Part shown: one piece after another, positions 1-64,000 of the stretch
Position numbering within the stretch: position 1 is the stretch's first letter
Layout of the letters: the number at the start of each line of letters is the position of its first letter
Made by a program: the position numbers and the translations under genes
Notes under the pieces: model-generated
Seen by the model: the letters and a program-made list of their open reading frames with translations, nothing else
Told to the model about the DNA's origin: nothing
Database searches by the model: none
IMG/VR virus record: IMGVR_UViG_3300043411_000952
Location: 10,194 to 74,193 of that record
DNA from: a virus
Length of the DNA stretch: 64,000 nucleotides
Strand: one strand, 5' to 3'

Positions 1-41
1 GCAGAGTAAACCCAACAGGCGTCACCCGCCTAGGGGTACTG

Positions 42-63
42 GGGATCTTCGGATCCCTTTTTT
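42..63 (+). terminator. Intrinsic terminator
   Basis: GGGATC-TTCG-GATCCC hairpin followed by T6. Confidence 0.85.
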
Positions 64-88
64 ATTTATCCGATATAACGCTATATCT

Positions 89-108
89 TGTGTTATATAA
101 ATTTGTAC
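89..108 (+). promoter_or_regulatory. Phage promoter motif copy 1 (TGTGTTATATAAATTTGTAC)
   Basis: Near-identical 20-mer recurs at 8 intergenic sites, always upstream of a + strand unit. Confidence 0.8.
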
Positions 109-140
109 GCACCGGAATTATCTAGGACGTACTTAAACAT

Positions 141-2138
141 ATGTTCTTACACATCAAGCAACAAGTACAGAAGCGCTTTAATGAGCTTCTGCAAAATGGT
201 CCCGTATTTTGCGTGGCCGTAGATAAGGAGAAGATCTGGGAAATGTACCTCGCTGCATTCCCGGAACAATATAAACAGGAAAACACCTGTAACTGCTGTA
301 AATCTTTTATCCGTCAGTTCTCAGGACTGGTCGGTATTAAAGATAACAAGGTCCTCACTATGTGGGACTTTGAATGCACAGATCCAGAATACACTGACGC
401 GGTTAAAGTCATGCGGGATTACATCCTCTCCTGCGAGATCGATTCAGTTTATGTCAATTCGTTCGCCAAGTTGGGGACGGATAAGACTCCTGATCCTAAG
501 CGCTCCGTAGTTTGGGAACATTATTTTGTCGCCCTTCCAGGTAACATGGTTAAGCACGAAGCTGATATCGGACCGCACCAAGGTAATGCCAGGGATAATA
601 AAAATGTTCTTAAGCGTTCTCTGGATGAGATCACTGATGACGCGGTTAATACTGTGCTCGAATTGATTTCGCAGAATTCTCTTTATCGTGGTTCTGAACA
701 TAAAGCTACACTGACTGAATTCCTTAAACTTAAAGAGGAGTACAAGAAGGTACCTAATGCTCTGCGTGACAACTTCTGCTGGGTGCAGAGCGTTAAGACT
801 CACGCGGCGGTTTGTCGCATCCGTAATACGTCCATCGGCACGCTGCTTGTGGACTTGTCTGAGGGGCGTGATCTGGATGGCGCTGTAGCTGCGTTTGAGC
901 GCGTTGTGGCTCCTGCTAACTACAAGCGTCCTACTGCGCTGGTTACCCCAAGGATGATCGAACAGGCGCAGCAACGTCTGACTGAGTTGGGTATGCTAGG
1001 CTCGCTAGAGCGGCGCATTCTGGACAGCCGCGATCTCAATGTCAACAATACGTTGTTCGTGCATCGCCCATCTGGTAGTGGAGTTTCTGATGTCTTTGCC
1101 GACCTGAAGAAGGACACTGTCGTAAATCCCAAGAGTCTTAATAAAGTTGAGGAAATCAACATCCAGGATTTTGTGGATAAAGTTCTACCCCATGCCAAAG
1201 CTATTAAAGTTCTCGTGGAGAATATCCACATGCCAAACTTTGTGACTTTGGTTGGAGCCAAGAATCCGGCAGATCCTACCATGTTTAAATGGGGAAACAA
1301 TTTCTCCTGGGCTTACACCGGGGATGTGACTGACTCCATCAAAGAGCGAGTGAAAGCCGCTGGCGGTAACGTCACTGGTGTCCTGCGCGTCAGCTTGTCC
1401 TGGCATAACCATGATGACTTGGACCTGCATATCATTGAGCCGAATGGTTATCGTATTCATTTCGGTAACAAACGGCAATTGTCGCCTACTGGCGGCATGC
1501 TGGATGTCGATATGAACATGGGCGGTGGCAAAACCCGCACGCCTGTAGAAAATATCTGCTGGGCGCAAGCTCCAAAAACGGAAGGTAAATATTCCGTGAT
1601 TGTAAATAATTATTGCCGTCGTGATAATCAAGACGGTGGCTTCGAAGTTGAGATTGAGTATAACGGTGAAATTGAAACATTCACTTCTAACACCAACGCG
1701 GCGACAGGTAAAAATTTCCCTATTGGTGAGTTTAATTACACCAAAAAAGATGGTGTCCAGTTTATTAATTCTAGCGGTAAATCCAATATAGCTAAATATA
1801 ACTCCAGAGAGAAGTGGGGCGTTAAGACTGGGCAGTTCGTCCCTGTTCGCGCTGTCACGCTCTCGCCAAACTTCTGGAATGCTGCCGCAGGAAACAAACA
1901 CTATATGTTCCTGTTGGAAGGTTGTAAATCGGACGAAAAGACTCGGCCATTCTTCAATGAGTTCCTCACACCAGAGCTCGACGCGGACCGTAAGGTCTTC
2001 GAGGTTCTGGGCAGTAAGGTAAATGTAGACAAAGCAGAAGATGAGTTGTCCGGTATCGGTTTCTCCGACACCGCGCGCAATCATGTTTTTGTTGAAGTCG
2101 AGGGCGCATTCAAACGCGTCGTCAAAGTTAATTTCTAA
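141..2138 (+). CDS. Conserved large-phage protein with YfaP/DUF2135-like domain
   Basis: 665 aa ORF; LRVSLSW..HDDLDLHIIEP and LDVDMN...VENI motifs typical of YfaP-like domains; N-terminal CNCC. Confidence 0.6.
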   Translation: MFLHIKQQVQKRFNELLQNGPVFCVAVDKEKIWEMYLAAFPEQYKQENTCNCCKSFIRQFSGLVGIKDNKVLTMWDFECTDPEYTDAVKVMRDYILSCEIDSVYVNSFAKLGTDKTPDPKRSVVWEHYFVALPGNMVKHEADIGPHQGNARDNKNVLKRSLDEITDDAVNTVLELISQNSLYRGSEHKATLTEFLKLKEEYKKVPNALRDNFCWVQSVKTHAAVCRIRNTSIGTLLVDLSEGRDLDGAVAAFERVVAPANYKRPTALVTPRMIEQAQQRLTELGMLGSLERRILDSRDLNVNNTLFVHRPSGSGVSDVFADLKKDTVVNPKSLNKVEEINIQDFVDKVLPHAKAIKVLVENIHMPNFVTLVGAKNPADPTMFKWGNNFSWAYTGDVTDSIKERVKAAGGNVTGVLRVSLSWHNHDDLDLHIIEPNGYRIHFGNKRQLSPTGGMLDVDMNMGGGKTRTPVENICWAQAPKTEGKYSVIVNNYCRRDNQDGGFEVEIEYNGEIETFTSNTNAATGKNFPIGEFNYTKKDGVQFINSSGKSNIAKYNSREKWGVKTGQFVPVRAVTLSPNFWNAAAGNKHYMFLLEGCKSDEKTRPFFNEFLTPELDADRKVFEVLGSKVNVDKAEDELSGIGFSDTARNHVFVEVEGAFKRVVKVNF

Positions 2139-2163
2139 GCACAAACCCAAATCACACAACACA

Positions 2164-2562
2164 ATGTCAATCGAAGCAATCGTCATCAAAGCCGCGCGTA
2201 AGAAGTGGCGTTTCGCAACCACCAAAGGCCACCTCAGCTTTGAGGATCTTTGGGATCTCAGCCTGGAGGCGCTCGATAAGATCGCCGTCGCGCTGGATGA
2301 GAAAATCCAGAAGGGAGGACGTAAGTCCTTCATCACGAAGAAGACCGAGAGCATGACCGAAGAGCAGGGCATGTTCGACCTCGTCAGCTTTGTCATCGAA
2401 ACCAAGATGGCAGAGGCAGACGCCGCCAAAGATCGCGCCGCTAAGCGCGGTCAGCGTGAGTTCCTTGAGGAGCTCAAGAAGAAGAAGCAGATCGCCTCTC
2501 TCGAGGGTCTGTCCCTTGAGGATATCGATAAGCAGATCGCCGCACTCGGAGCAACCGAGTAA
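2164..2562 (+). CDS. Conserved phage hypothetical protein (coiled-coil C-terminus)
   Basis: ATG at 2164 after an AC-rich leader; RF.T.KG.LS.EDLWDL motif; strongly GC3-rich codons. Confidence 0.75.
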   Translation: MSIEAIVIKAARKKWRFATTKGHLSFEDLWDLSLEALDKIAVALDEKIQKGGRKSFITKKTESMTEEQGMFDLVSFVIETKMAEADAAKDRAAKRGQREFLEELKKKKQIASLEGLSLEDIDKQIAALGATE

Positions 2563-2574
2563 AACCAAAACCAC

Positions 2575-2608
2575 GCCGTCAGGAGTTAATTCTCCTGGCG
2601 GCTTTTTT
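2575..2608 (+). terminator. Intrinsic terminator
   Basis: GCCGTCAGGAG / CTCCTGGCGGC stem followed by T6. Confidence 0.85.
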
Positions 2609-2676
2609 ATTACGCGCATCTCTCAGGTTTTTCCTAGAAAAAAGCCGAAAAATTCTTTTGCAACAAGTTACCTTAG

Positions 2677-2696
2677 TGTGTTATATAAATTTGTAC
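2677..2696 (+). promoter_or_regulatory. Phage promoter motif copy 2
   Basis: TGTGTTATATAAATTTGTAC, identical to 89-108 and 51161-51180. Confidence 0.8.
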
Positions 2697-3150
2697 GGGT
2701 AGTAATATCTGTGCTATAATCCAACACAAGTTGGCGCAGATACGTAAAATAGTGTAATGCGTATTCAAGAAAATAAACTAACACTAGTTACTCCCTCCCG
2801 AGGTTCTAACCCTCGGGAGGTTAGATAATTGCTCTTAAAGCGCCCTGAATCTCCTCACGGGTTCAGACGGTTACAAGGCCGAATGCCCAGCCTGGGCCGA
2901 CAGGCGAAGCTGCTCTGCCTCTTTGCAGAGAACGTTGAGTAAGAGCAATCTGGATCTGATATGACAGTCATACTTAGACTGAGCTAGTATATGGTCACTC
3001 TGCAATGATCATAGTATTAGCCTTATCCAGGAAACAACCCCCATCCATTAAGACATCAACCGCGCGGCTCAGAGCTGATCTGACATGGACCAAGTTGTAG
3101 GGAGGCGCGAATATTTACAGAGATGTAAATTATTCGCGCCTTTCTTTTAC
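2697..3150 (+). ncRNA. Putative ~450-nt structured non-coding RNA
   Basis: No ORF of 60 aa or more; bounded by promoter motif and terminator; many nested helices (2794-2803/2811-2820, 2828-2837/2940-2949, 2950-2955/3025-3030). Confidence 0.65.
3101..3150 (+). terminator. Intrinsic terminator
   Basis: AGGCGCGAATA / TATTCGCGCCT stem followed by TTCTTTT. Confidence 0.8.
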
Positions 3151-3267
3151 ATATTATGTAATATAAGGGTCTACCAAATAAGGACGACCTTGAGGCGAGA
3201 ACGTCCAGGCTCACACGCGAGCCGGGGCGGAAACCTCCGCTGAAACAACTGACTCTCTACCAAAAAA

Positions 3268-3522
3268 ATGAACTCTAATACTCCAGAAAGCCCGGCTCGT
3301 TGTGTGCAGCCTGCTTGTTCGGCCTTCTTGCGCACGATCAATGGCGATCTCTACACTAAGCCTGTCTTCACTGCCCTGGATGACTGCTATGAGCAGGGGC
3401 AAGCCGCAAGCTCACAGGGCTACCGCCGCGACCAAAATCCGTATCCCAAGGGCACCGCTCAGCGGGAATGGTGGGATGGCGGATACTGCAACGAAACCGA
3501 CGAACTAACTGGAGAAGCATGA
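3268..3522 (+). CDS. Rmf/CrpP-like small protein
   Basis: CYEQGQAA..G.....NPY......REWWDGGY resembles the ribosome modulation factor pattern. Confidence 0.55.
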   Translation: MNSNTPESPARCVQPACSAFLRTINGDLYTKPVFTALDDCYEQGQAASSQGYRRDQNPYPKGTAQREWWDGGYCNETDELTGEA

Positions 3523-3830
3523 GCACGGGAGAAATCATCATCAATGCAGTAATTCGCGCTGCCGCTGTCGAATCTGCTGTAATCACTGAGGGCAGAACCG
3601 TCTTTGTGTGGGCGACAAATGCCGCAGAGCAGATTGAAGCCGCGATTGCAGAGGCAGGCTACGAACTGAGGCCGAACATGATGTTACCTTCGCCTTTGAT
3701 GTCCCTTATATTCACTGGTCCTTTAGTAGTTTGCATACCCGCAGTATTCGGTAAACCTCCTGCTCTGAAACTTCCAAAGCTTTTAGCCTCAGGTATAGAA
3801 ACGCGTTCTGGGTTTAGTGTAGACTTTTGA
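3519..3830 (+). CDS. Hypothetical protein; 3' part reads antisense into the kinase-like gene
   Basis: ATG overlaps the previous stop (ATGA); composition changes near 3670. Confidence 0.45.
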   Translation: MSTGEIIINAVIRAAAVESAVITEGRTVFVWATNAAEQIEAAIAEAGYELRPNMMLPSPLMSLIFTGPLVVCIPAVFGKPPALKLPKLLASGIETRSGFSVDF

Positions 3831-4264
3831 AATCTCTGAACGAAATCTAGCCACTGTTTTTTATTACTGGAAGGTAGTGACAAGATTTCCTTCAATACAT
3901 TAGGTTTAGGAGGTGCCGCGTTTAATCTTGGAATTGCATAGCCTCTCCCACCTCTGATCGTAGACAGAATCTCCGGGAAAATGGACGAGGAAGAGAATAA
4001 GTTCTTTATGCTCTCTACTCTTTTTTCAGCTCTAGGTGATCCTTTTTGAGATATGAGCTTTAAGGCGGAAGGCCCGTGCTTTCCGGTAAAGCTTTCGTAA
4101 ACTTTACCTTCTCCGCCGCCGCCTAGTAGCTTTGGTTTGCCCTCTACATTTTTCAACAGCCTTGTTTTATTTGCCGGAAGACCTGCAGTTAATTTTTCTA
4201 TACTTTTAGGAGACAGTCCTTTAGCCAAAGCGCGAACCCAAGCTGGTGTCGCTTGCTTATTCAT
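3659..4264 (-). pseudogene. Protein-kinase-like ORF, apparently C-terminally truncated
   Basis: LGGGGEGKVY Gly loop, SALK lysine, IRDIKGEGNIM catalytic loop, then a stop with no DFG; likely start MNKQAT at 4264. Confidence 0.55.
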
Positions 4265-4324
4265 ACCACTAATTAAAGTTAATGTCTCTAGATTCACATA
4301 CATACAGTAAACCATTAAAACAAC

Positions 4325-4540
4325 ATGACAATTGTAAAAGCACGTATCACTGAACAACCTAAATCATTATTTGATCCTATGCCTGAGGTGTGGGTTACAT
4401 ACGACGACGGAGAAGAAGAGAAACTCTTTTCTTACTACCCTGACGAGATTTCGTTTGATGCTGATGAATTTATAGGTTTAACAAGGGGCGGCGCGTTCAA
4501 GCTTTACCACAAAAAAGACGTGGCGTATTTAAAGGCATAA
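4325..4540 (+). CDS. Conserved phage hypothetical protein
   Basis: 71 aa ORF with MPEVWV...LFSYYPDEISF...EFIGLT; abuts sbcD. Confidence 0.7.
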   Translation: MTIVKARITEQPKSLFDPMPEVWVTYDDGEEEKLFSYYPDEISFDADEFIGLTRGGAFKLYHKKDVAYLKA

Positions 4541-4541
4541 T

Positions 4542-5684
4542 ATGATTAAAATAATTCACACAGCCGATTGGCATTTACGCGATATGCAGTTTGGAAAGAC
4601 TGCGCGCGCTCAAGACTTTACTGATTCTGTTTTCCGTATCGTGGATATCGCAGTTCAGAATCAAGTTGATTATATTTTATGCGCTGGGGACATTCTGAAC
4701 TCTAAACGCCCTAGTAGCCGTAACATCGCGGATCTCATTCGTCTGAACCAAAAGCTTCTGACGAATAAAGTTAAGTTGTTCGTCATCACAGGCAACCACG
4801 ATAAATGTCATCCTTCGTGGATTAAGGTACTACAGGAAGAAATGCAGGAGAATGGGCAGTGCGCTATTTACGATATTGATTTCCAACTCTTCAGTATGAA
4901 AGCTAGAGATGGAAAAGAATATACAATCTACGGCGTACCTGATATGGCCCCGGATGATTTCCGGGAAAAGAGCGTAGATTTTCCTGAAGCTGACTTCATG
5001 ATGTTCCATGCCTTAATTAAGGACTTCGCCGCCTTTGACGCTGGAGATAAAGTCTTGAAAGTTGAAGACTTACCTACAGATAAGTATAAAGCTATACTAC
5101 TAGGTGATATTCACACGCATAAATACATCGATCTGGAAACATGCGTCGTAGGCTATCCCGGCTCTACCGAGTTGTGTTCGCGTAATGAGAGTACAGACAA
5201 GTATGTAACGCTATTCACACTACATGATAATGGTGAGCTACAAAGAGACTCTATTCCTCTTACATTAAATAAACCAATCATTGCTGAAGATATACGCACG
5301 GTTGATGAAGCCAACGACTTGCTTCTTAAAATTAATGAAGTTAAGGACGAGCATCCTACGATTCTTGTACGTAAAGATCCATCATTCACAGATCTCTATA
5401 TACGCATCGCGCGAATCGTAGATACTAGTAAGTGTATTATCAGGGTTACAAATTTACAGCAGGCTGGATTTAAACTTATTAATATTGTCAGTCGTAGAAC
5501 TGATAACCCTACAGGTAAACAACCTGTAGATTTTGTTTCGGACTATTTCCCTAATGGTTCTGATATATTTGAATTAGCCCAAGCCCTTTGTGATCCGCAG
5601 GCTGCTGCTCCTCACCTGATTGAAAGTTTCATAGATAAAAGACTATATGCGAATAAAAAAGCTACTGATAAAAAATTTGGGTAA
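4542..5684 (+). CDS. sbcD: SbcD/Mre11-like metallophosphoesterase nuclease
   Basis: HTADWH, AGD, GNHD and LGDIH motifs. Confidence 0.9.
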   Translation: MIKIIHTADWHLRDMQFGKTARAQDFTDSVFRIVDIAVQNQVDYILCAGDILNSKRPSSRNIADLIRLNQKLLTNKVKLFVITGNHDKCHPSWIKVLQEEMQENGQCAIYDIDFQLFSMKARDGKEYTIYGVPDMAPDDFREKSVDFPEADFMMFHALIKDFAAFDAGDKVLKVEDLPTDKYKAILLGDIHTHKYIDLETCVVGYPGSTELCSRNESTDKYVTLFTLHDNGELQRDSIPLTLNKPIIAEDIRTVDEANDLLLKINEVKDEHPTILVRKDPSFTDLYIRIARIVDTSKCIIRVTNLQQAGFKLINIVSRRTDNPTGKQPVDFVSDYFPNGSDIFELAQALCDPQAAAPHLIESFIDKRLYANKKATDKKFG

Positions 5685-8184
5685 ACATAGACATTTAGAG
5701 GCAACTCTAGATGGATCTGTTGTAGGATTGATGGGACCTAATGGTTCAGGTAAATCCACTATTCTTAAATTAATTCATTTTCTTGTTACTGGCTGGACAC
5801 CAGCTAAGGAAACACAAGAATCCTTTATTCGTAAGGTGGACCCGGAGATTGAGGCCGAGCCCGCCTGTGGTTCCGCTGAAATGGAATTCTACGCGCAAGG
5901 AAACACGTATAGAATTAGTCGAAAGATCGGATCTCCCTCCTCCAGAAAGCTCGTAAAGCTGGATGCTAAAGGAAAGGAAATCAAAGACGAAACATATACC
6001 AGCGCAGCAGAGATACAGGCTCTTTTAACTGAAATCCTTGGCGCTGACAAGTATGCTATTGATAACGCTGTGTTTCCTGAACAGGGTGCATTGGATAAAA
6101 TATTATTTGGGTCCCAGGCGGAGCGTGAAGAGTTGCTGGTAAAGCTACTCCTGCTAGGGCATATGCAGAAGGTGGCGGATGTAGCGGCAGGTAAAATCAA
6201 AATACTGGCCTCTGAGATTCAGGACTTCTCGACTTTGCATGATGAGCTACAGGCGACCAGAAATAGCGCAGAAGTAGAGCTCGCTACCGCCGAGGAGCAG
6301 CTGGTGCGTACTCGCAGTTATGCAGCAGAAATTAAACTATATGAAGATTGGGAACGCGCAGTTAATGAGTTAACATCTAATTCATCTCATCTGCTGAGCG
6401 CCAAAAATGCCGCCCGCATTAATGAAGATAAAGTAGCCGCTGTTCTGGAAGAGCAAACTACCAAGTTAGGGGTAGCTATAAACTCACCTGAGGAATTAGG
6501 TAATTGGGTTGATAAACTCAAAAATAAAATTAAGGGCGCGCATCAGACGGTAGCCGCGCTACAAGACACCAAAGGTAAGGCAGCCCAGTATAAAAGTATC
6601 GCTGAACGTATAGTTAATTATAATAATGATCTGTTACTTCTTAAAGCGGATTGTCCTGCGCCTGTAGACCCTAACTTGATTTCTAGCCTGGATAAAAAAA
6701 TCAGGGATCAGAACCTCCGGGAGATGTACCGGTTGGAAGTTCAGGAGGCTACAGTTAAAGGAAAGGAAACTAGGGATAGAGTTGATAGACTTGTAGAGAT
6801 AGTTAAGGAACTAACTGAAGATTTAAAACGTGTCGAGGACGAGGAACAAACACTATCTAACGAGAGAGCGCTGTTCAAAACTATCGTAGATACGTGTAAG
6901 CTAGCGTTGGATAATAACTGTACCGCTGACTGCCCGGTGTGCGGAGAGAGTGTTTCTCACGAAAAACTGAGATCCAGACTCGAGACATATAATGTCAAAC
7001 TATTAGAAGCCTCTAAGAAGTTGCACGACATTAGTACTAGCCATGCGCAGACGAGTAAGCAGATGCGTGACATGCAGCATGACCTAACTCAACGGCAGAC
7101 ATTACTATCTTTGTACATTAAAAAATACAAAGATAACAAAGCGCTACTTGATGCAGGCACAGATGAAGACGTACAAGTTTTTAGGGATCAGCTTACTAGT
7201 CTAAATCACGCCACGGCTAAACGCGCGTCCGATATTAAAAGCATAAATAAAATTGAATTTGAGATTAAAACATTAGAGTTTTCTATTCAAGGTTACACTG
7301 AAGAAGAAGTTAAAAGTTTCCATGAGTTAGATATTACCGCTTTGGATAAAGAGGTAACCGAGCTCAAAGATAAGGTCGAGCACTGGAGCTCTAAGCTGGA
7401 TGAGTTGTCTAAAACTTATATTAACATTCAACAACTTATCTCGGCCAGAGAAACGGAGATTAAACGCTCCAAGGAATTTGCTGCTGCATGTGAGGGCTTC
7501 GCTCTAAAAAGGGATGCAATCTTTGACTCTTTTCCTCCGCAACTAAAGAAATTAGTTGAGCAAGGGGGTGAGACAAAAGACACTCTCATAGAGAACAATA
7601 AATTATATAATCAACTAGAAGCCAAAGCAGCGCAGCTTAAAGTCCAGGCCAACAGCATACGTAAACGGTTACGTGAAATTGAGGACAAAATTAAATTGGA
7701 TGAAGATAAACGCGCGGTGATACAGGAATTACAGCGCGTGGTGCATGCGTTCTCTAGACAGGGTATTCCCATGGCTTATGTACAACATAAGTTTGATAGC
7801 CTTGTCAGCATGACTCAGGATAACTTGGAAATTATGGATGCGAACTTCGCTATTATTCCGCATCCCTCTAAACCAGTTAGTCTGCAGTTCTACCGCGTAG
7901 ACGAGCCGGGGCAAGTATTGTTCGACCACGACAAACTATCTGGCGGTCAGAAGGTAAGGTTATCCATCGCCTTCCTTTTAGCTGTTCAGCAATTAGTAAT
8001 CCCGGAATTAGGCTTCCTAGTTTTGGATGAACCTTCTACGCATTTGGATGAGGAGGCTAGAGAAAATTTGAAAGAGCTCTTGCTAAATCTAAATCAACAG
8101 CTAGAAAGTACAGACACTCAAATTCTCGTTTGCGACCACGCAAGAGAGCTTGAACCTGCTTTTGTAAATGTAATTCAATTATGA
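5647..8184 (+). CDS. sbcC: SbcC/Rad50-like SMC ATPase
   Basis: Walker A GPNGSGKST, coiled coil with CPVC zinc hook, LSGGQ signature, LDEPSTHLD Walker B. Confidence 0.93.
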   Translation: MRIKKLLIKNLGKHRHLEATLDGSVVGLMGPNGSGKSTILKLIHFLVTGWTPAKETQESFIRKVDPEIEAEPACGSAEMEFYAQGNTYRISRKIGSPSSRKLVKLDAKGKEIKDETYTSAAEIQALLTEILGADKYAIDNAVFPEQGALDKILFGSQAEREELLVKLLLLGHMQKVADVAAGKIKILASEIQDFSTLHDELQATRNSAEVELATAEEQLVRTRSYAAEIKLYEDWERAVNELTSNSSHLLSAKNAARINEDKVAAVLEEQTTKLGVAINSPEELGNWVDKLKNKIKGAHQTVAALQDTKGKAAQYKSIAERIVNYNNDLLLLKADCPAPVDPNLISSLDKKIRDQNLREMYRLEVQEATVKGKETRDRVDRLVEIVKELTEDLKRVEDEEQTLSNERALFKTIVDTCKLALDNNCTADCPVCGESVSHEKLRSRLETYNVKLLEASKKLHDISTSHAQTSKQMRDMQHDLTQRQTLLSLYIKKYKDNKALLDAGTDEDVQVFRDQLTSLNHATAKRASDIKSINKIEFEIKTLEFSIQGYTEEEVKSFHELDITALDKEVTELKDKVEHWSSKLDELSKTYINIQQLISARETEIKRSKEFAAACEGFALKRDAIFDSFPPQLKKLVEQGGETKDTLIENNKLYNQLEAKAAQLKVQANSIRKRLREIEDKIKLDEDKRAVIQELQRVVHAFSRQGIPMAYVQHKFDSLVSMTQDNLEIMDANFAIIPHPSKPVSLQFYRVDEPGQVLFDHDKLSGGQKVRLSIAFLLAVQQLVIPELGFLVLDEPSTHLDEEARENLKELLLNLNQQLESTDTQILVCDHARELEPAFVNVIQL

Positions 8185-8663
8185 GCGATGTAGCTACTCT
8201 GTATAATGTGAAGATCAAATTGACTTCTTCCTGGCTGGGCAACCAAAGAACTCGGGAGAACGTTCGTCGTTTTCGTCGGGATCGGGAGGGTAAGCTTGCT
8301 GTCGATATGGCTCAGTGGAGCTGGACTTTTCAGCAAGCTGCCGAAGCCCTGCATATGGTAGATATCGATACGGATACTATTCGTCCTCAGATGAATATCG
8401 ATCCTCCGTCTTTAGTTTTATACAGACGTAACTACACTCATAAGAATAAACAGCAATGTGAAATGTTTGAAGCTATTCGCGAAAACTGTGTTTTGACAAT
8501 ACAGGTCTTAGTAACAGCTACAGACAAGCAGGATAAGTTTGCTCCAGATCTGGCTAGGCTCAGAGACATATTCAGATTTACAGGTATGTTTCTGGGTCTA
8601 AGCCCGTGGGGCGGGCAATATGGTTATGGTCGTTTTGATGTAGAGGAAATCACTCCTCTTTAA
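8181..8663 (+). CDS. Stand-alone RAMP-superfamily (Cas7/Csm3-like) protein
   Basis: N-terminal strand YNVKIKLTSSWLG, RDREG.....W...F...A helix, FEAI....VLTIQV strand, C-terminal Gly loop GMFLGLSPWGGQYGYGRFDV. Confidence 0.55.
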   Translation: MSDVATLYNVKIKLTSSWLGNQRTRENVRRFRRDREGKLAVDMAQWSWTFQQAAEALHMVDIDTDTIRPQMNIDPPSLVLYRRNYTHKNKQQCEMFEAIRENCVLTIQVLVTATDKQDKFAPDLARLRDIFRFTGMFLGLSPWGGQYGYGRFDVEEITPL

Positions 8664-8770
8664 TTTAGTTATCAGAAATAAACAATTTGTATGAGACAGT
8701 CAAATGACACGAAAAGAAAAACGCATCAAGTTAGCCGCCTACGAGGCAGCAAATAAAGTAAAACCTTAAT

Positions 8771-8965
8771 ATGAATAAAAAAGTAAATAAAAGTAAAGAC
8801 GGCAGGCCCGCTCACGTGCCTATTTTGTCTTTGCGCTGTGCTGAGTGCGGTACCATAGTTACGAATCCTGAGAAGTTAGCGTCACCAGGCGCAGTGAAAC
8901 TGGGTTTTGTTCTGTGTTCGTTTAAATGCGCGCAGAGCTGGACCGCCGCTACCGGGATGGTGTAG
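8771..8965 (+). CDS. Small zinc-finger protein
   Basis: CAEC ... LCSFKC. Confidence 0.55.
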   Translation: MNKKVNKSKDGRPAHVPILSLRCAECGTIVTNPEKLASPGAVKLGFVLCSFKCAQSWTAATGMV

Positions 8966-9002
8966 ATAGTTAAGTGTGTTCAAAATTTTTAGAGATTTAT
9001 AA

Positions 9003-10445
9003 ATGAGTAAAGAAGTTCACCTCATGTGGGATGATTCTGTACTGACTATTGCCCCTTCCAGTCCTGCATTGGAAAAGTTTCTGACTTATAGGGAAAAGAA
9101 GTTGGCTCAGGATCCGAATTGCCCATGGAAAAAAGTTACTAAGGTAACTGTAAATCCTTTATACAAAGTCATAAATCAGCAGAATGGATACAATGTTATC
9201 CAGACGATGCAGGGTATGTGGTTGAAAGTAAAAACATTTTTAGAGGATAAAGGCTACGACGTAAAGTTCTACGACATGCGTTTAGCTTTCCCTAAACCTC
9301 GCTTAGACCTGATGTGCGGATTTAGATTTAAACAAGAAGAACTCCTTACTTCCTTTTTAAGTACAAATTGTAGCGGACTATTAGGTGCGCCCACTCGGTA
9401 TGGGAAGACGGTCCTAATCAAAAATACTATACGTGCGTATCCAAATGTACACACAGTAGTCACTGCTCCCGGTGCAGATTTGGTAAAACAACTGTATGAA
9501 GACATTAAAGAAGCGTTACCTCATAGGGAGGTAAAACTAATAGGCGCAGGTTCTACTAAGAGTCCATGCGATGACATTAATGTCGTAAGCATGGATAGCT
9601 TGCATAAGTGCGATGCCGCCGCTTGTAGATTATTATTAGTTGATGAGCCACATGCGTGTGTCACAGACAGTCGTTTACCTGAGCTAGCCAAATTCGATAA
9701 GGCACGTCGTATTGGGTTCGGTGCTACTCTTAAAGGTAGATTTGATCAGCGCGATATTCTTATTGAAGCGCTGCTTGGTCCGGTTATTGCAGAGCGCACA
9801 TTCCAAGAAGCTGTAGCTGAAGGTGCTGTGTGCCCTCTTATTGTGTACATGGTCGTGATGCCTTTAGCAGGTAATTCGGATGACCGTGATCGCGCATACA
9901 AGACGCATCTATTTAAAGGTGAGCGCGTAGCTAAGGCTGTGCGCTGGATTTGTCATGAGCTTCTCCCTCAAGACTGGCAGACCTTGCTCTTTATTAAAAA
10001 TGAAGACCAGGCTGAATACTTTCTAGATTGGGTTGGGCAGGACGGTACTATCGCCATGGCCAAACGCATGACCAAGAAGGAGCGAGAGGAGTTAATGGAA
10101 AGAATGCGTGGCGCTGAAATCAAACGCTGCCTGGCTAGTGAAATATATGCACAGGGTGTGACCTTCAACCATGTGCGCGCTCTTATTAATTTAAGTGGCG
10201 GAGGCGCTAACACATCCACAATTCAAAAACCTGGCAGGCTTGCGGAAGTACGGCCAGATAAGAAGTGTGGTGTTGTGTTTGATTTCTTCTTCACTCCGGG
10301 AACAGGTAGGGGGAACGGGATTCAAGCTTTATATCGCGAGTCCCTGGCTCGAGTTAAAGCATACACAGAAAAAGGTTACGAAATTATTTTCGTAGACGGG
10401 TATAATGAACTCGAGTCCTCGTTTAAATCCAAAGCCATATCTTGA
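9003..10445 (+). CDS. Superfamily 2 helicase (UvsW/Rad25-like)
   Basis: APTRYGKT, VDEPH, GAT, QGV and QKPGRL motifs. Confidence 0.88.
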   Translation: MSKEVHLMWDDSVLTIAPSSPALEKFLTYREKKLAQDPNCPWKKVTKVTVNPLYKVINQQNGYNVIQTMQGMWLKVKTFLEDKGYDVKFYDMRLAFPKPRLDLMCGFRFKQEELLTSFLSTNCSGLLGAPTRYGKTVLIKNTIRAYPNVHTVVTAPGADLVKQLYEDIKEALPHREVKLIGAGSTKSPCDDINVVSMDSLHKCDAAACRLLLVDEPHACVTDSRLPELAKFDKARRIGFGATLKGRFDQRDILIEALLGPVIAERTFQEAVAEGAVCPLIVYMVVMPLAGNSDDRDRAYKTHLFKGERVAKAVRWICHELLPQDWQTLLFIKNEDQAEYFLDWVGQDGTIAMAKRMTKKEREELMERMRGAEIKRCLASEIYAQGVTFNHVRALINLSGGGANTSTIQKPGRLAEVRPDKKCGVVFDFFFTPGTGRGNGIQALYRESLARVKAYTEKGYEIIFVDGYNELESSFKSKAIS

Positions 10446-10502
10446 CTAAAGCCTTACTACGTGGAAAATAAGTGTTTCACTACAAACTGAGGAAATATTT
10501 AA

Positions 10503-10739
10503 ATGGGACGTAACTCTAAAAAATTACTGGAAGAAAAACCTAGATGGTTAATGACCACCGAGGAACTGGATCATGCGGATGGTTGGTTCATTTATCGCAG
10601 GTTTAGAACAAAGATGGATATGGCTGTCTTCGTAAATGATCCTGGTAATATTGTAGAGTTGGATATGCGCTACCCCATAACCGATTATAGACGCAAGTTA
10701 GATATAGATAATAAATATATTGCTATGTTGAGACGCTAA
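10503..10739 (+). CDS. Hypothetical protein
   Basis: 78 aa ORF, stop overlaps next start. Confidence 0.6.
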   Translation: MGRNSKKLLEEKPRWLMTTEELDHADGWFIYRRFRTKMDMAVFVNDPGNIVELDMRYPITDYRRKLDIDNKYIAMLRR

Positions 10740-11377
10740 TGAATGACGATCGCCTAGACGCTGTAGCTAGAGAAATTCGCAATCATTACATAGAGAGAAA
10801 ACGCCCACTATACAATAATACCTATAAACTTGGTGCTGTTGATTTTACTCATTGGCAAAAAGCGGCTAGATTATGTGAGGAGCTGAACGCTTCTCCGGAG
10901 GTATTTGTAGATGCTGCTTTCTCGCAGTGTAAGAGTTCGCTTGGTCCGTTCCCGAACGCCATGTATGGGCCTGCTTGCCGTAACTGGTACAGAGCATACA
11001 CAGACACACGGACGGCTTATAGGCAAGCTAAAGACGCAGCAGAATTAGCAGGAAGAGACCCTATGTTTGATGCTGAATCCGATAGTAATGTTGTTGATTT
11101 AAAATATGAGATTGATTTTGTTGAAAGATCCTTACTCCGGTTAACCGGTACTAAAAAGATTAATGCTGTTACAATTGAATATGTGAACAGTTTAACCACC
11201 AGCTACCCGGCACATGTGCGTGTCTTATTGGGTTACGGTAATGATAAGGTGAAGCTATTCTTCGGTGAGGCCGCCTTAGAGATATACAACACACGTCCGC
11301 AAATGTATCGCGCGGCTCAAACCCTTGGTTACCCAATCAAAGAAATTTTGCTATGGCTAAATGCCCGAAACAATTAG
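10739..11377 (+). CDS. Hypothetical protein (replication cluster)
   Basis: 212 aa ORF overlapping the helicase start. Confidence 0.7.
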   Translation: MNDDRLDAVAREIRNHYIERKRPLYNNTYKLGAVDFTHWQKAARLCEELNASPEVFVDAAFSQCKSSLGPFPNAMYGPACRNWYRAYTDTRTAYRQAKDAAELAGRDPMFDAESDSNVVDLKYEIDFVERSLLRLTGTKKINAVTIEYVNSLTTSYPAHVRVLLGYGNDKVKLFFGEAALEIYNTRPQMYRAAQTLGYPIKEILLWLNARNN

Positions 11378-12867
11378 AAATTTACATAGACAAAAATTAC
11401 AAATGGTTTGAACAAGCCATTGTAGCTGTGTGCAGGTCTGATCTTAACAGTTTCAAAAAGTTTAGCCCTGTGCTTTGCCTGAAGTCTGGGTCAAAAGATA
11501 AACACTCAGACGACTTTGAGGAGCATAACAATAATATACTGTATGACGCTATACGCGGTTATAACAGTTTATTCGAGGGAGCCAGCGAAAGAATATTTAG
11601 ACCTATAGGTACTACGCAATTACTGTCGATGCTTAATGAGCGCGCTGGTAAGGGTGAAATGGTGAGCTTCTCTGAAATTCCTGAAATCGTTAAATACTTT
11701 GAGGAGGTGATTTTACCTTTCACCGTCGGTGAAGACACCGAGTATTTAGTTAACACAGGTATACCTTATTATCTTAAAAGTATACGCGCTAAGAAGATCA
11801 TCAACAGTGCTTCTTTACTCGGTATAAATCTAGATGACCTAGCGTTAATATGCGAGACGGATGTAGAGTTAATTAATAAGCTAGACGACGGAGGCAAGCT
11901 CCTGCAGAATGTCCCGGATAGAATCGAGCTATCAGATATAGATGAGTTCGATGATCCTAATAAAGTTCTAGTTGAAACCCTAGACTGCGATATTCCTAAA
12001 CTGAATGAAACTATTTCCTCTTTCAGAAAAGGACATGCCTATTTATTCATAGGCGGTACTGGCTCAGGTAAGACAATCGTAGCGTGCCAACTGGCCTGCG
12101 CGTTCTCTTACATCAATGGTGCGTCCGGGCTGTATATTTCTACGGAGCAGAAGCACGATGAACTATATCGTCGTATTATTTCTAATAAGTGTAGTATCCC
12201 GCATAGAACGATTAACCAAGGGATATTTAAGGACAAACTTACTCCGAATGAACGACAACGTTATTTGGAATTTAGAAACAAAGCATTTAGTTTAAATTCT
12301 GGAGATGCGCAGTTTATTAACTGGGGCAACTTTCAAAAACAGAATGATATAAATATAATTAAGAAAATCGAGGATGAGATCGATACATACGAGAAGGAGA
12401 GCGGCAAGAAAATCGATTATGTCATCCTGGACTGGATTGGTGGTGCGTTAGGATCAATGGCGGAAGCTGGGGATAAGACGCGGCACATTTACCAGGCAGC
12501 GGCAGATGCACTAGAAGAGCTTTGTCGTAAAAGAAACTTCGTGGCTATAGCTTTTGCCCAGGCCGTACCCGCTGCTGTGAATAAAGTTAAAATAGACTCT
12601 CAAGATCTTTCTGAGTGTAAAACCATGGGCAGAAACTATTCTGCCATTATCGGTATATCTAGCTTGTACTCAGAAGAGTATGCTAAGCAGGTAGATCAGG
12701 AAAAGAATAAGAAACGCAAAGACTATAGAATAGGTTCAGAATTGGATGAGGCCGCTACGTACTCTATCAAGCAATTCTTTTTTATTTCAAAGTCTAGGTT
12801 TGGTGATCCAAAAGCGGTACCGTTTAAAAGAGAATACGAATATCAGCGTGTTGCTCCTTGGGTGTGA
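11353..12867 (+). CDS. dnaB: DnaB-like replicative helicase
   Basis: GGTGSGKT, YISTEQ, VILDW, AFAQ, and KSRFG arginine finger. Confidence 0.85.
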   Translation: MAKCPKQLEIYIDKNYKWFEQAIVAVCRSDLNSFKKFSPVLCLKSGSKDKHSDDFEEHNNNILYDAIRGYNSLFEGASERIFRPIGTTQLLSMLNERAGKGEMVSFSEIPEIVKYFEEVILPFTVGEDTEYLVNTGIPYYLKSIRAKKIINSASLLGINLDDLALICETDVELINKLDDGGKLLQNVPDRIELSDIDEFDDPNKVLVETLDCDIPKLNETISSFRKGHAYLFIGGTGSGKTIVACQLACAFSYINGASGLYISTEQKHDELYRRIISNKCSIPHRTINQGIFKDKLTPNERQRYLEFRNKAFSLNSGDAQFINWGNFQKQNDINIIKKIEDEIDTYEKESGKKIDYVILDWIGGALGSMAEAGDKTRHIYQAAADALEELCRKRNFVAIAFAQAVPAAVNKVKIDSQDLSECKTMGRNYSAIIGISSLYSEEYAKQVDQEKNKKRKDYRIGSELDEAATYSIKQFFFISKSRFGDPKAVPFKREYEYQRVAPWV

Positions 12868-12923
12868 AAAAAACTCACATTTGTGTTGCGCGTGCCTTGC
12901 GCCTTGCTAGCATCGCGACTCTT

Positions 12924-14393
12924 ATGCTTTGGAAACCTTGCGCCTTCGTTAAAACGGAAGAAAGACCTCGCCGTCCTATTGCTCACAACACGTTGAGTAT
13001 ACCTGAACATATGGTGATAGCTGGCGAGAGCGACATCCCTGTTTTGGCTGTCAAACTTAACTTCAAGTCTATTGAGGATAAAACTAAAGGCGAGGTGTTA
13101 GCCTTGATCGAGCATATGAATAAGCTCGGTAAGTTTGTTTCTAAAGAGTGGGTATTTACGCGTCTTAATTTTAAAGCACGTAAAGCCGACGACATCTTCA
13201 CCGAGCTCAAGAGGGAAGGTAAAATTGAAGATTTCTTAGCCGTGCGCGGTATACGCCAGCACGGAACGTATTGGCGTATTGCCGGTAAGAAGGCTCAAAG
13301 AGAGATGCAGTTAGCGCATGCTTCGATGCGTCGCGCGCTCCGCGCTTCTTTTTTGGAGAGTATTAACTCTCCTGAAGGTTCTCTGAAAACCAGAGAGGAA
13401 GACCAAACAATTTCTGCTTCCGGGAATGATGCAGAAAAAGAATTTGAACCTGTAGAAAAAATATCATTGCGTCATCAAGCTGTTTCCCGGAACCATGAAG
13501 ATGGTAGTCCGGGAAATGGCTTGGAAGGTACGCATTACACGGAGGCAGGATGTTTTGACCGTCTGTCAAACCCGGAAAATAACCCGGTTGAGTATGCGCT
13601 CATGGAGCGTCTAGCGGAGGTATCTGATGACAAAATGCTTACCCCGGCAGCAGCTAGAAGCGCAGCTAGAAGGCTGGATTCCGGTGTCATAAATAAAATT
13701 ACAGTAGCTAAGATTTGTAAGATTATTGAATCTAAACAGTTGGCTTTCAGCTTGTTAGATCTTATTCGTAATTTTGATGAGATTCTCAAAGAGCATTGCG
13801 AAACCATCAGACCCGGCGAGATTGATTACATAAAGGACCAGATTGAAGAGATGTCTTCAGGAACCTCGGAGAGTTATGTTTTCAAGGAAATCTCGCTAGC
13901 TTCCAAGACGCTTAGAGAACTTGATTCTAATGTTGAAAAACTAACTTACACTGATTACTATAATTTTGTTAAATCTAATGCAATTCCTGTTTATGCTAAA
14001 CTTGTAGTCCTTAGTATGTCTAAATATTATAAACCAAGTATACTTAAGTTGTTAGCTGTTGAGTTTGAACAAACTTTATTTGCGGAAATTACTGCTAACT
14101 TGGCTGTACATGATTTTTTACTTAACTTTAAAAAGTTTAACTTTATTAACTGGGCAGCATTTGCCGCCCATCGTCGCGATGCTGTAGATAACTTGAGATG
14201 TACATTGTTCATAAATAAAATACGTAACAGGAAGCTGGATATGTTCGCGCATCAATTGCATTTCTTTGACCACCTTTATGACGCACACGGAAGTGAATAC
14301 AACGCAGGGGTTACCAACGAGTACTATTCCGAGAGAAGTCCTGCTACTTGCGGAAGCGCTGAGTCGCCTTCACGGGCCTGCGTTAATTCGTAA
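12924..14393 (+). CDS. Hypothetical protein between helicase and primase
   Basis: Long ORF; ATG 12924 follows a TTGCGC-N16-TAGCAT promoter-like element; alternative start 12858. Confidence 0.65.
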   Translation: MLWKPCAFVKTEERPRRPIAHNTLSIPEHMVIAGESDIPVLAVKLNFKSIEDKTKGEVLALIEHMNKLGKFVSKEWVFTRLNFKARKADDIFTELKREGKIEDFLAVRGIRQHGTYWRIAGKKAQREMQLAHASMRRALRASFLESINSPEGSLKTREEDQTISASGNDAEKEFEPVEKISLRHQAVSRNHEDGSPGNGLEGTHYTEAGCFDRLSNPENNPVEYALMERLAEVSDDKMLTPAAARSAARRLDSGVINKITVAKICKIIESKQLAFSLLDLIRNFDEILKEHCETIRPGEIDYIKDQIEEMSSGTSESYVFKEISLASKTLRELDSNVEKLTYTDYYNFVKSNAIPVYAKLVVLSMSKYYKPSILKLLAVEFEQTLFAEITANLAVHDFLLNFKKFNFINWAAFAAHRRDAVDNLRCTLFINKIRNRKLDMFAHQLHFFDHLYDAHGSEYNAGVTNEYYSERSPATCGSAESPSRACVNS

Positions 14394-15546
14394 TGAATCT
14401 AACGGCTTCCATATTTATTTACCTTCTCCTGAATGTTTAAAAACAGATGGACGCAAGGAAATACAAAGTAAGCATTTAACTGTAAATGCTTCTAGATATA
14501 AGCAGACAGATGACTGGGTTAGCCATCGCGGACATATAGTAGATGAACTAGTTAGAGACTACAGTGCTGTATGTCACAAAACTAATACCAAGTATAAGGT
14601 ATCTGATTTACTAAACGAGAGAAAGTACCCCACGCTGGAAAAGAGGGGTTTACAGAATATTTCATCTAAAATCATTCAGGCGGCGACGCTGAAATCTGCG
14701 AGTTTAGTTGATGACGGTAAAGGAAACCTAGTTCCCATGGACCCGGGAGTAGTCACTCCAATTACTGGTCTACCTCCATTTCATCCTGCTGTAGAATATT
14801 TAAAAAACAGAGGTTATGATTTGGATCTTCTGTATAAACAATTCAAGTGCTCGTATTGTCTTCAAGAAAATCCCGAGAATGCAGAAAAGGGTATTTTCTA
14901 TAAAAGACTGCCGCTTGATTTCAAAGATACTCCACAAGGGAGAATAGTATTCTATTCTTTTATTAATGGGGTTCAAGTAGGCTGGCAGGCGCGTATTATT
15001 GAAAAGGTTGAGAACGGTTTGAAATACTATTTTCACCCTTACAAAAATAACTGGGTAGCTGCTGAGCAGAAGAATACTACAACAGGTAAATGGGAACCTC
15101 TACCTGGGATAGAGATTAAATTAGAGGGTTACGCTATTGAGTGGAAGCCTTCAAAATATAAGACTGCATTTGGTATGGCGCGTAATGATACCCTTATGGG
15201 TATAGACGCTGCGGTTGAGTTTAATCAAAAACTTAATTTACGTAAACCTACCGTATGTGTTGTAGAAGGTCCTTTAGACGCCGCGCGTATAGGTCCTGGA
15301 GCCGTAGCGCTTCTTGGTAAATATATGAGCGAGCGTCATGCGGACTTACTAGTTAGAAAATTTAAAAAGATAATAGTCGTTGCCGATAATGACAAGGCAG
15401 GACAAGAAATGGCTAAAAGAATTAAAGAGTTAATGAGTGAGAGAGGTATGGAAGTAGTTTTCATTGATATACCTGAACAATACAAGGATGTCGGTGATAT
15501 GCCTTACGAGGCAGCGATAGAATTAATATTTAAACACCTACACTAA
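14278..15546 (+). CDS. DNA primase (Toprim)
   Basis: YLKNRG, GWQAR, SKY, VVEGPLDA, ADNDKAG and KDVGD motifs. Confidence 0.85.
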   Translation: MTHTEVNTTQGLPTSTIPREVLLLAEALSRLHGPALIRNESNGFHIYLPSPECLKTDGRKEIQSKHLTVNASRYKQTDDWVSHRGHIVDELVRDYSAVCHKTNTKYKVSDLLNERKYPTLEKRGLQNISSKIIQAATLKSASLVDDGKGNLVPMDPGVVTPITGLPPFHPAVEYLKNRGYDLDLLYKQFKCSYCLQENPENAEKGIFYKRLPLDFKDTPQGRIVFYSFINGVQVGWQARIIEKVENGLKYYFHPYKNNWVAAEQKNTTTGKWEPLPGIEIKLEGYAIEWKPSKYKTAFGMARNDTLMGIDAAVEFNQKLNLRKPTVCVVEGPLDAARIGPGAVALLGKYMSERHADLLVRKFKKIIVVADNDKAGQEMAKRIKELMSERGMEVVFIDIPEQYKDVGDMPYEAAIELIFKHLH

Positions 15547-15552
15547 ACTGGA

Positions 15553-16818
15553 ATGAGCACACAAAACACACACACCACATATACTATTGGACAAATTAAT
15601 CACCGCGTTCGCAGCGGCGGCATTTATTGGAAACAGTGCCTGATCGTAGCAGACAGTGCGTGGTATTTAGTATCCGAGGCTAAACTAGGCGACGCCCTAC
15701 ATCCTAAGTGGTTAATTTCTAATACTAATTTAGCTAAGCTTCTTCGCGTTAGCGCAAATAATTTGGCTAGTTACTATCAAGCTGTGATGTCTGTACCGTC
15801 GCATGCTATTTATCATGATGACGCTCCTGTGCATTTCGTTCTTGATGACGGCAAACCTATTAGACGCACGCGTCAGTTGATGTGGACTCTATCGGGTGTG
15901 AAGTTTATTATCAACTTATCCGGTATACGCATCGATGCTGCAATTAAATCTAGTATTCGCGCCTGGATTTTGGCGCAATCTTCTGTTTACGGTGTTGAGT
16001 TGTCGCCTTCCTTCGCGACGCGCGCAGACCCCGTTACTGTTACTAAAGTTAAAGATTTAAGTATTACATGTGTAGCGGATGCGGTGCAAAATATCACAGC
16101 GTCTGTCCGTTACGTCGCGGGTATTGTAGACCAGCTTTGTCTGGAGGTTAATAGACGCAAAGAACTGGAGGAGGAGATGGCGACTCTACGTAAACAGGTT
16201 ATGGCGTTAACCGGTAATTTACCTGGGCTACCAAGCAAGTTACCAAATAAAATTGATGCCGCACGAAAAGCGGACAAACCTGCTGTGCAGTTCACACAAG
16301 CCCCCAAGGCTGATAGAGGTAAGGCTATGGTATTCGCTATTGGTAACAATGGAAGTGAAAATGAAAGCCTGCACCAGTATATTGCTAGAAGAGGAAATAA
16401 GCATCATAGAGCAGAAAATCTTACTCGTATAGGTTTGCTGAACAGTGATCAACTGTATTCTCTGTTTGCGGACTCATGGATTGACCCTGCTACTAATAAA
16501 CTTATCAAAAAAGATAAGTTCCAGGAGCTGCTTCGTCGTACGTTCCATGTGGCGCATTCCAGCCACCGTACACCAATACTCAAGTCTGAAATGATTAGAG
16601 CTAATATGGCTGTTGTGTGTCAGGTGCTTTGCAAGAAGAAGCCTAATCCTACAGACGATAATGGAAACCAACTTGAGCTCGATAATCCGGCTTATGTTTC
16701 CAGCGCAGAGCCTTGTGTTCGATTCCAGACGCGTTATACAGCGAAAGCTATTGACTACTTGAAGGACAAATGGCATATGATCCTGGGACAATCCAGTGGA
16801 CAAAAAATTAAATCTTAA
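15553..16818 (+). CDS. Antirepressor-like DNA-binding protein
   Basis: N-terminal domain, coiled coil, C-terminal QTRYTAKAIDYL resembling KilA-C/ANT. Confidence 0.45.
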   Translation: MSTQNTHTTYTIGQINHRVRSGGIYWKQCLIVADSAWYLVSEAKLGDALHPKWLISNTNLAKLLRVSANNLASYYQAVMSVPSHAIYHDDAPVHFVLDDGKPIRRTRQLMWTLSGVKFIINLSGIRIDAAIKSSIRAWILAQSSVYGVELSPSFATRADPVTVTKVKDLSITCVADAVQNITASVRYVAGIVDQLCLEVNRRKELEEEMATLRKQVMALTGNLPGLPSKLPNKIDAARKADKPAVQFTQAPKADRGKAMVFAIGNNGSENESLHQYIARRGNKHHRAENLTRIGLLNSDQLYSLFADSWIDPATNKLIKKDKFQELLRRTFHVAHSSHRTPILKSEMIRANMAVVCQVLCKKKPNPTDDNGNQLELDNPAYVSSAEPCVRFQTRYTAKAIDYLKDKWHMILGQSSGQKIKS

Positions 16819-17017
16819 GCTTACAACCAGGCTGGCTCATCTTGAGAAATTAAAAGATGAGCCAGTCATGGAAGATTTTGATGCTGGGCTTCGCGCCGCG
16901 CGTTACGACGAGTATGTATTTATAAAAGAGGTATTGAAAGTATATGGAGAATCAAACGAAGGACAAGGTAGTACCTGTTCCAGACTACACTCTCCCGCCG
17001 TTACAGTATCTCGATAA
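16796..17017 (+). CDS. Hypothetical protein
   Basis: 73 aa ORF overlapping both neighbours. Confidence 0.45.
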   Translation: MDKKLNLKLTTRLAHLEKLKDEPVMEDFDAGLRAARYDEYVFIKEVLKVYGESNEGQGSTCSRLHSPAVTVSR

Positions 17018-20000
17018 GACAGGGACTGTTCGCGGGCATAATGGTGTTACATTTGTTTCTGGGGAAGGCATAAAGCCAGCCGATATAATGTTTATTACTT
17101 CCTGCGTATCCCCGCAGGAGGCTAGTAAATTTCTTAAAGGCAGAGACGGAGGGCAGGGCGTCCGGGTGCAGCCTCGTTATCTGAGGTCAGACGCCGGTGT
17201 TATGTTCTCTGATATTTTTAATCAGGAGGGTATCGATCTTTATAAGTGCTACTACACAGCGCTGGTCAAATGGTTGCTGCCCAAGAATGAACGCATTAAG
17301 ATACCGAAAGATGTAGTGGCTTGGGCGCTTCCCTCACTAGAAGAAGAGATAGCTCTCGTAAGCCCTAAGATCATTGTATGTATCGGCAAACCTGTCTTTG
17401 ATCTTCTAGCAAATATAAAGCTGTCTTTGAGTGACGCCAAAAGCGGTTGGTTTTATAGCGAGAAGTACAACGCTAAAATATATCTCCTCGATGATACATA
17501 TAAGCTTGTCTCTAACCCGGAGTACATTGGAAAGTTCCAGGTAGAAGCTAGAGAAATTAATAGGATGTATAAGGAGATATGTAATGTATCCACCGGACGC
17601 ATTCCTTTAGAGTATGAGACAATTACTAATTCCTCTGATCTTAAAAGAGTAGTTAGCAATTGGAAACAGAATAATTTTGATGTAATTAGTGTGGACTGTG
17701 AGTGGTCTGGTAACAACCATATAGACGGTAAATTACGCAGCACGCAATTTTGCTGGGCCCCCGGTAAGGCATGTTATGTCCGCTGGATGGATGACAAGGG
17801 TAATTACACCTTTGATATTTCGTATAAAGAAGCAGGCGCTATACTTTCAGAGTGGTTAGATTTAGAAGATGTAAAATACATCGGGCATCACTTTGCTGCT
17901 GACGCCCCATGGTTGCATCATGTACTAGGACTTAATTGGTATGAGAAGTGTATTTTCGATACCGAGTTTGCGCAACAAACTGCTAATGAGGCCGAGGACC
18001 TTTCCTTAGAGCGAATAGCCCTGAAGTACACGGATTTAGGAAGGTATGACCTAGATCTTGTGTTGTGGGTTAAACAGAACAAGGCATTAATGGTGGATGG
18101 TGGCTACGGCGCTATTCCGGATGAGATTCTTATACCTTATGCGTGTTTACGCCAAGAAAGTTTAGTACAGCTAGGCGATGGATCTTGGTGTAAAATTAAA
18201 GATCTAGTTAACAGTAAATATGCAGGAGAAGTTAAGGCTGTATTAAATGGTAAAGTACAGAATTGCAAAGTTACTAACTGGTACAAAGTCAATACCAGAC
18301 AAAAAGTGTGGAAGAGGTTAGTAACTAAATATGCACAGAGAGGAAAGCATGGTTACTTAGGTCCGGTATTAACCCCTGATCATAAGGTAATAACGCAGAG
18401 AGGTAAGGTAGCAGTGCAGGATATTATACCTGGAAAGGATAGTATTTGTACGTCTTACAATACTTTTACGTCTACACAATTATCTGTATTTTTAGGTTGT
18501 CTACTAGGCGATGGCGGCATCGCGAGGAGAAACAAAGCGCACGCTGGTTTAGTTATGAGCCAGTGTGAAAAACGCGCTGATTATTTGAAGTGGAAAGTTA
18601 ATGTACTTTTTGGTGACCCTGAAAATGTAGAATCAAAAGGTTCTTTATGCGCTTATAGATCCAAGTACACTCCATACATTGCCGCGTTATCGGATACATG
18701 GGAGAGAAAAGAGGCCTTGGCGCATAGTAAAAGAAAATTATTAATTACTGAAAATTTACTAGACCATCTTCAAGCGCCGGGAATAGCTGTCTGGTATCAA
18801 GATGATGGTAACCTAACTTGCGGTAACGAGGTACGTATTACTATTTACCATTTACAAGAGCAGGAGCTTGCCGCCTTACGTTCTTGGTTTAGAAGCAATA
18901 TGGGTGTGTATGTTAAATATAGAAAAAATCAGAATCATATATGCTTTTCAGTTAAAGATTCTGTTGTTTTTTTAAATTATATTAAAGATTATATACATAA
19001 TGATTGCGGATATAAAACCAATGTTCCGTATAATTTGAAGGTCAACGCGCATATACCAGGTCCTTTGTACTTTGAACCTATTGTTGGTATTAGTGACGTA
19101 CCGGTCAAACCTTGTAGCGGTGATGGTATTCGTTACTGCTTAGCTGTAGATAAAGCGGAGAACTTCTTAACTAAGTCTGGTTTTGTTTCTAACTGCAAAG
19201 ACGTAGATACTGTCTTTAGAGCATGGCCAATTATTCAGCGGAGTCTGCAGGCTCAAGATCTTCTAGACTATTATAATAATATATTTCATCCGTTTGTTAC
19301 GGATGTATTTGTGAGTTTCGCCTTGGTTGGCCTTCCTATGGATGTAGCCATGATGGACGAGCTTAGAGTTTTATACACGTTTGCTAGAGACAAAATGGAA
19401 GTTATCCTGCGTGAGGAGATTCATGTAGAGGCTAAGAACTTTGTTTTAATGGCATTTGCAACTAGGTTACCTCCTGAGCTTGCTACTGAAAAATATTTAG
19501 AGTTCATTTCTTTAATAGCTAATTCAGAGCATATGGAGGCCTGGGCGGTGCTTAAAGGATCCGCTAAAAAGCCTGATGATGTACCTAAACTTAAACATAT
19601 ATTCGACCACTTTATTGACAGCGCGCATTTCAATATTAGATCTTCAACACAGTTAAAACGCTGGTTATTTAATGTTAAGTGTTACGAGCCTGTAAAGTCG
19701 ACTGGTAATAAGGAGAAAGGGCTACCTGCAACATCATGGGAAAAGATTAAGTCCATGCCGCCAGAGGCCCAGAAGAATTATAATCCTGCTGTTGATAAAC
19801 AAACGCTGCAGATTTTATCTGAACAGAATAATGACGCGCTGCTTCGTAGGTTATTACAATTGAACGCTGTAGGTAATATATGTAAAGCTTTCCTTAAAGA
19901 GGCCGACATAGATGCTGACGGTAACGTTGTAAAAGAGAACGGGCTACATTTTTACCTATGCAGCGATAATCGTGTGCATGGGCAAATGAGTACCACAGAA

Positions 20001-23000
20001 ACCGGAAGACCCCGGTGCGTCCACGGTGACACTTTAATACGTTGTTTTGATGGTTTTAAACGTATAAGAGATATTAAAATTGGTGACCTTGTCTGGACAC
20101 ATTTAAACAGATGGAGAAAAGTAGAGGATACATATATTAAGCCAGCGGCCCCCATGTATAAGGTAAGTTTTGAAAATGGGGAAGTACTGTTATGTACTGA
20201 GGAACATTTACTATTGACCGAAGCTGGAAAGTGGATATCTGTTAGAGATGTCTGTTTGCAAAAAGCATTTAAACAATCCGGAACTGAGGAAGAAAGTTGT
20301 TTCTCTTTACCGAGAGTCCTTGAGCACCGCCGAGCAAGTAGCGGAGATTTTGAATATAACTCCGCATACTACTTATCGAATACTTCGTCTAGAGTTAGGC
20401 GAGGAAGAATTCAAAAAGCTCAAAGCGATAAAATACTCGAGCTCAAAGCTGGGAGAGAAGAATCCTTGGAAAGGGAAGAGGGGGGAAGAGGCCGCGACCT
20501 GGAAGGGGGATTGCGACGATGGTTACGGTTATTTAACACGCCTAATAGATGGCCAACGTTACTTCGTACATCGTATAGTCATGGCAGAGGCGCTGGGTAT
20601 ACATCCCTCGCAGTTGCCGGATCATCTAGCTGTGCATCATATAGATCAGGATCGGAAAAACAACGCACTAGACAACTTAGCGCTCTGCACCACATCCGGG
20701 CACAGAGGTATCCACGAAAGATACAAACATACCGATCAGGAATTAAAATTAAAGGGGTTGTCCCTTGCGGAAGCTATCCAGTATATGACATCTCCGTAGA
20801 GGAGGATCATTCCTACGAGGCGTCCGGTTGTTTTTCGCACAATTCTTGGAAACCAAACTCGTTGAATTGGCCTAGCTATGTTAACTCCATGATTTCTAAT
20901 GGTATAGCTGGTCTTTTTGGTAAACTAAAAGAACGCGGAGAATTACCAGAAGAGTTTGAGAAGTTTATTATTAAAAATGATAAGGGGGAATACAAGAGTG
21001 AGGTACCTTCTATACGCAGTTGCGTTAAAGCTCCTGAAGGTTGGTGCTTTGTAGAGTCCGATTATCAGACTGCGGAAATTAGAGGACTAGCCTTTGTATC
21101 AGGGGATAAAAACCTAATTGATATTGTTTGTAACCCCGATTTAAATTTTGCGGTTACTAAAGATGATAAAAAAGTTCGGCTGGCTTTTCCTCCTGAAGTG
21201 TTTCCTCCTTCCACACAGGAAGAGTATAAACACCTCCTTATTTCCCCGGATGATCCATCCTTAATAAGAAAAGATGACGGTTCTTTGAAACATCCTAAAC
21301 AGGACCTACATTGGTCTTTGGCTGAGATGGTTCATATTAAACCTAGAGAAGTACTTGACGAAAAGAAAGACCGTGGTGCTGCTAAGGTAGGTAACTTCAG
21401 CTGCGTTAATAAATATACAAAAATACGTACAGAAAAAGGTGTTCTAAGCATAGAAGACGCGATAATTTATGGTTGTACTTATGTATGGGATGGTTTAGAT
21501 ATGGTGTCTTATGATTCCATACAATACCAAGGAAATAGATTCACAATTAATTACCAAGGACTGTCCGCAACCCCAGACCATGTTGTCTGGCTCTCAAGTG
21601 GAGAAAAGTGTTGTTTCGGAGAAGCTGCCTTGCGAGGTCTCAGTATTAAATCGTATAGCGGCTTTGAATTGGATACGGCTGGTAGCAGACACAAGAACAA
21701 TAGAACGCGCAAGAAAAGGCATCATATTTATGGTGCGGTGTCAAAGGTGTCAGAAAACAACGCGCAGGTGGTTACACAACGTGGAGGCGGGCAAAGGTCT
21801 AAAATGTCGATGCCTGTCTCCTTTGCGATACAACGACCCACGCGCGCGCACACTAGGCGCAAGGTATCAAGCTATGCGTCAAAGGTGTTTTCTAGACAGC
21901 CATGTCAGCAGCTACAATTACAAGGGGCGAGGCATAAAACTAATATTCAAAAGTCGCAGAGAATTTATTTTATGGGCGCTTCAAAGATGGCCGGATACAG
22001 ACTTCAAAGGTTTGGATTTCGACAGAATAAACAACGATGGCCACTACTCGAAGGGCAACCTACGTTTGGTCACAAGGCAAGAAAATTTAAGAAATACGAG
22101 AGCTTCTCGCTGGTCCTACCGCGTACGCGCCGAGAAGTTATTAAAAGACAACCCAGGTGTGAGTGTCTCTATGAAAACGTTATGGGGCATGCTGCAAATG
22201 GGGTATTCGGAAGAAGAAATACTTCTAAGGATAAAGTCTGGAGAAATAAAGAGCCGGAAGGCAATATTAGCAAATGCGAAAGTATTGCAAGCCAGGAATT
22301 TAATAAGATTAAATCCGGGCTTGGTTGTAGGAGAGAAACATATAATGAGTCTATATCGGAAAGGATTAACCGATCAGGATATAATAGAACATGTGGCGAA
22401 GCACGAAGAGTTAACTTTGCGTATTCGTCAGGCGAAGCAGCGCAGAGAAAACTCTTTGCAGCGATCGGCTCGTATAGGTATAGGCTTCGCGGCCAGTACT
22501 ACAAGAAAGATGATACGAGAAGGTCTATCCGACGAGCAATTGCTGGCGGCGTGGGAAAAATCGTATGTAAAGTCAGAATCAATCAGGCAGAAGATAGAGA
22601 GGCTTGGCTTGAAGCTCAGCGTATCTACTACGCACAGGTTGATGAAGCAGGGCATGTCGGACGCGCAGTTAGAAGAATATTCGAAGAAAAGGGTTTTAAG
22701 CTCACAAAAGAGCCAGTATACGATATAATAAACGCAGGACCAAGGCATAGATTTGTTGCCAGTGGCTTGCTTATATCTAATTCGGCATACGGCGCGTCCG
22801 CCTCAACCCTGGAACGCAAAATTGAACAGGATACAGGTAAGAAGCCAGAAGAAGGTACAGGTCAGCGGTTATTGAAGGCGCTTGAAAAACGTCAGCCAGT
22901 AGCACAAGACTTTTTAATTAAAATGGAACGTGTACCAGAGAAGCCCGGATATTACCGCGCAGCATCTGGAAGAATTCGTCATTTCGCTTCCCATGATCCA

Positions 23001-23387
23001 AAATACCTGGATGACATTGACGAGCATTTGACTATGGGCTTGTTTAAGTCTATGGGTAGAGAAGCTCGCAATTTCCCGATGCAGGAGAGTGTAGCTGCCA
23101 CCGCTGCGCGAGCAGGTAAATGGCTGCTAGATGCTTACATCAAGTTAAATATGCAGGCTAGACCATTGATTATTTTATATGATTCCGTTGTTACTCTTTG
23201 TCCACTTGAAGAACGATTTAAGGTTGCGCAATTGCACCAGCTCTTTATGACGGATGAGAACACATGGGAGTACCATGGAAGAAAAATGTCGTACCCTATC
23301 GACAGCGACTTCGTATATCGTTGGTCGGCTAAACCTGATAAAGATGATAAAAAATTGCTAGAAGATAAAACTTACAAAACCAACTGA
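16944..23387 (+). CDS. polA: Family A DNA polymerase precursor: UDG-like N-terminal domain, 3'-5' exonuclease, polymerase, three inteins (mature ~1061 aa)
   Basis: ExoI VDCE, ExoIII YA|CKD, TETGR, motif A DYQTAEIR, motif B R.AAK.GNFS|SAYG, NFPMQ, motif C YDS; N-terminal YYTALVK...EEEI..VSPKIIVCIGK. Confidence 0.93.
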   Translation: MENQTKDKVVPVPDYTLPPLQYLDKTGTVRGHNGVTFVSGEGIKPADIMFITSCVSPQEASKFLKGRDGGQGVRVQPRYLRSDAGVMFSDIFNQEGIDLYKCYYTALVKWLLPKNERIKIPKDVVAWALPSLEEEIALVSPKIIVCIGKPVFDLLANIKLSLSDAKSGWFYSEKYNAKIYLLDDTYKLVSNPEYIGKFQVEAREINRMYKEICNVSTGRIPLEYETITNSSDLKRVVSNWKQNNFDVISVDCEWSGNNHIDGKLRSTQFCWAPGKACYVRWMDDKGNYTFDISYKEAGAILSEWLDLEDVKYIGHHFAADAPWLHHVLGLNWYEKCIFDTEFAQQTANEAEDLSLERIALKYTDLGRYDLDLVLWVKQNKALMVDGGYGAIPDEILIPYACLRQESLVQLGDGSWCKIKDLVNSKYAGEVKAVLNGKVQNCKVTNWYKVNTRQKVWKRLVTKYAQRGKHGYLGPVLTPDHKVITQRGKVAVQDIIPGKDSICTSYNTFTSTQLSVFLGCLLGDGGIARRNKAHAGLVMSQCEKRADYLKWKVNVLFGDPENVESKGSLCAYRSKYTPYIAALSDTWERKEALAHSKRKLLITENLLDHLQAPGIAVWYQDDGNLTCGNEVRITIYHLQEQELAALRSWFRSNMGVYVKYRKNQNHICFSVKDSVVFLNYIKDYIHNDCGYKTNVPYNLKVNAHIPGPLYFEPIVGISDVPVKPCSGDGIRYCLAVDKAENFLTKSGFVSNCKDVDTVFRAWPIIQRSLQAQDLLDYYNNIFHPFVTDVFVSFALVGLPMDVAMMDELRVLYTFARDKMEVILREEIHVEAKNFVLMAFATRLPPELATEKYLEFISLIANSEHMEAWAVLKGSAKKPDDVPKLKHIFDHFIDSAHFNIRSSTQLKRWLFNVKCYEPVKSTGNKEKGLPATSWEKIKSMPPEAQKNYNPAVDKQTLQILSEQNNDALLRRLLQLNAVGNICKAFLKEADIDADGNVVKENGLHFYLCSDNRVHGQMSTTETGRPRCVHGDTLIRCFDGFKRIRDIKIGDLVWTHLNRWRKVEDTYIKPAAPMYKVSFENGEVLLCTEEHLLLTEAGKWISVRDVCLQKAFKQSGTEEESCFSLPRVLEHRRASSGDFEYNSAYYLSNTSSRVRRGRIQKAQSDKILELKAGREESLEREEGGRGRDLEGGLRRWLRLFNTPNRWPTLLRTSYSHGRGAGYTSLAVAGSSSCASYRSGSEKQRTRQLSALHHIRAQRYPRKIQTYRSGIKIKGVVPCGSYPVYDISVEEDHSYEASGCFSHNSWKPNSLNWPSYVNSMISNGIAGLFGKLKERGELPEEFEKFIIKNDKGEYKSEVPSIRSCVKAPEGWCFVESDYQTAEIRGLAFVSGDKNLIDIVCNPDLNFAVTKDDKKVRLAFPPEVFPPSTQEEYKHLLISPDDPSLIRKDDGSLKHPKQDLHWSLAEMVHIKPREVLDEKKDRGAAKVGNFSCVNKYTKIRTEKGVLSIEDAIIYGCTYVWDGLDMVSYDSIQYQGNRFTINYQGLSATPDHVVWLSSGEKCCFGEAALRGLSIKSYSGFELDTAGSRHKNNRTRKKRHHIYGAVSKVSENNAQVVTQRGGGQRSKMSMPVSFAIQRPTRAHTRRKVSSYASKVFSRQPCQQLQLQGARHKTNIQKSQRIYFMGASKMAGYRLQRFGFRQNKQRWPLLEGQPTFGHKARKFKKYESFSLVLPRTRREVIKRQPRCECLYENVMGHAANGVFGRRNTSKDKVWRNKEPEGNISKCESIASQEFNKIKSGLGCRRETYNESISERINRSGYNRTCGEARRVNFAYSSGEAAQRKLFAAIGSYRYRLRGQYYKKDDTRRSIRRAIAGGVGKIVCKVRINQAEDREAWLEAQRIYYAQVDEAGHVGRAVRRIFEEKGFKLTKEPVYDIINAGPRHRFVASGLLISNSAYGASASTLERKIEQDTGKKPEEGTGQRLLKALEKRQPVAQDFLIKMERVPEKPGYYRAASGRIRHFASHDPKYLDDIDEHLTMGLFKSMGREARNFPMQESVAATAARAGKWLLDAYIKLNMQARPLIILYDSVVTLCPLEERFKVAQLHQLFMTDENTWEYHGRKMSYPIDSDFVYRWSAKPDKDDKKLLEDKTYKTN
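18144..19193 (+). mobile_element. Intein 1 of DNA polymerase (350 aa) with in-frame LAGLIDADG endonuclease
   Basis: Starts CLRQESLV, block B LTPDHKV, LGCLLGDG and WYQDDG, ends FVSN followed by Cys; sits in ExoIII. Confidence 0.92.
20016..20843 (+). mobile_element. Intein 2 of DNA polymerase (276 aa), endonuclease out of frame
   Basis: Starts CVHGDTLI, block B CTEEH, block F VYDISVEEDHSY, ends SHN followed by Ser. Confidence 0.92.
20248..20799 (+). CDS. HNH endonuclease (HTH + NUMOD-like + HNH) nested in +1 frame inside intein 2
   Basis: GEKNPWKG, VHRIVMAEALG, VHHIDQDRKNNALDNLALCT..GH..IH. Confidence 0.85.
   Translation: MSVCKKHLNNPELRKKVVSLYRESLSTAEQVAEILNITPHTTYRILRLELGEEEFKKLKAIKYSSSKLGEKNPWKGKRGEEAATWKGDCDDGYGYLTRLIDGQRYFVHRIVMAEALGIHPSQLPDHLAVHHIDQDRKNNALDNLALCTTSGHRGIHERYKHTDQELKLKGLSLAEAIQYMTSP
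21402..22781 (+). mobile_element. Intein 3 of DNA polymerase (460 aa), endonuclease out of frame
   Basis: Starts CVNKYTKI, block B ATPDHVV, block F VYDIINAGPRHRF, ends ISN followed by Ser; sits in motif B. Confidence 0.9.
21511..22728 (+). CDS. HNH-family endonuclease with C-terminal tandem helical repeats, nested in +1 frame inside intein 3 (true start probably TTG 21664 or ATG 21730)
   Basis: Cys pairs, YQAMRQRC...Y.GRGI, DFDRINNDGHYSKGNLRLVTRQENLRN, then four G(Y/L/M)(S/T)(D/E)xx(I/L) repeats. Confidence 0.82.
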   Translation: MIPYNTKEIDSQLITKDCPQPQTMLSGSQVEKSVVSEKLPCEVSVLNRIAALNWIRLVADTRTIERARKGIIFMVRCQRCQKTTRRWLHNVEAGKGLKCRCLSPLRYNDPRARTLGARYQAMRQRCFLDSHVSSYNYKGRGIKLIFKSRREFILWALQRWPDTDFKGLDFDRINNDGHYSKGNLRLVTRQENLRNTRASRWSYRVRAEKLLKDNPGVSVSMKTLWGMLQMGYSEEEILLRIKSGEIKSRKAILANAKVLQARNLIRLNPGLVVGEKHIMSLYRKGLTDQDIIEHVAKHEELTLRIRQAKQRRENSLQRSARIGIGFAASTTRKMIREGLSDEQLLAAWEKSYVKSESIRQKIERLGLKLSVSTTHRLMKQGMSDAQLEEYSKKRVLSSQKSQYTI

Positions 23388-23388
23388 C

Positions 23389-24969
23389 ATGTCATTCGTT
23401 CCTACTGATTATTCTGAAATTCAAAGACAACTGAAAGCTGAAAAAGAAAACAGCTACTGGGGTGGTTATTACAAGCCAGGTATTTATGGCGGCACACCCA
23501 CACAAAAGAAAATGTTCTCCGGTAGAATTTTACCGGCGTTTAATTATGCCTTATCCCAGGCTGACGCGGATTTCCAGTCTTCCTGGATGCCGTATCGTAA
23601 TGCAGATAATATCGACGCGGAAACTAATCAGCCGGTACTCAGCGCTTTCTTCGCTGTTGTGGCTGCTTACTCCTGGTTCGGTAATAAACAAGTATCGTTC
23701 CTGAGCCCTTCAACATTGCGATTCACTCACAGTATTTCGCGCGGCCCTGAGCTCATCGATCCTGTGCAGGATATTCGTAACTTCGCCAAGAAGCATGACG
23801 ATCCAGCTATACGCGCTTTAACTGAACGCCCTGAAAATAAGAAAGACGCTAAAATTGTCATTCCTTATCCTCAGCGTCGTTATGTGTTTAACTTCTTTGG
23901 TACTGCAGGTACAGACCGTAATGTTAGAAATTATTTAGTCGATGTATCTCAGAAGGCCTTCGAAGACCTAGCCGGTAAGCTGTCCGAGTGGCGTCCCGCG
24001 CATGAGCAGACTATTGATCCTAACTGGCCTCATTATTTATATGGTGATATTACTGATCCGCAAAGCGGTGTTATGGTTGAGACTACCCCCATTCCCTCGA
24101 CCCCACAGCCTTTCAACGGCTTTGTGTTTACATCTGGATCTCATAAGTCGCTAAAAGGTGTGCGTCAGTATCCCGTCCCTCCAGAAGCTATGACTGGACG
24201 TTATCACCTTTATGGTGACAGCTCCGCCTTTAAAGTTATGGGCGCGCAGGAAATTATTGAGTTCCTCGTAGAGGACGGCGCAATTCCTTATCATTTGATC
24301 GAGGAGGTGTGTAGTAACTACGCACATATTCCGCCAAGCCCAAGTAGAGCCAAGGTATTTCCTGGTTCCAATTCGGAAGAAGACTTAGATTCATTCCGCC
24401 CTCCAGTGGCCAATCCGTTTGCGCAGAAACCCGCAGCCGTGCAGCAGGCCGCTCCTTATAGGCCCCCTGCACCTCCAGTGCCTGTCCAACAAGAGACCCC
24501 TCCATGGGAAACTCCAGCAACCCTTTCGCCTCCGCCGCCAGCCATGGTAGCGCCTGAAGAAAGGTTCTGGGTGTCCATGAATGGTAATACTGAAGATGAG
24601 CCTATCACTCGGGCAGAGGTGCAAAGCCTCATCAGTACGCATACGACTAGTACGTTTATGATCTGCGGTACAGGCACAAAAAGTGTTTGGCAGACTCCTG
24701 CCGAGGCTGGATTCGTGGTACAGGCTAACAAGCCTAAACCTCCAGCCCTACCGCAGCCAGCCCCCGCTCCTTCATCACTACCTAGCATAACCGCCACACC
24801 GCCCCCAGCGGTAGTCGTGCCAGTTGCTCCGCCTTCTACCTCCATTCTCACGGATGAGGAGAAAGTGGCGTATGATGAATTAAAAGCTAAGTTTGACGCG
24901 GGCACACTCCCAACTTCAGAGTTGATGAAGTTTGTGCAGTTCGTCAACCGTATCGAGAAGAAGGCTTAA
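23389..24969 (+). CDS. Hypothetical replication protein with Pro-rich linkers (possibly ssDNA-binding) and a GYF_2-like domain
   Basis: Position between pol and recA; N-terminal globular part; FWVSMNG...EP...W.TPAE between Pro-rich tracts. Confidence 0.5.
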   Translation: MSFVPTDYSEIQRQLKAEKENSYWGGYYKPGIYGGTPTQKKMFSGRILPAFNYALSQADADFQSSWMPYRNADNIDAETNQPVLSAFFAVVAAYSWFGNKQVSFLSPSTLRFTHSISRGPELIDPVQDIRNFAKKHDDPAIRALTERPENKKDAKIVIPYPQRRYVFNFFGTAGTDRNVRNYLVDVSQKAFEDLAGKLSEWRPAHEQTIDPNWPHYLYGDITDPQSGVMVETTPIPSTPQPFNGFVFTSGSHKSLKGVRQYPVPPEAMTGRYHLYGDSSAFKVMGAQEIIEFLVEDGAIPYHLIEEVCSNYAHIPPSPSRAKVFPGSNSEEDLDSFRPPVANPFAQKPAAVQQAAPYRPPAPPVPVQQETPPWETPATLSPPPPAMVAPEERFWVSMNGNTEDEPITRAEVQSLISTHTTSTFMICGTGTKSVWQTPAEAGFVVQANKPKPPALPQPAPAPSSLPSITATPPPAVVVPVAPPSTSILTDEEKVAYDELKAKFDAGTLPTSELMKFVQFVNRIEKKA

Positions 24970-24980
24970 TTAAATAATAC

Positions 24981-25017
24981 GCGTGCTGCATGGAAACGTG
25001 CAGCACGCTTTAATTTT
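24981..25017 (+). terminator. Intrinsic terminator
   Basis: GCGTGCTGCA / TGCAGCACGC stem with T-rich tail. Confidence 0.75.
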
Positions 25018-25031
25018 AACTTTAATTATTT

Positions 25032-26651
25032 ATGTCCACAGAACTTCCAATTAAGCGCAGAGGTCGCCCACCGGGCTCCGCCAAAAAAAATACAGCGGTA
25101 CATACTGCTGTCGAATCTTTAGTAGACAACGATGTTATAGAATCCCCTCCAGCCCAATTGCCTGGGGTTAACATAGATTACGGTTTTCATTTTCTAGATA
25201 GCGAAGAAGACTACGGCGACAAATTTAAAGTCGCATTAGACGGCGCAGTTTCTTCTAGAAAGAATCAGAGTGTAAGCTTTAAGAAAATGTCTGAGATACA
25301 GGAAGGCTTCGCTTTCCCTTTTCGGCATTTCTTATTGCAGTATGCCGTAGGGCAGTATGGCGTACCCTCTCAGAAAATTATAGATATTATTGGTGCAGAA
25401 GGCATTGGTAAATCTACCCTGGTAATGGATATGCTAGGGAGTGCCATGGATGTTGGTTGTCCTGCGTTATACATAGAGTGCGAGTCTAAACAGATTCCAG
25501 CGCCTAGAGTAATGCGTGCGCTACATCCAAGTATTACTCGAGCGTATAAAATGCTTAATCGTCTACGTGTTGAGCCAGTTAATTCTCTGGATCATATGTG
25601 GCAGGCGATGAAAGATTTTGTGTATATCGCCAGAGGCACTAAGGGCACAAAGGACACGCCCCGTGTTCCTATGCATGTACCTATTGTTATTGCTGTAGAC
25701 CCCTGGTCTAAGTTACTAAATCCCGACGAGGCCGCAGGGTTTTACAACTATGGCGACAACATGTCTGATGCTAAGAAGAAAAAATTCAAAGAGATTAGTG
25801 AGGGTTCTAATCTAGGCCACGCTAAATGGGCACACAAGTGGTGCCGACTTCTTCCTGCATTCCTGAAACAGTTCAATGTTGTACTTATTATTGTACACCA
25901 TCAAAACGATAAAATTGACATGGGCGGTGGCGGCGCGTCGTTTATGACGCCGGAAGCTAGTGCGCTGTACAATAAGACTCGCATCGGAGGCAAGGCGCTA
26001 CACCAAAATACTGCGCTGACATTAATCCTGTCGCGTAGAGGGTTGGCGAAGAATGGTTCAGGGGACATTACCGGGAACCTGATTAGTTGTCGTGTAGCAA
26101 AGAACTCTCTTGGTCACGATAATATCAAATTCTTCTATGAGCTACGCACCGGTTTCTATAATGATACTTTGACGTATATGGATTCAGCAATCAATTTCAA
26201 TATTGGATTCGCTACTATGTGCGCGGAACAGAAATGGATGAGCACGTCCGTTAAAGGTTCCAAATTCTCTAGCCCGGTGCTAGGAGTTACTGAAGTATCT
26301 GCTGATGAGTTTTACGAAGCATTTAATGCTAACCAGGAAGTTAAGTCTAATCTTGGTAAGCTACTAGGTATCAACGGTTATGTTGATGTTGTTGATAATA
26401 TTAAAACTAACATAGAAAAGAATTATCATGCTGAGCATGACGATTCTATTGAATCTGAAGTTGAGTTAGGTACTCAGCTGGACAGGGAAGCGCTTGAAGC
26501 TTTGCGGCAGAAGATGGAGCAGAACTTTCCAGTTTGCGCTGACGTTGCTGATCATCCTGAGCAAGATGCGCATCTGCTGTCTGTTATTGAAGATATAGAT
26601 ATGAATCAAGAAGAAAATTCTAATGAGGACATCCCATCCCAAAACGAATGA
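25032..26651 (+). CDS. RecA/UvsX-like recombinase
   Basis: GAEGIGKST, YIECE, IAVD, GGKAL, V.KN motifs; N-terminal AT-hook RRGRP; acidic tail. Confidence 0.85.
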   Translation: MSTELPIKRRGRPPGSAKKNTAVHTAVESLVDNDVIESPPAQLPGVNIDYGFHFLDSEEDYGDKFKVALDGAVSSRKNQSVSFKKMSEIQEGFAFPFRHFLLQYAVGQYGVPSQKIIDIIGAEGIGKSTLVMDMLGSAMDVGCPALYIECESKQIPAPRVMRALHPSITRAYKMLNRLRVEPVNSLDHMWQAMKDFVYIARGTKGTKDTPRVPMHVPIVIAVDPWSKLLNPDEAAGFYNYGDNMSDAKKKKFKEISEGSNLGHAKWAHKWCRLLPAFLKQFNVVLIIVHHQNDKIDMGGGGASFMTPEASALYNKTRIGGKALHQNTALTLILSRRGLAKNGSGDITGNLISCRVAKNSLGHDNIKFFYELRTGFYNDTLTYMDSAINFNIGFATMCAEQKWMSTSVKGSKFSSPVLGVTEVSADEFYEAFNANQEVKSNLGKLLGINGYVDVVDNIKTNIEKNYHAEHDDSIESEVELGTQLDREALEALRQKMEQNFPVCADVADHPEQDAHLLSVIEDIDMNQEENSNEDIPSQNE

Positions 26652-27054
26652 TCATAGGTTGATTTCTCACATAGCTAAACATTTTAAACTAGATCCGACA
26701 GACTATGAAATTCTGTCGGATCTGTTTTCTGCGGTAGATGCGATGTGCGCTAATTTGCCCTTGAGATTTCGTGATTTATTGTGCGTCTACGAGACGTTCC
26801 CTGCATTCGGTGAATTTATGTTCCCTAAGAATAGAAGTCATTTGTGGCAGCTTGTTGAGTCTACCGATTCTCCTTTGTTGCTGACTGACTCTCTTGTTTC
26901 TGGTAAAGAGGGCCTGTTTATTTGTCAGGCTATTGATACCGCAACAATGCCTGCGGCGGCGGAAAGAATTCTCGAAAAATTGTCTAAACCTACGATGTGT
27001 ATTAATCATCGTAACGACGTGTCAGCCTTGCTTTATCCTTTAATTTCTATATAG
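26623..27054 (+). CDS. Hypothetical protein
   Basis: 143 aa ORF in a tightly packed operon. Confidence 0.6.
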   Translation: MRTSHPKTNDHRLISHIAKHFKLDPTDYEILSDLFSAVDAMCANLPLRFRDLLCVYETFPAFGEFMFPKNRSHLWQLVESTDSPLLLTDSLVSGKEGLFICQAIDTATMPAAAERILEKLSKPTMCINHRNDVSALLYPLISI

Positions 27055-27512
27055 TGAGTAATATGTCTTCGAATACGGAGTGTATCAATGGGTGGATCGA
27101 ATTATTACATTTTAAAACCGATCCTAAGAAAATACATATGGCTAAGCCTTTACTGAAAGGTACTGACTCTTTGGAAAATTTCAAAGAAGATCACTATCAG
27201 ATGGTGGGCAGTCATATTCCCCTTTGTGAATACTACTCCGCAATTGAAGTGTACAAACAATTTGTTGTACCGATAGATAAAGAATTTAACATCCCAAGAC
27301 CTTTAGGAGATTTTGATGCAATGAATTTGTGCATGCATGATCCTAAATTTGGGCGTAAATTTTTAACATTTGTATTCTATCCTAAAGGGGCGCATCACTC
27401 TGTTAAATTTAGGGAGCAGCGCGTTCAATATCATCCTGATTATCCGCATGTTCTTTTGATCAGAAAAGAGCCGTTTAGATCGTTCATGCGCACACCTGAA
27501 AATCCTTCCTAA
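27054..27512 (+). CDS. Hypothetical protein
   Basis: 152 aa ORF in a tightly packed operon. Confidence 0.6.
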   Translation: MSNMSSNTECINGWIELLHFKTDPKKIHMAKPLLKGTDSLENFKEDHYQMVGSHIPLCEYYSAIEVYKQFVVPIDKEFNIPRPLGDFDAMNLCMHDPKFGRKFLTFVFYPKGAHHSVKFREQRVQYHPDYPHVLLIRKEPFRSFMRTPENPS

Positions 27513-28057
27513 TGTTTGATCAAAACTTCTCCATCATCGCTTTCCTAAAAGAAACCGGTGATGGAGTTTCTTTTCCATTTCTTCCAGAACAAATCTGGGA
27601 TGACTCATACGATATTTATTGTATAAACTGTACCACGTCTAGCCCTACGGCGAGCACGTGTACTAGTGCTTGCGATGAAACTATTCATATACCTTCTTAC
27701 GAAGTTGCTAAGCAAGGCGGCGTCGAAAATATTATTGCATCTCTAATTCATTCCGAAGGCAGAGGTACAAGTCGTATATTTACCGTACATCCTAATAATG
27801 TTTTACTGCCCATTTACAGATGGTATTTACTTAAGCACGGAGCGTCTATATCAAATGTAGATGAGTATGTACAGCGCCTCTCCAGAGTTACTGTAGATAT
27901 ATGTGAGGCTTTTCATAAGCCGACCATATTGACACTTGACCGAAGGCAGAATTTTAATTATAGAACCATAGTTAGATGGCTAGAGCTTAACCCAGAAGGC
28001 GTGTCTAAAACAGAGCAGTGCCTTAGCACTTTAAAACATATATGTCAGAAGTTGTAA
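27512..28057 (+). CDS. Hypothetical protein
   Basis: 181 aa ORF coupled to both neighbours. Confidence 0.6.
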   Translation: MFDQNFSIIAFLKETGDGVSFPFLPEQIWDDSYDIYCINCTTSSPTASTCTSACDETIHIPSYEVAKQGGVENIIASLIHSEGRGTSRIFTVHPNNVLLPIYRWYLLKHGASISNVDEYVQRLSRVTVDICEAFHKPTILTLDRRQNFNYRTIVRWLELNPEGVSKTEQCLSTLKHICQKL

Positions 28058-30642
28058 CTCCTACGAGAGAGTCCAAGATTAACATGGACGTTCTGAAACG
28101 AGGGTATTCTCAATTACCTAATGCCTTAAGTGTAATGGGGTTTTCTCAGTTACGCCCAGGGCAAGAGCCGGTAATCGTAAATATTATGGCGCAGAGAGAT
28201 ACTCTATGTATTCTCCCGACGTCAACAGGAAAGACTGCCTGCTTTGTAATTCCGACTTTATGTCTTGGTTGGCGGTCTATTATATTTTCGCCTCTGGTCG
28301 CGCTTATGCGGGATCAAGTCCAAAGCTTAACAGCTAAAGGGATTAAGGCGCAAGCTATATCCTCCATGCAGACAGAAGCGGAGAACCAAGCAGCCATGAA
28401 ACGCTGGGCGGAAGGAGAGCTTCAATTTATTTATGTAGCGCCTGAAAGGCTGCACAATGAAACCTTTAAAGAAGCCATGACTCGCGTACCTCCGGACGCG
28501 GTGATAATGGACGAGTGTTTTACGCCTGATGTAGAAATTTTAACTGAAAATGGTTTTGTTCGTTTCGATTCTTTGGAAGAAGGAGTAGAAGTAGCACAAT
28601 TTAGCACGGTTAACAATAGTATAAGTTTTGCAAAGCCTGTTGAATATATTTGCAGAGAGCATTCAGGTCGTATGATTCGTTTACATTCAGATCGCCTTTG
28701 CGATTTGGATATGACTCCAAATCATGAGCTTGTAGCTAGATACGTAGGCGGATTTAAGAAAGAATCTGTAGATAATATAAGTCTAAATTCTTATAAAAGT
28801 TTACCAGCTTCTGGTATTTCGTCTTTTGAGGGTCTAGATGATCTGACACCTGAAGAGCGATTAATGATCGCTTTTCAGGCTGATGGTAGTTTTCATGCAG
28901 AGAAAAAGTCAGGTTTGCATACTTTATCTTTTTCTTTTAAGAAGAAACGTAAAATCGATAGATTCTTGCAATTAATGCAAGATGGTGCATTTAAATGGTC
29001 AGAAGTAAAAACTAAAAATAACTATAGAAGATTCTTAGTTTTTGATATTGCTAATGCTTCTAAATATCTTAAAGATAATTTTTCCGTAAACAAATTTAGT
29101 TATAAAAAGGCTGTAAGGTTTATAGAAGAAGTAGTTGCGTGGGATGGCTCTAAATTGACATATAATACGCATTATTATTCTTCTAAGGTTAAAGATAATA
29201 CTGATTTTGTACAAAGTATTTGTATATTAGCTAATTATAAGTCTAATAATATTGTACAGGAAGATAAAAGGAAAAAGACTTTTTCCACCATGTACAGATT
29301 ATTTATATCTATGTATGTATCTGATATTGGCGCGCAACAATTGAATAAAACTGAATTTAATTATACTGGTAAAGTATATTGTGTGCGCGTACCCACTGGC
29401 AATATTATTGTGCGGCGTAAAGGCAAGCCTTTGGTTGTAGGTAATTGCCACTGCCTTTCTCAGTGGTCTGATAATTTTAGATCTAGTTATTGCCTTGTGG
29501 GTGATTTCATCCGAGAAAAGAACCCCAAGGTTGTAGCCGCATTTACAGCCACCTGCCCGGATGAAGTCGAGGCTGATATTCGGCGCGTTCTACATTTGGA
29601 GAATGCGCAGAAACTCGCGTACTACGCGCGCAGATCTAACCTTCACCTGAAGAGTGAGAATATGCTGAGCGAGACACAAATTGCGGATTTTGTATCTGGT
29701 GTGGACGGGCCTGTTATTGTTTACTGCGCTACTATAAATAAAGTAGAGCATACAGCTAAGCAATTAATGTCTGCACTACGGGAAGATGTAATTATTTTCC
29801 ATGGAGAGCTGGCACCTACGGATAAACGCGTTAATCAAGACATGTTCATGAATGATAAGATTCGTGTTATGGTTGCGACTAATGCTTTTGGTATGGGAGT
29901 GGACAAGGGTAATATACGTGGTGTAGTCCACAGGGATATTCCCGGGTCACTAGAAGCGTTAGCACAAGAAGTTGGACGCGCAGGGCGTGATGAGAAGGAT
30001 TCTGTTTGTAAGACTTTCTATTCTCCAGATAGTTACAATACACAGAAATTCTTTATAGAGTGCAGTTATCCTTCCAGGTCTGAGATTAATTCTGTTCTGC
30101 GCGTACTTAACCTCGCGGCTGATAGTAATGGTATATCACAACTCACCATTAGCGATATCGCGAAGAAGACTAATTTATTTAGTCGTAAAGTACCTGCCAT
30201 TCTAGAAGTTCTTAAGTCTAATAAAATTGTAGAACGAGAAAAGAACGGCGAGAAAATCGCTAAGATCAGACTAGACGAGAATACACCGGAAGATGACTCT
30301 AGATTTGATTTATGGTGGAATACTATTCTAGAGTATGGTATGGAAGAAGATGGATTTTTCCATATTGATTTGAATTGGTTCTCAGACCACATAGGGTTAG
30401 GTTATCAAACTGTAACTAACCATTTTAAGAAATGGGACGAGCAATCTGTAATTAGATTTGTTCCTCCGTATCGCGGCTCGGCTACAAAGATTATAGGGTC
30501 TATAGATCAAATTGACTTTGATCGGCTTTCTATTAAAGCAGCAAGAGCACACGAAAAGCTTGACCAGGTGTTGGGATATATTAAAACACCTGATAATGAC
30601 AAGCACAGTTATTTAGAAACATACTTTCAAGTTATTAATTAA
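28042..30642 (+). CDS. recQ: RecQ-family helicase with intein
   Basis: LRPGQ, LPTSTGKT, SPLVALMRDQV, YVAPERL, DE|CHC, SQW, TAT, ATNAFGMGVDK, QEVGRAGRD. Confidence 0.92.
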   Translation: MSEVVTPTRESKINMDVLKRGYSQLPNALSVMGFSQLRPGQEPVIVNIMAQRDTLCILPTSTGKTACFVIPTLCLGWRSIIFSPLVALMRDQVQSLTAKGIKAQAISSMQTEAENQAAMKRWAEGELQFIYVAPERLHNETFKEAMTRVPPDAVIMDECFTPDVEILTENGFVRFDSLEEGVEVAQFSTVNNSISFAKPVEYICREHSGRMIRLHSDRLCDLDMTPNHELVARYVGGFKKESVDNISLNSYKSLPASGISSFEGLDDLTPEERLMIAFQADGSFHAEKKSGLHTLSFSFKKKRKIDRFLQLMQDGAFKWSEVKTKNNYRRFLVFDIANASKYLKDNFSVNKFSYKKAVRFIEEVVAWDGSKLTYNTHYYSSKVKDNTDFVQSICILANYKSNNIVQEDKRKKTFSTMYRLFISMYVSDIGAQQLNKTEFNYTGKVYCVRVPTGNIIVRRKGKPLVVGNCHCLSQWSDNFRSSYCLVGDFIREKNPKVVAAFTATCPDEVEADIRRVLHLENAQKLAYYARRSNLHLKSENMLSETQIADFVSGVDGPVIVYCATINKVEHTAKQLMSALREDVIIFHGELAPTDKRVNQDMFMNDKIRVMVATNAFGMGVDKGNIRGVVHRDIPGSLEALAQEVGRAGRDEKDSVCKTFYSPDSYNTQKFFIECSYPSRSEINSVLRVLNLAADSNGISQLTISDIAKKTNLFSRKVPAILEVLKSNKIVEREKNGEKIAKIRLDENTPEDDSRFDLWWNTILEYGMEEDGFFHIDLNWFSDHIGLGYQTVTNHFKKWDEQSVIRFVPPYRGSATKIIGSIDQIDFDRLSIKAARAHEKLDQVLGYIKTPDNDKHSYLETYFQVIN
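28516..29445 (+). mobile_element. Intein in RecQ DExH motif (310 aa) with LAGLIDADG domain
   Basis: Starts CFTPDVEILT, MTPNHE, AFQADGS and AWDGS, VYCVRVPTG, ends VVGN followed by Cys. Confidence 0.92.
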
Positions 30643-30644
30643 AT

Positions 30645-31055
30645 ATGAATCAGGAACTACCTGCAGTAGCACAACAGGCATTTAGGTTATTGAGTAGCCT
30701 ACCTCCTCCCACTGAAGTTATAACTTCTATCACGCATTCACCTTGTGTAGCGTGTGGCAGGCAAAAGCATCTGACCGATTTTAAAATTTATGATTCTGGT
30801 GTCGTCACTAATGTGATGGAGCCGCTTTGTAAGCTTTGCATTGGTACATATAAAGAGTGCTCTAAGATAGTATGTTGTAAGTGCAGGATGGTTATGGGCT
30901 GGCTAGATCCGCACCATGATAACGATGGTTTTACTTTTGAAAAAAATCATTCTTATCATATTCAAGCTTGCCCTAACTGTACTCCTGGTTTATTGAAAGC
31001 TGACTTGATAGAAAAAATTATTTACCTTCAAAGAAAACAAAAAGGACTTATATGA
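30645..31055 (+). CDS. Cys-rich zinc-binding protein
   Basis: Four CxxC pairs. Confidence 0.65.
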   Translation: MNQELPAVAQQAFRLLSSLPPPTEVITSITHSPCVACGRQKHLTDFKIYDSGVVTNVMEPLCKLCIGTYKECSKIVCCKCRMVMGWLDPHHDNDGFTFEKNHSYHIQACPNCTPGLLKADLIEKIIYLQRKQKGLI

Positions 31056-31639
31056 GCACACGCGTATCCAGTATACAATCTCCAGGCGCATTGATTAAAC
31101 CAAAGCGCGAGAACATTAAGAAAACCGAAGCATTCAGCATGAAGCCGCCTCTTGTAGAGGCCGATCCTGAAGGCGGAGACAATCATAAATATTTATGTAA
31201 ATTTGTTTCAAACAACTACCGTGAGGTAAAACAAGTTTGTACTTTTGATGTATGGAAAAGATGTGAAGGCCGACAGACTCCCGGTAGAGTACGGGACGGA
31301 CTTGATTCTAGATTGCATAATGACTTTGTAATCATTCAGGACAAGGATGGTAAAGTCATCGACATTGATGTTATTCCTAAAACTTATTATGCCAGTAAGG
31401 CAGTACTTCCTGATCACTTACAAGGTAAGGAAGATATAGTTCTAAAGGTAAATTCCAAGACTGGCGGTGTTGAGGTTACTCAATGTCCTGCTGGTGTTAA
31501 TAAGGCTAATATATTGAAATTAATTAACTCCATTGATGCTGTTGATTCTGTTTCTACTGGTGACTCCCTCCCAGGCGGGTTCGAGGTTTTGAACGTGTCT
31601 GGTAACCAGGTTTCTGTTGTTTCTACCGCCCGCAATTAA
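31052..31639 (+). CDS. Hypothetical protein
   Basis: 195 aa ORF, ATGA overlap. Confidence 0.65.
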   Translation: MSTRVSSIQSPGALIKPKRENIKKTEAFSMKPPLVEADPEGGDNHKYLCKFVSNNYREVKQVCTFDVWKRCEGRQTPGRVRDGLDSRLHNDFVIIQDKDGKVIDIDVIPKTYYASKAVLPDHLQGKEDIVLKVNSKTGGVEVTQCPAGVNKANILKLINSIDAVDSVSTGDSLPGGFEVLNVSGNQVSVVSTARN

Positions 31640-31659
31640 TTTGTAATACGACGTCATGT

Positions 31660-31679
31660 TGTGTTATAAATAATTGTGG
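31660..31679 (+). promoter_or_regulatory. Phage promoter motif copy 3
   Basis: TGTGTTATAAATAATTGTGG. Confidence 0.7.
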
Positions 31680-31705
31680 ACCGCTCACATATTATCACCA
31701 CTTCC

Positions 31706-31824
31706 ACGGGTGCAGTTACTCTTGCAGTAGCTGCACCCGTCTTCATTTCTTTTATCGGCCTAGTTTCTACGCTATGGCCGATAATACCAATTTTAACCGT
31801 GGGCTCCATCTGGTTCGCGGTTAA
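31706..31824 (+). ncRNA. Three tandem strong hairpins (structured leader or small RNA)
   Basis: Stems 31706-31720/31726-31740, 31752-31760/31776-31784, 31793-31804/31813-31824. Confidence 0.55.
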
Positions 31825-31835
31825 CAACAAAGGCC

Positions 31836-32753
31836 ATGACAACAACAACAACAACAAGGGCGGGCAATCCCCCGCAGAAAAACAAGGTAGAGGAGACCGT
31901 GCTTAGCCACGCTCCTTTGCAGAGGCAGGGGAAGGCACAGCAGGAATGCTGGGCTAACTTCGGTCTGTCGTTCCAAGCGCAGGGAGGTAAGGCCTTCCTG
32001 CAGCCAGGTCAGTTCTTGCCAGTGTGGAGTCGCACTGGTTCTCAGTGGCGTTGTAAAACGCCGTGCCGTCTGGATGTTGTGTCTGCCTTCGTCATAGAGG
32101 GTCGATACATGATCCGTGGTGGAGATAGTAAGTTGTCGTCCCACCCTGAAATTCAGGACTGGGGAGATGACACGCCTCCCGTAAGGGGGCAGGCGTCGGA
32201 ACTTCGCTTTCCGGGCGGCGTCAGGAGAGTTAATCCCAGTAATCTACCCATGCTTGCGTCAAACGCGGGCAACTACGAAGGCCGCGCCATAACGGCAAAA
32301 GCCTTCCACGATGGGTTTAACTCCGCAACCCTGTATACGGGCTGCCCGATCGAGCTAGTTTGTCGCTTTGACCAAGTGCCAAACAACCTACCTCTTACTG
32401 CGCGCACCATCATCGATGTTGTACGCGGCGATACGGCTTGTGGGTGGTCATTACCCATACCCATGGTGCTGTCCAACGAAGAGGAAGTAGTCCTAAAAGA
32501 CTACCCTCAAAACTGGACAAAGGCGCTGGAGGTTATGCTGTCTTACTTTGGCGTTGCTGAGGTGGGTATCATGTACACAGCATCGGGCGAGGAATTGGTA
32601 GAGGACATCAGCCACGACAGACCGAACGAGGTCTATCGTAATGCCCTCATCAAAGGAGACTTGGGGTTCAGCACGCTGGATCCTAGCCTGTATGAGCGGA
32701 TGCTGCCGTTCTCTACGGGCAACTTCGACGCTTCACTCATCTCAGGAGTCTAG
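31836..32753 (+). CDS. Hypothetical protein (accessory cassette)
   Basis: 305 aa GC-richer ORF between promoter motif and terminator. Confidence 0.65.
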   Translation: MTTTTTTRAGNPPQKNKVEETVLSHAPLQRQGKAQQECWANFGLSFQAQGGKAFLQPGQFLPVWSRTGSQWRCKTPCRLDVVSAFVIEGRYMIRGGDSKLSSHPEIQDWGDDTPPVRGQASELRFPGGVRRVNPSNLPMLASNAGNYEGRAITAKAFHDGFNSATLYTGCPIELVCRFDQVPNNLPLTARTIIDVVRGDTACGWSLPIPMVLSNEEEVVLKDYPQNWTKALEVMLSYFGVAEVGIMYTASGEELVEDISHDRPNEVYRNALIKGDLGFSTLDPSLYERMLPFSTGNFDASLISGV

Positions 32754-32761
32754 CGTTATTA

Positions 32762-32801
32762 AAGAGCTCGCGGATAACCACCGCGCCTCTTTTTTACCTA
32801 T
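32762..32801 (+). terminator. Terminator ending in TTTTTACCTAT
   Basis: Imperfect AGAG..CGCGG / CCGCG..CTCT stem plus T run. Confidence 0.7.
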
Positions 32802-32829
32802 TAGCCCTGCAGGCGATAGCTATACTTAT

Positions 32830-32849
32830 TGTGCTATATATAATTGTAA
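32830..32849 (+). promoter_or_regulatory. Phage promoter motif copy 4
   Basis: TGTGCTATATATAATTGTAA. Confidence 0.78.
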
Positions 32850-32885
32850 CCCCCTATTTACATACAATGTGATTCGGGGATTTTC

Positions 32886-32912
32886 ACAACAACAACAACA
32901 ACAACAACAACA
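32886..32912 (+). repeat. (CAA)n tract in 5' leader
   Basis: About 8 CAA units ending about 10 nt before ATG 32923. Confidence 0.85.
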
Positions 32913-32922
32913 CATTAGTATT

Positions 32923-33135
32923 ATGAAATTCGTAGTAACATTTGTAGTATTGGTCGGCGTCGTCTACGCCATCGCGTACAGGAATGCTCTGGCCGTGGGC
33001 ATAACCCACGAACAAGCCGTGGCCTTCTGGAAGCTTCAGGTCATGTGGGTCATGGGCATCGCCGCCACTTTTATTGTAGGCGCGACAGTCTACGCCAAAA
33101 TAAAAAGCAGATCCAGCAGATCAAAGGCAAAGTAA
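32923..33135 (+). CDS. Small two-TM membrane protein
   Basis: Two hydrophobic stretches and a basic C-terminus. Confidence 0.65.
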   Translation: MKFVVTFVVLVGVVYAIAYRNALAVGITHEQAVAFWKLQVMWVMGIAATFIVGATVYAKIKSRSSRSKAK

Positions 33136-33146
33136 AAGCCTCTACG

Positions 33147-33176
33147 AGGAGACCTTCGGGTCTCTTTTTTACCTAT
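33147..33176 (+). terminator. Terminator ending in TTTTTACCTAT
   Basis: AGGAGACC-TTCG-GGTCTCTT plus T run. Confidence 0.85.
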
Positions 33177-33222
33177 CAGTTTTTGCTTTTTTTTAGATAT
33201 CAAGTAAATTATCTTTCACTAT

Positions 33223-34911
33223 ATGCAGCAAAATATTGAGCCAGAAGAAGAGTTACCAAAAGGAGTTATCCTGCGCGACTTTGACGACTTCACCACACTA
33301 CGCAATCAAATTTTTGATGGCGTAAAGAATTCCATGATTAAATCATTTCCTGTTAATTATGGAAGTGTCAGAATGGAATTACACGATGTGGACTATGATG
33401 ATAGAGATGACGTGCCTGTGTCCGAGCAAAAGAAAAACTTACTTGAGAACAAATACATAACTAAAAAATTGAGAGGCACATTAAAGTTATTTGATAATAC
33501 TAATGATCAGATGTTAGAAGAGAAGCGTATTTCATTAATGAAGGTACCGTACCTTACTAATAGAGGTACATTTATTCACGGAGGTAATGAGTACGCATCG
33601 ATCATGCAGTCTCGCCTTCTTCCCGGTGTGTATACGCGCAGGCAGGAGAATGGAGAGCTTGAGACGCAGTTCAATGTTAAGCCAGGCACCGGTATAGGTT
33701 TTCGTGTTGGATTTGAACCTGAGACTACTCAGTATAGAGTAAAGATTTCTCAAGCTAATCTGCACTTATACAGTCTATTAAAAGATCTCGGTACAGATGA
33801 CAAAGAGTTAGAGAAAGCTTGGGGGCCTGAAATTTTACGTGCGAATCAAATGAAATACGACACACGCGTATTTGATAAAGCTTATGATCGCCTTGTTTCT
33901 GCGCGTCAAAAGAAGGTAGATAAGACGCGCGAAGAAAAAGTTAATTCTTTAAAGAATGCTTTTGAAGCTGCGCAGATTCATGCCCGCGTAGCGCAAAAGA
34001 ATCTACCTAATATGTTTGATCCTAAGGTGGCAGCAGAATGGGAAGCTAGATGGTATGGTAAACAAGCGGCGGAAAAAGTTGTTGATGAAATACCTTTTGC
34101 GCCTGACTTAGAACCTGAACAGGTTTATGAGAATTATTTTGATGAGGATACTGGTGTTAAATCAGCGGCAGACATGCACGCATTAATGCAGGCGAGAAGA
34201 CATAGCTCGCAGGCTAAAGAAGAATATAAAAAGAAGACGGCTATTATGGCAGCAGCTTTAGCTAGGTATCCAGATGAGTTCATTGTGGATCAGAACGGGC
34301 GTATGTCCGGTATTACTCATTTACCTACAGGCTTTAGAATTCATGTACCTAGAGAAGTAATTCCTCAAGGTGTTAGAAGAGTTTTCCAGGAGGATGAAGA
34401 AGATGACGATCCTGAAGTAGGCAAGATAGCTACCGCATTAGCGGAGGCTGGGGCATCTGTGCCTGTTAAGGAGAAATTAAAGGATGCTTATATAATTAAA
34501 GGTAATCCTGAAGTCATGGGTAAAGACATAGGTAAGTATGATGAATTTTACAATGCTGTAGCCAATGTTTTACAGCAGAAAGGACTGTCTGTAGGTTTTG
34601 ATGCTGGCTTACCGCACACGTTACCGCCCGGAGGTAAGTATTGGATTGGCCACAGTAGAGGTATAGGGCGTTTGCGGTTCGCGCCAGAAGGAGTTAAAAC
34701 TTTAAGGCTAGATGACTTCGAACCAGAGGAGACGCGCCTGGCTAACGAGGCGGCAGCAGCCGCCATAATGAAAGAATTAGGCGTCAGTAGCTTTGCGGAT
34801 GTACCGGTAGAAAAGCGTAGAGCCCCTGGTCCTGAACATTATACATTAAATGACGAAGCCATAGCGGCATTACAGGCCTTAGTAGACCAGGAGGATGAAG
34901 AAGATGAATAA
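33223..34911 (+). CDS. RNA polymerase beta-like subunit, N-terminal fragment, with unrelated C-terminal extension
   Basis: KVPYLTNRGTFIHGGNEYASIMQSRLLPGVY matches the beta motif IPLMTxxGTFIINGxERVIVSQLxRSPGV. Confidence 0.8.
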   Translation: MQQNIEPEEELPKGVILRDFDDFTTLRNQIFDGVKNSMIKSFPVNYGSVRMELHDVDYDDRDDVPVSEQKKNLLENKYITKKLRGTLKLFDNTNDQMLEEKRISLMKVPYLTNRGTFIHGGNEYASIMQSRLLPGVYTRRQENGELETQFNVKPGTGIGFRVGFEPETTQYRVKISQANLHLYSLLKDLGTDDKELEKAWGPEILRANQMKYDTRVFDKAYDRLVSARQKKVDKTREEKVNSLKNAFEAAQIHARVAQKNLPNMFDPKVAAEWEARWYGKQAAEKVVDEIPFAPDLEPEQVYENYFDEDTGVKSAADMHALMQARRHSSQAKEEYKKKTAIMAAALARYPDEFIVDQNGRMSGITHLPTGFRIHVPREVIPQGVRRVFQEDEEDDDPEVGKIATALAEAGASVPVKEKLKDAYIIKGNPEVMGKDIGKYDEFYNAVANVLQQKGLSVGFDAGLPHTLPPGGKYWIGHSRGIGRLRFAPEGVKTLRLDDFEPEETRLANEAAAAAIMKELGVSSFADVPVEKRRAPGPEHYTLNDEAIAALQALVDQEDEEDE

Positions 34912-35635
34912 AAAAAAGTATTATCACGGCTCTCCAAATAAAGGTATAGAAGTTTTAAGAGAGGGATCCTACATTACTCCAGATATGTCCATTGCTAGGT
35001 TGATGGGGCTATACCATATGGACACCGGCAAAACCTGGGATGATTCAGATTTAGAAGAGGCGCACTTTTTAGGTACTGAACCAAAATGGAAGAAAGAACC
35101 AAAAGGTGAACCTGATATTTATGAATTGGAATTAGACGAGGAAGATATAGATACTTTGGATAATCCTTACGAGCACAAATTAAAAAAAGAAAAGCGTGTG
35201 ACTAAACATAAAAAAGAAGCGTCCACAGCAGATTTCATACCAGACTATAAACCTGAAGATATCCAGGATTCATACAACGCCATATACGGGCACTACGGTC
35301 CCAGGCTAGCATCCATGGATAAATGGCCAGACGAGTGGATTAATAAAGATGTCGACAGTATGGGCTGGCTCCAATGGTACGAGCAGTACAAAGCTGGTCG
35401 TAGAACAGAAGATGACGACAGACAGATTAAAAGATGGAAATCATTTAAAGCCAGGCATGGTTCCCAATTTAAAAAGAATCCAACTCCTCGTCGGGCTTTC
35501 GCGTTACGTAACTGGGCTATAGACCCTCTTAAGTTGATTGATGACGAGGAAGTACGTGGACAACTAGCTAAAGCTATGGAAACTTATAAGCAGACAGCCT
35601 GGGATAAGTACAATAGTAATAATTATATCACATGA
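34895..35635 (+). CDS. Two-domain protein: YHGS ADP-ribosyltransferase-like N-terminus plus GWxQWY/RQIxRW domain
   Basis: KKYYHGS...SYIT.D...A; SMGWLQWYEQYKAGRR..DD.RQIKRW. Confidence 0.5.
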   Translation: MKKMNKKKYYHGSPNKGIEVLREGSYITPDMSIARLMGLYHMDTGKTWDDSDLEEAHFLGTEPKWKKEPKGEPDIYELELDEEDIDTLDNPYEHKLKKEKRVTKHKKEASTADFIPDYKPEDIQDSYNAIYGHYGPRLASMDKWPDEWINKDVDSMGWLQWYEQYKAGRRTEDDDRQIKRWKSFKARHGSQFKKNPTPRRAFALRNWAIDPLKLIDDEEVRGQLAKAMETYKQTAWDKYNSNNYIT

Positions 35636-36765
35636 TCACGACAGCATTATCATTAATGGGAGGCCCTCCTGCTATATCTGATGCCGGGATTATGCCACCT
35701 TTATTAGGAGCTGCTGGTTTATTTACTATGGCTCCTGCGCTGACTGCCCAACCGTTACAACATTACGGACAAGGACAGGAGATTAAAAGTTTTGATGCTT
35801 TCAAGCGGCTGATGCGCCCTGGTGATATTTTAATATCTGGAGATAAAAAAATTCTTCCTATACCCACTGGAGTTAATTTGGTCACTGGTAATCCTAACGG
35901 TCAACATGTTAGCGTTGTACATAACGCGCGAAAAAACTGGGATATAGACTCACACCCTTATTACGGATTTAATAGTACAAGCGGAAATATACATAAGGAT
36001 CATAATCTGCAAATATTGAGATTTAATGATGCGGCGACTAAGAATAATGTTCTTAGGGGTATGCGTAGAATGGAGCGCTCGGTAAATATTTTTGAAGAGG
36101 AAGTTAAAAAAATGTTAATAAATAAAGGTTGGCCTAGCGCTGCGGCTACAATTCAGGCCCAGTCCGCAGCGTCCGCTTTATACGACACACCCGCAGGGAT
36201 AAAGGCGGGGTTAAAGGATTTGTTCCTTCCTAATCTTTCGTCCGCTGCTTCTATTAAAAATTTAAATAATGAAAATTTCTCTGGGACTAGAAATTTCATG
36301 CAGAACGCAAAATCGTATGCTCATGCTATGGCTGATCTAATCGATACAGACCCGTCAGGTAATAAATTAAGCATAGCGGATTTTAGAAAGGTTTTACCTA
36401 AATATTCTGGCGGTGTTTGTTCCTCTATGCCCGCTATTTTAGGTAAGGCCGACATAACACCAGGCACGGCTGCCCGAGATATACTTACGTCTGATTATTT
36501 AAAATCGGATGCCTTGACACCTATAGCTAGATATATGGGGGGTAAGCCGGAAGGTTTTTTAAATAATGCGTATTTCGCTATGATGGCCAGAGCGCCTAAA
36601 ACTCTCCGCGCTTTGCCTGGACTAGGTTTACTAGGAACTGGTTTAGGCTTAGCATTTGCCAACCGAAACCGTAGACTAGAAACCGATATCTTAAATAATA
36701 ATAATCTCAAGAACACGGCTGCGCTTACCGCTCTTCTAGATAACATTAGGAATGCTAAATCTTAA
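35632..36765 (+). CDS. Permuted papain-like (YiiX/NlpC-P60-type) protein
   Basis: MRPGDILIS, QHVSVVH (His first) and VCSS (Cys later). Confidence 0.55.
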   Translation: MITTALSLMGGPPAISDAGIMPPLLGAAGLFTMAPALTAQPLQHYGQGQEIKSFDAFKRLMRPGDILISGDKKILPIPTGVNLVTGNPNGQHVSVVHNARKNWDIDSHPYYGFNSTSGNIHKDHNLQILRFNDAATKNNVLRGMRRMERSVNIFEEEVKKMLINKGWPSAAATIQAQSAASALYDTPAGIKAGLKDLFLPNLSSAASIKNLNNENFSGTRNFMQNAKSYAHAMADLIDTDPSGNKLSIADFRKVLPKYSGGVCSSMPAILGKADITPGTAARDILTSDYLKSDALTPIARYMGGKPEGFLNNAYFAMMARAPKTLRALPGLGLLGTGLGLAFANRNRRLETDILNNNNLKNTAALTALLDNIRNAKS

Positions 36766-36766
36766 C

Positions 36767-39592
36767 ATGAAAAGATCTCAAGTAGACGAAATACTTTCCA
36801 AAGTTAAAAAGCAAGCTTCAGCAGTTGCTAAGGTTCGTTCTATCTTACCTAATCGTAAGGTAGACGCTAATAATAATGGTATTCCTGACGACGAGGAAGA
36901 GTATGTGCCTGTAGGAGTTAAAGGACTGCTTTCAGCATCTCAGAAATTGCTGGCTATTAATAGGGGGCTAGACGCACCAGACGAACGTGATAGTTTACTA
37001 TTCAAAAGAATACTAACTACAGATCGGCTGTTATCTGAACGTGTTCGTTTAGATAGTGATAGGGTGCGCGGATCAATGCTTCCGCTCATTGCCCGGCATA
37101 AGAATCTTAAGGCAGTAGGTCCGTTTGCCTTTGATTCCTATATGGAGAAGTTCCTTATTGGGAATCCTTTGTCCTCTCCTTTGGAAGAAATTAATCCTCT
37201 ACATCTATTAGAGCAGTCACGTAGAGCTACGCAGATGGGACCTGGCGGTATTGGTACTGACAATGCTATAACAGAAGGTATGCAGTGTCATGACGCTGAT
37301 ACGGAAGTCTTCACGCGCGCTGGTTGGAAAAGATGGAATGAGGTTAGCCTAGAAGACGAATTGGCTTGCAAGCTAGATGAGCGGCTGGAATTTCATAAGC
37401 CTTCCTCTTTACATAAATCTTTTTATAAAGGCTTGATGTATGGGGTTGATTCTAATACAGTAAATTTTTTAGTAACTCCTAATCATAGAATATGGACCGC
37501 TCCTTCGGTACGCACAAAAAAATGGGCATTCGAGAGCGCGGAAGAGCACTACGGTAAATTTAGAGTTTACTCTGCTGCTCACATAGCATACGCGGGCAGT
37601 GATTCTTCTGACTATTTTGAATTAGCCCCTGCGCCGCGCGCGTCTACTGGGGATAGACCACGTATTATCCCTCCTATTGACATGGGTGATTGGTGTGAAT
37701 TTTTGGGTTGGTATATGGCGGAGGGTTCTTGTTACAACACAAAGAAGCATCATTACACAGTTACCATCACTCAATGCCCTATAGCAAATCCTGAGAAATG
37801 TAAAAAAATAACCGATTTACTATCTAAACTACCTTTTAAGTTTAAACAGTATGGCAGAAATTTTGTAACAGGCTGTAAATCTTTATATTTATATTTAAGT
37901 GTATTTGGTTATTGCGGAGATAAATATATTCCGGATTTTTTATTTGAGGTTAAATCTGAGTATAGACGCAGATTCCTAGACGCTTTTTGTTTAGGCGACG
38001 GCAATAAAAACAGAGCAGGTGCGAATATTTTCTCCACATCAAGCCATAGATTAGCAGGCGGGTTAGCCAGGCTTTTAACTTTGGCTGGCGCTTCTGTATC
38101 GTTAGGTAATAATTGGACCGGTAAAAATAGAAAAGGCGAGGTGAGTTGTACTATGCATCGCGTTAATGAGCTGACCGTTAGAATCAAAGAAGTTAAACCC
38201 CATAATCATTGCAAGGTCGAATACGAGGGTTACGTATACTGCGCCTCAGTTCCTGGCGGTCTACTTCTGACTAGGAGGAAGGGTAAGCAGTTTTGGTCAG
38301 GTAACTCAATTAGGACAGACCAGTTTGGGTTTATATCAAGTTTGGAAGGACCAGAATGTATAGGTAAAGGTACTAGGGTTTATACCTATACTGGTTGGCA
38401 ATTGTGGGAGAATGTAAATTCTGATACTGAGTTTGCTTGTAATATAGATGGTAAGTTAGAATTTCATAAAGCTTCGGCTATACAAAAGTACCATTTTAAG
38501 GGTGACTTGATTAGAGCGGAGCATAAGAATATTCTGATGCGCGTTACACCACAACATAGAGTTTACTACTCTGCAAAACCAGTTGATAATTGGCAGCAAT
38601 ACAAAGTTGCTTTTGCGGATAATCTATACGGTAAGACTATACGCGTACCCTGCTGGCACCTGCCTTATGAAGGCATTATGAAAGACAAAAGTCATTTTGA
38701 TATGCCTGGTGTGGGCGTTGTTCCAATAGAATCATTTGCGGCTTTCATGGGTTGGTTTCTATCTGAAGGTAATATCACGGCGGAAGAATCTATTAATTCG
38801 CATGTGTGTATTTCACAGTCTTCGCTGGCTAATCCTGACTGTTTTCAAGAAATTGAAGAATTGTTAAATTCTATGTGTATTAAGTTTACGTATAGAAAAT
38901 ATGGACCCTCTGCTGGAGAAGAAAAGTCAGGTGTAAAAAATGGTTTTTTAATTTACAATCCGCAGTTGTATAATTTTCTGCTTTCTTATGTACCTGCCGG
39001 AAGGTTGTGTCATGAAAAAGGATTTCCTGCAGAGCTTTTGGAATTTCCAGTCCACGCGCGCGAAGCGCTACTATACGCCTTAATGCAAGGTGATGGGCGT
39101 ATTAATAAGACGCATAATGCATATTGTACAACATCTCCGTTACTGGCTGAAGGAGTAGAGAAGCTAATGATTTCTCTGGGACACCCGTGTCGTATCAGAC
39201 TAGAGCCTGATAAGCGCCCACATGTAAAAACGATGAATTATGCGGTGAGCCAGTTTAAAGTTAAAGAAAAATCTATTTGGGGTAAAAGTTACAAACACAA
39301 AAACTATCCAGGTAAGGAGTACGGAAGTCACTGGTCTAAAGAGCCATATGATGATTTGGTTTATTGCGCTACTGTCCCGGGCAGTAAATTGTTTATACGC
39401 GGATCTATGGAGACACAGCCATTCTGGTCTGGTAACAGTGAAAAGATAGGAATCGACAGTAGAATGGCCTGGGGGTCTAAAATAGGTTCAGACGGTAAAC
39501 CGTATCAAAGATTCTATAATCGCAAAACCAAAAAGGTCCAGTGGATGAGCCCGGAAGACCTGGATGGGTTAACTGTTAAATTACCAGATTAA
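36767..39592 (+). CDS. RNA polymerase beta-like subunit, central fragment, with two inteins (mature ~240 aa)
   Basis: EINPL..LEQSRRATQMGPGG ... FGFISSLEGPE|SEKIGI matches beta NPLxEITHKRRxSALGPGG...YGRxCPIETPEGxNIGL; alternative start 36752. Confidence 0.85.
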   Translation: MKRSQVDEILSKVKKQASAVAKVRSILPNRKVDANNNGIPDDEEEYVPVGVKGLLSASQKLLAINRGLDAPDERDSLLFKRILTTDRLLSERVRLDSDRVRGSMLPLIARHKNLKAVGPFAFDSYMEKFLIGNPLSSPLEEINPLHLLEQSRRATQMGPGGIGTDNAITEGMQCHDADTEVFTRAGWKRWNEVSLEDELACKLDERLEFHKPSSLHKSFYKGLMYGVDSNTVNFLVTPNHRIWTAPSVRTKKWAFESAEEHYGKFRVYSAAHIAYAGSDSSDYFELAPAPRASTGDRPRIIPPIDMGDWCEFLGWYMAEGSCYNTKKHHYTVTITQCPIANPEKCKKITDLLSKLPFKFKQYGRNFVTGCKSLYLYLSVFGYCGDKYIPDFLFEVKSEYRRRFLDAFCLGDGNKNRAGANIFSTSSHRLAGGLARLLTLAGASVSLGNNWTGKNRKGEVSCTMHRVNELTVRIKEVKPHNHCKVEYEGYVYCASVPGGLLLTRRKGKQFWSGNSIRTDQFGFISSLEGPECIGKGTRVYTYTGWQLWENVNSDTEFACNIDGKLEFHKASAIQKYHFKGDLIRAEHKNILMRVTPQHRVYYSAKPVDNWQQYKVAFADNLYGKTIRVPCWHLPYEGIMKDKSHFDMPGVGVVPIESFAAFMGWFLSEGNITAEESINSHVCISQSSLANPDCFQEIEELLNSMCIKFTYRKYGPSAGEEKSGVKNGFLIYNPQLYNFLLSYVPAGRLCHEKGFPAELLEFPVHAREALLYALMQGDGRINKTHNAYCTTSPLLAEGVEKLMISLGHPCRIRLEPDKRPHVKTMNYAVSQFKVKEKSIWGKSYKHKNYPGKEYGSHWSKEPYDDLVYCATVPGSKLFIRGSMETQPFWSGNSEKIGIDSRMAWGSKIGSDGKPYQRFYNRKTKKVQWMSPEDLDGLTVKLPD
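37286..38305 (+). mobile_element. Intein A in RNAP beta fragment (340 aa), LAGLIDADG
   Basis: CHDADTEV, VTPNHR, LGWYMAEG, FCLGDG, VYCASVPGG, ends WSGN followed by Ser. Confidence 0.92.
38357..39436 (+). mobile_element. Intein B in RNAP beta fragment (360 aa), LAGLIDADG
   Basis: CIGKGTRV, VTPQHR, MGWFLSEG, LMQGDG, VYCATVPGS, ends WSGN followed by Ser. Confidence 0.92.
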
Positions 39593-39593
39593 T

Positions 39594-40277
39594 ATGAATA
39601 GTTTAGATAAGTTATTCCTTAGCTCTTTTATAATTAAGAAATCATACACCGCTAATACAGCGCCAGTACCTACATCGGGTATACTTGGACCAGCTGTTTC
39701 TTTACTAGACTCAGAAGTGCCGAAGGCTATACCTGTTGCTGCTCCTAAGGTCACACATAAACCAGCTCCTGTATCTTATGCATCTCACTATCAGCCTATA
39801 CTAGATGTAATAAGAAAGGGAGAGGCTAATGTTGCTGGGTATGACACTATGGTAGGGAGTAATAAACCATTTGGCTTAACTAAAAAAACTTTGCAACAAG
39901 TATTAGATTTACAGAGTCAGCGGCTTAAAACTCATGGCGGTACGGCTGCAGGTGGTTATCAAATATTAAATAAAAATTTAATGGATTTAGCTAAGCAGCA
40001 TAAACACGATCTAAATAAAACTGTGTTTGATCAGAATACACAGGATACGTACGCTAAAAGTTTGATTGATAGAAGAGGATTTAAAGACTATTTATCTGGT
40101 AAAATTAATGCGGAGCAGATGCGGATTAATTTAGCTAAGGAGTGGGCAGCGCTCCCGGCTAAAGGAGAGCAGTCATACTACCATGGTACAGGTAATAACG
40201 CTGCTAGAGTTTCATCCTCAGAAATAAATACAGCCATACAGAAAGCTTTAGAGCTTCATAGAAAAGCTGCAAGATAA
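39594..40277 (+). CDS. Lysozyme-fold muramidase/lytic transglycosylase (lambda R/GH104-like)
   Basis: LDVIRKGEA..GYD, AAGGYQI, FD..TQD, LAKEWAALP. Confidence 0.8.
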   Translation: MNSLDKLFLSSFIIKKSYTANTAPVPTSGILGPAVSLLDSEVPKAIPVAAPKVTHKPAPVSYASHYQPILDVIRKGEANVAGYDTMVGSNKPFGLTKKTLQQVLDLQSQRLKTHGGTAAGGYQILNKNLMDLAKQHKHDLNKTVFDQNTQDTYAKSLIDRRGFKDYLSGKINAEQMRINLAKEWAALPAKGEQSYYHGTGNNAARVSSSEINTAIQKALELHRKAAR

Positions 40278-40321
40278 GTTGACTTAAGACTCGCAATGCC
40301 TTTTATTAGCGTACGAAATTT

Positions 40322-41347
40322 ATGAACTTTTTCGAAAAACTTTTTCTGTCTGCCTATTTAATCAAAACTGCGGGGATTCCGGGAGGACTCTTAGCTAGAG
40401 GAGTAAGAGGAGCTGCGCGAAATACCGGCAGTAAAATAAAATATAAGCCTAAGCCTAAGCCTAAGCCTAAGCCTAAGCCAATATTGTCGCCAGGCGAGCA
40501 GGCTGTTGCAAACGCGCGCAGCAATCTTTCCCCAATGGAAAACGCAGCTCGTACGCAACATGTCGTAAACAAGCACGTTAAAGGGCTTGCGCCGCAAACA
40601 CCATCCGTGGCACCTACACGTAAACCCATATTAACTAATGTGCCTGATGGTGTGCCGACTATTCCAGCCGCTAGCGCCATGGCATCCGCTCCCATTGCTG
40701 CTGTAGCGCCAGCCGTCGCAGCCGCTATGCCGACAGGTTTAGGCTTGGCGCGACAAGGTCTTGGGCAAGTAGCTACCGGGGCAAGACAGGCCTTAAGTAG
40801 CGGTGCCGCCGCAGCGCGCGGTGGTTTAATATCAGCAGCTAGAAATCCTTTAGCGCAGGCTGGAGGCGTTGGTCTTTTAGGTGGTGCTGTAGGTGCTTAT
40901 GGAATGAACAGATTAATGGGGGGCAGCGCTGCCGCGCAGCCAGCCACGCCTCAGTCATCAGGCGCAACTACCCCCAGCATGGCTGTTACGCCAGCACCAG
41001 CGGCTATCCCCGCGCCAGCTCCAGATTACGCAGCTATGGATGCAGAAGGTATGGAAGATATGCAGGCCCCCAGCATGGCTGTTACGCCAGCACCAGCGGC
41101 TATCCCCGCGCCAGCTCCAGATTACGCAGCTATGGATGCAGAAGGTATGGAAGATATGCAGGCCCTGGGCGCGGAAACTCCTATCGATTACAATGCCGCT
41201 TTTCATAAATACATGGGGAGCAACTACAATAATAATTCCGCGCTAGATCAAGCCAAGATGCAGTATCTGAAATCTTTAAGTACACAGAATAGAGAACTTA
41301 ACGCCGCCAACATCTATAATCCTGCGTACGGATACGGTAAGTGGTAA
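40322..41347 (+). CDS. Ala/Pro/Gly-rich low-complexity protein, probably virion-internal
   Basis: 341 aa; (KP)6 tract; Gly-rich hydrophobic segment; internal 32-aa duplication. Confidence 0.65.
   Translation: MNFFEKLFLSAYLIKTAGIPGGLLARGVRGAARNTGSKIKYKPKPKPKPKPKPILSPGEQAVANARSNLSPMENAARTQHVVNKHVKGLAPQTPSVAPTRKPILTNVPDGVPTIPAASAMASAPIAAVAPAVAAAMPTGLGLARQGLGQVATGARQALSSGAAAARGGLISAARNPLAQAGGVGLLGGAVGAYGMNRLMGGSAAAQPATPQSSGATTPSMAVTPAPAAIPAPAPDYAAMDAEGMEDMQAPSMAVTPAPAAIPAPAPDYAAMDAEGMEDMQALGAETPIDYNAAFHKYMGSNYNNNSALDQAKMQYLKSLSTQNRELNAANIYNPAYGYGKW
40445..40480 (+). repeat. (AAGCCT)n hexamer repeat encoding (KP)6
   Basis: Seen directly. Confidence 0.9.
40971..41165 (+). repeat. Perfect 96-bp tandem duplication
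   Basis: Copies start at 40971 and 41067; in frame. Confidence 0.95.
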
Positions 41348-41394
41348 AACTATTTCTTGATTAACTAATAAAATTCGCTACAATCTGATACACT

Positions 41395-41583
41395 ATGCCA
41401 AACGAAATCACTCCTGAATTAGTCCGTCAAGCTAAGTATGAAGGCTTTATCCGCCATACTTCAGCTATCCACGACGACAAAGCCACCTCGCAAAAATTTG
41501 CTGATTATGTTGAAAAAGACAAAGCCAGAGAGAATAAATTTGTAGAACTTCGCGGTAATATCCTGGAAGGATTAAAGCAATAA
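41395..41583 (+). CDS. Hypothetical protein
   Basis: 62 aa; preceded by TTGATT-N17-TACAAT; followed by a hairpin terminator. Confidence 0.7.
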   Translation: MPNEITPELVRQAKYEGFIRHTSAIHDDKATSQKFADYVEKDKARENKFVELRGNILEGLKQ

Positions 41584-41599
41584 TCTGGTGCATTTTCTA

Positions 41600-41638
41600 G
41601 CCTCCATGGTAGCGTATGTCTACCGTGGAGGTTTTTTT
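41600..41638 (+). terminator. Intrinsic terminator
   Basis: GCCTCCATGGTAG / CTACCGTGGAGGT plus T run. Confidence 0.8.
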
Positions 41639-42028
41639 ATGCCCAAGCCCAAATCTAATTCAAAGCGCCCTGTATGCCGTAGGAATAAACTCAGGATTAC
41701 AGAGAGTAAGTTAGGTAGGCAGCAGGCCCTGGGTTTGTGGGAGAAGGTGAATGATAAAACATCACTGATCACTGTGGATGAGAGGCTGAGAGGATTTCAG
41801 CGGTTAATGATTGTGGTGCATGAGTCACTACATGAGACATGCCGGGACTGGACTGAGGAGAAAGTTGTAGCTGTGAGCGAATTTTTAGCTCGCGTTCTTT
41901 GGGAATGTGATTATAGACATGTTGATCATCATGGGGAGGCTAAGCCTAGCTACAAGACTCCTATAAAAAGGAAGAAATCGTCTACTGTCAAAACAAAGGA
42001 AATATGGGATACAAAAAACCAAAGCTAG
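41639..42028 (+). CDS. Small zincin-like protein
   Basis: VVHESLHE (HExxH) followed by EEKVV. Confidence 0.55.
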   Translation: MPKPKSNSKRPVCRRNKLRITESKLGRQQALGLWEKVNDKTSLITVDERLRGFQRLMIVVHESLHETCRDWTEEKVVAVSEFLARVLWECDYRHVDHHGEAKPSYKTPIKRKKSSTVKTKEIWDTKNQS

Positions 42029-42705
42029 GAACGTTCGCGACCCCGGCACAGACTCAACGTTGGATTAAATGTCTGAATAGTTGGGCTAAAGCTAACGATA
42101 AGACGCATACGGACATTTCAAATATGTTGGGCTACTCCAGTAGATCAGGGTGGTACCGTTTATTGCAGGGTGTTAATAGAAGAGCGAGGTTAGCTTTGAT
42201 TCGTTCTTCTACACAGCAACTTGGATTGGATTCCAATTTTATTAATGGTGTGTTTGATTTCAAAGCTAAGTTTTCTGAAGCGAGGAATATATTCACTGAT
42301 TTCAAAGAATCGTACGCTCAGTGTTTAGGTCAAGGCAATCAGTACCAGGCTTCTCAGATTGTGCGCAAGGCGGCTATGTTTCTTTATGAAACACTTGTAC
42401 CTAAAGATATGATTTTGGGGTTGGAGCTTACTAATAGAAAAAACGAGTATGAGTCTGCAAAGATTTATTGTAGTATTGATGAAATAAATATGTATTACAT
42501 AACTATATTTGGAGGTCCTATATGTGTTATGTTTTCGTTATGTAAAAAGATAAATGGTATGACTGTTCCTATTATGGAGGGTGATTTAGATATACATGCT
42601 GTCAGCGCAATTAAACATCAAGTGTCTACCGGAAAGAAAAAGCATTATAAATCACAGAAGAGTATTGCTAAATTTGAAGATAATGCTAAGCAGTTTACTT
42701 TATAA
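42004..42705 (+). CDS. Putative HTH-containing protein
   Basis: THTDISNMLGYSSRSGWYRLLQG resembles an XRE-type HTH. Confidence 0.5.
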   Translation: MGYKKPKLGTFATPAQTQRWIKCLNSWAKANDKTHTDISNMLGYSSRSGWYRLLQGVNRRARLALIRSSTQQLGLDSNFINGVFDFKAKFSEARNIFTDFKESYAQCLGQGNQYQASQIVRKAAMFLYETLVPKDMILGLELTNRKNEYESAKIYCSIDEINMYYITIFGGPICVMFSLCKKINGMTVPIMEGDLDIHAVSAIKHQVSTGKKKHYKSQKSIAKFEDNAKQFTL

Positions 42706-42707
42706 TT

Positions 42708-43304
42708 ATGTCTCAAAGCATTGATACTGGCGTTGAAAGAACACCTCCTACTGTGTCGGCCATGAGGAGTTTCAAAGAAAAGCTTTTACAAGGGCACAAG
42801 GTTAAGGCTTCTCAATTCGGCATTGAACTACCTGTTATGAAAATACAAGACGATGTCGCTTATGGGCCTGATGATGAATCGGATTCTACGGATAACTCGG
42901 AAGAAGATACAGGCGTTACAGATGTGTACCAAGATCCTGATGAGATAGGACCTACGGAAGACACAACCTCCTACACAACGCCTTATATAGGTAAAGCTGC
43001 TATGAAGAGAGATCCAGTACAGATGTTGGCTGACTATTTAGAACAAACACCTGCTAAAGAGGAAGTCAGGATTGTAGGTCCGTTTGGTAGGCTGGGTTTT
43101 AAGGCTTTAAACGTTAGCATTACAGAATTTGGAGTAGCCTTCATTATTAAAAGGGATGCTATACAATTCGAGCCGAACATAAATACAGAATTGACTATAC
43201 AATATCGAGGTCAGGACTATTCTGTAATTTATGCAGGAGGGTTCTTTACTTTCCCCAAAATACCTTTTACATTTGTATCCTTTCTGCGAATTCAAACTGA
43301 ATAA
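42708..43304 (+). CDS. Hypothetical protein
   Basis: 198 aa, acidic linker and beta-rich C-terminus. Confidence 0.65.
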   Translation: MSQSIDTGVERTPPTVSAMRSFKEKLLQGHKVKASQFGIELPVMKIQDDVAYGPDDESDSTDNSEEDTGVTDVYQDPDEIGPTEDTTSYTTPYIGKAAMKRDPVQMLADYLEQTPAKEEVRIVGPFGRLGFKALNVSITEFGVAFIIKRDAIQFEPNINTELTIQYRGQDYSVIYAGGFFTFPKIPFTFVSFLRIQTE

Positions 43305-43306
43305 TT

Positions 43307-43471
43307 ATGATTAAAGAAGGCGTTGTTAAATCAGACAAAACACCTTGCCCTGTTACAGGTAAAGTGTGTAATTGCTCGCACCCAGAGAACGAGTGCGAAC
43401 TTACAATAGGTAAAGTTGCCTCAGCAGTGGAACTGGGCAGTATGCTTGACGGGAAAGACATTAACGAATAA
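43307..43471 (+). CDS. Small Cys-rich protein (54 aa, not in ORF track)
   Basis: MIKEGVVKSDKTPCPVTGKVCNC... fills the gap between flanking genes. Confidence 0.6.
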   Translation: MIKEGVVKSDKTPCPVTGKVCNCSHPENECELTIGKVASAVELGSMLDGKDINE

Positions 43472-43480
43472 ATAATACTT

Positions 43481-45295
43481 ATGGTCAATTATCCCGGCGA
43501 CAATGACGCGTTTGCAATTTGGACAGGTAAGAACCGCACCTTTGCAGACCCCTTCCTACTTCCCAGTAGCACAGCTATCCCGACTGAATTACAGTCTGCT
43601 CTAGATTTCTGTCTATTTCTTTATTACTTAAACCCTCTTTATCGCCGCGCATCTACGCGAGTAATTAGTCATTTTGTTACTGATATTGATTTTACTGGTA
43701 AGGATGGCGATCAAGATGAACGTGATGAATTTAAAAGTTTCTTGATTAATGACCTGGATATTTTTGGAGCGTTACTTGAAGTGGGGCAGGAGTGGAGTGC
43801 CTACGGTAATGCGTTCCTTCGTCTACACCTTCCATTTGATCGTGTACTTGTGGATCATAGAGATGGTAAGTATAAAGAATACGCACTTCCTATGTTCGGG
43901 GCGGATGTAAAGTATGATTATAAGGCCATGAAATATGATGTGCCGGATCCTACTACATTTGATAAGCCCAAGGAAAAAAGATCTAGAATTAAGCTAGATT
44001 TCATCGACCGCCCTTCCCGGGATAAGTCACGGATTAGATTACGTAAAATCGATCCACGTCAGGTTGTTCTGCAGCATTCATTCATGAGTGGTAAGCAGCA
44101 AATGATTTATAGGTTTGAACCTGAGTGGGTTACCATGATTAAAAATAGTATCATGTACCAGGTTAATGAGACGCCAATGAGTATGCTCAAGGCTATTGCT
44201 CTAGAACAGGATTTTCTATTCAATGAAGGACAGGTTTTCCACTTCAAAGCACCCACTATTTCAGGTGTTTCTAATTACGGTTGGGGTTTACCTGAAACTA
44301 TTGCTAACTTCCGTCATATTCATCAGCTACAGGTTCTTCGTAAGATTGATGAATCGGTTGGGTTAGATTATATGCTACCTTTCCGTATGTTCCATCCTGT
44401 GCCGTCCTCGCAGGCTAGTGATCCTATGAATTATATGTTACTGAATCGTTGGGGTTCAGAAATTAAAGAAGTGATAAAGCGTCGCCGCCTAGACCCGTTT
44501 GCTATCCATGCTCTTCCTTTTCCAGTAACGTATCAAGAGTTCGGAGCTCAAGGTAAAAGCCTGGCTCCTAAAGAACTTGTAGAGTATCATAATAACGTGC
44601 TCCTTGATTCCATGGGATACCCGGCAGAGTTGTTTAAAGGTTCATTACAAGTTCAGCAGATTCCTACTGCAGTGCGTCTGTTTGAGAATTCATTCCACTT
44701 CATTCACCAGGGCTTTGATAGAATTGTTAAATGGGTGTCTGGTAGAATTTGCGACTATGTAGGTCAGCAACGTCTTGAGGCCTCCCTGCAGCTTCCTCGC
44801 CTTGCAGATGACCTAGAGCGTCAGCGCGTATACATGCAGTTGGCCGCAGGCGCAGAAATTCCTCGCTCCATCGCTTATGGTCCGTTTGGTATCAAAGATC
44901 CTGTTGAAGCGGCTAAACAGCGCGCACAAGAAGATATTGAAATTCAGAAGGAGCAGATGAAGCTGCAGTCTGACTTCCAAAGACAACAGGAAATAGGGTC
45001 TATGGACAACGTTCTGGCGCAGCAAGCGCAGCAAGGTGGCGCAGCAGGAAGCTCTCCTGCTGGTATGGAAGGCGGTATGGCTGGAGGCGAAATGAATCCG
45101 CTTGACATCCAGAACAAAGCTGCTGAAATGGCGCAGCAATGGTTGCAGTTGCCTGTCGGTGAACGACAGAAGCAAATGGCAGCTGTTCGCACATCAAATC
45201 CGAACCTCCACGCAATGGCCAAGCAAAAGATGGAAGAAATGAGATCGCAAGCTGAAAGCCAGGGCAGAGATTCCTTATCACAACCACCGCAATAA
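43481..45295 (+). CDS. Probable portal protein
   Basis: 604 aa; YGNAF, IDP..V, VFHFK and GWGLP elements in portal-like order; Gln-rich tail; structural neighbourhood. Confidence 0.6.
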   Translation: MVNYPGDNDAFAIWTGKNRTFADPFLLPSSTAIPTELQSALDFCLFLYYLNPLYRRASTRVISHFVTDIDFTGKDGDQDERDEFKSFLINDLDIFGALLEVGQEWSAYGNAFLRLHLPFDRVLVDHRDGKYKEYALPMFGADVKYDYKAMKYDVPDPTTFDKPKEKRSRIKLDFIDRPSRDKSRIRLRKIDPRQVVLQHSFMSGKQQMIYRFEPEWVTMIKNSIMYQVNETPMSMLKAIALEQDFLFNEGQVFHFKAPTISGVSNYGWGLPETIANFRHIHQLQVLRKIDESVGLDYMLPFRMFHPVPSSQASDPMNYMLLNRWGSEIKEVIKRRRLDPFAIHALPFPVTYQEFGAQGKSLAPKELVEYHNNVLLDSMGYPAELFKGSLQVQQIPTAVRLFENSFHFIHQGFDRIVKWVSGRICDYVGQQRLEASLQLPRLADDLERQRVYMQLAAGAEIPRSIAYGPFGIKDPVEAAKQRAQEDIEIQKEQMKLQSDFQRQQEIGSMDNVLAQQAQQGGAAGSSPAGMEGGMAGGEMNPLDIQNKAAEMAQQWLQLPVGERQKQMAAVRTSNPNLHAMAKQKMEEMRSQAESQGRDSLSQPPQ

Positions 45296-45304
45296 ATAAA
45301 TTAA

Positions 45305-45649
45305 ATGGAAGTAGAAACTAAGATTGATTGGGTAGCAGCTATGAACGATGTCGCATCTGATATTTATCAGAATGCGGCTAATAAAGGGTTTTGGGACAAG
45401 GAGCGCAATGACGGCGAAGCTATTGCGCTTATGCACTCAGAACTATCCGAAGCACTGGAGGCGTTAAGACACGGTAATCCTCCTGATGATAAAGTACCAG
45501 AATATACAGGTGTAGAGGCGGAGTTAGCTGATGTCGTTATTCGTATATGTGATTTAGCAGCCGGAAGAGGTTGGCGCGTGTTCGAGGCTATGGCGGCTAA
45601 GATGCAGTACAATACTACTCGGGAGAGACTGCACGGTAAAGAATTCTAG
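45305..45649 (+). CDS. MazG-like nucleotide pyrophosphohydrolase
   Basis: LMHSELSEALEA ... ELADVVIRI.D ... KMQYN..R. Confidence 0.85.
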   Translation: MEVETKIDWVAAMNDVASDIYQNAANKGFWDKERNDGEAIALMHSELSEALEALRHGNPPDDKVPEYTGVEAELADVVIRICDLAAGRGWRVFEAMAAKMQYNTTRERLHGKEF

Positions 45650-45694
45650 TATATTTGCGTTTGTCTTAACGTCCATGATATGTTAAACTGTATC

Positions 45695-45964
45695 ATGGAC
45701 GTTTTGACTAAATTAGCTGCTAGCTTATATCTGCTTAAAAGGGCAGAGCAAAGTCGCATTGACAACGGACAACCCGCCAATGTCAAAAAATGGGATACTA
45801 TAAAAGGCATTCCAGGCTCTGATGGTAATCAAAACTATACCGATCCTTTGTGTCCTAATCCTGATGATATGCCAACGGATCTTGGTATTAATAATAAGCA
45901 GCTGGTTACAGGTACTGGCGGCGGCGCATTAATCTACGGACGTTACCGTAACGGAGACAGATAA
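45695..45964 (+). CDS. Hypothetical (putative virion) protein
   Basis: N-terminus resembles those of ORFs 39594 and 40322. Confidence 0.6.
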   Translation: MDVLTKLAASLYLLKRAEQSRIDNGQPANVKKWDTIKGIPGSDGNQNYTDPLCPNPDDMPTDLGINNKQLVTGTGGGALIYGRYRNGDR

Positions 45965-45965
45965 G

Positions 45966-46955
45966 ATGACTCAAGATCCATCATTAACTCAGCTTTATAA
46001 GGCGATGGATCCTGCCGTAAAGGGTAAGATCAAGCATAAGATTCATGATCTTGCTACTTCTGACGGGCAGACAATAACAATGCCTGACCCTCTTTCTCCT
46101 TATAAGCAGGACACTATGGAGATGAGTCCACTACAATGGATGTCTACTTATGACGATAAGTTTAAAAGTCAGAATCCAGAGTATGCAGCATTAAACGCAT
46201 ACTATCATCCGCATCAAAGTAATCGGTCCTTTGGGTATGCTATGGGGGATAAGCTTAACCGTTTGTATAAAGGTTATGGTCCTGCTATTGGTGAAATATT
46301 AAACAAAGGACCACTCGCCGGGGGACTATTATCTATGGCTCCCGGGATGCTATTGGGAGCGGTAGGATCCGGGGCATTAAATATGCTTACAGGTAAAGCT
46401 ATGACCTCCGATATGCTAAGGAACGCCTTAATAGGCGGCTTAGCCACCGGCTCGTTAGGAGCGTACAGTGGGTACCTACGCAAATACAAACCCCAATGGG
46501 ACGCGCCTGAGGCAGAGCCAGAAAAATGGGCTCCAGATGAACTTAAAAATTTTAATACCAATGCCAAGGCTAGAGTTCTAGCCGCTCTCAGCAAGCAAGG
46601 TGCTCAGACCAAATCAGCGGCTATGGGTTCTGCGGAAGCTCAAGCTAGAGTAGTGCAGTTAATTCAAGCAGCCCCTGGTATGTCTTTTACAGAAAAAAGC
46701 CAGCTCATAGCAGGCGTATCCCAACTATCCAGCGGTGAAGTTTCGCAATTATCTAATTCACTAATAGGTATGGGCGGTGCTGCTGTAGGTGCTGTCGTAG
46801 CTAGATTTTTAATGAATAAAGGTTTGATTGGTACTGTATTAGGCGCTATTTTTGGTGGTACTGTTGCCAGGTCTTTATTCGGCTCAGCTGTTCCACGGAA
46901 CGATCTAGGTCAACCATCTTTTCAAGGAAGAACTCTATTAGGACAATATCTTTAA
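45966..46955 (+). CDS. Putative virion-internal protein with Gly-rich hydrophobic segments
   Basis: 329 aa, glycine-zipper-like helices. Confidence 0.6.
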   Translation: MTQDPSLTQLYKAMDPAVKGKIKHKIHDLATSDGQTITMPDPLSPYKQDTMEMSPLQWMSTYDDKFKSQNPEYAALNAYYHPHQSNRSFGYAMGDKLNRLYKGYGPAIGEILNKGPLAGGLLSMAPGMLLGAVGSGALNMLTGKAMTSDMLRNALIGGLATGSLGAYSGYLRKYKPQWDAPEAEPEKWAPDELKNFNTNAKARVLAALSKQGAQTKSAAMGSAEAQARVVQLIQAAPGMSFTEKSQLIAGVSQLSSGEVSQLSNSLIGMGGAAVGAVVARFLMNKGLIGTVLGAIFGGTVARSLFGSAVPRNDLGQPSFQGRTLLGQYL

Positions 46956-46956
46956 C

Positions 46957-47604
46957 ATGAATGATTCATCATTTTTTAATTTAGGCGCTAAGCTAGCTTC
47001 CGCCGCATTAGGTCGGGATCCGCAAAGTCTTGTAACTATATCTGGATTAGTTTCTACTATCGATAATCCTAAGGAGGCAAACTATGGTTTTGCGCAGAAG
47101 TTTGTATGCAAAGTTGCAGCAGATGCTTTTGCAGAAGCAGGACGTAAATCTGAACTAGAGTTTCATATTTTTGAAAAGCTTGCGCATACGCCAGTTTGGT
47201 ATGCAGAGTTTGACGCATACTCTGATGCTGCGCTGATGGCGATAGGCAAAATAGCAGCCGAGAATGAGCAGCAAATCAAAGAGGCTTCTTCCGAGGAAAT
47301 AGTTAAACAGGCGAATAACCTTTTGCCGAATTTGGTTTCCATGGCAGGCAAATCTACACCAGATATCGTTAAGAGTATTGCTACAGCGGGTGCTGTTGGT
47401 GGCGGTATTACTGGCGGATTATACTGGCTTCTTAATAGGCACTCGCAGGAAGACGAAGATGAGGCCGAAGTTGTTAAAGCCAAAATCGATTATTATAATA
47501 AGATTTCAGACGAAATTAAAAGACAGCTTGGTACTAAAAAGCTTGCGCCTTCCCAGATTGCGGCTCAAGTACAAGAGATAGCAGCTAGAGAAAACCTATT
47601 TTAA
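46957..47604 (+). CDS. Putative virion-internal protein
   Basis: Multiple K-x-A motifs and one Gly-rich hydrophobic helix. Confidence 0.6.
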   Translation: MNDSSFFNLGAKLASAALGRDPQSLVTISGLVSTIDNPKEANYGFAQKFVCKVAADAFAEAGRKSELEFHIFEKLAHTPVWYAEFDAYSDAALMAIGKIAAENEQQIKEASSEEIVKQANNLLPNLVSMAGKSTPDIVKSIATAGAVGGGITGGLYWLLNRHSQEDEDEAEVVKAKIDYYNKISDEIKRQLGTKKLAPSQIAAQVQEIAARENLF

Positions 47605-47610
47605 TTTCTT

Positions 47611-48045
47611 ATGATAAGTGCAGATGAGTTACAATCCATGATGGATCCAGGAGCGGCGGTTAGCGTGGATGCTAGCAAAATCTTGCCTATGTTCGCCTCC
47701 CCGGAAACACAAACAGCAGACGGGAATGACACAGCCGCTGATTCTGGATTTGAAGAAAATAAGGATCCTAAAGGAAAGTCAATTTGGATAAATACTCCTA
47801 CCTTTGAAGATCAGTATAAACGCTTTCCTGAGACTACAAGAATGGTAGGTCCCGTCGTAGCTGTGTACGATGCAGCCAACACAGAACAACTTAAAGAATT
47901 AAATGCTCTACTCGCGAAGCAACAACCAGAAGATGCTCCTTCTATTCTTATCGCCAGCCGAAAAGAAAATTTCCATGAAGGAAAATGGTTGATGCTTTTG
48001 GAATATTTTAGAGTAGAATACAAGCAACTTATTACCACTTCTTAA
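47611..48045 (+). CDS. Hypothetical protein
   Basis: 144 aa ORF in operon. Confidence 0.65.
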   Translation: MISADELQSMMDPGAAVSVDASKILPMFASPETQTADGNDTAADSGFEENKDPKGKSIWINTPTFEDQYKRFPETTRMVGPVVAVYDAANTEQLKELNALLAKQQPEDAPSILIASRKENFHEGKWLMLLEYFRVEYKQLITTS

Positions 48046-48046
48046 A

Positions 48047-49423
48047 ATGGAAAAGATAGCCTTAACTCCTCGTAGTAAAGAATTAATTAAAAATTACCTC
48101 ATTGGCGGTGCTGCTATTGGTGGCTCTGGTGCTTTACTGACTTCATTGGTTAATTATATTAATACACTGAAACAACAAGTACCTGCTGATGCTGAAAAAG
48201 AAGATGATGACACTCTTTATTTAAATGTAGGTAAGACTGCTAATGAGAGTTCAGGCGCTATGGATTTCACTGCTGGTGGTCTGGCCTTGACTGGTGGTTT
48301 ATTGTCTACCCTTGGTACTTATGCTTTAGTAAGAAAGCTTTATCAGAACGTTAAGCGTAAACAACTACAGGAGCAGTTGGATCACGCGCAGCAGTCGTTT
48401 ATTGAAAATGCTAATATGGAAGCGCAAGCTAAGAATGCTGCCGCTGCTCCCGGCGAGCCTATGGGTTTAACAGAGCTCGGCTGGTCTGCGCCTGTTGCCT
48501 TTGCGTTACTCAGCGCTATAGCCGCTGGCGCTTTAACTAACAAGGCTTTAGATAAGACCTTTCCAAGTATTAAGAAACCTAAAGATACAGCACCTAAACG
48601 TATTGTTGTGCGTAAGACTCCTGAAAAGGAACCAGCTGCGGAAGAAGAGAAGCTGGCCTACGATAAGGTAGCAGCATCAGAGCAAGCAGATGACGCTTTA
48701 GAATTCTTGGTCCACCTTTGCATGGGCAGTAAATCCGCTTCTCAATCTGAGTTAGTTGATATTGTGCATGCGGTTGCAGAAGGTAGAGGTCCTGACTTAA
48801 CTACACATATCCTTGAGTATGGTTTTGAATCTGCTATGGACACTATTAAAGGTGCTTCAGATTCCAGCCTTACACCAGTGCAGAAACAGTGCGCTATTGG
48901 TTATTGTGTCAAAAGCGCAGCATTAAACCCTATTGTGTCTTTGCTGGCAGCAGCGGAGTACATGGATATGGCTCCTAAATTCACCAAGATAGCTAGCTTA
49001 CAGACTGAAGAGTGCGTGGATACACTCCTTAAAATTGCTGGCACCATTGGTGCTTTGAATAGGAGTGAGACAGCCGGTGGACTTACGAATGGTTTAGAGA
49101 CCAGTGATACTGCTAATGAATTGTCCCTGGAAGATATACTGGCTTTGATCAATAAGATTAAAGGACAAGGGCTAGCGGATGGAGAACAAGTGGATGGCGA
49201 GCATCTGTCTGAAAATGATGACATTGAGCAAAATGAGGATTTTAATACGGAAGACAGTATTGACTCTGGTGAGGAGAAACATACTAATGACCGTAAACCT
49301 CTTGCTACCGGAGCTGCCACGCCAGATGTGATTGACGAATTATCTGAAGATGATGACTTGATTGATCAGGCAATGTCTGCTCCTGTTACTCCTGCCAAAG
49401 CAGTAGCGGCAGAAAACAAATGA
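48047..49423 (+). CDS. Putative virion-internal protein
   Basis: 458 aa; three hydrophobic Gly/Ala helices; about 9 K-x-A motifs; acidic tail. Confidence 0.6.
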   Translation: MEKIALTPRSKELIKNYLIGGAAIGGSGALLTSLVNYINTLKQQVPADAEKEDDDTLYLNVGKTANESSGAMDFTAGGLALTGGLLSTLGTYALVRKLYQNVKRKQLQEQLDHAQQSFIENANMEAQAKNAAAAPGEPMGLTELGWSAPVAFALLSAIAAGALTNKALDKTFPSIKKPKDTAPKRIVVRKTPEKEPAAEEEKLAYDKVAASEQADDALEFLVHLCMGSKSASQSELVDIVHAVAEGRGPDLTTHILEYGFESAMDTIKGASDSSLTPVQKQCAIGYCVKSAALNPIVSLLAAAEYMDMAPKFTKIASLQTEECVDTLLKIAGTIGALNRSETAGGLTNGLETSDTANELSLEDILALINKIKGQGLADGEQVDGEHLSENDDIEQNEDFNTEDSIDSGEEKHTNDRKPLATGAATPDVIDELSEDDDLIDQAMSAPVTPAKAVAAENK

Positions 49424-49890
49424 GTGTACCTCGAAATAAAACATCAGCGTCCAAGCTTATAGCGTTAATAAATAAGAGCGCAAAGGTTGGGCGTTATAAG
49501 GTATCCCCTAAAGAAGCCAGGACTTACAACGGTATTGTCTTTGATTCTAAATGGGAGGCTGAGACATATAAGTTACTACTTACTTTATTACCTGAAGGTG
49601 TAAAGATTCATAAGCAGGTTAATTTCCTTTTACAGGAAAAGTTCAAGGACTCTAATGGTAAGGCTGTACGGGAGATTAATTACCTAGCCGATTTTGTAAT
49701 TACCCGGGAGGAGGAGTTACAGGCTAATGTAATTCCTGAGGATGCCTTTGTTATTGATTCCAAAGGACACCTTACTGATATATTTAAAATAAAGAATAAG
49801 CTGTTCATGTATAAATACAGAGCCCTTATTCATCAGGTTAAATCTGCTAAAGATGTAGCAGTTGTTGTTGATTTATATAAGGCGCAATAG
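49420..49890 (+). CDS. DUF1064-like PD-(D/E)xK nuclease
   Basis: GIVFDSKWEA, QVNF.LQ, Y.ADF, IDSKG..T..F.IK.KLF. Confidence 0.8.
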   Translation: MSVPRNKTSASKLIALINKSAKVGRYKVSPKEARTYNGIVFDSKWEAETYKLLLTLLPEGVKIHKQVNFLLQEKFKDSNGKAVREINYLADFVITREEELQANVIPEDAFVIDSKGHLTDIFKIKNKLFMYKYRALIHQVKSAKDVAVVVDLYKAQ

Positions 49891-49900
49891 GGTATCCCCT

Positions 49901-49920
49901 TGTGCTATATATAATTGTAG
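49901..49920 (+). promoter_or_regulatory. Phage promoter motif copy 5
   Basis: TGTGCTATATATAATTGTAG. Confidence 0.78.
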
Positions 49921-50205
49921 CGGATAGCAGTATCTAATACATTTAGTTAAAATTTATACCACACATGGGACCAGATCAGGTCCAGGTGAAATTCCTTGAA
50001 ATACGTGCATACCCTAGTTGCCCTGGTCCAGGCAAGCAAGTATGTAAATAAGTTCAAGATGAAAACGCGTGGGTGTAAGTCCCACCACCTGGTAAGCGAG
50101 ATAAAAAAATTGGAGCAATCCAAGCCCATAAGAGGGCCGCGAAGTCAACATCTAACGAGATGCTCTGCAACCAATTCAGCCGAAAGGCAAACACGATAGG
50201 GTAGT
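49921..50205 (+). ncRNA. Putative structured RNA with tRNA-like acceptor/T-arm domain
   Basis: CCAGGTG 49982-49988 pairs with CACCTGG 50086-50092, directly after GTGGG-TGTAAGT-CCCAC; nested helices inside. Confidence 0.6.
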
Positions 50206-50237
50206 TGAAAACAACAAAACCAAACAAAATAAAGTAT

Positions 50238-50465
50238 ATGAGTACTAAAGTCGGAACCATACACACGCCCAACACAAAAAAAGGCGGATACCCGTATTAC
50301 GGGAATCCTGTAAACCTTTACCTTGGGGAAGGTGACCCAGCGGGCATGTGTCACGCTTGTGAAGAACCAGCTGAATTAGGGTTGCCAGAAAGCCACCCGA
50401 CAATCCGCCGCCCAGATCTGGGCGGCGGATTCTACATGGCGGCTCTTTTCCCAATCCCCGCATAA
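50238..50465 (+). CDS. Small hypothetical protein
   Basis: ATG after an AC-rich leader; CHAC; terminator follows. Confidence 0.55.
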   Translation: MSTKVGTIHTPNTKKGGYPYYGNPVNLYLGEGDPAGMCHACEEPAELGLPESHPTIRRPDLGGGFYMAALFPIPA

Positions 50466-50470
50466 GAAAG

Positions 50471-50511
50471 AAAGGGGGTGTGGCTTTGCTGCATCTCCCT
50501 TTTTTACCTAT
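50471..50511 (+). terminator. Terminator ending in TTTTTACCTAT
   Basis: AGGGGGTGTGGC / GCTGCATCTCCCT plus T run. Confidence 0.75.
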
Positions 50512-50539
50512 CATTTACACAGGCAATAGGTATAGCCCA

Positions 50540-50559
50540 CGGGTTATATATAATTGTAA
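50540..50559 (+). promoter_or_regulatory. Phage promoter motif copy 6
   Basis: CGGGTTATATATAATTGTAA (5' end diverged). Confidence 0.7.
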
Positions 50560-50601
50560 GCCCCCACTATAGCTGTTGGGGTAAAAAATAAATACAAAAT
50601 C

Positions 50602-51081
50602 ATGAAGACAATATATGCGTCGTTTACTCGCTTGTTGGCCGATCTTCGGCACGGCAATGTTACACTGCAAGAACTGGAAGGAGCTGATGCTTTCTTCGCC
50701 TTCGGATGCTCATATGGGCATGCACACCATCCAGAGGTCCCCATCGGAATAAACAATGACATCCTCAGTAATGAGGTGTCGTGGATGTGGCCTAGTGGTG
50801 TCCGCAACATCGCCTCGCCAGAGGGCTTCAAAGCACACACGCGCCTAATGGAGATCGTTGACCAGGCGGACGAAGAGTCCCGAGTTTTCTGGTTTATGGA
50901 TGAGCGCCTAGAAGGTGTCCCAACTCGTCTCAACATGTGCGGCCCCGCATTCCGCGAGAAGCTGCAACAGTTCATGGGCTGCGAGATTCCGGTTGAGCTG
51001 GAGGCATGGCAAAGTGGCGCTCCAAGTCTCGGAGAGCTGATAACAAAGGCCTGCTTGGATCTTAAGGTTCATGGTGCTTAG
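50602..51081 (+). CDS. Hypothetical protein (accessory cassette)
   Basis: 159 aa GC-richer ORF behind promoter motif. Confidence 0.7.
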   Translation: MKTIYASFTRLLADLRHGNVTLQELEGADAFFAFGCSYGHAHHPEVPIGINNDILSNEVSWMWPSGVRNIASPEGFKAHTRLMEIVDQADEESRVFWFMDERLEGVPTRLNMCGPAFREKLQQFMGCEIPVELEAWQSGAPSLGELITKACLDLKVHGA

Positions 51082-51160
51082 TGGTAATCAGAAAAATATG
51101 TGCTACCAATAGTGGCGCATATTTTTTATATATCCTTATGCATGTAATACGCGTAGTATG

Positions 51161-51180
51161 TGTGTTATATAAATTTGTAC
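51161..51180 (+). promoter_or_regulatory. Phage promoter motif copy 7
   Basis: TGTGTTATATAAATTTGTAC. Confidence 0.8.
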
Positions 51181-51224
51181 GGATAGCAATATCTGTTAAC
51201 AAACCAAGAGAAATAATACATCCT

Positions 51225-51494
51225 ATGAATAAAAACAAAGACATGAAGACATTCCTCTTGCGGCGAGCAAAAGGTTTAGACACTGGCTGGGTCACTGGCC
51301 TGCATGAACAACTGCGGTTGAGGTTACAGGAGAGATGCGCGCCGCCGCGTGACTTCTGTAGCGCTGCGTTTAGTTACAGCAGCGCCTTCGCGTCGCCAGG
51401 TTGGGTATCCAGGGAAGCAGTTGCCCGAGCAGCGGCTAAGGCTGCTAAGCCGAGAAACGTGTTGGGGAAAGAACTCCCCAGCCTCTGCTGCTAA
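51225..51494 (+). CDS. Small basic hypothetical protein
   Basis: ATG 45 nt after the promoter motif. Confidence 0.45.
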   Translation: MNKNKDMKTFLLRRAKGLDTGWVTGLHEQLRLRLQERCAPPRDFCSAAFSYSSAFASPGWVSREAVARAAAKAAKPRNVLGKELPSLCC

Positions 51495-51587
51495 CGCAGT
51501 AAACAAACACAGGTGGCACATGTGTTGTTGTTTGGTTCATGGCCTAGACCCGCGTCGTAGCCACCACGGCGCGGGTCACTTTCCTTT

Positions 51588-51944
51588 TTATTTATTGAAA
51601 ACTTGTTTGTATGCCTGGTTGTGCGTTAATTTGTTTTTGGTAATGAGATCGCACATTTGAGCAATATTTTTCAATGAGAGTTCTGGATTATGAATTTCTC
51701 CATGGCAGTTGTGGCATACCAAAGCGCACTTGCTAAGCTCTTCTTCAGCGCCACGCAGAGACAATGTAATCAGATAAGTTCCTGACAGCCTTGTAACTTT
51801 ATCTCTTATGTGGTGAAAAGCTAAACTCGAAATATTCTTTTTGTATCCGCATATCACGCACTTACCTCCTGCCTTTTTTATGAGACCGTACTTCCTTGTT
51901 AGTCTCATTACTCTATTTCTTTTTGAAGATGAGGGACTAGGCAT
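51588..51944 (-). CDS. Free-standing HNH endonuclease
   Basis: GGKCVICGYKKN..SLAFHH ... ELSKCALVCHNCHGEIH; ATG 51944 follows TTGCCG-N16-TATATT on the - strand. Confidence 0.82.
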   Translation of the reverse strand: MPSPSSSKRNRVMRLTRKYGLIKKAGGKCVICGYKKNISSLAFHHIRDKVTRLSGTYLITLSLRGAEEELSKCALVCHNCHGEIHNPELSLKNIAQMCDLITKNKLTHNQAYKQVFNK

Positions 51945-52091
51945 GATGTAATATACGGTAAGTGGCGTAGGCGGCAAGCCATCTTCAGAGCGTATCGTTT
52001 GCGTTCTTTGACCTCGAGTGAGGTTGACATGCATTTATCAAATAAACTCTTGCGCTAAGAGGGATATTGGTTAATGCATGGAATTCTCTTT

Positions 52092-52166
52092 ACCCGGTTC
52101 GTTCAAAGGATAGGACAGAGCTCTTCTAAAGCTTTAATAGGGGTTCGATTCCCTTACCGGGTACCA
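52092..52166 (+). tRNA. tRNA-Arg(TCT)
   Basis: ACCCGGT/ACCGGGT acceptor, GAGCT-CTTCTAA-AGCTT anticodon arm, GGTTCGATTCC, encoded CCA. Confidence 0.93.
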
Positions 52167-52190
52167 GTTCTTTGACATTATTTAATTTTC

Positions 52191-52265
52191 AGGGGTATAG
52201 CTCAGCGGTAGAGCGGCATCTTGATAAGGTGCATGTCGTAGGTTCAAATCCTACTATCCCTACCA
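52191..52265 (+). tRNA. tRNA-Ile(GAT)
   Basis: AGGGGTA/TATCCCT acceptor, GCATC-TTGATAA-GGTGC, GGTTCAAATCC, CCA. Confidence 0.93.
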
Positions 52266-52288
52266 ATTTTCGGCTCGTAGCTCAATGG

Positions 52289-52852
52289 TTAGAGCAGGGA
52301 ACTTAAAGCGTCAGTATCTAAGTTCATGTAAGGGTAGTGTTTCTCGGCGTGACAGTTAGCACATAATAACTCGCATTTCTCCATTTCTTCTTCCAGCCTT
52401 TTTAAACTGGTGTTGGATAGCGCTCTGGAGTCTATCGAGAATTTTTTTGTTTTACTATCTTGGTGGTGAAAGTGTAACGCAGCTAAATTTTTTTTGTAGC
52501 CGCAGCAATAGCACGCACCGCCTAGTAGTTTTATAAAAGCTAATTTTCTCGTTAACGCGCGCCCTTGTTGGTATGCATAATTGTTTGTTTCTGTTGCGCC
52601 AGTGCAAGATTTGGATTTGGATTTGCATGTTTTTGAACAGAATTTCACGGCGTTACCTTTCAAGTAGGCAGTACATATTTCGCATTTCGCGTTATTGTGT
52701 TCTTTACTTTTGGGTGCGTGTAGTTTTATTCTGTTGCCTTCTCCAAATGGGCTGCAGGTTAGGCAGTATTTTCTATTGCCGAAATTCCTGCACTTTCCAT
52801 TTATATGCACTTGAGTTTTAAATTCGGTTCCGCAGAGATTACATTTTTTCAT
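52289..52852 (-). CDS. Intron-encoded HNH homing endonuclease, antisense to the intron
   Basis: N-terminal Cys pairs; GGACYCCGYKKNLAALHFHH ... EMEKCELLCANCHAEKH. Confidence 0.85.
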   Translation of the reverse strand: MKKCNLCGTEFKTQVHINGKCRNFGNRKYCLTCSPFGEGNRIKLHAPKSKEHNNAKCEICTAYLKGNAVKFCSKTCKSKSKSCTGATETNNYAYQQGRALTRKLAFIKLLGGACYCCGYKKNLAALHFHHQDSKTKKFSIDSRALSNTSLKRLEEEMEKCELLCANCHAEKHYPYMNLDTDALSSLL

Positions 52853-53127
52853 ACCTTATAATATACATGAATATGATATTAGCGCAAGGGTCACTTATGA
52901 AGTAATTCATACTTGCATGTCGTCAAATTCGGTGGAGGCTTCTTTAATAAGATGTTAATACCGAGCCAAGCTTTTTAACGTCTTGTATGTTAAAAAGAAG
53001 GTGTAGAGACTTGATGGCGACTTCCCCACTTCAATTTAATGAAAGGGAAAAGGTAAAGTCCAAGACTCAAACTGAAAAGTGTTGAAAAACAATACTTACG
53101 TAAAGTGTTGATAATCAACGAGTTAAG
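52304..53127 (+). mobile_element. Group I intron (IC3-like core), 824 nt, inserted after U33
   Basis: Exon ends in U, intron ends in G; core elements AAATTCGGTGGAGG, AATACCGAGCCAAGC, GAAGGTGTAGAGACT, AAGGTAAAGTCC. Confidence 0.88.
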
Positions 53128-53196
53128 CATAATTCCTTGGTTGGGGGTTCGAATCCCTCCGGGCCGACTACTTTCGTTAGATAAACAAAACACAGA

Positions 53197-53616
53197 ATGA
53201 ATGTAACAAAATTAGTTGATCCCAATTGTGTCAGTCGTATGAACGTGAGTGACCTCACGGGTGCGTTAATTTACTGTCACTCTCCTTATAATGATCTAGA
53301 GGTTGAAGGTTCATATTCTGAAGATCCTGAAACAATGTTTTATGTAGGACTTGAGACTGATGACAATTGTCTAGCTGATCATCTCAGTATAAACGATTGG
53401 CTCTCCTCCATACCTGAATTTTCTAACAGTTCAAAGTATGAATTTGATTTTGGCGTGGCAGAATGTCTACATACTGTCAGAGTTAGAGTAGGCCCCAGTC
53501 TGGCGACTGCTGCTGAAATTGAAGTCGCTTTAAATTTCATTAAGGATGTGCTGACTAAGTATACTAATTCTCTTGGTATTCCTTTGTCCTACTCTATTGA
53601 TGATTCTTTACTTTAA
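53197..53616 (+). CDS. Hypothetical protein
   Basis: 139 aa acidic ORF. Confidence 0.6.
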   Translation: MNVTKLVDPNCVSRMNVSDLTGALIYCHSPYNDLEVEGSYSEDPETMFYVGLETDDNCLADHLSINDWLSSIPEFSNSSKYEFDFGVAECLHTVRVRVGPSLATAAEIEVALNFIKDVLTKYTNSLGIPLSYSIDDSLL

Positions 53617-53620
53617 CAAT

Positions 53621-53840
53621 TTGTCTTACGTGTATGAGGTAAGTCCTAAACACGAAAGCTGGTGAGGAACGGGTTAATATACGTCAGCCTCAGCCTAGCC
53701 AAGACAGCTAATTTGCCTATCGTGCCTGTGCTGGCCGATACCGATACCATGACGAGCGTAGTCCTCTGGACCGACATGCGGTAGAAGTGTAATAGAGCAC
53801 AAACCCGAGGGCTCCCAGGGAACTCTTACAGCGATAGGCA
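53621..53840 (+). ncRNA. Two adjacent self-closing structured RNAs (53622-53706 and 53714-53840)
   Basis: Closing stems TGTCTT/AAGACA and TGCCTATCG/CGATAGGCA with internal hairpins; each preceded by AATTT. Confidence 0.5.
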
Positions 53841-53849
53841 TTAATTTTT

Positions 53850-53972
53850 GCATGTGTGAACGAGCGGTTAAAGTTTGACACTAGGAAGAGCGGAAGGGTC
53901 CGGAGAGCTAGTACTCCATACATTTCGATGTTACCCTACCACCCGCAGGTTCGAATCCTGCCGCGCTCGCCA
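53850..53972 (+). other. Atypical or degenerate tRNA-like element
   Basis: GCAGG-TTCGAAT-CCTGC T-arm, CGCGCTC-G-CCA end, D-loop-like AACGAGCGGTTAAAGTT; no canonical anticodon arm. Confidence 0.55.
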
Positions 53973-54067
53973 ATTTCCCGGTGGTATCATACCTAGCACT
54001 AATTCAGCTAGTGAGTTTTTATATTGAACATGGAATAGTATTGAAGCCAAACACAACAGACATTAAC

Positions 54068-54853
54068 ATGAAAGCAGAACTCAAGACAATAACGCCCGAA
54101 TGGGCGCGTAAAACACTTAATGAGAAGAACATGGGCAACCGTGCCATGAATCTCAGATATGTAGATAAGCTAGCGGCAGAGATTTTAGCTGGACGCTGGA
54201 AGGTGAACGGCGATACCATTCGCCTTAACAAGGATCGTCTGATTGATGGACAACATAGACTCGCTGCGGTTGTGCAAGCCGGTATTTCAGTCCAATCATT
54301 CGTGGTAGAAGGACTCCCGTCCGATGTATTCGACACCATTGATGTTGGAAAGCGACGTAGCCCTGGTGACACATTGGGGGCGTTGGGCGAGAAGAATTCA
54401 TATCGGTTAGCTTCCGCGCTTATGCTGACAGATAAGTATATGACCGGTCGCGCAGATAAATCCGTGGAATATACTAACACGGAGCTTGAGACGTTGTTGG
54501 CGAAATATCCTGACGTTAGAAATTCCATTCAGACGTCCGTAGGAGGTAAAGGTATTATACCTCCATCCCTGGTAGATACCTGTCATTATATCTTTAGCCG
54601 CAAAGACAGAGCATTGGCTGATGAATTTGTCGTGAAGCTCATTAAAGGTACTGGGTTACAAGATGGCGATCCTTTCTATGCGCTCCGCGAGCGGCTCGTT
54701 AAGAACTCTGTTTCTAAAGCCAAACTATCAAAGGCTTATATGCTGGCGTTGTGTATCAAAGCTTGGAATTATACACGCAGGGGTATTTCTGTACGCTTCT
54801 TGCGGTGGCGTGATAGTGGTGATGTTGCTGAAGCATTTCCAGTAGCTATATAG
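54068..54853 (+). CDS. ParB/Srx-like N-terminal domain protein
   Basis: ITPEWA...N..NR, W.VNG, LIDGQHRLAA, TIDVGKRRS. Confidence 0.75.
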   Translation: MKAELKTITPEWARKTLNEKNMGNRAMNLRYVDKLAAEILAGRWKVNGDTIRLNKDRLIDGQHRLAAVVQAGISVQSFVVEGLPSDVFDTIDVGKRRSPGDTLGALGEKNSYRLASALMLTDKYMTGRADKSVEYTNTELETLLAKYPDVRNSIQTSVGGKGIIPPSLVDTCHYIFSRKDRALADEFVVKLIKGTGLQDGDPFYALRERLVKNSVSKAKLSKAYMLALCIKAWNYTRRGISVRFLRWRDSGDVAEAFPVAI

Positions 54854-54967
54854 TTTTACCTATATAGCCTCGTTATAATTTCTCGGTTAGGGGACAAGGG
54901 GCTCCATGCTCCGATCAATGGAGAAATCCTGCGACTTACCCTAACCGGGATTCCCCGCATCACCGAC

Positions 54968-55177
54968 ATGATATCTAATAAATCCAAAGTTCTGGCGGCA
55001 GTAGCAATTGCTGATAAAATTAATACGCTTAATCTTAAAAAAGCAGAATACGTAAAATGGAGGAATGAAGGTGACCAGAGTGAAGAAAATAAACAATTCT
55101 GGCGCGGGCAGATTAGCTATTTAGACGTGATTACTGAAGAATACAGAGAGGCGCGTAATGAAATGATTAACGGATAA
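54968..55177 (+). CDS. Hypothetical protein
   Basis: 69 aa ORF. Confidence 0.6.
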   Translation: MISNKSKVLAAVAIADKINTLNLKKAEYVKWRNEGDQSEENKQFWRGQISYLDVITEEYREARNEMING

Positions 55178-55206
55178 AGTCTGACGCTGGCGAGTTACGC
55201 AACATC

Positions 55207-55455
55207 ATGAAAACATATCAAAGTAAACTCGAAGCAGGGCAATTGGCCTGGCTTCTACGTGAAAACAAAGTCGTTAGTATGCCTGTCGGATCTGTGCGTA
55301 TAAAATCCGTGGCTGATGAAGAGGGTAAACCGTCGCATACAACTGTTACCTACTCGTTCCGCATTTACGGTGTGCGTAATGATTTCAAAGAATGGGAGGA
55401 GCATAAAGAATCTGAATGCTTCGCCACTAAGGAGGAACTGCTCGCGTCGCTGTAG
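55207..55455 (+). CDS. Hypothetical protein
   Basis: 82 aa ORF ending FATKEELLASL. Confidence 0.7.
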   Translation: MKTYQSKLEAGQLAWLLRENKVVSMPVGSVRIKSVADEEGKPSHTTVTYSFRIYGVRNDFKEWEEHKESECFATKEELLASL

Positions 55456-55475
55456 GCGGTGTGTGACGATTTACT

Positions 55476-55751
55476 ATGGCAACAAGTACTAAACTAGCAA
55501 TTATCAGTGTACTGGCTAATCTGCCTTTACTTATGGCTATCGCCTTCATGCTGAGCTGCAAGCCATCACAACAAGAAATTTTCGACCGTGTTTCAAACTA
55601 TGCGCTTGCATATGATAAAGCCGTCGATAAAGAGCAGTATCTGGAAACAATTTACGATGAGGTCAAAGACATAGATGAGGGCGTTCTACCACACAACCTT
55701 AAAGTCTTTGTAATCAAAGTAAAAGTAAGCCAGTTTGGTAAACTAGAATAA
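55476..55751 (+). CDS. Small membrane or lipoprotein
   Basis: N-terminal hydrophobic helix ending MLSC. Confidence 0.55.
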   Translation: MATSTKLAIISVLANLPLLMAIAFMLSCKPSQQEIFDRVSNYALAYDKAVDKEQYLETIYDEVKDIDEGVLPHNLKVFVIKVKVSQFGKLE

Positions 55752-55756
55752 GATAT

Positions 55757-55848
55757 GGCCCAGTGGCGAAACGGCTGAAACGCATGGGATTTAAAATCCT
55801 ATACCCTCGAGGTAAACACTGTCGGTTCGAATCCGACCTGGGCCACCA
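55757..55848 (+). tRNA. tRNA-Leu(TAA)
   Basis: GGCCCAG/CTGGGCC acceptor, TGGGA-TTTAAAA-TCCTA, long variable arm, GGTTCGAATCC, CCA. Confidence 0.93.
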
Positions 55849-55898
55849 TCATGGAATAGAACGCACAAGCGCTCTATTTCTTTAACTATCAAATAATC

Positions 55899-56165
55899 AT
55901 GTCAAACGAAACCGACTCCACAACCAAAGTACCTGAAGTTGAAGCAATTTTTAACCAGCTTAATGCTGTAGATTTTACCCTGGCTCAGCTTGCTATTGAT
56001 CTCAAAGATCCAGATAAGCGCCAAGAGATTGGCATTAGACTCATTGAGAATATTAACGATGCCTTCGCTAAAGGGCTCGAGTTCTCAGATATCAAAGTTA
56101 AAAGTAAAGCAGGTGTAGCTACCGTGTCGTTCAAATTCCCGGTAGCCTCGCTAGCGAAGAAATAG
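55899..56165 (+). CDS. Hypothetical protein
   Basis: 88 aa ORF. Confidence 0.65.
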   Translation: MSNETDSTTKVPEVEAIFNQLNAVDFTLAQLAIDLKDPDKRQEIGIRLIENINDAFAKGLEFSDIKVKSKAGVATVSFKFPVASLAKK

Positions 56166-56169
56166 TTAT

Positions 56170-56379
56170 ATGCATTACTTTTGCTTGCCACGTGAGATAG
56201 TGGAATCAATTCAGAATTTACCTCCAGTGAAGGGTATTTATCGTCCTGTGACTTTTGTTCTTAAAGATGGATCTATACGCACTGATGTTGTTGTTATAAA
56301 TTGTGAATTCTATGCTATGGACGAGACAAAGCATAAATACTTTGAGCCTGCTGATATTTCTATAGTCACTGAAAATTGA
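56170..56379 (+). CDS. Hypothetical protein
   Basis: 69 aa ORF. Confidence 0.6.
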   Translation: MHYFCLPREIVESIQNLPPVKGIYRPVTFVLKDGSIRTDVVVINCEFYAMDETKHKYFEPADISIVTEN

Positions 56380-56492
56380 AAATTTAATTTTTTCCACTTG
56401 CTTCCTTTAAAAATCTCGCCATTATTAAAATAATCCTGGAGATGACTTAGTCTAAATCCAGTACAGATCTAACCCAAAACCAAATAGTAGAC

Positions 56493-56747
56493 ATGAAGAG
56501 AAAGACACTACCTGAAATCATCAAGGGACTTGAGCCACTTGAAGCCAACATCAAACGCGTTCGCACAAAGCCTCGTAAGAGTCTGTGGGATGAATTCTTT
56601 GGTTCGCTTGAGAGCGGTGACTCCTTTGAGATTGACGCGCTGGAAGTTAACACCGTCAAGGCCCACGCTGAGAAGCATGGCTTTGATCTGCGCCATAAGA
56701 AGTCCGAAGGCAACAAGGTCCTGGCTCAGGTTCACACCGCTGCGTAA
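56493..56747 (+). CDS. Small basic protein, possibly DNA-binding
   Basis: 84 aa, GC3-rich codons, own terminator. Confidence 0.65.
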   Translation: MKRKTLPEIIKGLEPLEANIKRVRTKPRKSLWDEFFGSLESGDSFEIDALEVNTVKAHAEKHGFDLRHKKSEGNKVLAQVHTAA

Positions 56748-56769
56748 TAGCAGCAGTCAGTAATATCGG

Positions 56770-56811
56770 GGGCTACCACTTAATTGTGGTAGCCCTTTTA
56801 TTTTTAGCTAT
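56770..56811 (+). terminator. Intrinsic terminator
   Basis: GGGCTACCA / TGGTAGCCC plus T runs, ending TTTTTAGCTAT. Confidence 0.82.
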
Positions 56812-56827
56812 TAATTCACCGCACAAC

Positions 56828-57400
56828 ATGACAACAGACGAAATTAAAATTGAAATTGAGAAAGCATTAGCTGGAGACAGAACATTAATGCTTAAAGGTT
56901 ATAAGAGTTCAGATGGATCAGTGAAAGACTATGTAGTTCTTTTATTACCTGATGACGGATATAAACATCTGGTTAAGACCAGCCAAGAAAAGTTGAATAA
57001 AGAGGTAGAATTCTTTATGAATGAAATCCGCCCAGCTGACGCTGACATCGTTGAATGGGCTACGGCTATTGCGGAGCAGCATGACAGCTTTGTAAAGAGC
57101 TTGAGCGATAGTAAGCCTGCTAAATATATGCAGTTTAAGAATCCTACAGTCAAACAGGGTGGTATGCATTTTTACCAATCTGAATTTGAATCTGGAGCTG
57201 TACAGACTGTTATCATTAAGAACGTGCAGGTTCTATCTACTACCAATCATACTCCTGATAAGGAAGTGAAAGAACCCAAAGGTAATATACCTCGGTACAA
57301 GAATCTGATTAGATCTAAGCTTCCTATTAGTCAGTATGAAGGGCAGTTTAACCTATCCCCGGATAAAGTGGATATGGTTAAGTCCTTGTTTATGCCTTGA
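56828..57400 (+). CDS. Hypothetical protein
   Basis: ATG 56828 after an AC-rich leader. Confidence 0.7.
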   Translation: MTTDEIKIEIEKALAGDRTLMLKGYKSSDGSVKDYVVLLLPDDGYKHLVKTSQEKLNKEVEFFMNEIRPADADIVEWATAIAEQHDSFVKSLSDSKPAKYMQFKNPTVKQGGMHFYQSEFESGAVQTVIIKNVQVLSTTNHTPDKEVKEPKGNIPRYKNLIRSKLPISQYEGQFNLSPDKVDMVKSLFMP

Positions 57401-57415
57401 TATAAAAGGAGCTAG

Positions 57416-57435
57416 TGTGTTATATAAATTTGTAG
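57416..57435 (+). promoter_or_regulatory. Phage promoter motif copy 8
   Basis: TGTGTTATATAAATTTGTAG. Confidence 0.8.
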
Positions 57436-57468
57436 CGCAGCACGCTAATTATTACTAAACAACAGCTC

Positions 57469-58098
57469 ATGAAACTACAATACGCACATGCGAAGAGTTT
57501 CCTCCTTTTGGCCCATGAAGGTCATGAGACTGGAAACAGAATCTGTCAGGTTTTGACAGAGGTGGATGCTCAAAAGAGTGTTCATAAAATAAATCAAGGC
57601 AGGGATCCTGTGGTCACCTCTCACCGGGAAGATGATGATGGGACGATCGTGAGGCGCGCAACCTCAGCCGTAGTATATGCGGAGGACGCTGCTATGGAGC
57701 TCACTGAAGTGACTTATCGTCGCAAGATGACGGCTACTGAGGAGCATCTGCAGCTCATCATCAAGGCGCAGCAGTTGGGGGCAAGACTTTACAGAAATCT
57801 CTGGGAGGTTGCGCTGAACGCCAGCGACAAAAAGATAATGCGTAATCTGATTAAAAAGATTGCTCTTTTTTCTGTATGGGAAGACCTTCCAGCTACCATG
57901 CAGGGGCGTTCTTATGAGCGTGTTAGCAACGAGATGTTTGGCACCGTCGCGTATGAACATGTTTATGGTGTAACCTTCATGGAGTACAAGGCTGGTCAGG
58001 CCGTGTCCGGCTGGACCGTCCTTCGCAGCTCTTTAGAAGAGAGCATAACTGTCGCGCGCTCTAATGCTGCGCTCGCGGAAAAACTTCTTAAAACGTGA
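57469..58098 (+). CDS. Hypothetical protein
   Basis: 209 aa ORF behind promoter motif. Confidence 0.7.
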   Translation: MKLQYAHAKSFLLLAHEGHETGNRICQVLTEVDAQKSVHKINQGRDPVVTSHREDDDGTIVRRATSAVVYAEDAAMELTEVTYRRKMTATEEHLQLIIKAQQLGARLYRNLWEVALNASDKKIMRNLIKKIALFSVWEDLPATMQGRSYERVSNEMFGTVAYEHVYGVTFMEYKAGQAVSGWTVLRSSLEESITVARSNAALAEKLLKT

Positions 58099-58280
58099 GC
58101 ACATTAATAACCCCCCAAACACATAGAGCATTACGAAGGGCTGTCGCGGGTAGCGTGTTATGCGCTGCCCGCGCACATCCTGGTAAAGTTCATCCTGATA
58201 TAGCTGGTAGTATTGTTAAAAGGCTCACAGGCCAACTACTCGCACAATTTGATATTAAACCCAAAAGCCCCGCCCGCTAA
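58095..58280 (+). CDS. Hypothetical protein
   Basis: GTGA overlap with upstream stop. Confidence 0.55.
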   Translation: MSTLITPQTHRALRRAVAGSVLCAARAHPGKVHPDIAGSIVKRLTGQLLAQFDIKPKSPAR

Positions 58281-58287
58281 TCCCGTA

Positions 58288-59190
58288 ATGACATCCCTAC
58301 CCAATCCATTTACAGTCCTTCTGGATACGATCCAGAAGAAATTGGCATTTTCGCGTACCTTTATTGGTATTAGCGTAGACGAGAAAGGTCAAATGACTGT
58401 TCTTAAAGATGAAGCTACAGGTAAGTTTATCTGGTATCGCTCCTGCGCCTCTCTTCATACGGAGTTTGTTTCTCGCTTACAAAGTGACCCCACTAAATAC
58501 AAAGGTTGTGATTTGTATGCAGTAAACGGGGAGAGCTATGTAAATAACAAATTGCTTATTAGTTTATACAACACAACAAATATTAAAGTATCCCCTGAGG
58601 TATTTGCTGTGTTCAATGCTATTGAACTCGATTTCCATAAGAATGCAAACATAGGTATGTTCATGCCTTTGAAGTTTAATCTAGATAAACTTTATGCTAA
58701 AATCAAAGACGATCCTAGCCAGTTGTTTGCGGCTGCAATCCGGGCAAAGGATCTTGTGTTTAACGAGAGCAAGCCCTGTGTTTCTTGCGGTGTGTTGTGT
58801 CATGTACCTGATTTGTCAGATGAGCCTAATATTTCGGCTGCTGCCTTGAAGGAAATTTTAAACATGACAGAAGATAATAAAAATTTCTGCTTTGAGTGTG
58901 GCAGAACCATAATGGTCAATATGGCGAAGCATAAGATGACTGACTGTACTGATCTACAAAAAATCAGTACGGTCAAAGATTTGGTCATGGAGCTGGAATC
59001 GTGTGAGCTGTCAGACTTGAAATTCGATTTCGATAAAGCGCAAACCACCATGAAATCTTTAATGTCTTGTGTTAGTAAAACTCGCATGACTGTTGTTAAC
59101 AACTCAAAGGTTACAGAGCAAAAGCTTCATACACCTGTGAAGCCGACTAACTTAACTAAGCCTTCGGACATTTCACCCTGGATGAACTAA
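58288..59190 (+). CDS. Hypothetical protein with CxxC pairs
   Basis: CVSC ... CFEC. Confidence 0.65.
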   Translation: MTSLPNPFTVLLDTIQKKLAFSRTFIGISVDEKGQMTVLKDEATGKFIWYRSCASLHTEFVSRLQSDPTKYKGCDLYAVNGESYVNNKLLISLYNTTNIKVSPEVFAVFNAIELDFHKNANIGMFMPLKFNLDKLYAKIKDDPSQLFAAAIRAKDLVFNESKPCVSCGVLCHVPDLSDEPNISAAALKEILNMTEDNKNFCFECGRTIMVNMAKHKMTDCTDLQKISTVKDLVMELESCELSDLKFDFDKAQTTMKSLMSCVSKTRMTVVNNSKVTEQKLHTPVKPTNLTKPSDISPWMN

Positions 59191-59191
59191 C

Positions 59192-59530
59192 ATGAGCGTC
59201 GCCGACGAAATCTTTAACGCTGGAGAAGAGGTAATCCCTCTTGTGCAGCCAGATAACAAAACTTCCTTCCTTCTCACTGAGGATGAAGTCGCTTTTGTAA
59301 ATGTTATTAACATGCAGTCCGCTATGCTCAAGACTGTACTTTTCACGCTTGTGAAGCAGGTAGAGGATCAGATGGAACAGCAAATGCGTGTTCTCTCGGC
59401 CCTCAGGGATCAGTTCATTACGGCTGTGGCGAATAAGCACTCAATTAAAGCGCCCGCATCTAATGAGGGCAGTCTCGAGATCGATCTTGCTAACAAGCTG
59501 ATTACTTTGGTCACCTCTAAGGTGCCATAA
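59192..59530 (+). CDS. Hypothetical protein
   Basis: 112 aa ORF. Confidence 0.65.
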   Translation: MSVADEIFNAGEEVIPLVQPDNKTSFLLTEDEVAFVNVINMQSAMLKTVLFTLVKQVEDQMEQQMRVLSALRDQFITAVANKHSIKAPASNEGSLEIDLANKLITLVTSKVP

Positions 59531-59741
59531 GAATTTTTGACCGAGGTTTCAAGGTCAAAAACGGATAACTCGCGTGTGTTCGATAGGCTGTATAGCGTTA
59601 TGTTGCGTTATGGGGCGGCTCAGTGACATGCCTGGCTAACTGCGAGGTCACAAGTATCTTGAGAAATGCTTTAACTGCCCTGGTATGTGGGCTATAGGAT
59701 CGCGGGAGGCGGTCTAGATTCTCAAACCTCCCAACCTTTTT

Positions 59742-60017
59742 ATGATAAGACCAGATCCAGTTGTACAGTGTCAATCTTGCGGGTGGACGGGACCGCGCAA
59801 GTCTTTGCTAGTTGCTGTTAATCCCTTTGACGCTGAAGATAGAATTTTTGGTTGTCCCGAGTGCAAACAATGCACAGACGGTTTTGATCAATTGTGTTAC
59901 ATCGAAGGATGTACAAAAACAGTATGTTGTGGGTTTCCCACGACAGCACACGGATATTTATTTACATGTCACGAACACTCTAAAGAATATAATACTGACG
60001 GAATCAATACAAAGTAA
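59742..60017 (+). CDS. Small Cys-rich zinc-binding protein
   Basis: CQSCGW, CPEC, C...GC, C..H. Confidence 0.65.
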   Translation: MIRPDPVVQCQSCGWTGPRKSLLVAVNPFDAEDRIFGCPECKQCTDGFDQLCYIEGCTKTVCCGFPTTAHGYLFTCHEHSKEYNTDGINTK

Positions 60018-60313
60018 TGAAAATAATCAATTTCACCAAAAATATTTCAAAGGCTATTTTAACAGGCGTAAAAAAATTTTTTATTGTTGTGATGCAGCTA
60101 GGTATATTCGCATTTGTTGCGATCGTATTTTTCTCAATAGTTGGATATATATCTTCCTTATTTGGATTAGTCATAGGCAAGAGTGATAATACTTTTGCAG
60201 ACTATGCGTTCACAGGCTACGCCTGGTTTATCGGTAGTATTCTAGTTGCTATGCTCACTGGTGCTGTCTACAGCGCCTGCGCTATAATCAAGGATATTTG
60301 GAAAAGAAGCTGA
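60017..60313 (+). CDS. Two-TM membrane protein
   Basis: Two long hydrophobic stretches. Confidence 0.65.
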   Translation: MKIINFTKNISKAILTGVKKFFIVVMQLGIFAFVAIVFFSIVGYISSLFGLVIGKSDNTFADYAFTGYAWFIGSILVAMLTGAVYSACAIIKDIWKRS

Positions 60314-60327
60314 TCACGAACAAACTA

Positions 60328-60777
60328 ATGAGAGACGGCATAAAAACAGCGATTGAATTTATTAAATTTGTAATGGAGGACAAGTACTTCAAGTACTATG
60401 CCGTGTTGTGTCTTATTGCGTTTTCCATATGGTTGTACCTGTTGATCGTACGCCATAGTGTAATTGATGTGTTTCTCCAACCTTTAGCGGCTTACGCCGG
60501 TTACAGGCTGGGAGCGTACGGGCCACTAGGCCTTCTTCCCGGAGGTAAATGGTTAAGCCGCTGGCTAAGTGAGCATCATTACGACACAATTAAATATGAA
60601 TTTAAATCTTGGTACTGGTATTTCAGATTTATTAAAGAAAATACCTTTACTTTGGATTATATGTATATTAGCAAAGAGATGTTTAAAGGCGACCCGACAT
60701 CTGTGAGAGAAACTACTGGCGTTGGTGCTGTTACTTTCGGCTTCGGAACAAGACAATATATCTTTAACCTTCAATAA
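60328..60777 (+). CDS. Membrane protein
   Basis: N-terminal hydrophobic helices. Confidence 0.55.
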   Translation: MRDGIKTAIEFIKFVMEDKYFKYYAVLCLIAFSIWLYLLIVRHSVIDVFLQPLAAYAGYRLGAYGPLGLLPGGKWLSRWLSEHHYDTIKYEFKSWYWYFRFIKENTFTLDYMYISKEMFKGDPTSVRETTGVGAVTFGFGTRQYIFNLQ

Positions 60778-60783
60778 ATACAC

Positions 60784-61065
60784 ATGGATCAAACACTAGA
60801 GCCCTACATTAAGAAGCTATTGGATGGTGGTATTAAGACTGCCGAAGATGTAGCTAAGTTTATAGAAGTTCAGACACCTGAACTTGGAAAAGAAATCATT
60901 ACCTGGGGAGCCACATCAGAGATGGTCGCTCCTATATTTGGTTTAGTTTTGATAGCCGTGTCAATTTGGTTTCATGTTACTAACCATGAAAAGAAATGGT
61001 ATTGCGAAGGCTTGAACTGCGATCCGCCTATAATTATTTTTAATACTATAAATGCAATCAATTAA
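60784..61065 (+). CDS. Small membrane protein
   Basis: One TM segment; 3' end overlaps next gene. Confidence 0.55.
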   Translation: MDQTLEPYIKKLLDGGIKTAEDVAKFIEVQTPELGKEIITWGATSEMVAPIFGLVLIAVSIWFHVTNHEKKWYCEGLNCDPPIIIFNTINAIN

Positions 61066-61780
61066 AATTGAGCTGCGTAATTATGGTGTTGAGATAGCAT
61101 TATGGGATAGGAGTAGTACACATGGTGCCCGTACTCCAGCGACCATCAGAGAGCTTTTAAATACTGACGCTATTAACTGGATGGCAGCTGATAACCCAAC
61201 ACCATGGCGTGAAAAAAGGAATGGCGGGTTTGTCCGTGGTTTAGTATTTGATAGCAACCTGGATATTACTGTGAAAGACAGTAGTGGAGTTGTACTGGAT
61301 CACTTTAATGGATCTGACTGCTTTGATCTTGCTTATGTGTACAGAGAGTATTCAGCGGTAACGATCAGAGCGTGGAGGCATCAGCAATATGGAGGAAGAA
61401 TAACGGGAATGGAAGTGAGTAAGGAAGGGTTTTCGTGTTGCGACATGGATTTACATCACAGCCGATATTCCCGGGATAAACTTCATTTTGGTTTAAGTAA
61501 GGTTACACATTTATATGAGTATGATTCTAATGGATATTGGTTACACCATTCCGAGGCATTTGTATTAGACTCGCACTTTGCACCACCCATGCCTCAGACG
61601 CATTCACACATTAAACCTGTGAATGCGCGTGTTAATTCATTTTCCTTAAATGGTCCTCATATACAGAAACTATTTGTATCTGAGTATGCGCAATATCCGT
61701 CTAAGACATATAGAGAGGCAAATCAAAGAGACTGCGGTAGCCTGAATAAATACATCATAAGTAAGAGTGAATTTAAATGA
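61052..61780 (+). CDS. Hypothetical protein
   Basis: 242 aa ORF. Confidence 0.6.
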   Translation: MQSIKIELRNYGVEIALWDRSSTHGARTPATIRELLNTDAINWMAADNPTPWREKRNGGFVRGLVFDSNLDITVKDSSGVVLDHFNGSDCFDLAYVYREYSAVTIRAWRHQQYGGRITGMEVSKEGFSCCDMDLHHSRYSRDKLHFGLSKVTHLYEYDSNGYWLHHSEAFVLDSHFAPPMPQTHSHIKPVNARVNSFSLNGPHIQKLFVSEYAQYPSKTYREANQRDCGSLNKYIISKSEFK

Positions 61781-61872
61781 TAATTCCCTTGTTACTCATT
61801 CTTATAGTGCTAGTTACTTTAATTCTAGACGCCAAAAGAACCTCACTCAAACAAACAGAAAAACACATTACC

Positions 61873-62028
61873 ATGTCAGTATCCGTCCGTACCTGCACCT
61901 GCAACCACGCATCCCAAGATAATATGTATGGCTCCAATCAGAGATTGCATAACAAATGCGCAAAAGGTCACCGCTGCACTGTGTGCGGTAATATCAAGAG
62001 TTCGGGTGATTCCACCCCGAAAAAGTGA
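61873..62028 (+). CDS. Small zinc-ribbon protein
   Basis: CTC.H..QD..YG...RLHN ... RCTVCG; alternative upstream start 61777. Confidence 0.55.
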   Translation: MSVSVRTCTCNHASQDNMYGSNQRLHNKCAKGHRCTVCGNIKSSGDSTPKK

Positions 62029-62045
62029 TTAATTTGTAGCCATTT

Positions 62046-62080
62046 ACCCTTGGGTTGATTAATTTCAGCCCAAGGGTTTA
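62046..62080 (+). terminator. Hairpin terminator
   Basis: ACCCTTGGGTTGA / TCAGCCCAAGGGT. Confidence 0.7.
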
Positions 62081-62179
62081 CAAATAGTTTGCATGTCATT
62101 ATTTTCTGCCCATAGTTTATTTGACTGATAGATAAATAAAAGAGGCAGATTTAGTATAAAATTTTATATAATTATATTA

Positions 62180-63127
62180 ATGTTTAATTCTCCACCAGTA
62201 AATCCCTCATTTGCATTAATACGCAAAAACAAAGGAAGATTATATTCTGAGGATAGTGTATTGCGTGAATTAAATACCCGGTATAGGGAAACAATTAATT
62301 CAAGTATAGAACCTTTGGGAAAGAAAAACCTGGTGTATTTCACTATTAATTATAATAGAGAGTATATTGATTTGTTTCTGTACTGTCTTAGATCTATTAT
62401 TAATAAAGATGAATATGACGCATTTGATTTATTGGTGATATGTCCTGATTCGTTTGAGGATATAATTAATGAATTGATTTATGAGCGTAATATTGATTTA
62501 AAAGGATTTAATTTATTGTTTCATAATGTACCTGAGGCTACTGATGGTATAGAGGCTTCAATGAATAAATTGAAGATATATCAGTTCAAGAATATCATTG
62601 AGTATGGTAAGGTATTATTCCTGGATGTGGATATAATGGCTAAGGAGCCAATTAGTGAATTGTTTAATCTGGAATTAAATCCCGATAAGTTTTATTCAGC
62701 TATTCATAGTGCTTCAGATCATTTACATAATACCAAGTTTCATAAATTGGTAGATTATGATTTGAGTAAGATGAATGAGTTCCGGGATAAGGGGATATAC
62801 GCATTTAATGCTGGTCAGTATTTGTTTGTTAATAACATGAGGATGTTGCATCACATGTATAATGTAGACTGGATGACCAGAGCTTGGCCCGGTGAGTATT
62901 TCTTTGAGCAGGCGTTTCTAAATCATTATTTTAATTGGTATTGTCTTTCGGATGTGTATTTACTTGATAGGTATGTTAAATTCGTGGCTGTGCATCTATG
63001 GAATAAAGGAGATACGGCACATCAGTATAGACTGAGTTATTCTATTATTCATTTTGCAGGGCATGCATGTGATGCCCGCAAGAAGATAGAATACATCACC
63101 CATTTTCACCCTGAATTAATTAATTGA
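62180..63127 (+). CDS. Glycosyltransferase family 8-like
   Basis: KVLFLDVDI (DxD), FNAG, EQAFLN, IIHFAG. Confidence 0.85.
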   Translation: MFNSPPVNPSFALIRKNKGRLYSEDSVLRELNTRYRETINSSIEPLGKKNLVYFTINYNREYIDLFLYCLRSIINKDEYDAFDLLVICPDSFEDIINELIYERNIDLKGFNLLFHNVPEATDGIEASMNKLKIYQFKNIIEYGKVLFLDVDIMAKEPISELFNLELNPDKFYSAIHSASDHLHNTKFHKLVDYDLSKMNEFRDKGIYAFNAGQYLFVNNMRMLHHMYNVDWMTRAWPGEYFFEQAFLNHYFNWYCLSDVYLLDRYVKFVAVHLWNKGDTAHQYRLSYSIIHFAGHACDARKKIEYITHFHPELIN

Positions 63128-63128
63128 T

Positions 63129-63755
63129 ATGTCCAACTATATACTGTCACACTGTAATTTTATTCATATTCCAAAATGCGGAGGGACAGCGTTAAATACT
63201 GCTCTTTGGAGATTAGGAGTTATTACTGATAAACCTAATCAGGTTATTACTGAACCTGGGTATGGGCATTTATTTGCATCGCAGATGCCTGATAATGGTA
63301 AACCCTTTTTTAGTTTTGTTCGTCATCCTGTAGCTTGGTGGATGTCCTTTTACCATTGGAATATGAATCCTACTCATTCTAGGTTCTCTGCCCCGGAGAT
63401 CGCTACCACTTCATTTGATGAATGGATTCGTGATTATGGGCAGTTCTGGCTTGGACATTACACAGTATTGGTGCGTAGGTATTTAGGTAAAGACACAAAT
63501 TTTCCTACTAATAATAAAGTGGAATTAATTGGTCGCACTGAGTATCTTTACAATGACCTTCGTAACATATTAAATGTGGTAGGTCAGCCATATAAACTAG
63601 ATGTGATGAAGGATTTAATTTCAGGTAAAATACAATTAGCTCCTGTGTTATCTAATGTGCAGGACTATGACAGGAATAAAGTCTCCATGGAATCTCGGGA
63701 ACTGATACATCGCTGCGAACAATTTATGTATAGGACATTTGGATACAAACTATAG
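63129..63755 (+). CDS. Sulfotransferase family protein
   Basis: FIHIPKCGGT (5'-PSB) and FSFVRHP...S.Y (3'-PB). Confidence 0.82.
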   Translation: MSNYILSHCNFIHIPKCGGTALNTALWRLGVITDKPNQVITEPGYGHLFASQMPDNGKPFFSFVRHPVAWWMSFYHWNMNPTHSRFSAPEIATTSFDEWIRDYGQFWLGHYTVLVRRYLGKDTNFPTNNKVELIGRTEYLYNDLRNILNVVGQPYKLDVMKDLISGKIQLAPVLSNVQDYDRNKVSMESRELIHRCEQFMYRTFGYKL

Positions 63756-63757
63756 CT

Positions 63758-64000
63758 CCTGTTTGGGATTCTGTGAATGATTCTGTTAGTAATTCTGTTT
63801 GGAATTCTGTATATAATTCTGTTATGGATTCTGTTAGTAAATCTGTTTATAATTCTGTTATGGATTCTGTTAGTAAATCTGTATATAATTCTGTTATGGA
63901 TTCTGTTAGTAAATCTGTTTATAATTCTGTTAGGAATTCTGTTTATAATTATGTTTGGAGTTCTGTTTATAATTATGTTTATAATTCTGTTAGGAATTCT
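63758..64000 (+). repeat. 12-bp-period degenerate tandem repeat, running off the window
   Basis: About 20 units of (A/G)AT-TCT-GTT-NNN, translating as (N/D/K)-S-V-x. Confidence 0.9.

Follow-up and report, generated by a model that had tools for sequence, protein, structure and literature searches.

We identified a conserved, stand-alone non-coding RNA gene of a large uncultured phage at positions 2697–3148 (+ strand) of a 64-kb stretch of viral DNA, referred to as the window, which was examined from a 74-kb IMG/VR virus record with an estimated completeness of 41%. In all likelihood, the most conserved domain of this RNA (2828–2949, + strand) is a divergent type-P1 twister self-cleaving ribozyme, for which cleavage is predicted from the sequence. 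The core is a new variant of the twister class, and the 5′ pseudoknot/T-loop domain and the domain 2 that flank it have no Rfam family. This assignment reclassifies an RNA that one would otherwise have placed among the orphan ornate RNAs.

The RNA gene and its relatives

The gene lies between a 173-aa ORF on its 5′ side (end at 2562, followed by a separate terminator at 2575–2602) and an 84-aa ORF on its 3′ side (start at 3268). The closest cultured relatives of the record are rV5-like Vequintavirinae (45% protein identity for the upstream 665-aa gene), and an Rfam scan detected tRNA genes and a group I intron in the record. The initial annotation had described a functional, multi-domain structured RNA that starts at a promoter copy, ends at a strong terminator and contains no ORF of 60 aa or more. 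Indeed, no ORF of at least 60 aa overlaps positions 2697–3150 on either strand; the longest ones comprise 52 aa (3085–3243, + strand, and 3056–3214, − strand). The folding energy of 2720–3150 amounts to −152.5 kcal/mol vs. −109.2 ± 5.4 kcal/mol for shuffled sequences (z = −8.1).

The motif TGTGTTATATAAATTTGTA (2674–2695, + strand) contains a T4-late-like TATAAAT box. It is present in four (+) strand copies at 86, 2674, 51158 and 57413, with none expected from shuffled sequences, and three of the four copies precede ATG starts. All nine homologous loci carry the motif at a fixed distance ahead of the RNA, even where the cargo is different. From these sequence features we infer that it acts as a promoter. 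The 3′ end is formed by an intrinsic terminator (3103–3148, + strand) composed of a long hairpin and UUUCUUUU. Read from the sequence, the hairpin spans 3103–3141 and is followed by TTTCTTTT, ending at 3148. This element is absent from the list of a simple terminator scanner, though it appears in the minimum free energy (MFE) fold and its stem covaries; the T-run is invariant in five sequences.

Two further observations concern the surroundings of these signals. The promoter copy at 51158 is followed by a GNRA-capped 5′ hairpin (ACGGAUA GCAA UAUCUGU; 51158–51200, + strand), as at the RNA gene; since the same type of hairpin occurs there, promoter and hairpin may travel together as a unit. Just past the terminator (3150–3190) a block ATATTATGTAATA..AAGG.TCTACCA.ATAAGG is kept in all long-form relatives, and it may be another promoter or a regulatory site of the downstream 84-aa gene. 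For the product of this gene (3268–3522, + strand), Pfam gave a weak match to ribosome modulation factor that stays below the cut-off (20.9 vs. 27.9 bits).

A BLASTN search with the region and with its core against 50,697 cultured-phage records yielded no homologue, and the exact 16-mer ACGGTTACAAGGCCGA gave mostly chance matches within coding DNA in IMG/VR. The 173-aa protein, in turn, led to five related viral contigs (L007–L011), four of which share the RNA over its whole length. Three further loci, L039, L036 and L040, were found in metagenomes by pattern scans. Looser scans of IMG/VR revealed the same core variant (see below; T2 CC/GG, U25-A49) in the unrelated phages L048 and L050. L048 is a fragment with 39% G+C, in which a minimal twister (9405–9481, + strand) lies between a stop codon and the ribosome-binding site of the next gene. 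L050 is a complete 38-kb phage with 63% G+C and carries a minimal twister just after a stop codon (10329–10393, − strand); L092 and L107 resemble it. The ribozyme is single-copy in each phage record searched. A match in the metagenome contig L038 was treated as chance, as it apparently lies inside a protein-coding gene according to our reading of the sequence. L035 and L061, with covariance-model scores of 42.1 and 16.7 bits, were left out: they have no T1 or are without the UAA/P2 strand and are either decayed or unrelated.

The block 2828–2949 is nearly invariant among the relatives except for two hairpins, in which the letters are wholly changed and the pairing is kept. This bears on the possibility that the region encodes a small protein, for instance through a 37-aa TTG ORF (2829–2942) or a 31-aa ORF (3005–3100). 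Such short ORFs do exist; the homologous cores, however, have lengths of 123, 127, 128, 129 and 130 nt and thus differ by non-multiples of three, their variable parts change as paired stems and not as codons, and the region 3005–3100 is full of indels among the relatives. A coding function is therefore hardly conceivable. The earlier view of a functional RNA is borne out by the conservation and the compensatory changes seen across five to nine related loci, and all helices that had been named in it exist.

Architecture of the probable twister core

In an Rfam search no family, including GOLLD and ROOL, matched within 2697–3150 at gathering thresholds. In a permissive scan of 751 bases the best match was the type-P1 twister ribozyme (RF03160) with 22.6 bits and E = 0.033. 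For the description of the core we used the numbering and pairings of the Osa-1-4 twister (PMC5113685, PMC5408937). In this ribozyme the cut occurs between U6 and A7, T2 consists of G13-C31 and C14-G30, T1 consists of C25 and C26 with G49 and G48, plus A46, and a G-C and a U.A pair prolong P4 (PMC5113685, PMC5408937).

The core (2828–2949, + strand) starts with stem P1 (2828–2835/2942–2949, 8 bp). The initial annotation had drawn a longer helix here (2828–2837/2940–2949); its eight outer pairs are P1, while the last two bases of its 3′ strand belong to pseudoknot T1. P1 is followed by the N-A cut site in L1, with the predicted cut between U2836 and A2837 and with A2838 next to it, and by the 4-bp P2 (2839–2842/2933–2936, AGCG/CGUU). 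T2 is formed by C2843-G2878 and C2844-G2877 (CC/GG). P3 (2845–2851/2860–2866) is the variable, covarying stem that had been noted as the hairpin CTGAATC/GGTTCAG. P4 (2868–2870/2879–2881, CGG/CCG) carries the 8-nt loop L4 with the sequence UUACAAGG, which makes three Watson-Crick pairs with the 3′ strand of L1, U2872-A2941, A2873-U2940 and C2874-G2939 (T1, UAC/GUA). Two hairpins follow, P5a (2890–2894/2901–2905) and an extra, invariant hairpin P5b (2913–2918/2925–2930), the latter being the CTCTGC/GCAGAG hairpin of the initial annotation. In the 3′ strand of L1 (2937–2941, GAGUA) G2937 occupies the position of the general base G45 and is followed by A2938.

The window keeps U6, A7, A8, the 4-bp P2, C14, U24, A28, A29, G30, G45, A46 and the C27-G47 pair. 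The corresponding nucleotides A2837, A2838, U2871, A2875, A2876, G2877, G2937 and A2938 are present and invariant among the relatives. They include the catalytic bases, which are G45 and the A 3′ of the cut (PMC6154101, PMC5113685). Six positions depart from the invariant twister core (G13C, C31G, C25U, G49A, C26A and G48U), and all six make up exactly three compensated tertiary pairs, 13-31, 25-49 and 26-48. Since covariance models do not score pseudoknots, these three pairs are independent of the Rfam match. According to deep mutational data, the ribozyme remains active when the T1 pairs or C14-G30 are replaced by other Watson-Crick pairs. In Osa-1-4, on the other hand, each single mutant of G13 is inactive (PMC5113685), and the flipped 13-31 pair is the main chemical uncertainty of the twister assignment.

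With type-P1 twisters (RF03160; Roth et al. 2014, reviewed in PMC5408937) the core shares the order P1-L1-P2-L2(P3)-P4/L4-(P5)-P2′-L1′-P1′, the 4-bp P2, a 3-bp P4 with the G-C and U.A extension, the ability to form T1 and T2, the A 3′ of the cut, A8, G45 and A46, and the usual location among phage genes. It deviates from canonical twisters as follows: T1 reads UAC/GUA where CCC/GGG is usual, T2 has its 13-31 pair inverted from G-C to C-G, the P5 position holds a second hairpin (P5b), and the ribozyme is embedded in a longer conserved RNA gene that has a promoter and a terminator of its own. Among the twister stems, P3 and P5 may be present or absent (PMC5408937). P5b, however, adds a five-way junction, a form not described for twister, which counts against the assignment. 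We also observed that the 5′ strand of P5b (2911–2916) repeats the 5′ strand of P1 (UGCUCU, 2829–2835) with invariant letters. Because of this repeat, the 3′ strand of P1 (2943–2948) could pair with either of the two, and the alternative pairing may represent an inactive conformer.

The score of 22.6 bits is far from the gathering threshold of RF03160 (67.2 bits), which is likewise not reached by L011 (29.9 bits), L050 (33.6 bits) and L048 (26.0 bits). These three sequences nevertheless align end to end with the model, and in four lineages twister is the top or near-top sub-threshold match at the equivalent (homologous or analogous) site. In the window, Rfam mis-aligns the 3′ strand owing to the 49-nt P5 insertion; the model penalizes a large insertion in P5 and leaves the pseudoknots unscored. 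A phage subclass whose two pseudoknots have both diverged through compensated changes thus escapes the curated model.

As a second approach we used a descriptor with fixed letters N-A-A, U...AA and G-A, together with a 4-bp P2, a 3-bp P4, a 3-bp T1, a 2-bp T2 and a P1 stem. A single site fits it on both strands of the 64-kb window (A7 = 2837, P4 = 2868, P2′ = 2933, P1 of 8 bp). In 400 shuffled windows we obtained nine matches with a P1 of at least 4 bp (~0.02 per window) and none with at least 6 bp. When 185,579 prokaryotic species genomes were searched, the 5′ half was matched at 22 places, approximately the number expected by chance. None of the 22 satisfies the 3′ half, so the variant is not evidenced in these genomes with that pattern.

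For the analysis of covariation, nine sequences were aligned with a covariance model (R1) built from nested helices only, with T1 and T2 excluded. This alignment replaced one made with MAFFT, which misplaced the 3′ strands of L048 and L050. Across the five core helices, including T1 and T2, 96.5% of the cells are paired with eight compensatory pairs, compared with 26–44% and zero to three compensated pairs in slid-partner controls. T1 is 100% paired. T2 is paired in all nine sequences and invariant among them, with the 13-31 pair flipped (C-G). Three other phage lineages carry the same twister variant with different but complementary letters in T1 and P2. The middle pair of T1 is A-U in the window and L048, C-G in L011 and G-C in L050 (seven, one and one of the nine sequences for A-U, C-G and G-C), and P2 occurs as AGCG/CGUU, UGCG/UGCA, UGCU/AGCA and UGCC/GGCA across the four lineages. 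As P1, P2, P4, T1 and T2 are invariant in the long-form relatives, their covariation rests on the three distant lineages, which were found by a pattern fixing part of L4.

An alternative reading is a twister-like double-pseudoknot fold that does not cleave and serves as a rigid scaffold or protein-binding module of an intact, ornate RNA of ~450 nt. It would agree with the sub-threshold Rfam score, with the flipped 13-31 pair in view of the inactive G13 mutants, and with the conservation of domain 2 and the 3′ helix together with the twister domain. In addition, other phage contigs show the L4/T1/T2/P2 arrangement with UU or GU in place of G45-A46, and for this reason a twister fold may exist without catalysis. 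Such a scaffold would, however, leave unexplained why exactly the catalytic residues are retained: G45, A46, A7 and A8 do not vary in any of the nine sequences, which represent four lineages. Furthermore, the short form L011 keeps the ribozyme without domain 2. On balance we consider the scaffold unlikely and favor a self-cleaving twister.

The contigs with UU or GU are from phages and belong to the same motif family (L095, L097 with two copies, L105, L108, L109 and L110, as well as L094, L101, L102 and L113). In these sequences UAA, P2 and CC are followed by CGGUUCCAAGGCCG and then by P2′ and GGA; P2, T1 and T2 are intact, and where P1 would be expected the UAA is adjoined by a hairpin. Either the fold is twister-like without cleavage, or the active site is a different one.

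The 5′ domain, domain 2 and the 3′ domain

The presumed transcript start coincides with a 5′-terminal stem-loop (2695–2712, + strand) that is capped by a GNRA tetraloop (ACGGGUA GUAA UAUCUGU). Its six pairs are 100% paired in five sequences, with one pair changed on both sides. Hairpin A (2721–2734, + strand; CCAAC ACAA GUUGG) has five pairs, three of which are compensatory among the window, L007 and L039. The MFE fold suggested a pairing of the 5′ and 3′ ends of the transcript, which we rejected because hairpin A covaries locally. Hairpin B together with an H-type pseudoknot occupies 2740–2786 (+ strand). The stem (2740–2745/2759–2764) consists of six pairs, three of them compensatory and 100% paired; its loop sequence UAGUGU (2750–2755) pairs with ACACUA (2781–2786), which sits 20 nt downstream. 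The six pseudoknot pairs are 93% paired, and one position shows AU, GC and GU. L010 contains the same module of hairpin B and pseudoknot with other letters in the stem.

Hairpin C (2794–2820, + strand) comprises a 10-bp stem (2794–2803/2811–2820), already named in the initial annotation, that is 100% paired with three compensatory pairs. Its 7-nt loop UUCUAAC (UUCAAUC and UUCAAGC in relatives) is similar to a T-loop as read from the sequence. Taken together, the helices of the 5′ domain are 97.8% paired with 11 compensated pairs vs. 33–43% pairing in slid controls. A scan for the 5′ cargo domain found only the contig of L007.

The T-loop-like loop of hairpin C raises the question whether the 5′ domain is a tRNA remnant, with hairpin C as the T-arm, within a decaying tRNA-gene cluster in which the conserved parts are functionless leftovers. 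In line with this, L040, L036 and L008 carry tRNA-like genes at the same place, between the position of hairpin C and the twister. ARAGORN and the Rfam tRNA model (RF00005), however, find nothing at 2697–2830 and make no tRNA or tmRNA call within 2697–3150, where the T-loop-like hairpin is the sole tRNA-like element. The 11 compensated pairs, including those of the pseudoknot, argue for purifying selection on a fold that is not a tRNA. Moreover, L040 contains both the pseudoknot module and a tRNA-like gene, so neither is the remnant of the other. Decay of a tRNA cluster is thus very improbable, and we regard the 5′ domain as a selected RNA structure of its own.

Domain 2 (2950–3030, + strand) follows the core directly. 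It is a three-way junction with two hairpins and a conserved loop CUGCAA. Its closing helix, listed in the initial annotation as 2950–2955/3025–3030, covaries in five sequences and is found as CUGGAU/AUCCAG, UUGGAAU/AUUCCAA and CUUGAGG/CCUCAAG. The 3′ domain (3031–3098, + strand) contains the conserved segments GAAACAAC and AAGUUGUAG. RNAalifold predicts that ACAAC (3034–3038) pairs with GUUGU (3094–3098) around a variable hairpin. Four pairs of this helix are invariant and one is changed on one side only (CG to UG), so covariation neither supports nor refutes it; the enclosed hairpin covaries.

The 5′ domain, domain 2 and the 3′ helix match no Rfam family. The initial annotation had recognized no tmRNA, RNase P or intron signature in the RNA; its first multibranch domain is, in all likelihood, the variant twister. 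For domain 2 we also considered a hammerhead (CUGAUAU...GAAAC). A hammerhead core consists of CUGANGA and GAAA boxes around three stems. The candidate is without G8 and A9, its box is not conserved in L007, and Rfam gave no hammerhead match in 2550–3300 at E values up to 10; the candidate was rejected.

GOLLD and ROOL are large phage-associated orphan RNAs that have been proposed to work intact. The RNA described here is similar to them in being a multi-domain, highly structured phage RNA that extends from promoter to terminator. It differs in its much smaller size and in having a recognizable ribozyme as its core, and neither GOLLD nor ROOL was matched in 2550–3300 at E values up to 10.

Proposed mechanism and role

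Based on the fold and the conserved residues we propose the following sequence of events. Transcription would be driven by the recurrent promoter motif and closed by the intrinsic terminator. During folding, L4 UUACAAGG would pair with GUA (2939–2941) to form T1 and with CC (2843–2844) to form T2. This would place G2937 as the general base and A2837 as the general acid at the U2836-A2837 linkage, which would then be cut by internal transesterification. The predicted 5′ product has ~140 nt, ends with a 2′,3′-cyclic phosphate and carries all four elements of the 5′ domain (the terminal stem-loop, hairpin A, hairpin B with its pseudoknot, and hairpin C with its T-loop-like loop). Everything downstream of the cut, from the ribozyme body through domain 2 and the 3′ helix to the terminator, would form the 3′ product of ~312 nt with a 5′-OH at its start. 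The primary transcript is therefore most likely split at 2836/2837 and does not act as the one ~450-nt molecule of the initial annotation.

What lies between the shared promoter and 5′ hairpin on one side and the shared ribozyme on the other varies among the relatives. The window, L007 and L039 contain the pseudoknot/T-loop RNA (141–143 nt), and L010 has a different insert in which the module of hairpin B and pseudoknot is kept. In L040 this module is combined with a 95-nt tRNA-like gene, L036 and L008 contain tRNA-like genes with large internal insertions, and L009 has a pair of small ORFs, with the stop of the second one directly at P1. The short form L011 has practically nothing at this place (25 nt). 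As the inserts vary and a stop codon immediately precedes the ribozymes of L048 and L050, what stays the same is a predicted cut just 3′ of any upstream element.

Twister ribozymes are known in thousands and their chemistry is well understood, and their biological role has been described as speculative (PMC5408937, PMC6765202). Bacterial and phage twisters have been suggested to process polycistronic RNAs. As one locus with a defined promoter, a defined terminator and a single ribozyme, the gene described here is a tidy case for the role of twisters in phages. Since the space between promoter and ribozyme is empty in some relatives and taken up by a tRNA-like gene or small ORFs in others, we consider host-independent 3′-end formation and release of a swappable upstream cargo RNA the most plausible role, at slightly less than even odds. 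With the ribozyme kept while the upstream RNA is exchanged, 3′-end formation for the cargo is directly testable. The cargo-less L011 fits poorly with a pure cargo-release role. Together with the conserved domain 2, it suggests that the 3′ fragment may serve a separate function as well.

A more tentative extension treats the whole locus as a modular ribozyme-terminated cassette, composed of the late-type promoter, the 5′ hairpin, the variant twister and the 3′ tail. In such a cassette cargos would be swapped and would receive a cyclic-phosphate 3′ end made by the twister, and the 5′-OH fragment would be stable and functional. The cargo would be a new pseudoknotted, T-loop-bearing tRNA mimic in the window, and odd tRNA-like genes or tiny ORFs elsewhere. 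If it were true, this possible arrangement would provide a defined biological role for twister ribozymes.

The cargo-release role is proposed by analogy with theta ribozymes. These minimal HDV-like ribozymes lie beside tRNA genes in gut phages, and host-independent processing of the 3′ trailer has been proposed for them (PMC10879173). As with theta ribozymes, a phage ribozyme lies just 3′ of a tRNA or tRNA-like RNA, a layout that the L040 twister has. The systems differ in ribozyme class (twister vs. HDV-like), and in the window the upstream RNA is not a tRNA and the predicted cut is 16 nt past hairpin C.

The tRNA-like gene of L040 (7623–7717, + strand) is type-II-like and ends 18 nt before the predicted cut; the twister is located at 7723–7829. 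According to ARAGORN its anticodon has four bases (agta) and lies in an enlarged loop; with the Rfam tRNA model the gene reaches 39.6 bits, which is above threshold. The gene could encode a frameshift suppressor, a decoy or a degenerate tRNA. Those of L036 (1075–1376, − strand) and L008 (5256–5440, + strand) are called by neither ARAGORN nor Rfam. They show a Leu-type D-arm, a T-arm with the sequence GCAGGUUCAAAUCCUGC and a 7-bp acceptor stem, with ~90–110 nt inserted at the site of the anticodon arm.

What the first reader, a model, noticed from the sequence alone, without database searches (positions are those of the whole stretch)
20016..20843. Dual-coded intein: HNH endonuclease gene sits in the +1 frame inside DNA polymerase intein 2
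Seen: the intein has normal splicing ends (CVHGDT...TEEH; VYDISV...SHN/S), but the ~160 codons between them read as Arg/Ser/Gly-rich filler with no recognisable domain. The same DNA in the +1 frame (20248-20799, own ATG and stop) is a clean HTH-NUMOD-HNH endonuclease. A stop in the polymerase frame would arise whenever an HNH codon ending in T precedes AA/AG/GA, and this is avoided throughout (e.g. 20401: GAA TTC AAA AAG CTC AAA GCG ATA AAA) despite an AT-rich genome. A rough uniform-codon estimate, (61/64)^160, is about 5e-4. Established: intein endonucleases are normally in-frame domains of the intein, as in intein 1 of this same gene. Inference: an endonuclease gene invaded a mini-intein out of frame, the filler peptide is discarded by protein splicing, and the nuclease is made as a separate protein. 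I am not aware of this architecture being described but could not search the literature.
Basis: partly seen in the sequence, partly recalled or inferred. Interest (0 to 1): 0.93.

Follow-up and report, generated by a model that had tools for sequence, protein, structure and literature searches.

The report
Polymerase inteins with overlapping HNH genes
A self-splicing protein insert (intein) in this uncultured phage's DNA polymerase gene carries its presumed mobility enzyme, an HNH endonuclease, as a separate gene one base out of step on the same DNA. A second intein in the same gene does the same. The layout is real and under selection, but this kind of layout was first described in 2025-26 preprints.

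Summary
Intein 2 (20016-20843) of a 2147-aa family-A DNA polymerase gene has intact splicing ends, and its model matches solved mini-inteins. Its middle ~150 residues are predicted disordered. The same DNA in the +1 frame (20248-20799) encodes a well-folding HTH + HNH_3 endonuclease.

None of the 54 HNH codons that precede an AA/AG/GA codon ends in T, against 44 of 128 elsewhere. Given the HNH protein sequence, the chance of an open polymerase frame is about 1.6e-11. Independent assemblies from two other studies span the region without indels.

Seventeen other metagenomic polymerase loci carry the same intein, at the same site, with the same +1 HNH (pooled 0/894 against 579/2372). The HNH frame, not the filler frame, shows purifying selection. 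Intein 3 of this gene (21402-22781) has the same layout with a different HNH (21511-22728), shared by 17 more loci.

A close relative (L077) has empty sites for inteins 1 and 2. More distant relatives of the HNH lie outside any intein at the same polymerase site; one sits in a polymerase CDS annotated as joined, which I read as an intron.

Gosselin et al. 2025 and Phillips et al. 2026 describe out-of-frame intein endonucleases, and this scan has noted the layout in at least 57 other genomes. I rate it a new variant of a known kind. Splicing, expression and cleavage are untested.

The parts
16944..23387 (+). Family-A DNA polymerase gene (UDG-like domain + 3'-5' exonuclease + PolA), 2147 codons, interrupted by three inteins
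   Evidence: ORF. Pfam UDG, DNA_pol_A_exo1, DNA_pol_A, LAGLIDADG_2 and Intein_splicing. The relative L077 has 85-95% identical exteins without inteins 1 and 2.
18144..19193 (+). Intein 1 (350 aa) in the exonuclease motif ...IPYA|C...SN|CKDVD, with a conventional in-frame LAGLIDADG endonuclease domain
   Evidence: Pfam LAGLIDADG_2 at pol residues 514-671, E 4.6e-13. Boundaries come from the alignment to the intein-less L077 allele.
20016..20843 (+). Intein 2 (276 aa, class-1-like: Cys1, block B CTEEH, block F VYDISVEEDHSY, terminal HN, +1 Ser). It is inserted at TETGRPR|SWKPN, homologous to the PolA motif TGRLS|S..PNLQNIP
   Evidence: The model has pLDDT >=90 for residues 1-85 and about 240-276. 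Foldseek matches mini-inteins: gp41-1 E 3.6e-7, Ssp/Npu DnaB.
20277..20729 (+). Frame-0 'filler' of intein 2 (residues 88-238), Arg/Ser/Gly-rich, predicted disordered; kept free of stops only
   Evidence: pLDDT <50 over residues 88-238, apart from a few short stretches. Filler-frame identity among relatives is 22% against 43% in the HNH frame.
20248..20799 (+). Nested +1-frame gene, 183 aa: N-terminal HTH-like domain + C-terminal HNH_3 nuclease (VHHID..NN..DNLAL..GH..IH). Its TAG stop is formed by the block-F Val-Glu codons GTA GAG
   Evidence: Pfam HNH_3 E 3.9e-10. PHROGs HNH endonuclease families to 8.5e-15. Model mean pLDDT 86. I-HmuI Z 7.7, rmsd 2.2 A over 69 residues. Stop avoidance. The stop lies 44 nt before the intein end in 12 of 18 loci.
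21402..22781 (+). Intein 3 (460 aa) in PolA motif B (AAKVGNFS|C...LLISN|SAYGAS), of a different intein family (C-terminal VYDIINAGPRHRF..N)
   Evidence: A contig in run X10 replaces exactly 21398-22780 by another 960 nt.
21511..22728 (+). Second nested +1-frame gene, 405 aa, HNH-like endonuclease (DFDRINNDGHYS..NLRLV..ENLRN) with helical repeats at the C-terminus
   Evidence: PHROGs phrog_374 E 1.3e-18 and phrog_3377 E 6.3e-17, both 'HNH endonuclease'. No Pfam family above threshold. 0/122 T-ending codons at risky junctions against 76/282 elsewhere. Relatives at 44-68% identity.

Best explanation
Inteins 2 and 3 of this phage polymerase are contiguous (cis-splicing) mini-inteins. The loop between their N- and C-terminal splicing lobes is overprinted by an independent HNH homing-endonuclease gene in the +1 frame.

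Proposed mechanism:
1. The polymerase frame is translated straight through the overlap as a disordered linker, which protein splicing discards together with the intein.
2. Selection on that frame within the overlap is only for the absence of stop codons. This is achieved entirely by synonymous choices in the HNH gene: no T-ending codon before AA-, AG- or GA-starting codons.
3. The HNH protein is made separately by internal initiation at a conserved ATG just after the N-terminal splicing lobe.
4. It nicks or cuts intein-less polymerase alleles around the TGRLS|S..PNLQNIP-coding site. Recombinational repair then copies the intein plus nested gene into the empty allele (homing).

Shown here: the architecture, its sequence accuracy, selection on both frames, family-wide conservation, and presence/absence polymorphism.
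Inferred: splicing, separate translation, nuclease activity and target.
For: Stop avoidance:
- 0/54 and 0/122 T-ending codons at risky junctions in this window.
- 0/894 against 579/2372 pooled over 18 intein-2-type loci.
- 0/1231 against 887/3473 pooled over 18 intein-3-type loci.

Selection on the HNH frame:
- 43% against 22% aa identity over the same columns.
- Nucleotide variability 0.48/0.40/0.62 at HNH codon positions 1/2/3.
- Invariant H130, H131, N139, N143, H152, H156.

Folds:
- Frame 0 matches solved mini-inteins and has a disordered loop.
- The +1 product has mean pLDDT 86 and its best structural match is I-HmuI.

Start and stop:
- 17 ATG + 1 GTG at one alignment column, with invariant M1.
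- By my reading of the printed upstream sequences, 11 of 18 loci have a GGAG/GAGG-like stretch upstream of the start.
- A TAG stop 44 nt before the intein end in 12 of 18 loci.

Sequence accuracy: two independent assemblies span the region with 0 gaps.

Mobility signature:
- Close relative L077 lacks inteins 1 and 2 precisely at TETGRPR|SWKPN and YA|CKDVD.
- An intein-less junction contig co-occurs in run X2, and a different 960-nt insert replaces intein 3 in run X10.
- Intein-3-type elements sit in several different host genes.

Not an intron: no Rfam family matches 16900-23400 at E<=1.
Against: - No direct evidence of splicing, of a free 183-aa protein, or of nuclease activity.
- The RNA-labelled runs that hold the stretch are probably DNA and are contigs, so they say nothing about expression.
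- This window's own start has only a weak Shine-Dalgarno-like context (...GTTAGAG ATG), and the promoter scan inside the gene is at chance level.
- The intein-3 nuclease has Asp-Arg where HNH_3 usually has Asp-His and has no Pfam hit. Its activity is less certain.
- The structural match to I-HmuI (Z 7.7) is below the level the tool calls secure on its own.
Confidence: 0.85

Rival explanations
1. The nuclease is not made as a separate protein. It is made by programmed +1 ribosomal frameshifting from the polymerase/intein frame, giving an N-extein + N-lobe + HNH fusion, or an intein-tethered nuclease after N-terminal cleavage.
For: - The window's own ATG has a poor Shine-Dalgarno context.
- Both nested genes are in the same +1 frame.
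- Same-strand overlap would allow such a shift.
Against: - The start codon is conserved at one alignment column in all 18 loci, with an invariant Met (M1) among the family's invariant columns.
- Most loci have a GGAG/GAGG stretch upstream of the start.
- In this window the +1 frame upstream of the ATG is closed by stops within a few codons. A shift would therefore have to occur in a very short stretch, and no conserved slippery motif was noticed there.
Confidence: 0.06
2. The nested HNH gene is maintained but no longer acts as the intein's homing enzyme. It could serve the phage instead, for example by nicking competitor phage polymerase genes (marker exclusion), or it could be a recently immobilised relic.
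For: - Related HNH enzymes such as I-HmuI and I-HmuII cut both intron-plus and intron-less alleles (PMC3428280).
- No cleavage data exist for this family.
Against: - Purifying selection persists across relatives only 31-66% identical, which argues against a relic.
- Presence/absence polymorphism at exactly the intein boundaries in close relatives is the pattern expected of homing.
Confidence: 0.07
3. Sequencing or assembly artefact: two compensating frameshift errors put an ordinary in-frame HNH intein domain out of frame.
For: The record is a metagenome-assembled viral contig.
Against: - Independent assemblies from other studies show no gaps.
- 35 homologous loci from unrelated samples have the same frame relation.
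- The polymerase frame is stop-free only because of a codon-choice pattern with P about 1e-11. An artefact cannot create that pattern.
Confidence: 0.01
4. The element does not splice. The insert stays in the polymerase as a tolerated loop, like the ShiLan insertion in actinophage methylases.
For: Out-of-frame HNH insertions without any splicing domain exist (PMC11855218).
Against: - All splicing residues (Cys1, TxxH, block F, His-Asn, +1 Ser) are present and conserved.
- The fold matches solved mini-inteins.
- The insertion splits one of the most conserved PolA motifs.
Confidence: 0.01

Closest known systems
[quoted passage not shown]
   Same: - The endonuclease gene lies between the intein's splicing blocks but is not read in the intein frame.
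- The extein/intein frame stays open.
- The proposed origin is invasion of an intein by a free-standing endonuclease gene.
- There is evidence of continuing transfer.
   Different: - Here the nuclease is an HTH + HNH_3 (I-HmuI-like) protein, or in intein 3 a second HNH-like family.
- The frame is +1.
- The hosts are family-A polymerases of uncultured phages.
- Two such inteins sit in one gene.
Cyanobacterial dnaX intein with an out-of-frame LAGLIDADG endonuclease (Phillips, DeSimone, Gogarten, bioRxiv 10.64898/2026.09.14.751524; first noted by Gorbalenya 1998 as cited there)
   Same: - A disordered frame-0 region overlies a well-folding endonuclease in another frame.
- Selection is frame-dependent, with purifying selection on the endonuclease frame.
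- Intein-plus and intein-minus alleles coexist.
   Different: Cellular host gene, LAGLIDADG rather than HNH, and a different frame ('+2ORF').
Group I intron-encoded HNH endonucleases in phage DNA polymerase genes (I-PfoP3I, I-TslI, I-HmuI; PMC3428280).
   Same: - They are homologous to the intein-2 nuclease (29-35% identity).
- They share the domain order, with a C-terminal HNH.
- They sit in the same polymerase region: the PS3 upstream polymerase ORF ends ...TGRLSSSNPNL, and four metagenomic relatives lie next to polymerase segments that end or begin at this junction.
   Different: In those phages the gene lies outside any intein and no covering reading frame is needed; an intron was not tested for here. 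In this window the carrier is an intein, so the gene must share its DNA with an open polymerase frame.
Fractured genes: split inteins with a free-standing endonuclease gene between the halves (Dassa et al. 2009, PMC2677866)
   Same: [quoted passage not shown]
   Different: Here the host frame is continuous across the endonuclease gene, with no stop and no restart, so the intein is contiguous and not split.
ShiLan insertion: out-of-frame HNH hidden in an actinophage DNA methylase gene (PMC11855218)
   Same: An out-of-frame HNH gene whose host frame has no stops.
   Different: ShiLan has no detectable splicing domain. Here the nuclease is embedded in a complete intein.

Membership tests
Intein (HINT domain, class 1) | N-terminal Cys/Ser nucleophile, block B TxxH, block F, and a C-terminal (His-)Asn followed by a Ser/Thr/Cys extein residue | tested here: met
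   Intein 2 has C1, CTEEH, VYDISVEEDHSY and SHN|S. These are invariant or nearly so in 16 relatives.
Intein (HINT domain, class 1) | HINT fold | tested here: met
   The frame-0 model has pLDDT >=90 in both lobes. Foldseek finds gp41-1, Ssp DnaB, Npu DnaB and Mtu RecA mini-inteins at E 4e-7 to 1e-4, target TM 0.7-0.86.
Intein (HINT domain, class 1) | In-frame insertion in a conserved host motif, with homologous intein-less alleles | tested here: met
   Inserted at TGRLS|S..PNLQNIP. L077 has the contiguous TETGRPRSWKPN.
Intein (HINT domain, class 1) | Protein splicing demonstrated | not testable with these tools
   Needs expression and a gel or mass spectrometry.
HNH endonuclease (Pfam HNH_3; I-HmuI-like homing endonucleases) | Profile match above the curated threshold | tested here: met
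   The +1 ORF of intein 2 scores 39.7 bits on HNH_3 against a cut-off of 24.8. PHROGs HNH families reach 8.5e-15.
HNH endonuclease (Pfam HNH_3; I-HmuI-like homing endonucleases) | Conserved His...Asn...His metal-binding and catalytic residues | tested here: met
   H130, H131, N139, N143, H152 and H156 are invariant in 18 sequences. For the intein-3 ORF the first His position is Arg (DFDRINNDGHY), so that protein is inconclusive.
HNH endonuclease (Pfam HNH_3; I-HmuI-like homing endonucleases) | Beta-beta-alpha-metal fold | tested here: inconclusive
   The best structural match is I-HmuI at Z 7.7, rmsd 2.2 A over 69 residues, 1.7 above the next row. This is under the tool's caution line of Z 8. 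Foldseek E is 0.058.
HNH endonuclease (Pfam HNH_3; I-HmuI-like homing endonucleases) | Site-specific nicking or cleavage of the empty allele | not testable with these tools
   Needs purified protein and the L077-type target.
[quoted passage not shown] | Endonuclease ORF between the splicing lobes, on the same strand, in a different frame, while the intein frame stays open | tested here: met
   Also met in 17 + 17 related loci.
[quoted passage not shown] | Purifying selection on the endonuclease frame, relaxed selection on the overlapped intein frame | tested here: met
   43% against 22% identity, with the highest variability at HNH codon position 3.
[quoted passage not shown] | Endonuclease of the described types (endonuclease VII-like or LAGLIDADG) | tested here: not met
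   The nuclease is HNH_3 / I-HmuI-like. It is therefore a variant, not a member of the described sequence families.
Fractured gene with split intein (Dassa 2009) | Host gene broken into two ORFs, each ending or starting with an intein half | tested here: not met
   A single uninterrupted 2147-codon ORF. All 18 family members have a covering host frame.
Group I intron carrying an HNH gene | Intron RNA structure, with the exon frame interrupted | tested here: not met
   No Rfam match in 16900-23400 at E<=1. The polymerase frame is open throughout.

The most novel reading that the evidence does not exclude
One lineage of HNH homing endonucleases, specific for the DNA encoding the PolA motif TGRLSS..PNLQNIP, has moved between two different self-splicing carriers at the same site: group I introns in cultured T7-like phages and an intein in this family. 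In the intein it became locked into a +1 overprint, because that is the one frame relation in which the host frame can be kept open by synonymous changes alone. The same solution arose independently for the unrelated motif-B intein and HNH pair in this same gene.
Probability: 0.35. Interest if true: 0.6.

Novelty: new variant of a known kind. Interest (0 to 1): 0.5.

Why it matters
- It shows that the out-of-frame intein endonuclease layout, so far reported for a few actinophage and cyanobacterial inteins, also exists with I-HmuI-type HNH enzymes. It is widespread and long-lived in phage family-A polymerases and can occur twice in one gene.
- The family is a clean natural example of overprinting in which one frame is selected only for 'no stop'. 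Pooled over both intein families, none of 2125 risky codon junctions ends in T.
- It supports the 'splicing domain first, endonuclease invades later' model of intein evolution.
- It links intein-borne endonucleases to HNH relatives that sit outside any intein at the same polymerase site.
- For annotation, such HNH genes and the polymerase that contains them are both easily miscalled.

Tried and rejected
The contexts of the ORF405 relatives P0001-P0010 could therefore not be fetched directly, and I used the search for related loci with their alignment instead.
- megablast of 19000-23400 against cultured phages gave no match.
- phmmer of the HNH protein against PDB sequences gave no match.
- The search for related loci with the single ORF405 sequence found nothing.
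- Foldseek of the HNH model against PDB gave nothing at E<=0.001. The best hit was I-HmuI at E 0.058.
- The sigma-70 promoter scan inside the gene was at chance (15 found, 15.3 expected), so no internal promoter can be claimed.
- The RNA-labelled runs X3-X6 and X8-X9 are probably DNA and are kept as contigs. They give no evidence for or against expression.
- X10 and X7 have stretches without cover. These are not interpreted, except for the X10 contig that bridges intein 3.
- Only 40 of the 92 substitutions found in read laying were printed, so a dN/dS calculation between this strain and X3 was not done.
- No complex prediction was run, because no binding claim is made.
Full report
**What is there.**
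The window is bases 10194-74193 of a 74-kb IMG/VR viral record, GC 42.6%. A single + strand ORF, 16944-23387 (2147 codons), encodes a UDG-like domain, a 3'-5' exonuclease and a family-A polymerase. It is interrupted by three inteins.

- Intein 1 (18144-19193) has an ordinary in-frame LAGLIDADG_2 domain.
- Intein 2 (20016-20843, 276 aa) is the reported feature.
- Intein 3 (21402-22781, 460 aa) sits in motif B.

For intein 2, frame 0 reads CVHGDT...CTEEH...VYDISVEEDHSY...SHN|S, with an Arg/Ser/Gly-rich middle. The +1 frame holds an ATG...TAG ORF at 20248-20799. The third frame is full of stops. Pfam finds HNH_3 above threshold, plus sub-threshold HTH families, in the +1 product. In frame 0 it finds only a weak Intein_splicing match. 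PHROGs calls the +1 product an HNH endonuclease, with E down to 8.5e-15.

**Is it more than chance?**
A stop in the polymerase frame arises when an HNH codon ending in T precedes a codon starting AA, AG or GA. Of 54 such junctions none has a T, while 44 of the other 128 codons end in T.

I kept the HNH protein fixed and redrew synonymous codons from the window's own usage. This gave on average 18 polymerase-frame stops, never fewer than 7 in 50,000 trials, and an analytic probability of about 1.6e-11. Permuting the ORF's own synonymous codons never gave an open frame either.

A 405-codon ORF (21511-22728), also in the +1 frame, is an HNH endonuclease by PHROGs (E 1.3e-18). It shows 0/122 against 76/282 T-ending codons, P about 6e-23.

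**Is the sequence right?**
Twenty public runs from 12 studies hold the stretch or part of it. Contigs from two studies other than the likely source span 19900-22900: X2 with 12 substitutions and X3 with 89. Neither has a gap, and no indel was seen in any of four runs.

**Folds.**
With alignments of family members, the frame-0 intein models as two confident lobes (residues 1-85 and about 240-276, pLDDT >=90). They are joined by about 150 residues at pLDDT <50. The model matches solved mini-inteins: gp41-1, Ssp and Npu DnaB, Mtu RecA, with E 4e-7 to 1e-4.

The +1 product from the same DNA models at mean pLDDT 86. It has an N-terminal helical, HTH-like domain. Its C-terminal domain finds I-HmuI as the best structural match: Z 7.7, rmsd 2.2 A, 69 residues. 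Foldseek alone is weak, at E 0.058.

**Relatives of intein 2.**
Searches with the HNH protein in viral and metagenomic contigs returned about 70 loci.

- Every locus at or above about 36% identity has the HNH nested in the +1 frame of a long ORF. That is 21 loci, or 17 after near-identical contigs were dropped.
- The more distant loci I checked have no covering frame.
- In all nested loci the host is a family-A polymerase. The intein sits at the same place...TGRLS|C...HN|S..PNLQNIP.
- Pooled over 18 sequences, 0 of 894 risky junctions carry T, against 579 of 2372 others.

Over the same aligned columns, mean pairwise identity is 43% in the HNH frame and 22% in the polymerase frame. Nucleotide differences are 0.48, 0.40 and 0.62 at HNH codon positions 1, 2 and 3. 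This is the signature of purifying selection on the HNH protein, not on the filler.

The catalytic His, Asn and His positions are invariant. The start codon is conserved at one column (17 ATG, 1 GTG). By my reading of the printed upstream sequences, 11 of 18 loci have a GGAG/GAGG-like stretch upstream of it; it lies in the last codons of the N-terminal lobe, which in several loci read ...GDEV. In 12 of 18 loci the stop is a TAG placed 44 nt before the intein's end; in this window it is built from the block-F Val-Glu codons GTA GAG.

**Relatives of intein 3.**
Its nuclease has relatives at 44-68% identity. Of the 31 closest viral loci I checked, 17 have it nested in the +1 frame. The hosts include motif B of family-A polymerases and, judging by the flanking sequence, other replication or packaging genes. 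I did not classify those hosts. More distant relatives are free-standing. Pooled: 0/1231 against 887/3473.

**Mobility.**
L077 is a close relative of this phage, with exteins 85-95% identical. It has intein 3 (a variant) but lacks inteins 1 and 2 exactly at the predicted junctions.

In run X2 a second contig joins ...STTETGRPRS directly to the C-extein. Occupied and empty alleles therefore co-occur in that sample. In run X10 a contig replaces intein 3 exactly by a different 960 nt.

**Origin.**
A maximum-likelihood tree of 38 HNH proteins puts all 18 nested genes on one side of a 100/99-supported branch. The non-nested genes lie on the other side. The tree is unrooted, so one origin is compatible with it but not proven.

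The non-nested side includes the HNH genes of Providencia phage PS3 and Leptolyngbya phage Dor1. In PS3 the polymerase CDS is annotated as joined from two pieces around the HNH gene; in Dor1 two separate polymerase CDS flank it. The PS3 upstream polymerase ORF ends ...TGRLSSSNPNL. I read the PS3 arrangement as an intron but did not test for one. Four metagenomic relatives lie next to polymerase segments that end or begin at this junction; in one of them (L064) segments lie on both sides.

So the whole HNH clade is tied to this polymerase site. Intron-encoded HNH nickases in phage polymerase genes are known (I-PfoP3I, I-HmuI; PMC3428280). No Rfam family, and so no group I intron, matches 16900-23400.

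**Most likely mechanism.**
A free-standing or intron-type HNH homing gene inserted into the loop of a mini-intein where endonuclease domains normally sit, but one base out of frame. The intein frame survived because, in this frame relation, every potential stop can be removed by synonymous changes in the HNH gene.

The polymerase precursor is translated through the overlap as a disordered linker and rescued by splicing. The nuclease is translated separately from its conserved start and drives homing into empty alleles.

The architecture, the selection and the polymorphism are shown. Splicing, separate translation and cleavage are inferred.

**Comparison with what is known.**
The general architecture is described in these sources:

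- Antisense LAGLIDADG genes in inteins (Gorbalenya 1998, as cited in the two preprints below).
- An endonuclease VII-like gene in 'frame 3', and antisense LAGLIDADG or VSR-like genes, in actinophage inteins (bioRxiv 10.1101/2025.01.02.630785).
- An out-of-frame LAGLIDADG gene in the cyanobacterial dnaX intein, with frame-dependent selection (bioRxiv 10.64898/2026.09.14.751524).
- Out-of-frame HNH genes without an intein: the ShiLan insertion (PMC11855218).

I found no paper describing HNH_3-type genes overprinted in polymerase inteins. This scan's own earlier notes record the same layout in at least 57 other genomes.

The finding is therefore a solid, well-supported new variant of a recently described kind, not a new category.

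Noticed in passing
window 21402-22781 (ORF 21511-22728): Intein 3 of the same polymerase gene, in motif B, also has an HNH-like gene overprinted in the +1 frame. It belongs to a different intein family and a different nuclease family. In close relatives it is polymorphic: a 352-aa version in L077, and a 960-nt replacement in run X10.
   Followed up: yes
window 28042-30642: A DEAD-box/Helicase_C protein has a gap of about 400 residues between its two helicase domains. Residues 155-473 match a PHROG annotated as ribonucleotide reductase, which looks like a shared intein. This is probably a further intein in this phage.
   Followed up: partly
window 36752-39592: A 946-aa ORF has a LAGLIDADG_3 match at residues 403-454 and a partial thymidylate-synthase PHROG match at residues 174-268. 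It is probably another intein-containing gene, so the phage appears unusually rich in inteins.
   Followed up: partly
window 141-2138 (+) and 1185-2429 (-): A 414-codon open frame lies antisense to most of a 665-aa gene of a conserved phage family of unknown function (phrog_1735, E 1.7e-238). The antisense ORF has no Pfam or PHROG match. It may be a chance open frame or an antisense overlap.
   Followed up: partly
L064, L017, L031, L061 (metagenomic and viral loci): Relatives of the intein-2 HNH lie next to family-A polymerase segments that end or begin at the TGRLS|S..PNLQNIP junction, without a covering frame. In L064 such segments lie on both sides of the HNH gene. These may be introns or fractured genes at the same target site. 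I did not determine which.
   Followed up: partly
window 52092-52265 and 55757-55848: Three tRNA genes: Arg-TCT, Ile-GAT and Leu-TAA.
   Followed up: no

Follow-up and report, generated by a model that had tools for sequence, protein, structure and literature searches.

The homing endonuclease of intein 3, the last of the three inteins in the family-A DNA polymerase gene of a phage, is very probably not an in-frame domain of that intein, and would instead be a separate gene lying over the middle of the intein one base out of step with the polymerase frame. The window (the whole stretch of DNA that was analyzed, 64,000 nucleotides of an IMG/VR virus record) carries the host gene as a single ORF whose product matches the Pfam families UDG, DNA_pol_A_exo1 and DNA_pol_A and which, judging by these matches, is a UDG-like, 3'-5' exonuclease and family-A DNA polymerase precursor with three inteins (18144-19193, 20016-20843 and 21402-22781; inteins 1, 2 and 3, respectively), two of which have an overlapping nuclease gene, the remaining one being canonical. 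A mature polymerase that had lost all three would be 1061 aa long, and the polymerase open frame of the intein-free relatives has 1063 codons. The features that matter for intein 3 are the following:

16944-23387, + strand: host gene, 2147 aa, a single ORF open throughout
21384-21401, + strand: N-extein junction KVGNFS (first half of motif B), joined to SAYG in the intein-free relatives L003 and L006
21402-22781, + strand: intein 3, 460 aa in the host frame, inside KVGNFS/SAYG
21402-21656, + strand: N-terminal splicing domain, intein residues 1-85, with block B (TPDH) at 21570-21581
21657-22697, + strand: read-through linker in the host frame, intein residues 86-432, Arg/Lys-rich, no predicted fold
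22698-22781, + strand: C-terminal splicing domain, blocks F and G, VYDI...ISN
22782-22793, + strand: C-extein junction SAYG (second half of motif B), its Ser being the putative +1 nucleophile
21511-22728, + strand: nested +1-frame gene, 405 aa, putative homing endonuclease
21511-21630, + strand: nested residues 1-40, unstructured leader over the intein N-domain and block B (pLDDT 32-35)
21631-21825, + strand: nested residues 41-105, helix, beta sheet and Zn ribbon (C77xxC80...C99xC101)
21829-22104, + strand: nested residues 107-198, predicted PacI-like beta-beta-alpha-metal nuclease core
22108-22722, + strand: nested residues 200-404, four helical repeats, the last nine codons of which overlap intein block F

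Judged by its motifs, intein 3 is a class-1 intein situated in motif B of the polymerase, and the limits assigned to it in the preliminary description of this DNA (a CVNKYT start, a TPDH block B and an ISN/S end) were correct, as seen both from the sequence and from an insertion at the very same codon that is absent from relatives. Cys1, the first-residue nucleophile, is invariant in nine out of the nine inteins aligned; T57 and H60 of the block B TxxH motif (T57-P-D-H60) are invariant as well, and so are, in the C-terminal splicing domain, V439-N444, G446-R448 and the terminal N460, which is followed by a serine in the extein. The penultimate residue is Ser in intein 3 and His in the Gram-positive phage copies, a penultimate His being common among inteins and not essential. 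The N-terminal splicing domain is homologous in all nine of the aligned inteins, including a Jerseyvirus intein annotated in RefSeq, and its best PDB profile match, a weak one, is the N fragment of the NEQ068 split intein (E 0.039). Searches of the intein-frame protein and of its N- and C-terminal pieces against Pfam and NCBIfam returned no significant intein/HINT match, the whole-intein profile found no match among PDB sequences, and the AlphaFold model of the intein frame was poor even at the splicing ends (the alignment held only five sequences). We infer that intein 3 undergoes protein splicing because it interrupts the essential motif B and because both of its ends are under purifying selection in the host frame.

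The nested ORF is located between block B and block F on the same strand, and the polymerase frame stays open along all of it: over the 405 codons of the nested gene there are zero host-frame stops, while approximately 50 would be expected from the 0.123 stops per codon seen in the same offset of the window's ordinary genes. Synonymous shuffling of the ORF (5000 shuffles) resulted in a mean of 22 stops when the ORF's own codons were used and of 38 with the phage usage, and in never fewer than 10 either way, which makes the rough chance figure offered earlier, (61/64)^345 or about 6e-8, far too mild. The host frame stays open because, in the +1 register, each host stop has its T at the third position of a nested codon, where C can always replace it (NNT to NNC) without altering the amino acid, and selection has accordingly cleared every one of these Ts. 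A T at the end of a nested codon puts the host frame at risk if the following codon begins with AA, AG or GA. There are 122 such sites, and none of them has the T, the share of T being 27% in the rest of the ORF and 41% at equivalent sites of ordinary genes. Host-frame stops are likewise lacking from seven further +1 copies (six same-family copies in relatives and the window's unrelated intein 2) and from two +2 copies, every one of which lies below its shuffle expectation. The host frame is, in other words, kept open by selection acting through codon choice. What it encodes over the insert (intein residues 86-432, 347 codons) is 21.6% Arg and Lys, as opposed to 11.1% in the N-extein, has no family match in Pfam, PHROG or NCBIfam searches and is modelled by AlphaFold as having no fold (pLDDT of about 25 over residues 86-403), with the nested protein reaching a mean pLDDT of 79. 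Counts, shuffles and composition thus back the stop avoidance and the Arg/Lys-rich, stop-free filler that had been noticed beforehand, and the models differed in the direction anticipated, the nested protein folding confidently and the host-frame insert not.

The two frames are also distinguished by how they evolve. Among four related contigs, dN/dS (Nei-Gojobori) in the insert is 0.10-0.18 for the nested frame and 1.4-2.0 for the host frame, which, together with the lack of a predicted fold, speaks against the counter-case considered in the preliminary description, that of the host-frame insert being a conserved folded domain. Differences in the exteins and splicing blocks fall on host position 3 (0.39-0.48) rather than on positions 1 and 2 (0.07-0.16), and the substitutions in the N- and C-terminal splicing domains are on host codon position 3, whereas within the insert they are most frequent at the third position of the nested codons, equivalent to host position 1 (0.43), and rarest at the second nested position (0.18). 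Nested residues 1-40, which lie over the N-terminal splicing domain, show the substitution pattern of the host frame. It is thus the +1 frame that purifying selection maintains in the insert, and the host frame that it maintains at the splicing ends, and calling this arrangement "dual coding" is an overstatement: at each place, one frame is constrained in its amino acids and the other is only kept open.

Everything ascribed to the +1 ORF ending at 22728 (the quoted motifs, the CxxC...CxC pair and the four repeats) is present in its translation, which, by sequence and model, would be a conserved nuclease of the HNH superfamily and a putative homing endonuclease, with its activity and target being inferred. 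PHROG searches matched the nested protein to phrog_374 (HNH, E 1.3e-18), phrog_3377 (E 6.3e-17), a further HNH family (E 2.1e-9) and a "restriction endonuclease" family (E 2.6e-11); searches of the ORF against Pfam and NCBIfam yielded no significant family, Pfam HNH_3 matching over the C-terminal half only (E 0.055; 13.6 bits, below the cut-off of 24.8). Twelve of the core residues are invariant (R125, C126, Y137, R140, G141, D171, R172, N175, G177, Y179, N183 and N195), and the canonical first His of HNH nucleases is absent, there being no conserved His at that place in the nested family. Given the below-threshold HNH_3 match and the missing His, the catalytic mechanism was deduced from PacI: VIA-align placed the model of residues 107-198 on 3m7k_A with a middling Z of 6.7 (rmsd 2.4 over 78 aligned residues), and the invariant Asp, Asn and Tyr of the nested family would fit, by analogy, the PacI metal site and its Tyr general base. 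R.PacI (PDB 3m7k) has a Zn-bound beta-beta-alpha-metal site in which Asp and Asn bind the metal, and Tyr replaces His as the base (PMC4081073). It is the best meaningful fold match to the core, although the identity is 18% and the residue equivalence is presumed, and it differs from the nested nuclease in being a 142-residue homodimeric restriction enzyme without helical repeats. A Foldseek search of PDB with the complete nuclease model found nothing at E up to 0.001, and the nuclease alignment matched PDB sequences only through weak helical and GerE hits, other three-helix matches being weak too. The helical repeats, whose cores are at nested residues 231, 285, 338 and 381, are, from the model, likely helix-turn-helix DNA-binding modules.

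Homologues of the nuclease are plentiful when searched for with an alignment (12 in metagenomes and 227 relatives on viral contigs), while a viral-contig scan for close relatives with the single nested protein as the query found none and a nucleotide search of GenBank phages with 21000-23400 had no match. No further copy of the nuclease is present in the 74-kb record, and thus no free-standing donor was found in this genome. The insertion site itself is polymorphic: KVGNFSSAYG is uninterrupted in L003 and L006, an intein splits it at one and the same codon in the window and in L004, L005 and L008, and L007 has a different allele one codon upstream. At 90-95% extein identity, L003 and L006 are empty and L004 and L005 are filled; between the latter two hosts, the intein is more similar than the exteins (dS of 0.18-0.57 and 1.36, respectively). 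The nested nuclease probably spreads the intein.

If intein 3 is organized as proposed, ribosomes in the polymerase frame would read through some 347 codons of unconstrained, basic, unfolded linker, after which the splicing halves (residues 1-85 and 433-460) would associate, excise the 460-residue insert and rejoin KVGNFS to SAYG; ribosomes starting at the internal ATG (21511, inside the N-terminal splicing domain) would make the 405-residue nuclease, which would cut empty-site polymerase alleles and have the intein copied in by repair. Separate translation from ATG 21511 is, from the sequence, the most likely route to the nuclease. This ATG is conserved in L004, L005, L007 and L008, and in the Gram-positive phage copies the nested ATG is preceded, 9 bases upstream, by AAGGAGG or GAGAGG. 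There is no Shine-Dalgarno sequence 5' of ATG 21511 in the window, such sequences being rare before genes of the phage, and a scan of 21100-22900 for sigma-70-type promoters (phage-specific ones not being covered) gave 4 sites with 2.9 expected, a near-chance number that does not support an internal promoter. This want of a clear ribosome-binding site or promoter is what would speak for a nuclease reached by programmed +1 ribosomal frameshifting, as part of an N-extein-intein-nuclease fusion, yet we hold that to be very improbable: the +1 frame is shut by a stop 1-4 codons 5' of the conserved ATG in the window and in the four relatives that share it, the Shine-Dalgarno sequences of the Gram-positive phage copies are strong, the nested protein lacks structure and constraint over its first 40 residues, and no slippery site was seen. 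Among the sequencing runs with the stretch, none is on record as RNA, and the several wastewater libraries labelled RNA-Seq that contain it are probably DNA.

The window's copy of the nuclease could also be a decaying relic in an otherwise identical layout, the intein having reached a late stage of its homing cycle at which it is inherited only vertically and the +1 ORF is out of use. Close wastewater variants show 23 best-supported differences (a small and partial list, with 53 further differences left out), 14 of which alter the nested protein; several of these fall in the N-terminal module, five being host-synonymous there, so that selection on this copy may be relaxed; the Zn-ribbon module (nested residues 41-105), moreover, is lost from the L004, L005 and L008 copies. 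We still regard a relic as unlikely, seeing that the 405-codon ORF is intact with all of the family-invariant residues kept, that the dN/dS against relatives is low, and that empty alleles coexist with filled ones, meaning that targets exist. Removal of the insert as RNA, that is, a group I/II intron with an endonuclease ORF and a host frame open by accident or artefact, can be set aside almost completely. In L008 another part of the gene does contain a group I intron, but the Rfam search that detects it finds nothing between 19900 and 22900 (E up to 1), all family members have an open host frame in spite of the stops expected, and the ends of the insert bear intein motifs under host-frame purifying selection. 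Nor is the open frame a product of assembly, a concern voiced in the preliminary description, since independent runs carry the stretch (whole in one contig of a groundwater run, and at 95-99% identity in three wastewater runs) and no contig of these other studies has an indel inside the intein. The frameshift-fusion, intron and artefact readings were rejected on these grounds, leaving the separate out-of-step gene as the preferred one.

As to how widespread the arrangement is, among the 80 IMG/VR relatives closest to the nuclease, 66 are nested in +1 and two in +2, all 68 of these nested relatives adjoin the N-domain of the same intein family, and the intein and nuclease distances are correlated (Mantel r 0.73); the shared register, the common intein family and this correlation indicate that the overprinting was inherited within the family and not re-invented. 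The nucleases of inteins 2 and 3 are, as had been claimed, unlike each other (no detectable similarity, BLASTP E 0.75) and both in +1, as read directly from the frames; this, and the existence of relatives with intein 3 but without intein 2, points to separate acquisitions. The proposal of a recurring strategy does not apply within the family, and the +2 copies in Jerseyvirus and EBPR siphovirus break the rule of a constant offset. Concealment from standard annotation is real, with only the polymerase being annotated over the nested gene in the Gardnerella, Streptococcus and Salmonella phage GenBank records examined. Of the suggestion that inteins are "safe harbours", the overlapping nuclease gene stands and the novelty does not, the layout having been described already, and no evidence for cargo other than homing nucleases was found. 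A tentative reading, to which we give somewhat less than even chances, is that the intein and the nuclease written over it are a single mobile unit, composite and old, which has colonized many sites and kept its +1 register by virtue of the genetic code. The sites in question are several variants of the family-A polymerase motif B, a DnaB-like helicase motif and others.

Out-of-frame nucleases in inteins are not new and are common in phages (Gorbalenya 1998, as cited in bioRxiv 10.64898/2026.09.14.751524; PMC4422536, 2015, for an out-of-frame HNH in brucellaphage TerL; bioRxiv 10.1101/2025.01.02.630785; Gogarten-lab papers of 2025-26). The brucellaphages (Tb, Pr and others) resemble the present case in having an HNH-type gene out of frame in an essential-gene intein whose host frame reads through (PMC4422536), although the host gene is the terminase and not the polymerase, and their nuclease, described as a Zn-ribbon HNH, is set apart, by description only, from the PacI-like core without the canonical first His and with four helical repeats seen here. 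Actinophage inteins share the host-frame splicing domains, the unfoldable middle, a same-strand out-of-frame nuclease that annotation overlooks, and indications of ongoing transfer, but differ in their Endo VII-like nuclease in frame 3 and in their hosts (Pol III alpha, terminase, minor capsid protein and ThyX). The cyanobacterial DnaX intein (Gorbalenya 1998, as cited there, and Phillips et al., bioRxiv 10.64898/2026.09.14.751524) follows the same logic and has, along the overlap, the same low nuclease-frame and inflated host-frame dN/dS, with a cellular host, a LAGLIDADG nuclease and a +2 offset as differences. In the ShiLan domain/Pacc40 of mycobacteriophage methylases (PMC11855218), an out-of-frame HNH, likewise matched to PacI by its authors in the case of Pacc40, lies in an open host ORF without the splicing domains that flank the insert here, and the insert thus stays in the mature protein. 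Fractured genes (Dassa et al. 2009, PMC2677866) also have an endonuclease gene of the free-standing type between intein halves, in the position canonical for an endonuclease, its ends overlapping intein coding sequence as in intein 3, but there the host gene is in two ORFs and splicing occurs in trans, whereas the host frame is continuous here; a split intein or fractured gene was rejected for intein 3, the host being a single ORF of 2147 codons.

Intein 3 is a clean and statistically strong addition to the small published set of inteins with an overlapping endonuclease gene. Its nuclease/intein family is large and unannotated in well-known phages (Jerseyvirus, Streptococcus and Gardnerella phages), in which such inteins bear the label "splicing domains only" or none, and their mobility will be misjudged by intein surveys or annotation pipelines that take them to lack an endonuclease. 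A simple diagnostic of a host frame kept open by selection is the at-risk-site test (no T before AA, AG or GA codons), and, should the composite-unit reading be true, +1 overprinting would become a searchable rule for hidden nuclease genes in inteins considered "mini" or "degenerate".

The window's genes lie on the + strand almost throughout (the IMG/VR virus record containing it is 74 kb and ~41% complete according to CheckV), and one of them is a polymerase ORF with three inserts, each splitting a conserved motif:

16944..23387, + strand: host precursor of 2147 residues, UDG-like, 3'-5' exonuclease and family-A polymerase (ORF and domain matches)
18144-19193, + strand: intein 1, with an in-frame LAGLIDADG_2 domain
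20016-20843, + strand: intein 2, with nested ORF 20248-20799
21402-22781, + strand: intein 3, splitting motif B
21511..22728, + strand: nested ORF of 405 codons in the +1 frame of intein 3

Minus the three inserts, the polymerase amounts to 1061 residues, consistent with the 1063-codon open frame of intein-free relatives. The preliminary description had read intein 3 (first residue Cys, block B TPDH, terminus ...ISN and then Ser) and its +1 ORF correctly, both being seen in the sequence; motif B is interrupted as KVGNFS|SAYG. The case for its being an intein rests on the invariance of C1, T57, H60 and N460 in its family, with Ser at +1, on an insertion that is exact to the codon and present in some alleles of an essential motif but absent from others, on purifying selection on the host (polymerase/intein) frame at both ends, and on an N-domain clearly homologous to those of eight other inteins, the RefSeq-annotated one of Salmonella phage vB_SenS-Ent3 included. 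None of the curated intein profiles matches it, the top PDB hit of an N-domain profile is NEQ068, a split-intein fragment from Nanoarchaeum (E 0.039), and an Rfam search found no intron in the region.

The nested ORF starts inside the N-terminal splicing domain and stops nine codons into block F, and the host frame across it contains no stop where ~50 would be expected (0.123 stops per codon in ordinary window genes, same relative frame). Randomised versions averaged 22 stops when its synonymous codons were shuffled and 38 when they were drawn from phage codon usage, with 0/5000 trials (shuffle or redraw) giving fewer than 10. A host-frame stop requires a nested codon ending in T and then one starting with AA, AG or GA, and T is found at 0/122 of these at-risk sites; its share is 27% at the nested ORF's other third positions and 41% at such places in ordinary genes. 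By these measures, the stop-free frame is not a product of chance. As NNT and NNC are synonymous in every case, every such stop is removable with the nuclease sequence unaffected. Six further +1 copies of the nuclease family in relatives likewise have no host-frame stop, as does the window's unrelated intein 2 (10.7 expected from shuffles; T at 0/54 at-risk sites); two +2 copies also have none, their expectation being lower. An assembly artefact, which the preliminary description had raised against its own reading, is contradicted by independent runs: the whole stretch lies in a single contig of one groundwater run, three wastewater runs contain versions 95-99% identical to it, and no indel within intein 3 was seen in any of the four.

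The other objection raised there, a conserved host-frame fold over an unconserved +1 ORF, is the opposite of what selection in four related contigs indicates; nine related polymerase loci were located in IMG/VR. In the exteins and splicing ends, pairwise differences concentrate at host position 3 (0.39-0.48 vs 0.07-0.16 at positions 1 and 2), whereas in the insert the peak is at host position 1, equivalent to nested position 3 (0.43), with the minimum at nested position 2 (0.18). By the Nei-Gojobori method, the nested frame has a dN/dS of 0.10-0.18 and the host frame one of 1.4-2.0, a value inflated in the way known for overlapped frames that are under no constraint. Codon positions and dN/dS thus place protein-level constraint in one frame only per stretch: the host frame governs both splicing ends and with them the first 40 nested codons, and the nested frame governs the insert middle, the host frame needing only to stay open there. 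Among the wastewater variants, 14 of the 23 best-supported differences alter the nested protein, and selection on the window's own nuclease copy may be relaxed. In the runs X3, X7 and X8, which hold these variants, five host-silent changes at window 21626-21761 alter the nested N-terminal module, one of them Cys to Tyr, in numbers too small to interpret.

Structure prediction of both frames, as had been proposed, separated them: the host-frame model of intein 3 has a pLDDT of ~25 across residues 86-403, and AlphaFold with a 17-sequence alignment gave the nested protein a mean pLDDT of 79 and the following layout:

residues 1-40: disordered
residues 41-105: helix, sheet and CxxC...CxC ribbon
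residues 107-198: compact core
residues 200-404: four helical repeats

A helix and Zn-ribbon module of ~55 codons (window 21620-21825) is missing from the copies in the related loci L004, L005 and L008 and from two metagenome proteins. PHROG matches are to HNH endonuclease families (E 1.3e-18 and 6.3e-17) and one restriction endonuclease family; no Pfam or NCBIfam model scored above threshold. Among meaningful structural matches of the core, the best is PacI bound to DNA (3m7k_A; Z 6.7, rmsd 2.4, 78 residues), at a middling score. PacI, an HNH-type enzyme, uses Asp and Asn to bind its metal and Tyr in place of His as general base (PMC4081073); in the nested family D171, N183, N195, Y137 and Y179 are invariant and a conserved His is absent at the canonical place, a fit that is suggestive, not proven.

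Independent initiation is the likeliest route to translation of the nuclease, judging from the ATG conserved in the window's lineage despite differing host residues over it (Tyr-Asp vs His-Glu), the +1 frame closed 1-4 codons upstream in all copies, and a strong Shine-Dalgarno 9 bases upstream of the ATG in Gram-positive phage copies. In the window such motifs are rare (~6 of 37 clear gene starts) and upstream regions are AT-rich, which suggests that the phage's host makes little use of Shine-Dalgarno pairing; a sigma-70-like promoter signal was not above chance.

The nested nucleases of inteins 3 and 2 are, as had been claimed, unlike each other (E 0.75) though both lie in the +1 frame. Intein 2, absent from all nine related loci, has a layout like that of intein 3, with an unrelated +1-frame HTH and HNH_3 nuclease (Pfam E 3.9e-10). 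Its site, the TGRPR/SWKPN motif, is occupied in L008 by an ORF-less group I intron (4710-4939; RF00028, 89.4 bits, E 1.5e-23), which splits that polymerase gene into ORFs 2713..4824 and 5046..7073, so that one conserved site holds an intron or an intein in related phages. Intein 1 splits the exonuclease motif YA|CKDVD with its LAGLIDADG_2 domain placed canonically in frame; a single gene therefore has both canonical and overprinted intein types.

Among the best 80 of 227 IMG/VR nuclease relatives, a sample skewed toward the query, 66 are nested in +1, 2 nested in +2, 12 free-standing and none in frame. The same intein N-domain (E 1e-23 to 1e-43) accompanies every one of the 68 nested copies, at varying junctions (several motif-B variants, DnaB-like ...PDVV|C...HN|CIDYAD and others), and its distances track those of the nuclease core (Mantel r 0.73, 0/2000 permutations); intein and nuclease would fit a composite unit, and shared host phylogeny could be a partial source of this correlation. 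L035, L043, L044, L051, L078 and other viral-contig relatives combine the N-domain and a +1 nuclease ORF at other junctions, such as ...PDVV|C...HN|C(I/V)DYAD, resembling a DnaB-type helicase motif, and ...SQ(V/I)E|C...SN|CR... In GenBank, tblastn located relatives under 'DNA polymerase' features, in the +1 frame in Gardnerella phage vB_Gva_AB1 and Streptococcus Javan prophages and in the +2 frame in Salmonella Jerseyvirus phages and EBPR siphovirus 2. The claim that such genes hide from standard annotation held, the nested gene being unannotated in 4/4 records examined. About 147 Salmonella phage records match the family, most of the matches listed lying under DNA polymerase features; in vB_SenS-Ent3 (NC_024204.1) an unannotated 247-codon +2 ORF of this nuclease family (L013:2366-3109; E 6e-13 to the window protein) lies in an intein labelled by RefSeq as 'encoding splicing domains' only.

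The layout is not novel, contrary to what had been implied: endonuclease genes placed out of frame or antisense within inteins date back to Gorbalenya 1998, as cited in bioRxiv 10.64898/2026.09.14.751524 and 10.1101/2025.01.02.630785. A 2015 paper (PMC4422536) stated that the terminase intein of brucellaphage encodes an HNH gene out of frame, and the Gogarten laboratory has reported Endo VII-like genes in frame 3 of actinophage inteins, a LAGLIDADG gene in the +2 frame of DnaX, and HNH genes concealed in methylases. A limited literature search found no publication on a PacI-like nuclease family in polymerase inteins or on the hidden gene of the Jerseyvirus intein. Inteins as harbours for general 'cargo' found no support; intein 3 with its nested nuclease is a well-supported further example of an already known layout.

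Among the related loci, all three sites are empty in L003, L006 and L009-L011, and the exact intein 3 codon is filled in L004, L005 and L008 by an intein of 405 residues with a +1 ORF of 352-353 codons. In L007 (5556-6512) the insertion lies one codon upstream (NF|C...N|SSAYG) and is a distinct allele of 319 residues, with its own 266-codon +1 nuclease ORF and a splicing domain closer to inteins of Gram-positive phages, so the motif was invaded independently. Extein similarity does not predict intein presence; between L004 and L005, extein dS is 1.36 vs 0.18-0.57 for the intein, and identity is 91-100% over the 5' half of the intein, against 76-85% over most of the extein upstream, reaching 88% just before the intein. 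Compared with L004, the window copy is mosaic: identity is ~50% in the 5' part, which has an extra Zn-ribbon module, and mostly 70-91% in the 3' repeats. Presence, dS and mosaic patterns would together fit homing and recombination among diverged phages.

Follow-up and report, generated by a model that had tools for sequence, protein, structure and literature searches.

The window analysed here is a stretch of 64,000 nucleotides taken from IMG/VR record IMGVR_UViG_3300043411_000952 (positions 10,194 to 74,193). It belongs to a linear viral contig of 74 kb, which CheckV estimates to be about 41% complete. The genes of this contig lie nearly all on the plus strand, and its contents include replication and recombination proteins, inteins, HNH genes, a group I intron and three tRNAs detected by ARAGORN. 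Close to position 50,000, a transcription unit reads from its sequence as a promoter, a 5' hairpin, a block of about 245 nt, an A-rich leader, a gene for a protein of 75 amino acids (aa) and a terminator, in that order. Its features are listed below, where P1 and P2 are helices of the block, MFE is the minimum free energy structure, X15 is an environmental contig and L001 and L004 are related phages.

49900..49919, plus strand: promoter motif TTGTGCTATATATAATTGTA, of a repeated family, 81-82% identical at the corresponding place in relatives L001 and L004
49922..49935, plus strand: 5'-terminal hairpin GGATA-GCAG-TATCT, pair probability 0.74-0.82
49958..50206, plus strand: conserved RNA block, kept as a unit while its flanks vary
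49968..49983, plus strand: local hairpin GGACC/GGTCC, probability 0.7-0.97, whose 5' strand (49968-49974) doubles as candidate partner in the pseudoknot
49982..49988, plus strand: 5' strand of P1, CCAGGTG, acceptor-like, 7 bp, perfect complement of 50086-50092, in the MFE
49995..50058, plus strand: long arm P2, built of three helices separated by internal loops and present in both MFE and centroid
50069..50085, plus strand: T-arm-like hairpin GTGGG-TGTAAGT-CCCAC, directly abutting the 3' strand of P1 (zero linker)
50086..50092, plus strand: 3' strand of P1, CACCTGG, followed by TAAG and not by CCA
50096..50168, plus strand: second domain, closing helix GCGAG/CTCTGC round three hairpins, in the MFE and the centroid
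50179..50188, plus strand: hairpin GCC-GAAA-GGC with a GNRA loop, the same 10-mer being present in the leader of relative L004
50207..50237, plus strand: A-rich unstructured leader before the start codon, AT skew 0.42-0.50, with indels in X15
50238..50465, plus strand: gene for the 75-aa protein (P0001), homologues at 43-70% identity
50402..50431, plus strand: 30-nt perfect palindrome (13-bp hairpin) inside the gene, encoding residues that are not conserved in the family
50474..50505, plus strand: intrinsic terminator, 11-bp stem (50474-50498) and T run, which ends the unit

A promoter-like motif of 14 nt, TATATATAATTGTA or TATATAAATTTGTA, is present in the window in 11 copies, where 1.66 would be expected, and falls in repeat families D3, D6 and D8. 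Its copies typically lie directly 3' of a CTTTTTTACCTAT-type terminator and 5' of a gene, and the terminator of the present unit has CTTTTTTACCTAT in common with the phage's other terminators. The common form of the motif contains TAnnTTTG, which we take to be the -7 box of Bacteroidota promoters, and we therefore infer a Bacteroidota host. The copy at 49906-49919 is one of three exact copies and is the predicted site of transcription initiation for the unit; the next copy downstream of the unit is found at 50545. The original prediction had described the RNA as promoter-driven, and the abundance of the motif, its retention at the same spot in relatives and the adjoining 5' hairpin all support this description. 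Nearly identical hairpins are present 3' of other promoter copies (2682 and 51166) and of the relatives' promoters, which suggests that the post-promoter stem-loop may be a 5'-end protecting part of the promoter module. A hairpin of the form CGGRTAG...ATCTG directly follows the motif at 2682-2711, 49906-49935 and 51166-51195 of the window, at 3481-3510 in L001 and at 3487-3518 in L004; other relatives have a different sequence at this spot and retain the hairpin fold. An AU-rich spacer separates the hairpin at 49922-49935 from the folded block.

At the other end of the unit, the 75-aa ORF is a real gene. Its codon log-odds lie above those of all off-frame ORFs, and searches among 1.8-5.8 billion proteins recovered the relatives of P0001 (43-70% identity), a tiny family of 75-109 aa. 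Searches of IMG/VR, JGI metagenomes and GTDB genomes did not recover this family, and the protein has no Pfam, PHROG or Atlas match. AlphaFold2 produced, from 8 sequences, a small beta-rich model (pLDDT 92.9), for which Foldseek retrieved no similar structure from PDB or BFVD and VIA-align likewise gave no match (best Z 2.4). A protein of 116 aa, P0003, was rejected as an independent homologue, since it is made of the P0001 N-terminus and an antisense reading past the palindrome at 50402-50431, that is, a fold-back assembly chimera. No terminator was found between the block and the 75-aa gene.

Codon usage and protein searches indicate that the block itself is non-coding. It contains an ORF of 67 codons with a TTG start (49996-50199) and, within it, an ATG-initiated ORF of 46 codons (50059-50199), and the longer frame had been named as the feature that might turn out to be the conserved one. 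That conservation should reflect a small protein, the product of either frame and a basic peptide, is now very improbable, even though the frame is open inside a conserved block and the AT-rich context upstream of the inner ATG resembles that of the phage's other genes. The codon log-odds of the two ORFs (-0.06 and -0.14 bits per codon, respectively) are like those of the off-frame null, with a mean of -0.12, while chunks of real genes average +0.36 and none of 351 real 46-codon chunks scores as low. The inner 46-residue peptide has no aromatic and few hydrophobic residues, and the sole natural change in the block (50084 A>G) is non-synonymous, from His to Arg. Among 5.8 billion proteins, none of 36-118 residues has at least 3 five-residue words in common with the block ORF; this frame was therefore never predicted by gene callers, whereas databases do contain the 75-aa protein. 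Antisense ORFs in the block were also discarded, their products being hydrophobic and encoded opposite an A-rich strand; the longest loses its start in X15, in which the block is kept.

All pairings originally listed are present at their positions, and the MFE of 49982-50092 is the three-way junction that had been drawn. This core has an MFE of -37.2 kcal/mol and a z of -4.1, none of 200 dinucleotide shuffles being as stable; z reaches -3.3 for the 320-nt leader and -5.3 for the whole unit. To gauge the background, 862 windows of 111 nt from the initial 31.9 kb of the stretch were folded; their mean z was -0.75 and 25 of them had values of -4 or below, which places the core in the top 3% or so and makes it unexceptional for this genome. 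The helices of the long arm P2 (49995-50000/50053-50058, 50006-50012/50040-50046 and 50018-50022/50031-50035) pair with probabilities mostly of 0.8-1.0, the apical one with 0.59-0.96, and the T-like arm with 0.72-0.75. In the partition function, P1 has an ensemble pairing probability of only 0.07-0.43, and the pairing of GGACC (49968-49972) with GGTCC (49979-49983), at 0.7-0.97, takes two P1 bases. The second domain, which comprises the hairpins TTGGA-GCAA-TCCAA (50110-50123, with a GNRA loop), 50124-50137 and 50149-50162, has a z of -2.3 to -2.5 alone.

A possible pseudoknot had also been proposed. The apical loop of P2 has 8 nt (50023-50030) and contains CTGGTCC (50023-50029), which is indeed complementary to GGACCAG (49968-49974); by our own arithmetic, the chance of finding a 7-nt complement to a hairpin loop within about 180 nt is about 2-3%. 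While the complementarity holds, the GGACC strand prefers the local hairpin at 49968-49983, which competes with the pseudoknot as well as with two P1 pairs. The local hairpin has an energy of -7.3 kcal/mol versus -11.3 for the pseudoknot duplex, and the nested state comes to -40.8, compared with -37.9 for the remainder when both pseudoknot strands are held free. After the usual pseudoknot penalty, the nested and pseudoknotted states are approximately iso-energetic.

The core was described at the outset as having the geometry of a tRNA acceptor and T-arm without TTC (UUC) or CCA, and this description is accurate: a 7-bp stem is flush with a 5-bp/7-nt arm. The contig (148 kb over both strands) was searched for a 5-bp/7-nt hairpin abutting the 3' strand of an all-Watson-Crick 7-bp helix with its 5' strand 30-200 nt upstream. 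The bare, flush 7/5/7 geometry occurs at 8 sites, five of them obviously accidental. Once the T-arm rules are added (U and A at loop positions 1 and 5, respectively, and closure by G-C), 3 sites are left, namely tRNA-Ile, tRNA-Leu and the present element, where our own estimate of the chance expectation is about 0.08 sites. The loop UGUAAGU, closed by G50073-C50081, has the U54...A58 and the G53-C61 of a T-loop; the stem GTGGG/CCCAC fits the GTNGG/CCNAC pattern of the T-stems of the phage's own tRNA-Ile and tRNA-Leu, and the base at -1 of P1 is U. The element thus shares with tRNA (RF00005) the unbroken run of a 7-bp and a 5-bp stem, capped by a 7-nt loop with U1, A5 and a G-C closing pair.

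The geometry is specific, yet in other respects the element departs from a tRNA. D arm, anticodon arm and variable region are all missing, and a 64-nt arm (49995-50058) lies in place of the first two. Its loop reads UGUAAGU and not UUCRANY, with G and U at positions 2 and 3, and TAAG stands 3' of the stem where the phage's own tRNAs carry ACCA. ARAGORN found no tRNA or tmRNA at the element at settings that included default, -ps and -ps80, and a 276-nt Rfam search gave no tRNA (RF00005), tmRNA or YrlA match up to E = 10. Among Rfam riboswitch and leader families the best score was 12.2 bits (SAM-SAH, threshold 40), followed by 11.4 bits. The Infernal/Rfam check suggested with the original prediction has thus returned no family, and membership of the tRNA or tmRNA families is not supported. 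A group I intron was rejected as well: the strand order disallows a P3/P7 pseudoknot and there is no RF00028 match, while the true group I intron of the window scores 59 bits. The sequence GGTGAAATTCC resembles the T-loop hairpin of the cobalamin riboswitch, but this candidate was dropped in view of the lack of a B12 box and of any Rfam match.

By analogy, UGUAAGU probably forms a T-loop-type module, a reading supported by a match to group II introns and by the hairpin D1A of the O. iheyensis group II intron, which is a T-loop organising a five-way junction (PMC3964913). Alternatively, the loop could be read as a GUAA tetraloop with a U-G closing pair and one bulged U. The Rfam family group-II-D1D4-4 aligns to 50067-50101 with 11.4 bits (threshold 49; E = 2.2), and a group II intron of a metagenome contig, L019, carries an identical 13-nt hairpin, GGGTGTAAGTCCC, near its 5' end. 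This contig is organelle-like, and Rfam confirms its intron at 1005-1925 on the minus strand; the 5' region of the intron has two T-loop-type hairpins, AAGG-TGAAATT-CCTT and AAGGG-TGTAAGT-CCCTT, the second being the phage match. A similar motif is present in a second contig, L020, where the group II intron was judged by eye only.

It would be tempting to see in these likenesses a fragment of group II intron domain 1: the 50069-50085 hairpin matches the consensus at the start of group-II-D1D4-4 as well as the 13 nt of the L019 intron, and the hairpin D1A of group II introns, a T-loop in O. iheyensis (PMC3964913), has the sequence GGGTG-N-AAGTCCC and the loop type in common with it. We nevertheless consider such an origin scarcely credible and membership effectively refuted. 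The score lies far below the threshold (11.4 bits against 49) at an E of 2.2, no D5/D6 (RF00029) match exists anywhere in the window, and nothing beyond the hairpin aligns to a group II intron. The hairpin alone is common to both; the catalytic domains are absent here, and the junction topology differs, as the closing stem here has its 3' strand after the hairpin, in the manner of a tRNA.

The stretch occurs in 20 public runs from 11 studies of freshwater, wastewater, groundwater and digesters. Contigs of four runs (X9, X11, X14 and X15) were aligned; the runs marked 'RNA?' are wastewater total-nucleic-acid libraries, probably DNA, and the aligned material consists entirely of contigs. X14 corresponds exactly to 49958-50206 with zero differences. 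X11, from a fourth study, covers 49882-50284 and has an unrelated upstream flank. X15 covers 49850-50260, after which it is unlike the window, the divergence beginning after codon 8 of the 75-aa gene. X15 differs at one position only between 49963 and 50210 (50084 A>G, by which U50070-A50084 of the T-like arm becomes a U-G pair), while its flanks show six events in the 72 nt before the block and three indels in the leader after it. The contrast between 1 event in 244 nt of block and 6 in 72 nt upstream is significant (Fisher p = 7e-4); the upstream region itself includes spacers adjoining an unchanged promoter. In contigs of three further studies the block is kept with both flanks changed, and all block copies found are at least about 95% identical. 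The block of about 245 nt would therefore be either under selection or recently exchanged as a module; the difference in conservation between block and flanks could come from recent recombinational transfer and not from selection. In X9, which corresponds to 49850-49977 of the window, the promoter region is present twice with 500 nt of other sequence in between, a duplication consistent with cassette insertion by recombination at repeated promoter and terminator sequences.

Comparison with six related IMG/VR phages (L001-L006) shows that the locus is a hypervariable cassette site. In these relatives the neighbouring DUF1064 (resolvase-like) gene is 73-88% identical, the promoter is kept at the same spot and most keep the adjoining hairpin, while the slot 3' of DUF1064 (about 3460-4200) is hypervariable. 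In L001 and L006 a short leader is followed by an unrelated ORF of about 70 codons, with a terminator and an HNH-like gene in antisense orientation; L004 instead encodes a hairpin RNA of 75 nt, which contains the same GCCGAAAGGC hairpin and ends in a terminator of its own. In L001 and L006 a simple hairpin, ATACC...GGGTAT, is followed by AAAACAA, and here TACC (49957-49960) and GGTA (50200-50203) lie round the block. Neither blastn nor a covariance model of the core (R1) located the block anywhere in the full records of five relatives. No homologue was found by blastn against 50,697 phage records of GenBank or with four DNA patterns in IMG/VR, and the phage's own contig has no paralogue. A two-anchor pattern gave 24 matches in JGI metagenomes which, sifted by blastn, model R1 and inspection, were due to chance apart from the two group II intron-like ones (L019 and L020); one pattern gave 6 matches in GTDB genomes, all by chance.

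Taken together, the best-supported reading is that of an orphan leader module, structured and non-coding, which belongs to a mobile small-gene cassette and has a tRNA-type acceptor/T-arm stack at its core. The original prediction of a tRNA-mimic non-coding RNA or regulatory leader is thereby retained as regards a structured non-coding unit, its tRNA-type geometry and its position in a leader, and loses any membership of a tRNA or tmRNA family. A regulatory leader fits the anatomy because no terminator separates the stretch from the conserved gene. Two more specific roles had been offered as examples. Nothing favours a decoy for anticodon nucleases, the element having no anticodon-like arm. RNase P chiefly recognises a stem of 7 bp stacked on a T-arm, and with such a stack, of 12 bp, modelled here and a U at -1, a role as RNase P substrate is structurally plausible.

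We tentatively favour, at less than even confidence, the possibility that the block is a processing and stability module recognised by RNase P in the leader. The 7-bp stem and the 5-bp/7-nt T-loop-type arm would form the 'minihelix' measured by tRNA-processing enzymes; host RNase P would recognise it and cut between U49981 and C49982, and the cut would free the 5' hairpin segment from a stable folded RNA, from a trimmed small-gene mRNA or from both. The choice between the local hairpin (49968-49983) and the pseudoknot (49968-49974/50023-50029) would decide whether the full 7-bp stem forms. The tertiary T-loop, the cleavage by RNase P and any such switch are all putative. Counting for a processing module are the fold of the core (z -4.1), the rarity of the geometry, the U at -1, the conserved and non-coding block and the lack of a terminator. 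Against it stand the low probability of P1 (0.07-0.43) with its favoured competing hairpin, a z that about 3% of windows reach, a loop without UUC, the blank results of Rfam, ARAGORN and tmRNA models, the failure to find a diverged homologue, and the missing CCA, which bacterial RNase P normally uses. A precedent is provided by YrlA of M. smegmatis, which has a 7-bp acceptor-like stem, is a substrate of RNase P and receives CCA (PMC4201824).

Other explanations compete with a processing module. The block may have no RNA function at all and be a shuffled spacer or remnant, for instance a decayed tRNA-like gene or an insertion into the relatives' leader hairpin, with incidental stems and a recent spread of the cassette. 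We regard this as doubtful. In its favour, the slot is hypervariable, the six relatives keeping promoter and 5' hairpin but carrying other small ORFs or a 75-nt hairpin RNA; the cassette turns up in other contexts (X11 and X9); every copy found is at least about 95% identical; z is ordinary for the genome; and the ATACC...GGGTAT hairpin of L001 and L006 can be set beside the TACC...GGTA that brackets the block. What a remnant does not readily explain is a rate of 1 event in 244 nt next to 6 in the 72 nt just upstream, a sole change that preserves a pair, and a combination of T-loop and 7/5/7 geometry otherwise confined in this genome to real tRNAs.

The second explanation, that of a cis-acting translational regulator of the 75-aa gene, responsive to a ligand, a protein or temperature and toggling between hairpin and pseudoknot on a tRNA-like stack used as scaffold, appears unlikely. 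The block lies directly upstream of the conserved gene with no intervening terminator, 49968-49974 has two mutually exclusive pairings of similar energy, and GNRA loops together with a T-loop-type hairpin are typical of compact tertiary folds. However, the predicted pairings leave the A-rich start region free, searches up to E = 10 brought up no Rfam riboswitch, and X15 keeps the block though its gene sequence diverges after codon 8; riboswitches, moreover, form classes, whereas this element is an orphan. Finally, host tRNA-processing enzymes might excise the block from the mRNA leader, after which it would persist as a stable, non-decoding tRNA look-alike, with only the acceptor and T-arm of a tRNA, a long arm and a loop pseudoknot, and act in trans, for example as a ligand that ties up a host or defence protein able to recognise the elbow or acceptor of tRNA. 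Such a trans-acting RNA is decidedly improbable; if it did exist, it would be a new design among the poorly understood phage tRNA mimics, on a cassette that moves between genomes.

To our knowledge, phages carry several kinds of non-decoding tRNA-shaped RNAs, most without known function. The stable RNAs of T4 (species 1/RNA C and RNA D) and T5 (RNA1 and RNA2) are phage-encoded, non-decoding and of unknown function, and have tRNA-like ends. Judged by their descriptions, these are free-standing genes in tRNA clusters, whereas the present element is an mRNA leader without CCA, located 2 kb upstream of the tRNA cluster. In tmRNA, the acceptor 5' strand is followed by a short joiner, a long helix in place of the anticodon stem, a further joiner, the T-arm and the acceptor 3' strand. 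The element has the same strand order as this tRNA-like domain, but not its G3-U70 (position 3 is A-U), CCA, tag reading frame or pseudoknot ring. YrlA-type Y RNAs are non-decoding RNAs with a tRNA-like module, and related sequences are reported in 22 phages (PMC4201824). The element, likewise non-decoding and with a tRNA-like module, differs from them in having no Rfam match and no D-arm mimic, and in having GNCGAAN0-1G only in its 3' hairpin (50179-50186) and not near the 5' end. Ro60/TROVE (PF05731) was not found in the 74-kb record, itself about 41% complete.

As judged from sequence, the element is at present an orphan found in near-identical copies, a candidate and not an established new class, and its role as a tRNA mimic is only an idea. 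If real, it would represent a minimal version, with acceptor and T-arm only, in the leader of a mobile small-gene cassette, and would offer a simple test case for whether tRNA mimics are processing signals or trans-acting decoys.

Elsewhere in the window, a promoter copy (31665-31835) is followed by a leader of about 170 nt with very strong hairpins, which precedes an ORF at 31836; 111-nt windows of this leader have z values of -7 to -10, the strongest of the 862 scanned in the first 31.9 kb. A weak HNH endonuclease match (E = 5e-4) lies at 51588-52034 on the minus strand, just upstream of the tRNA cluster, and represents a second antisense HNH gene, the other one being located in the tRNA intron.
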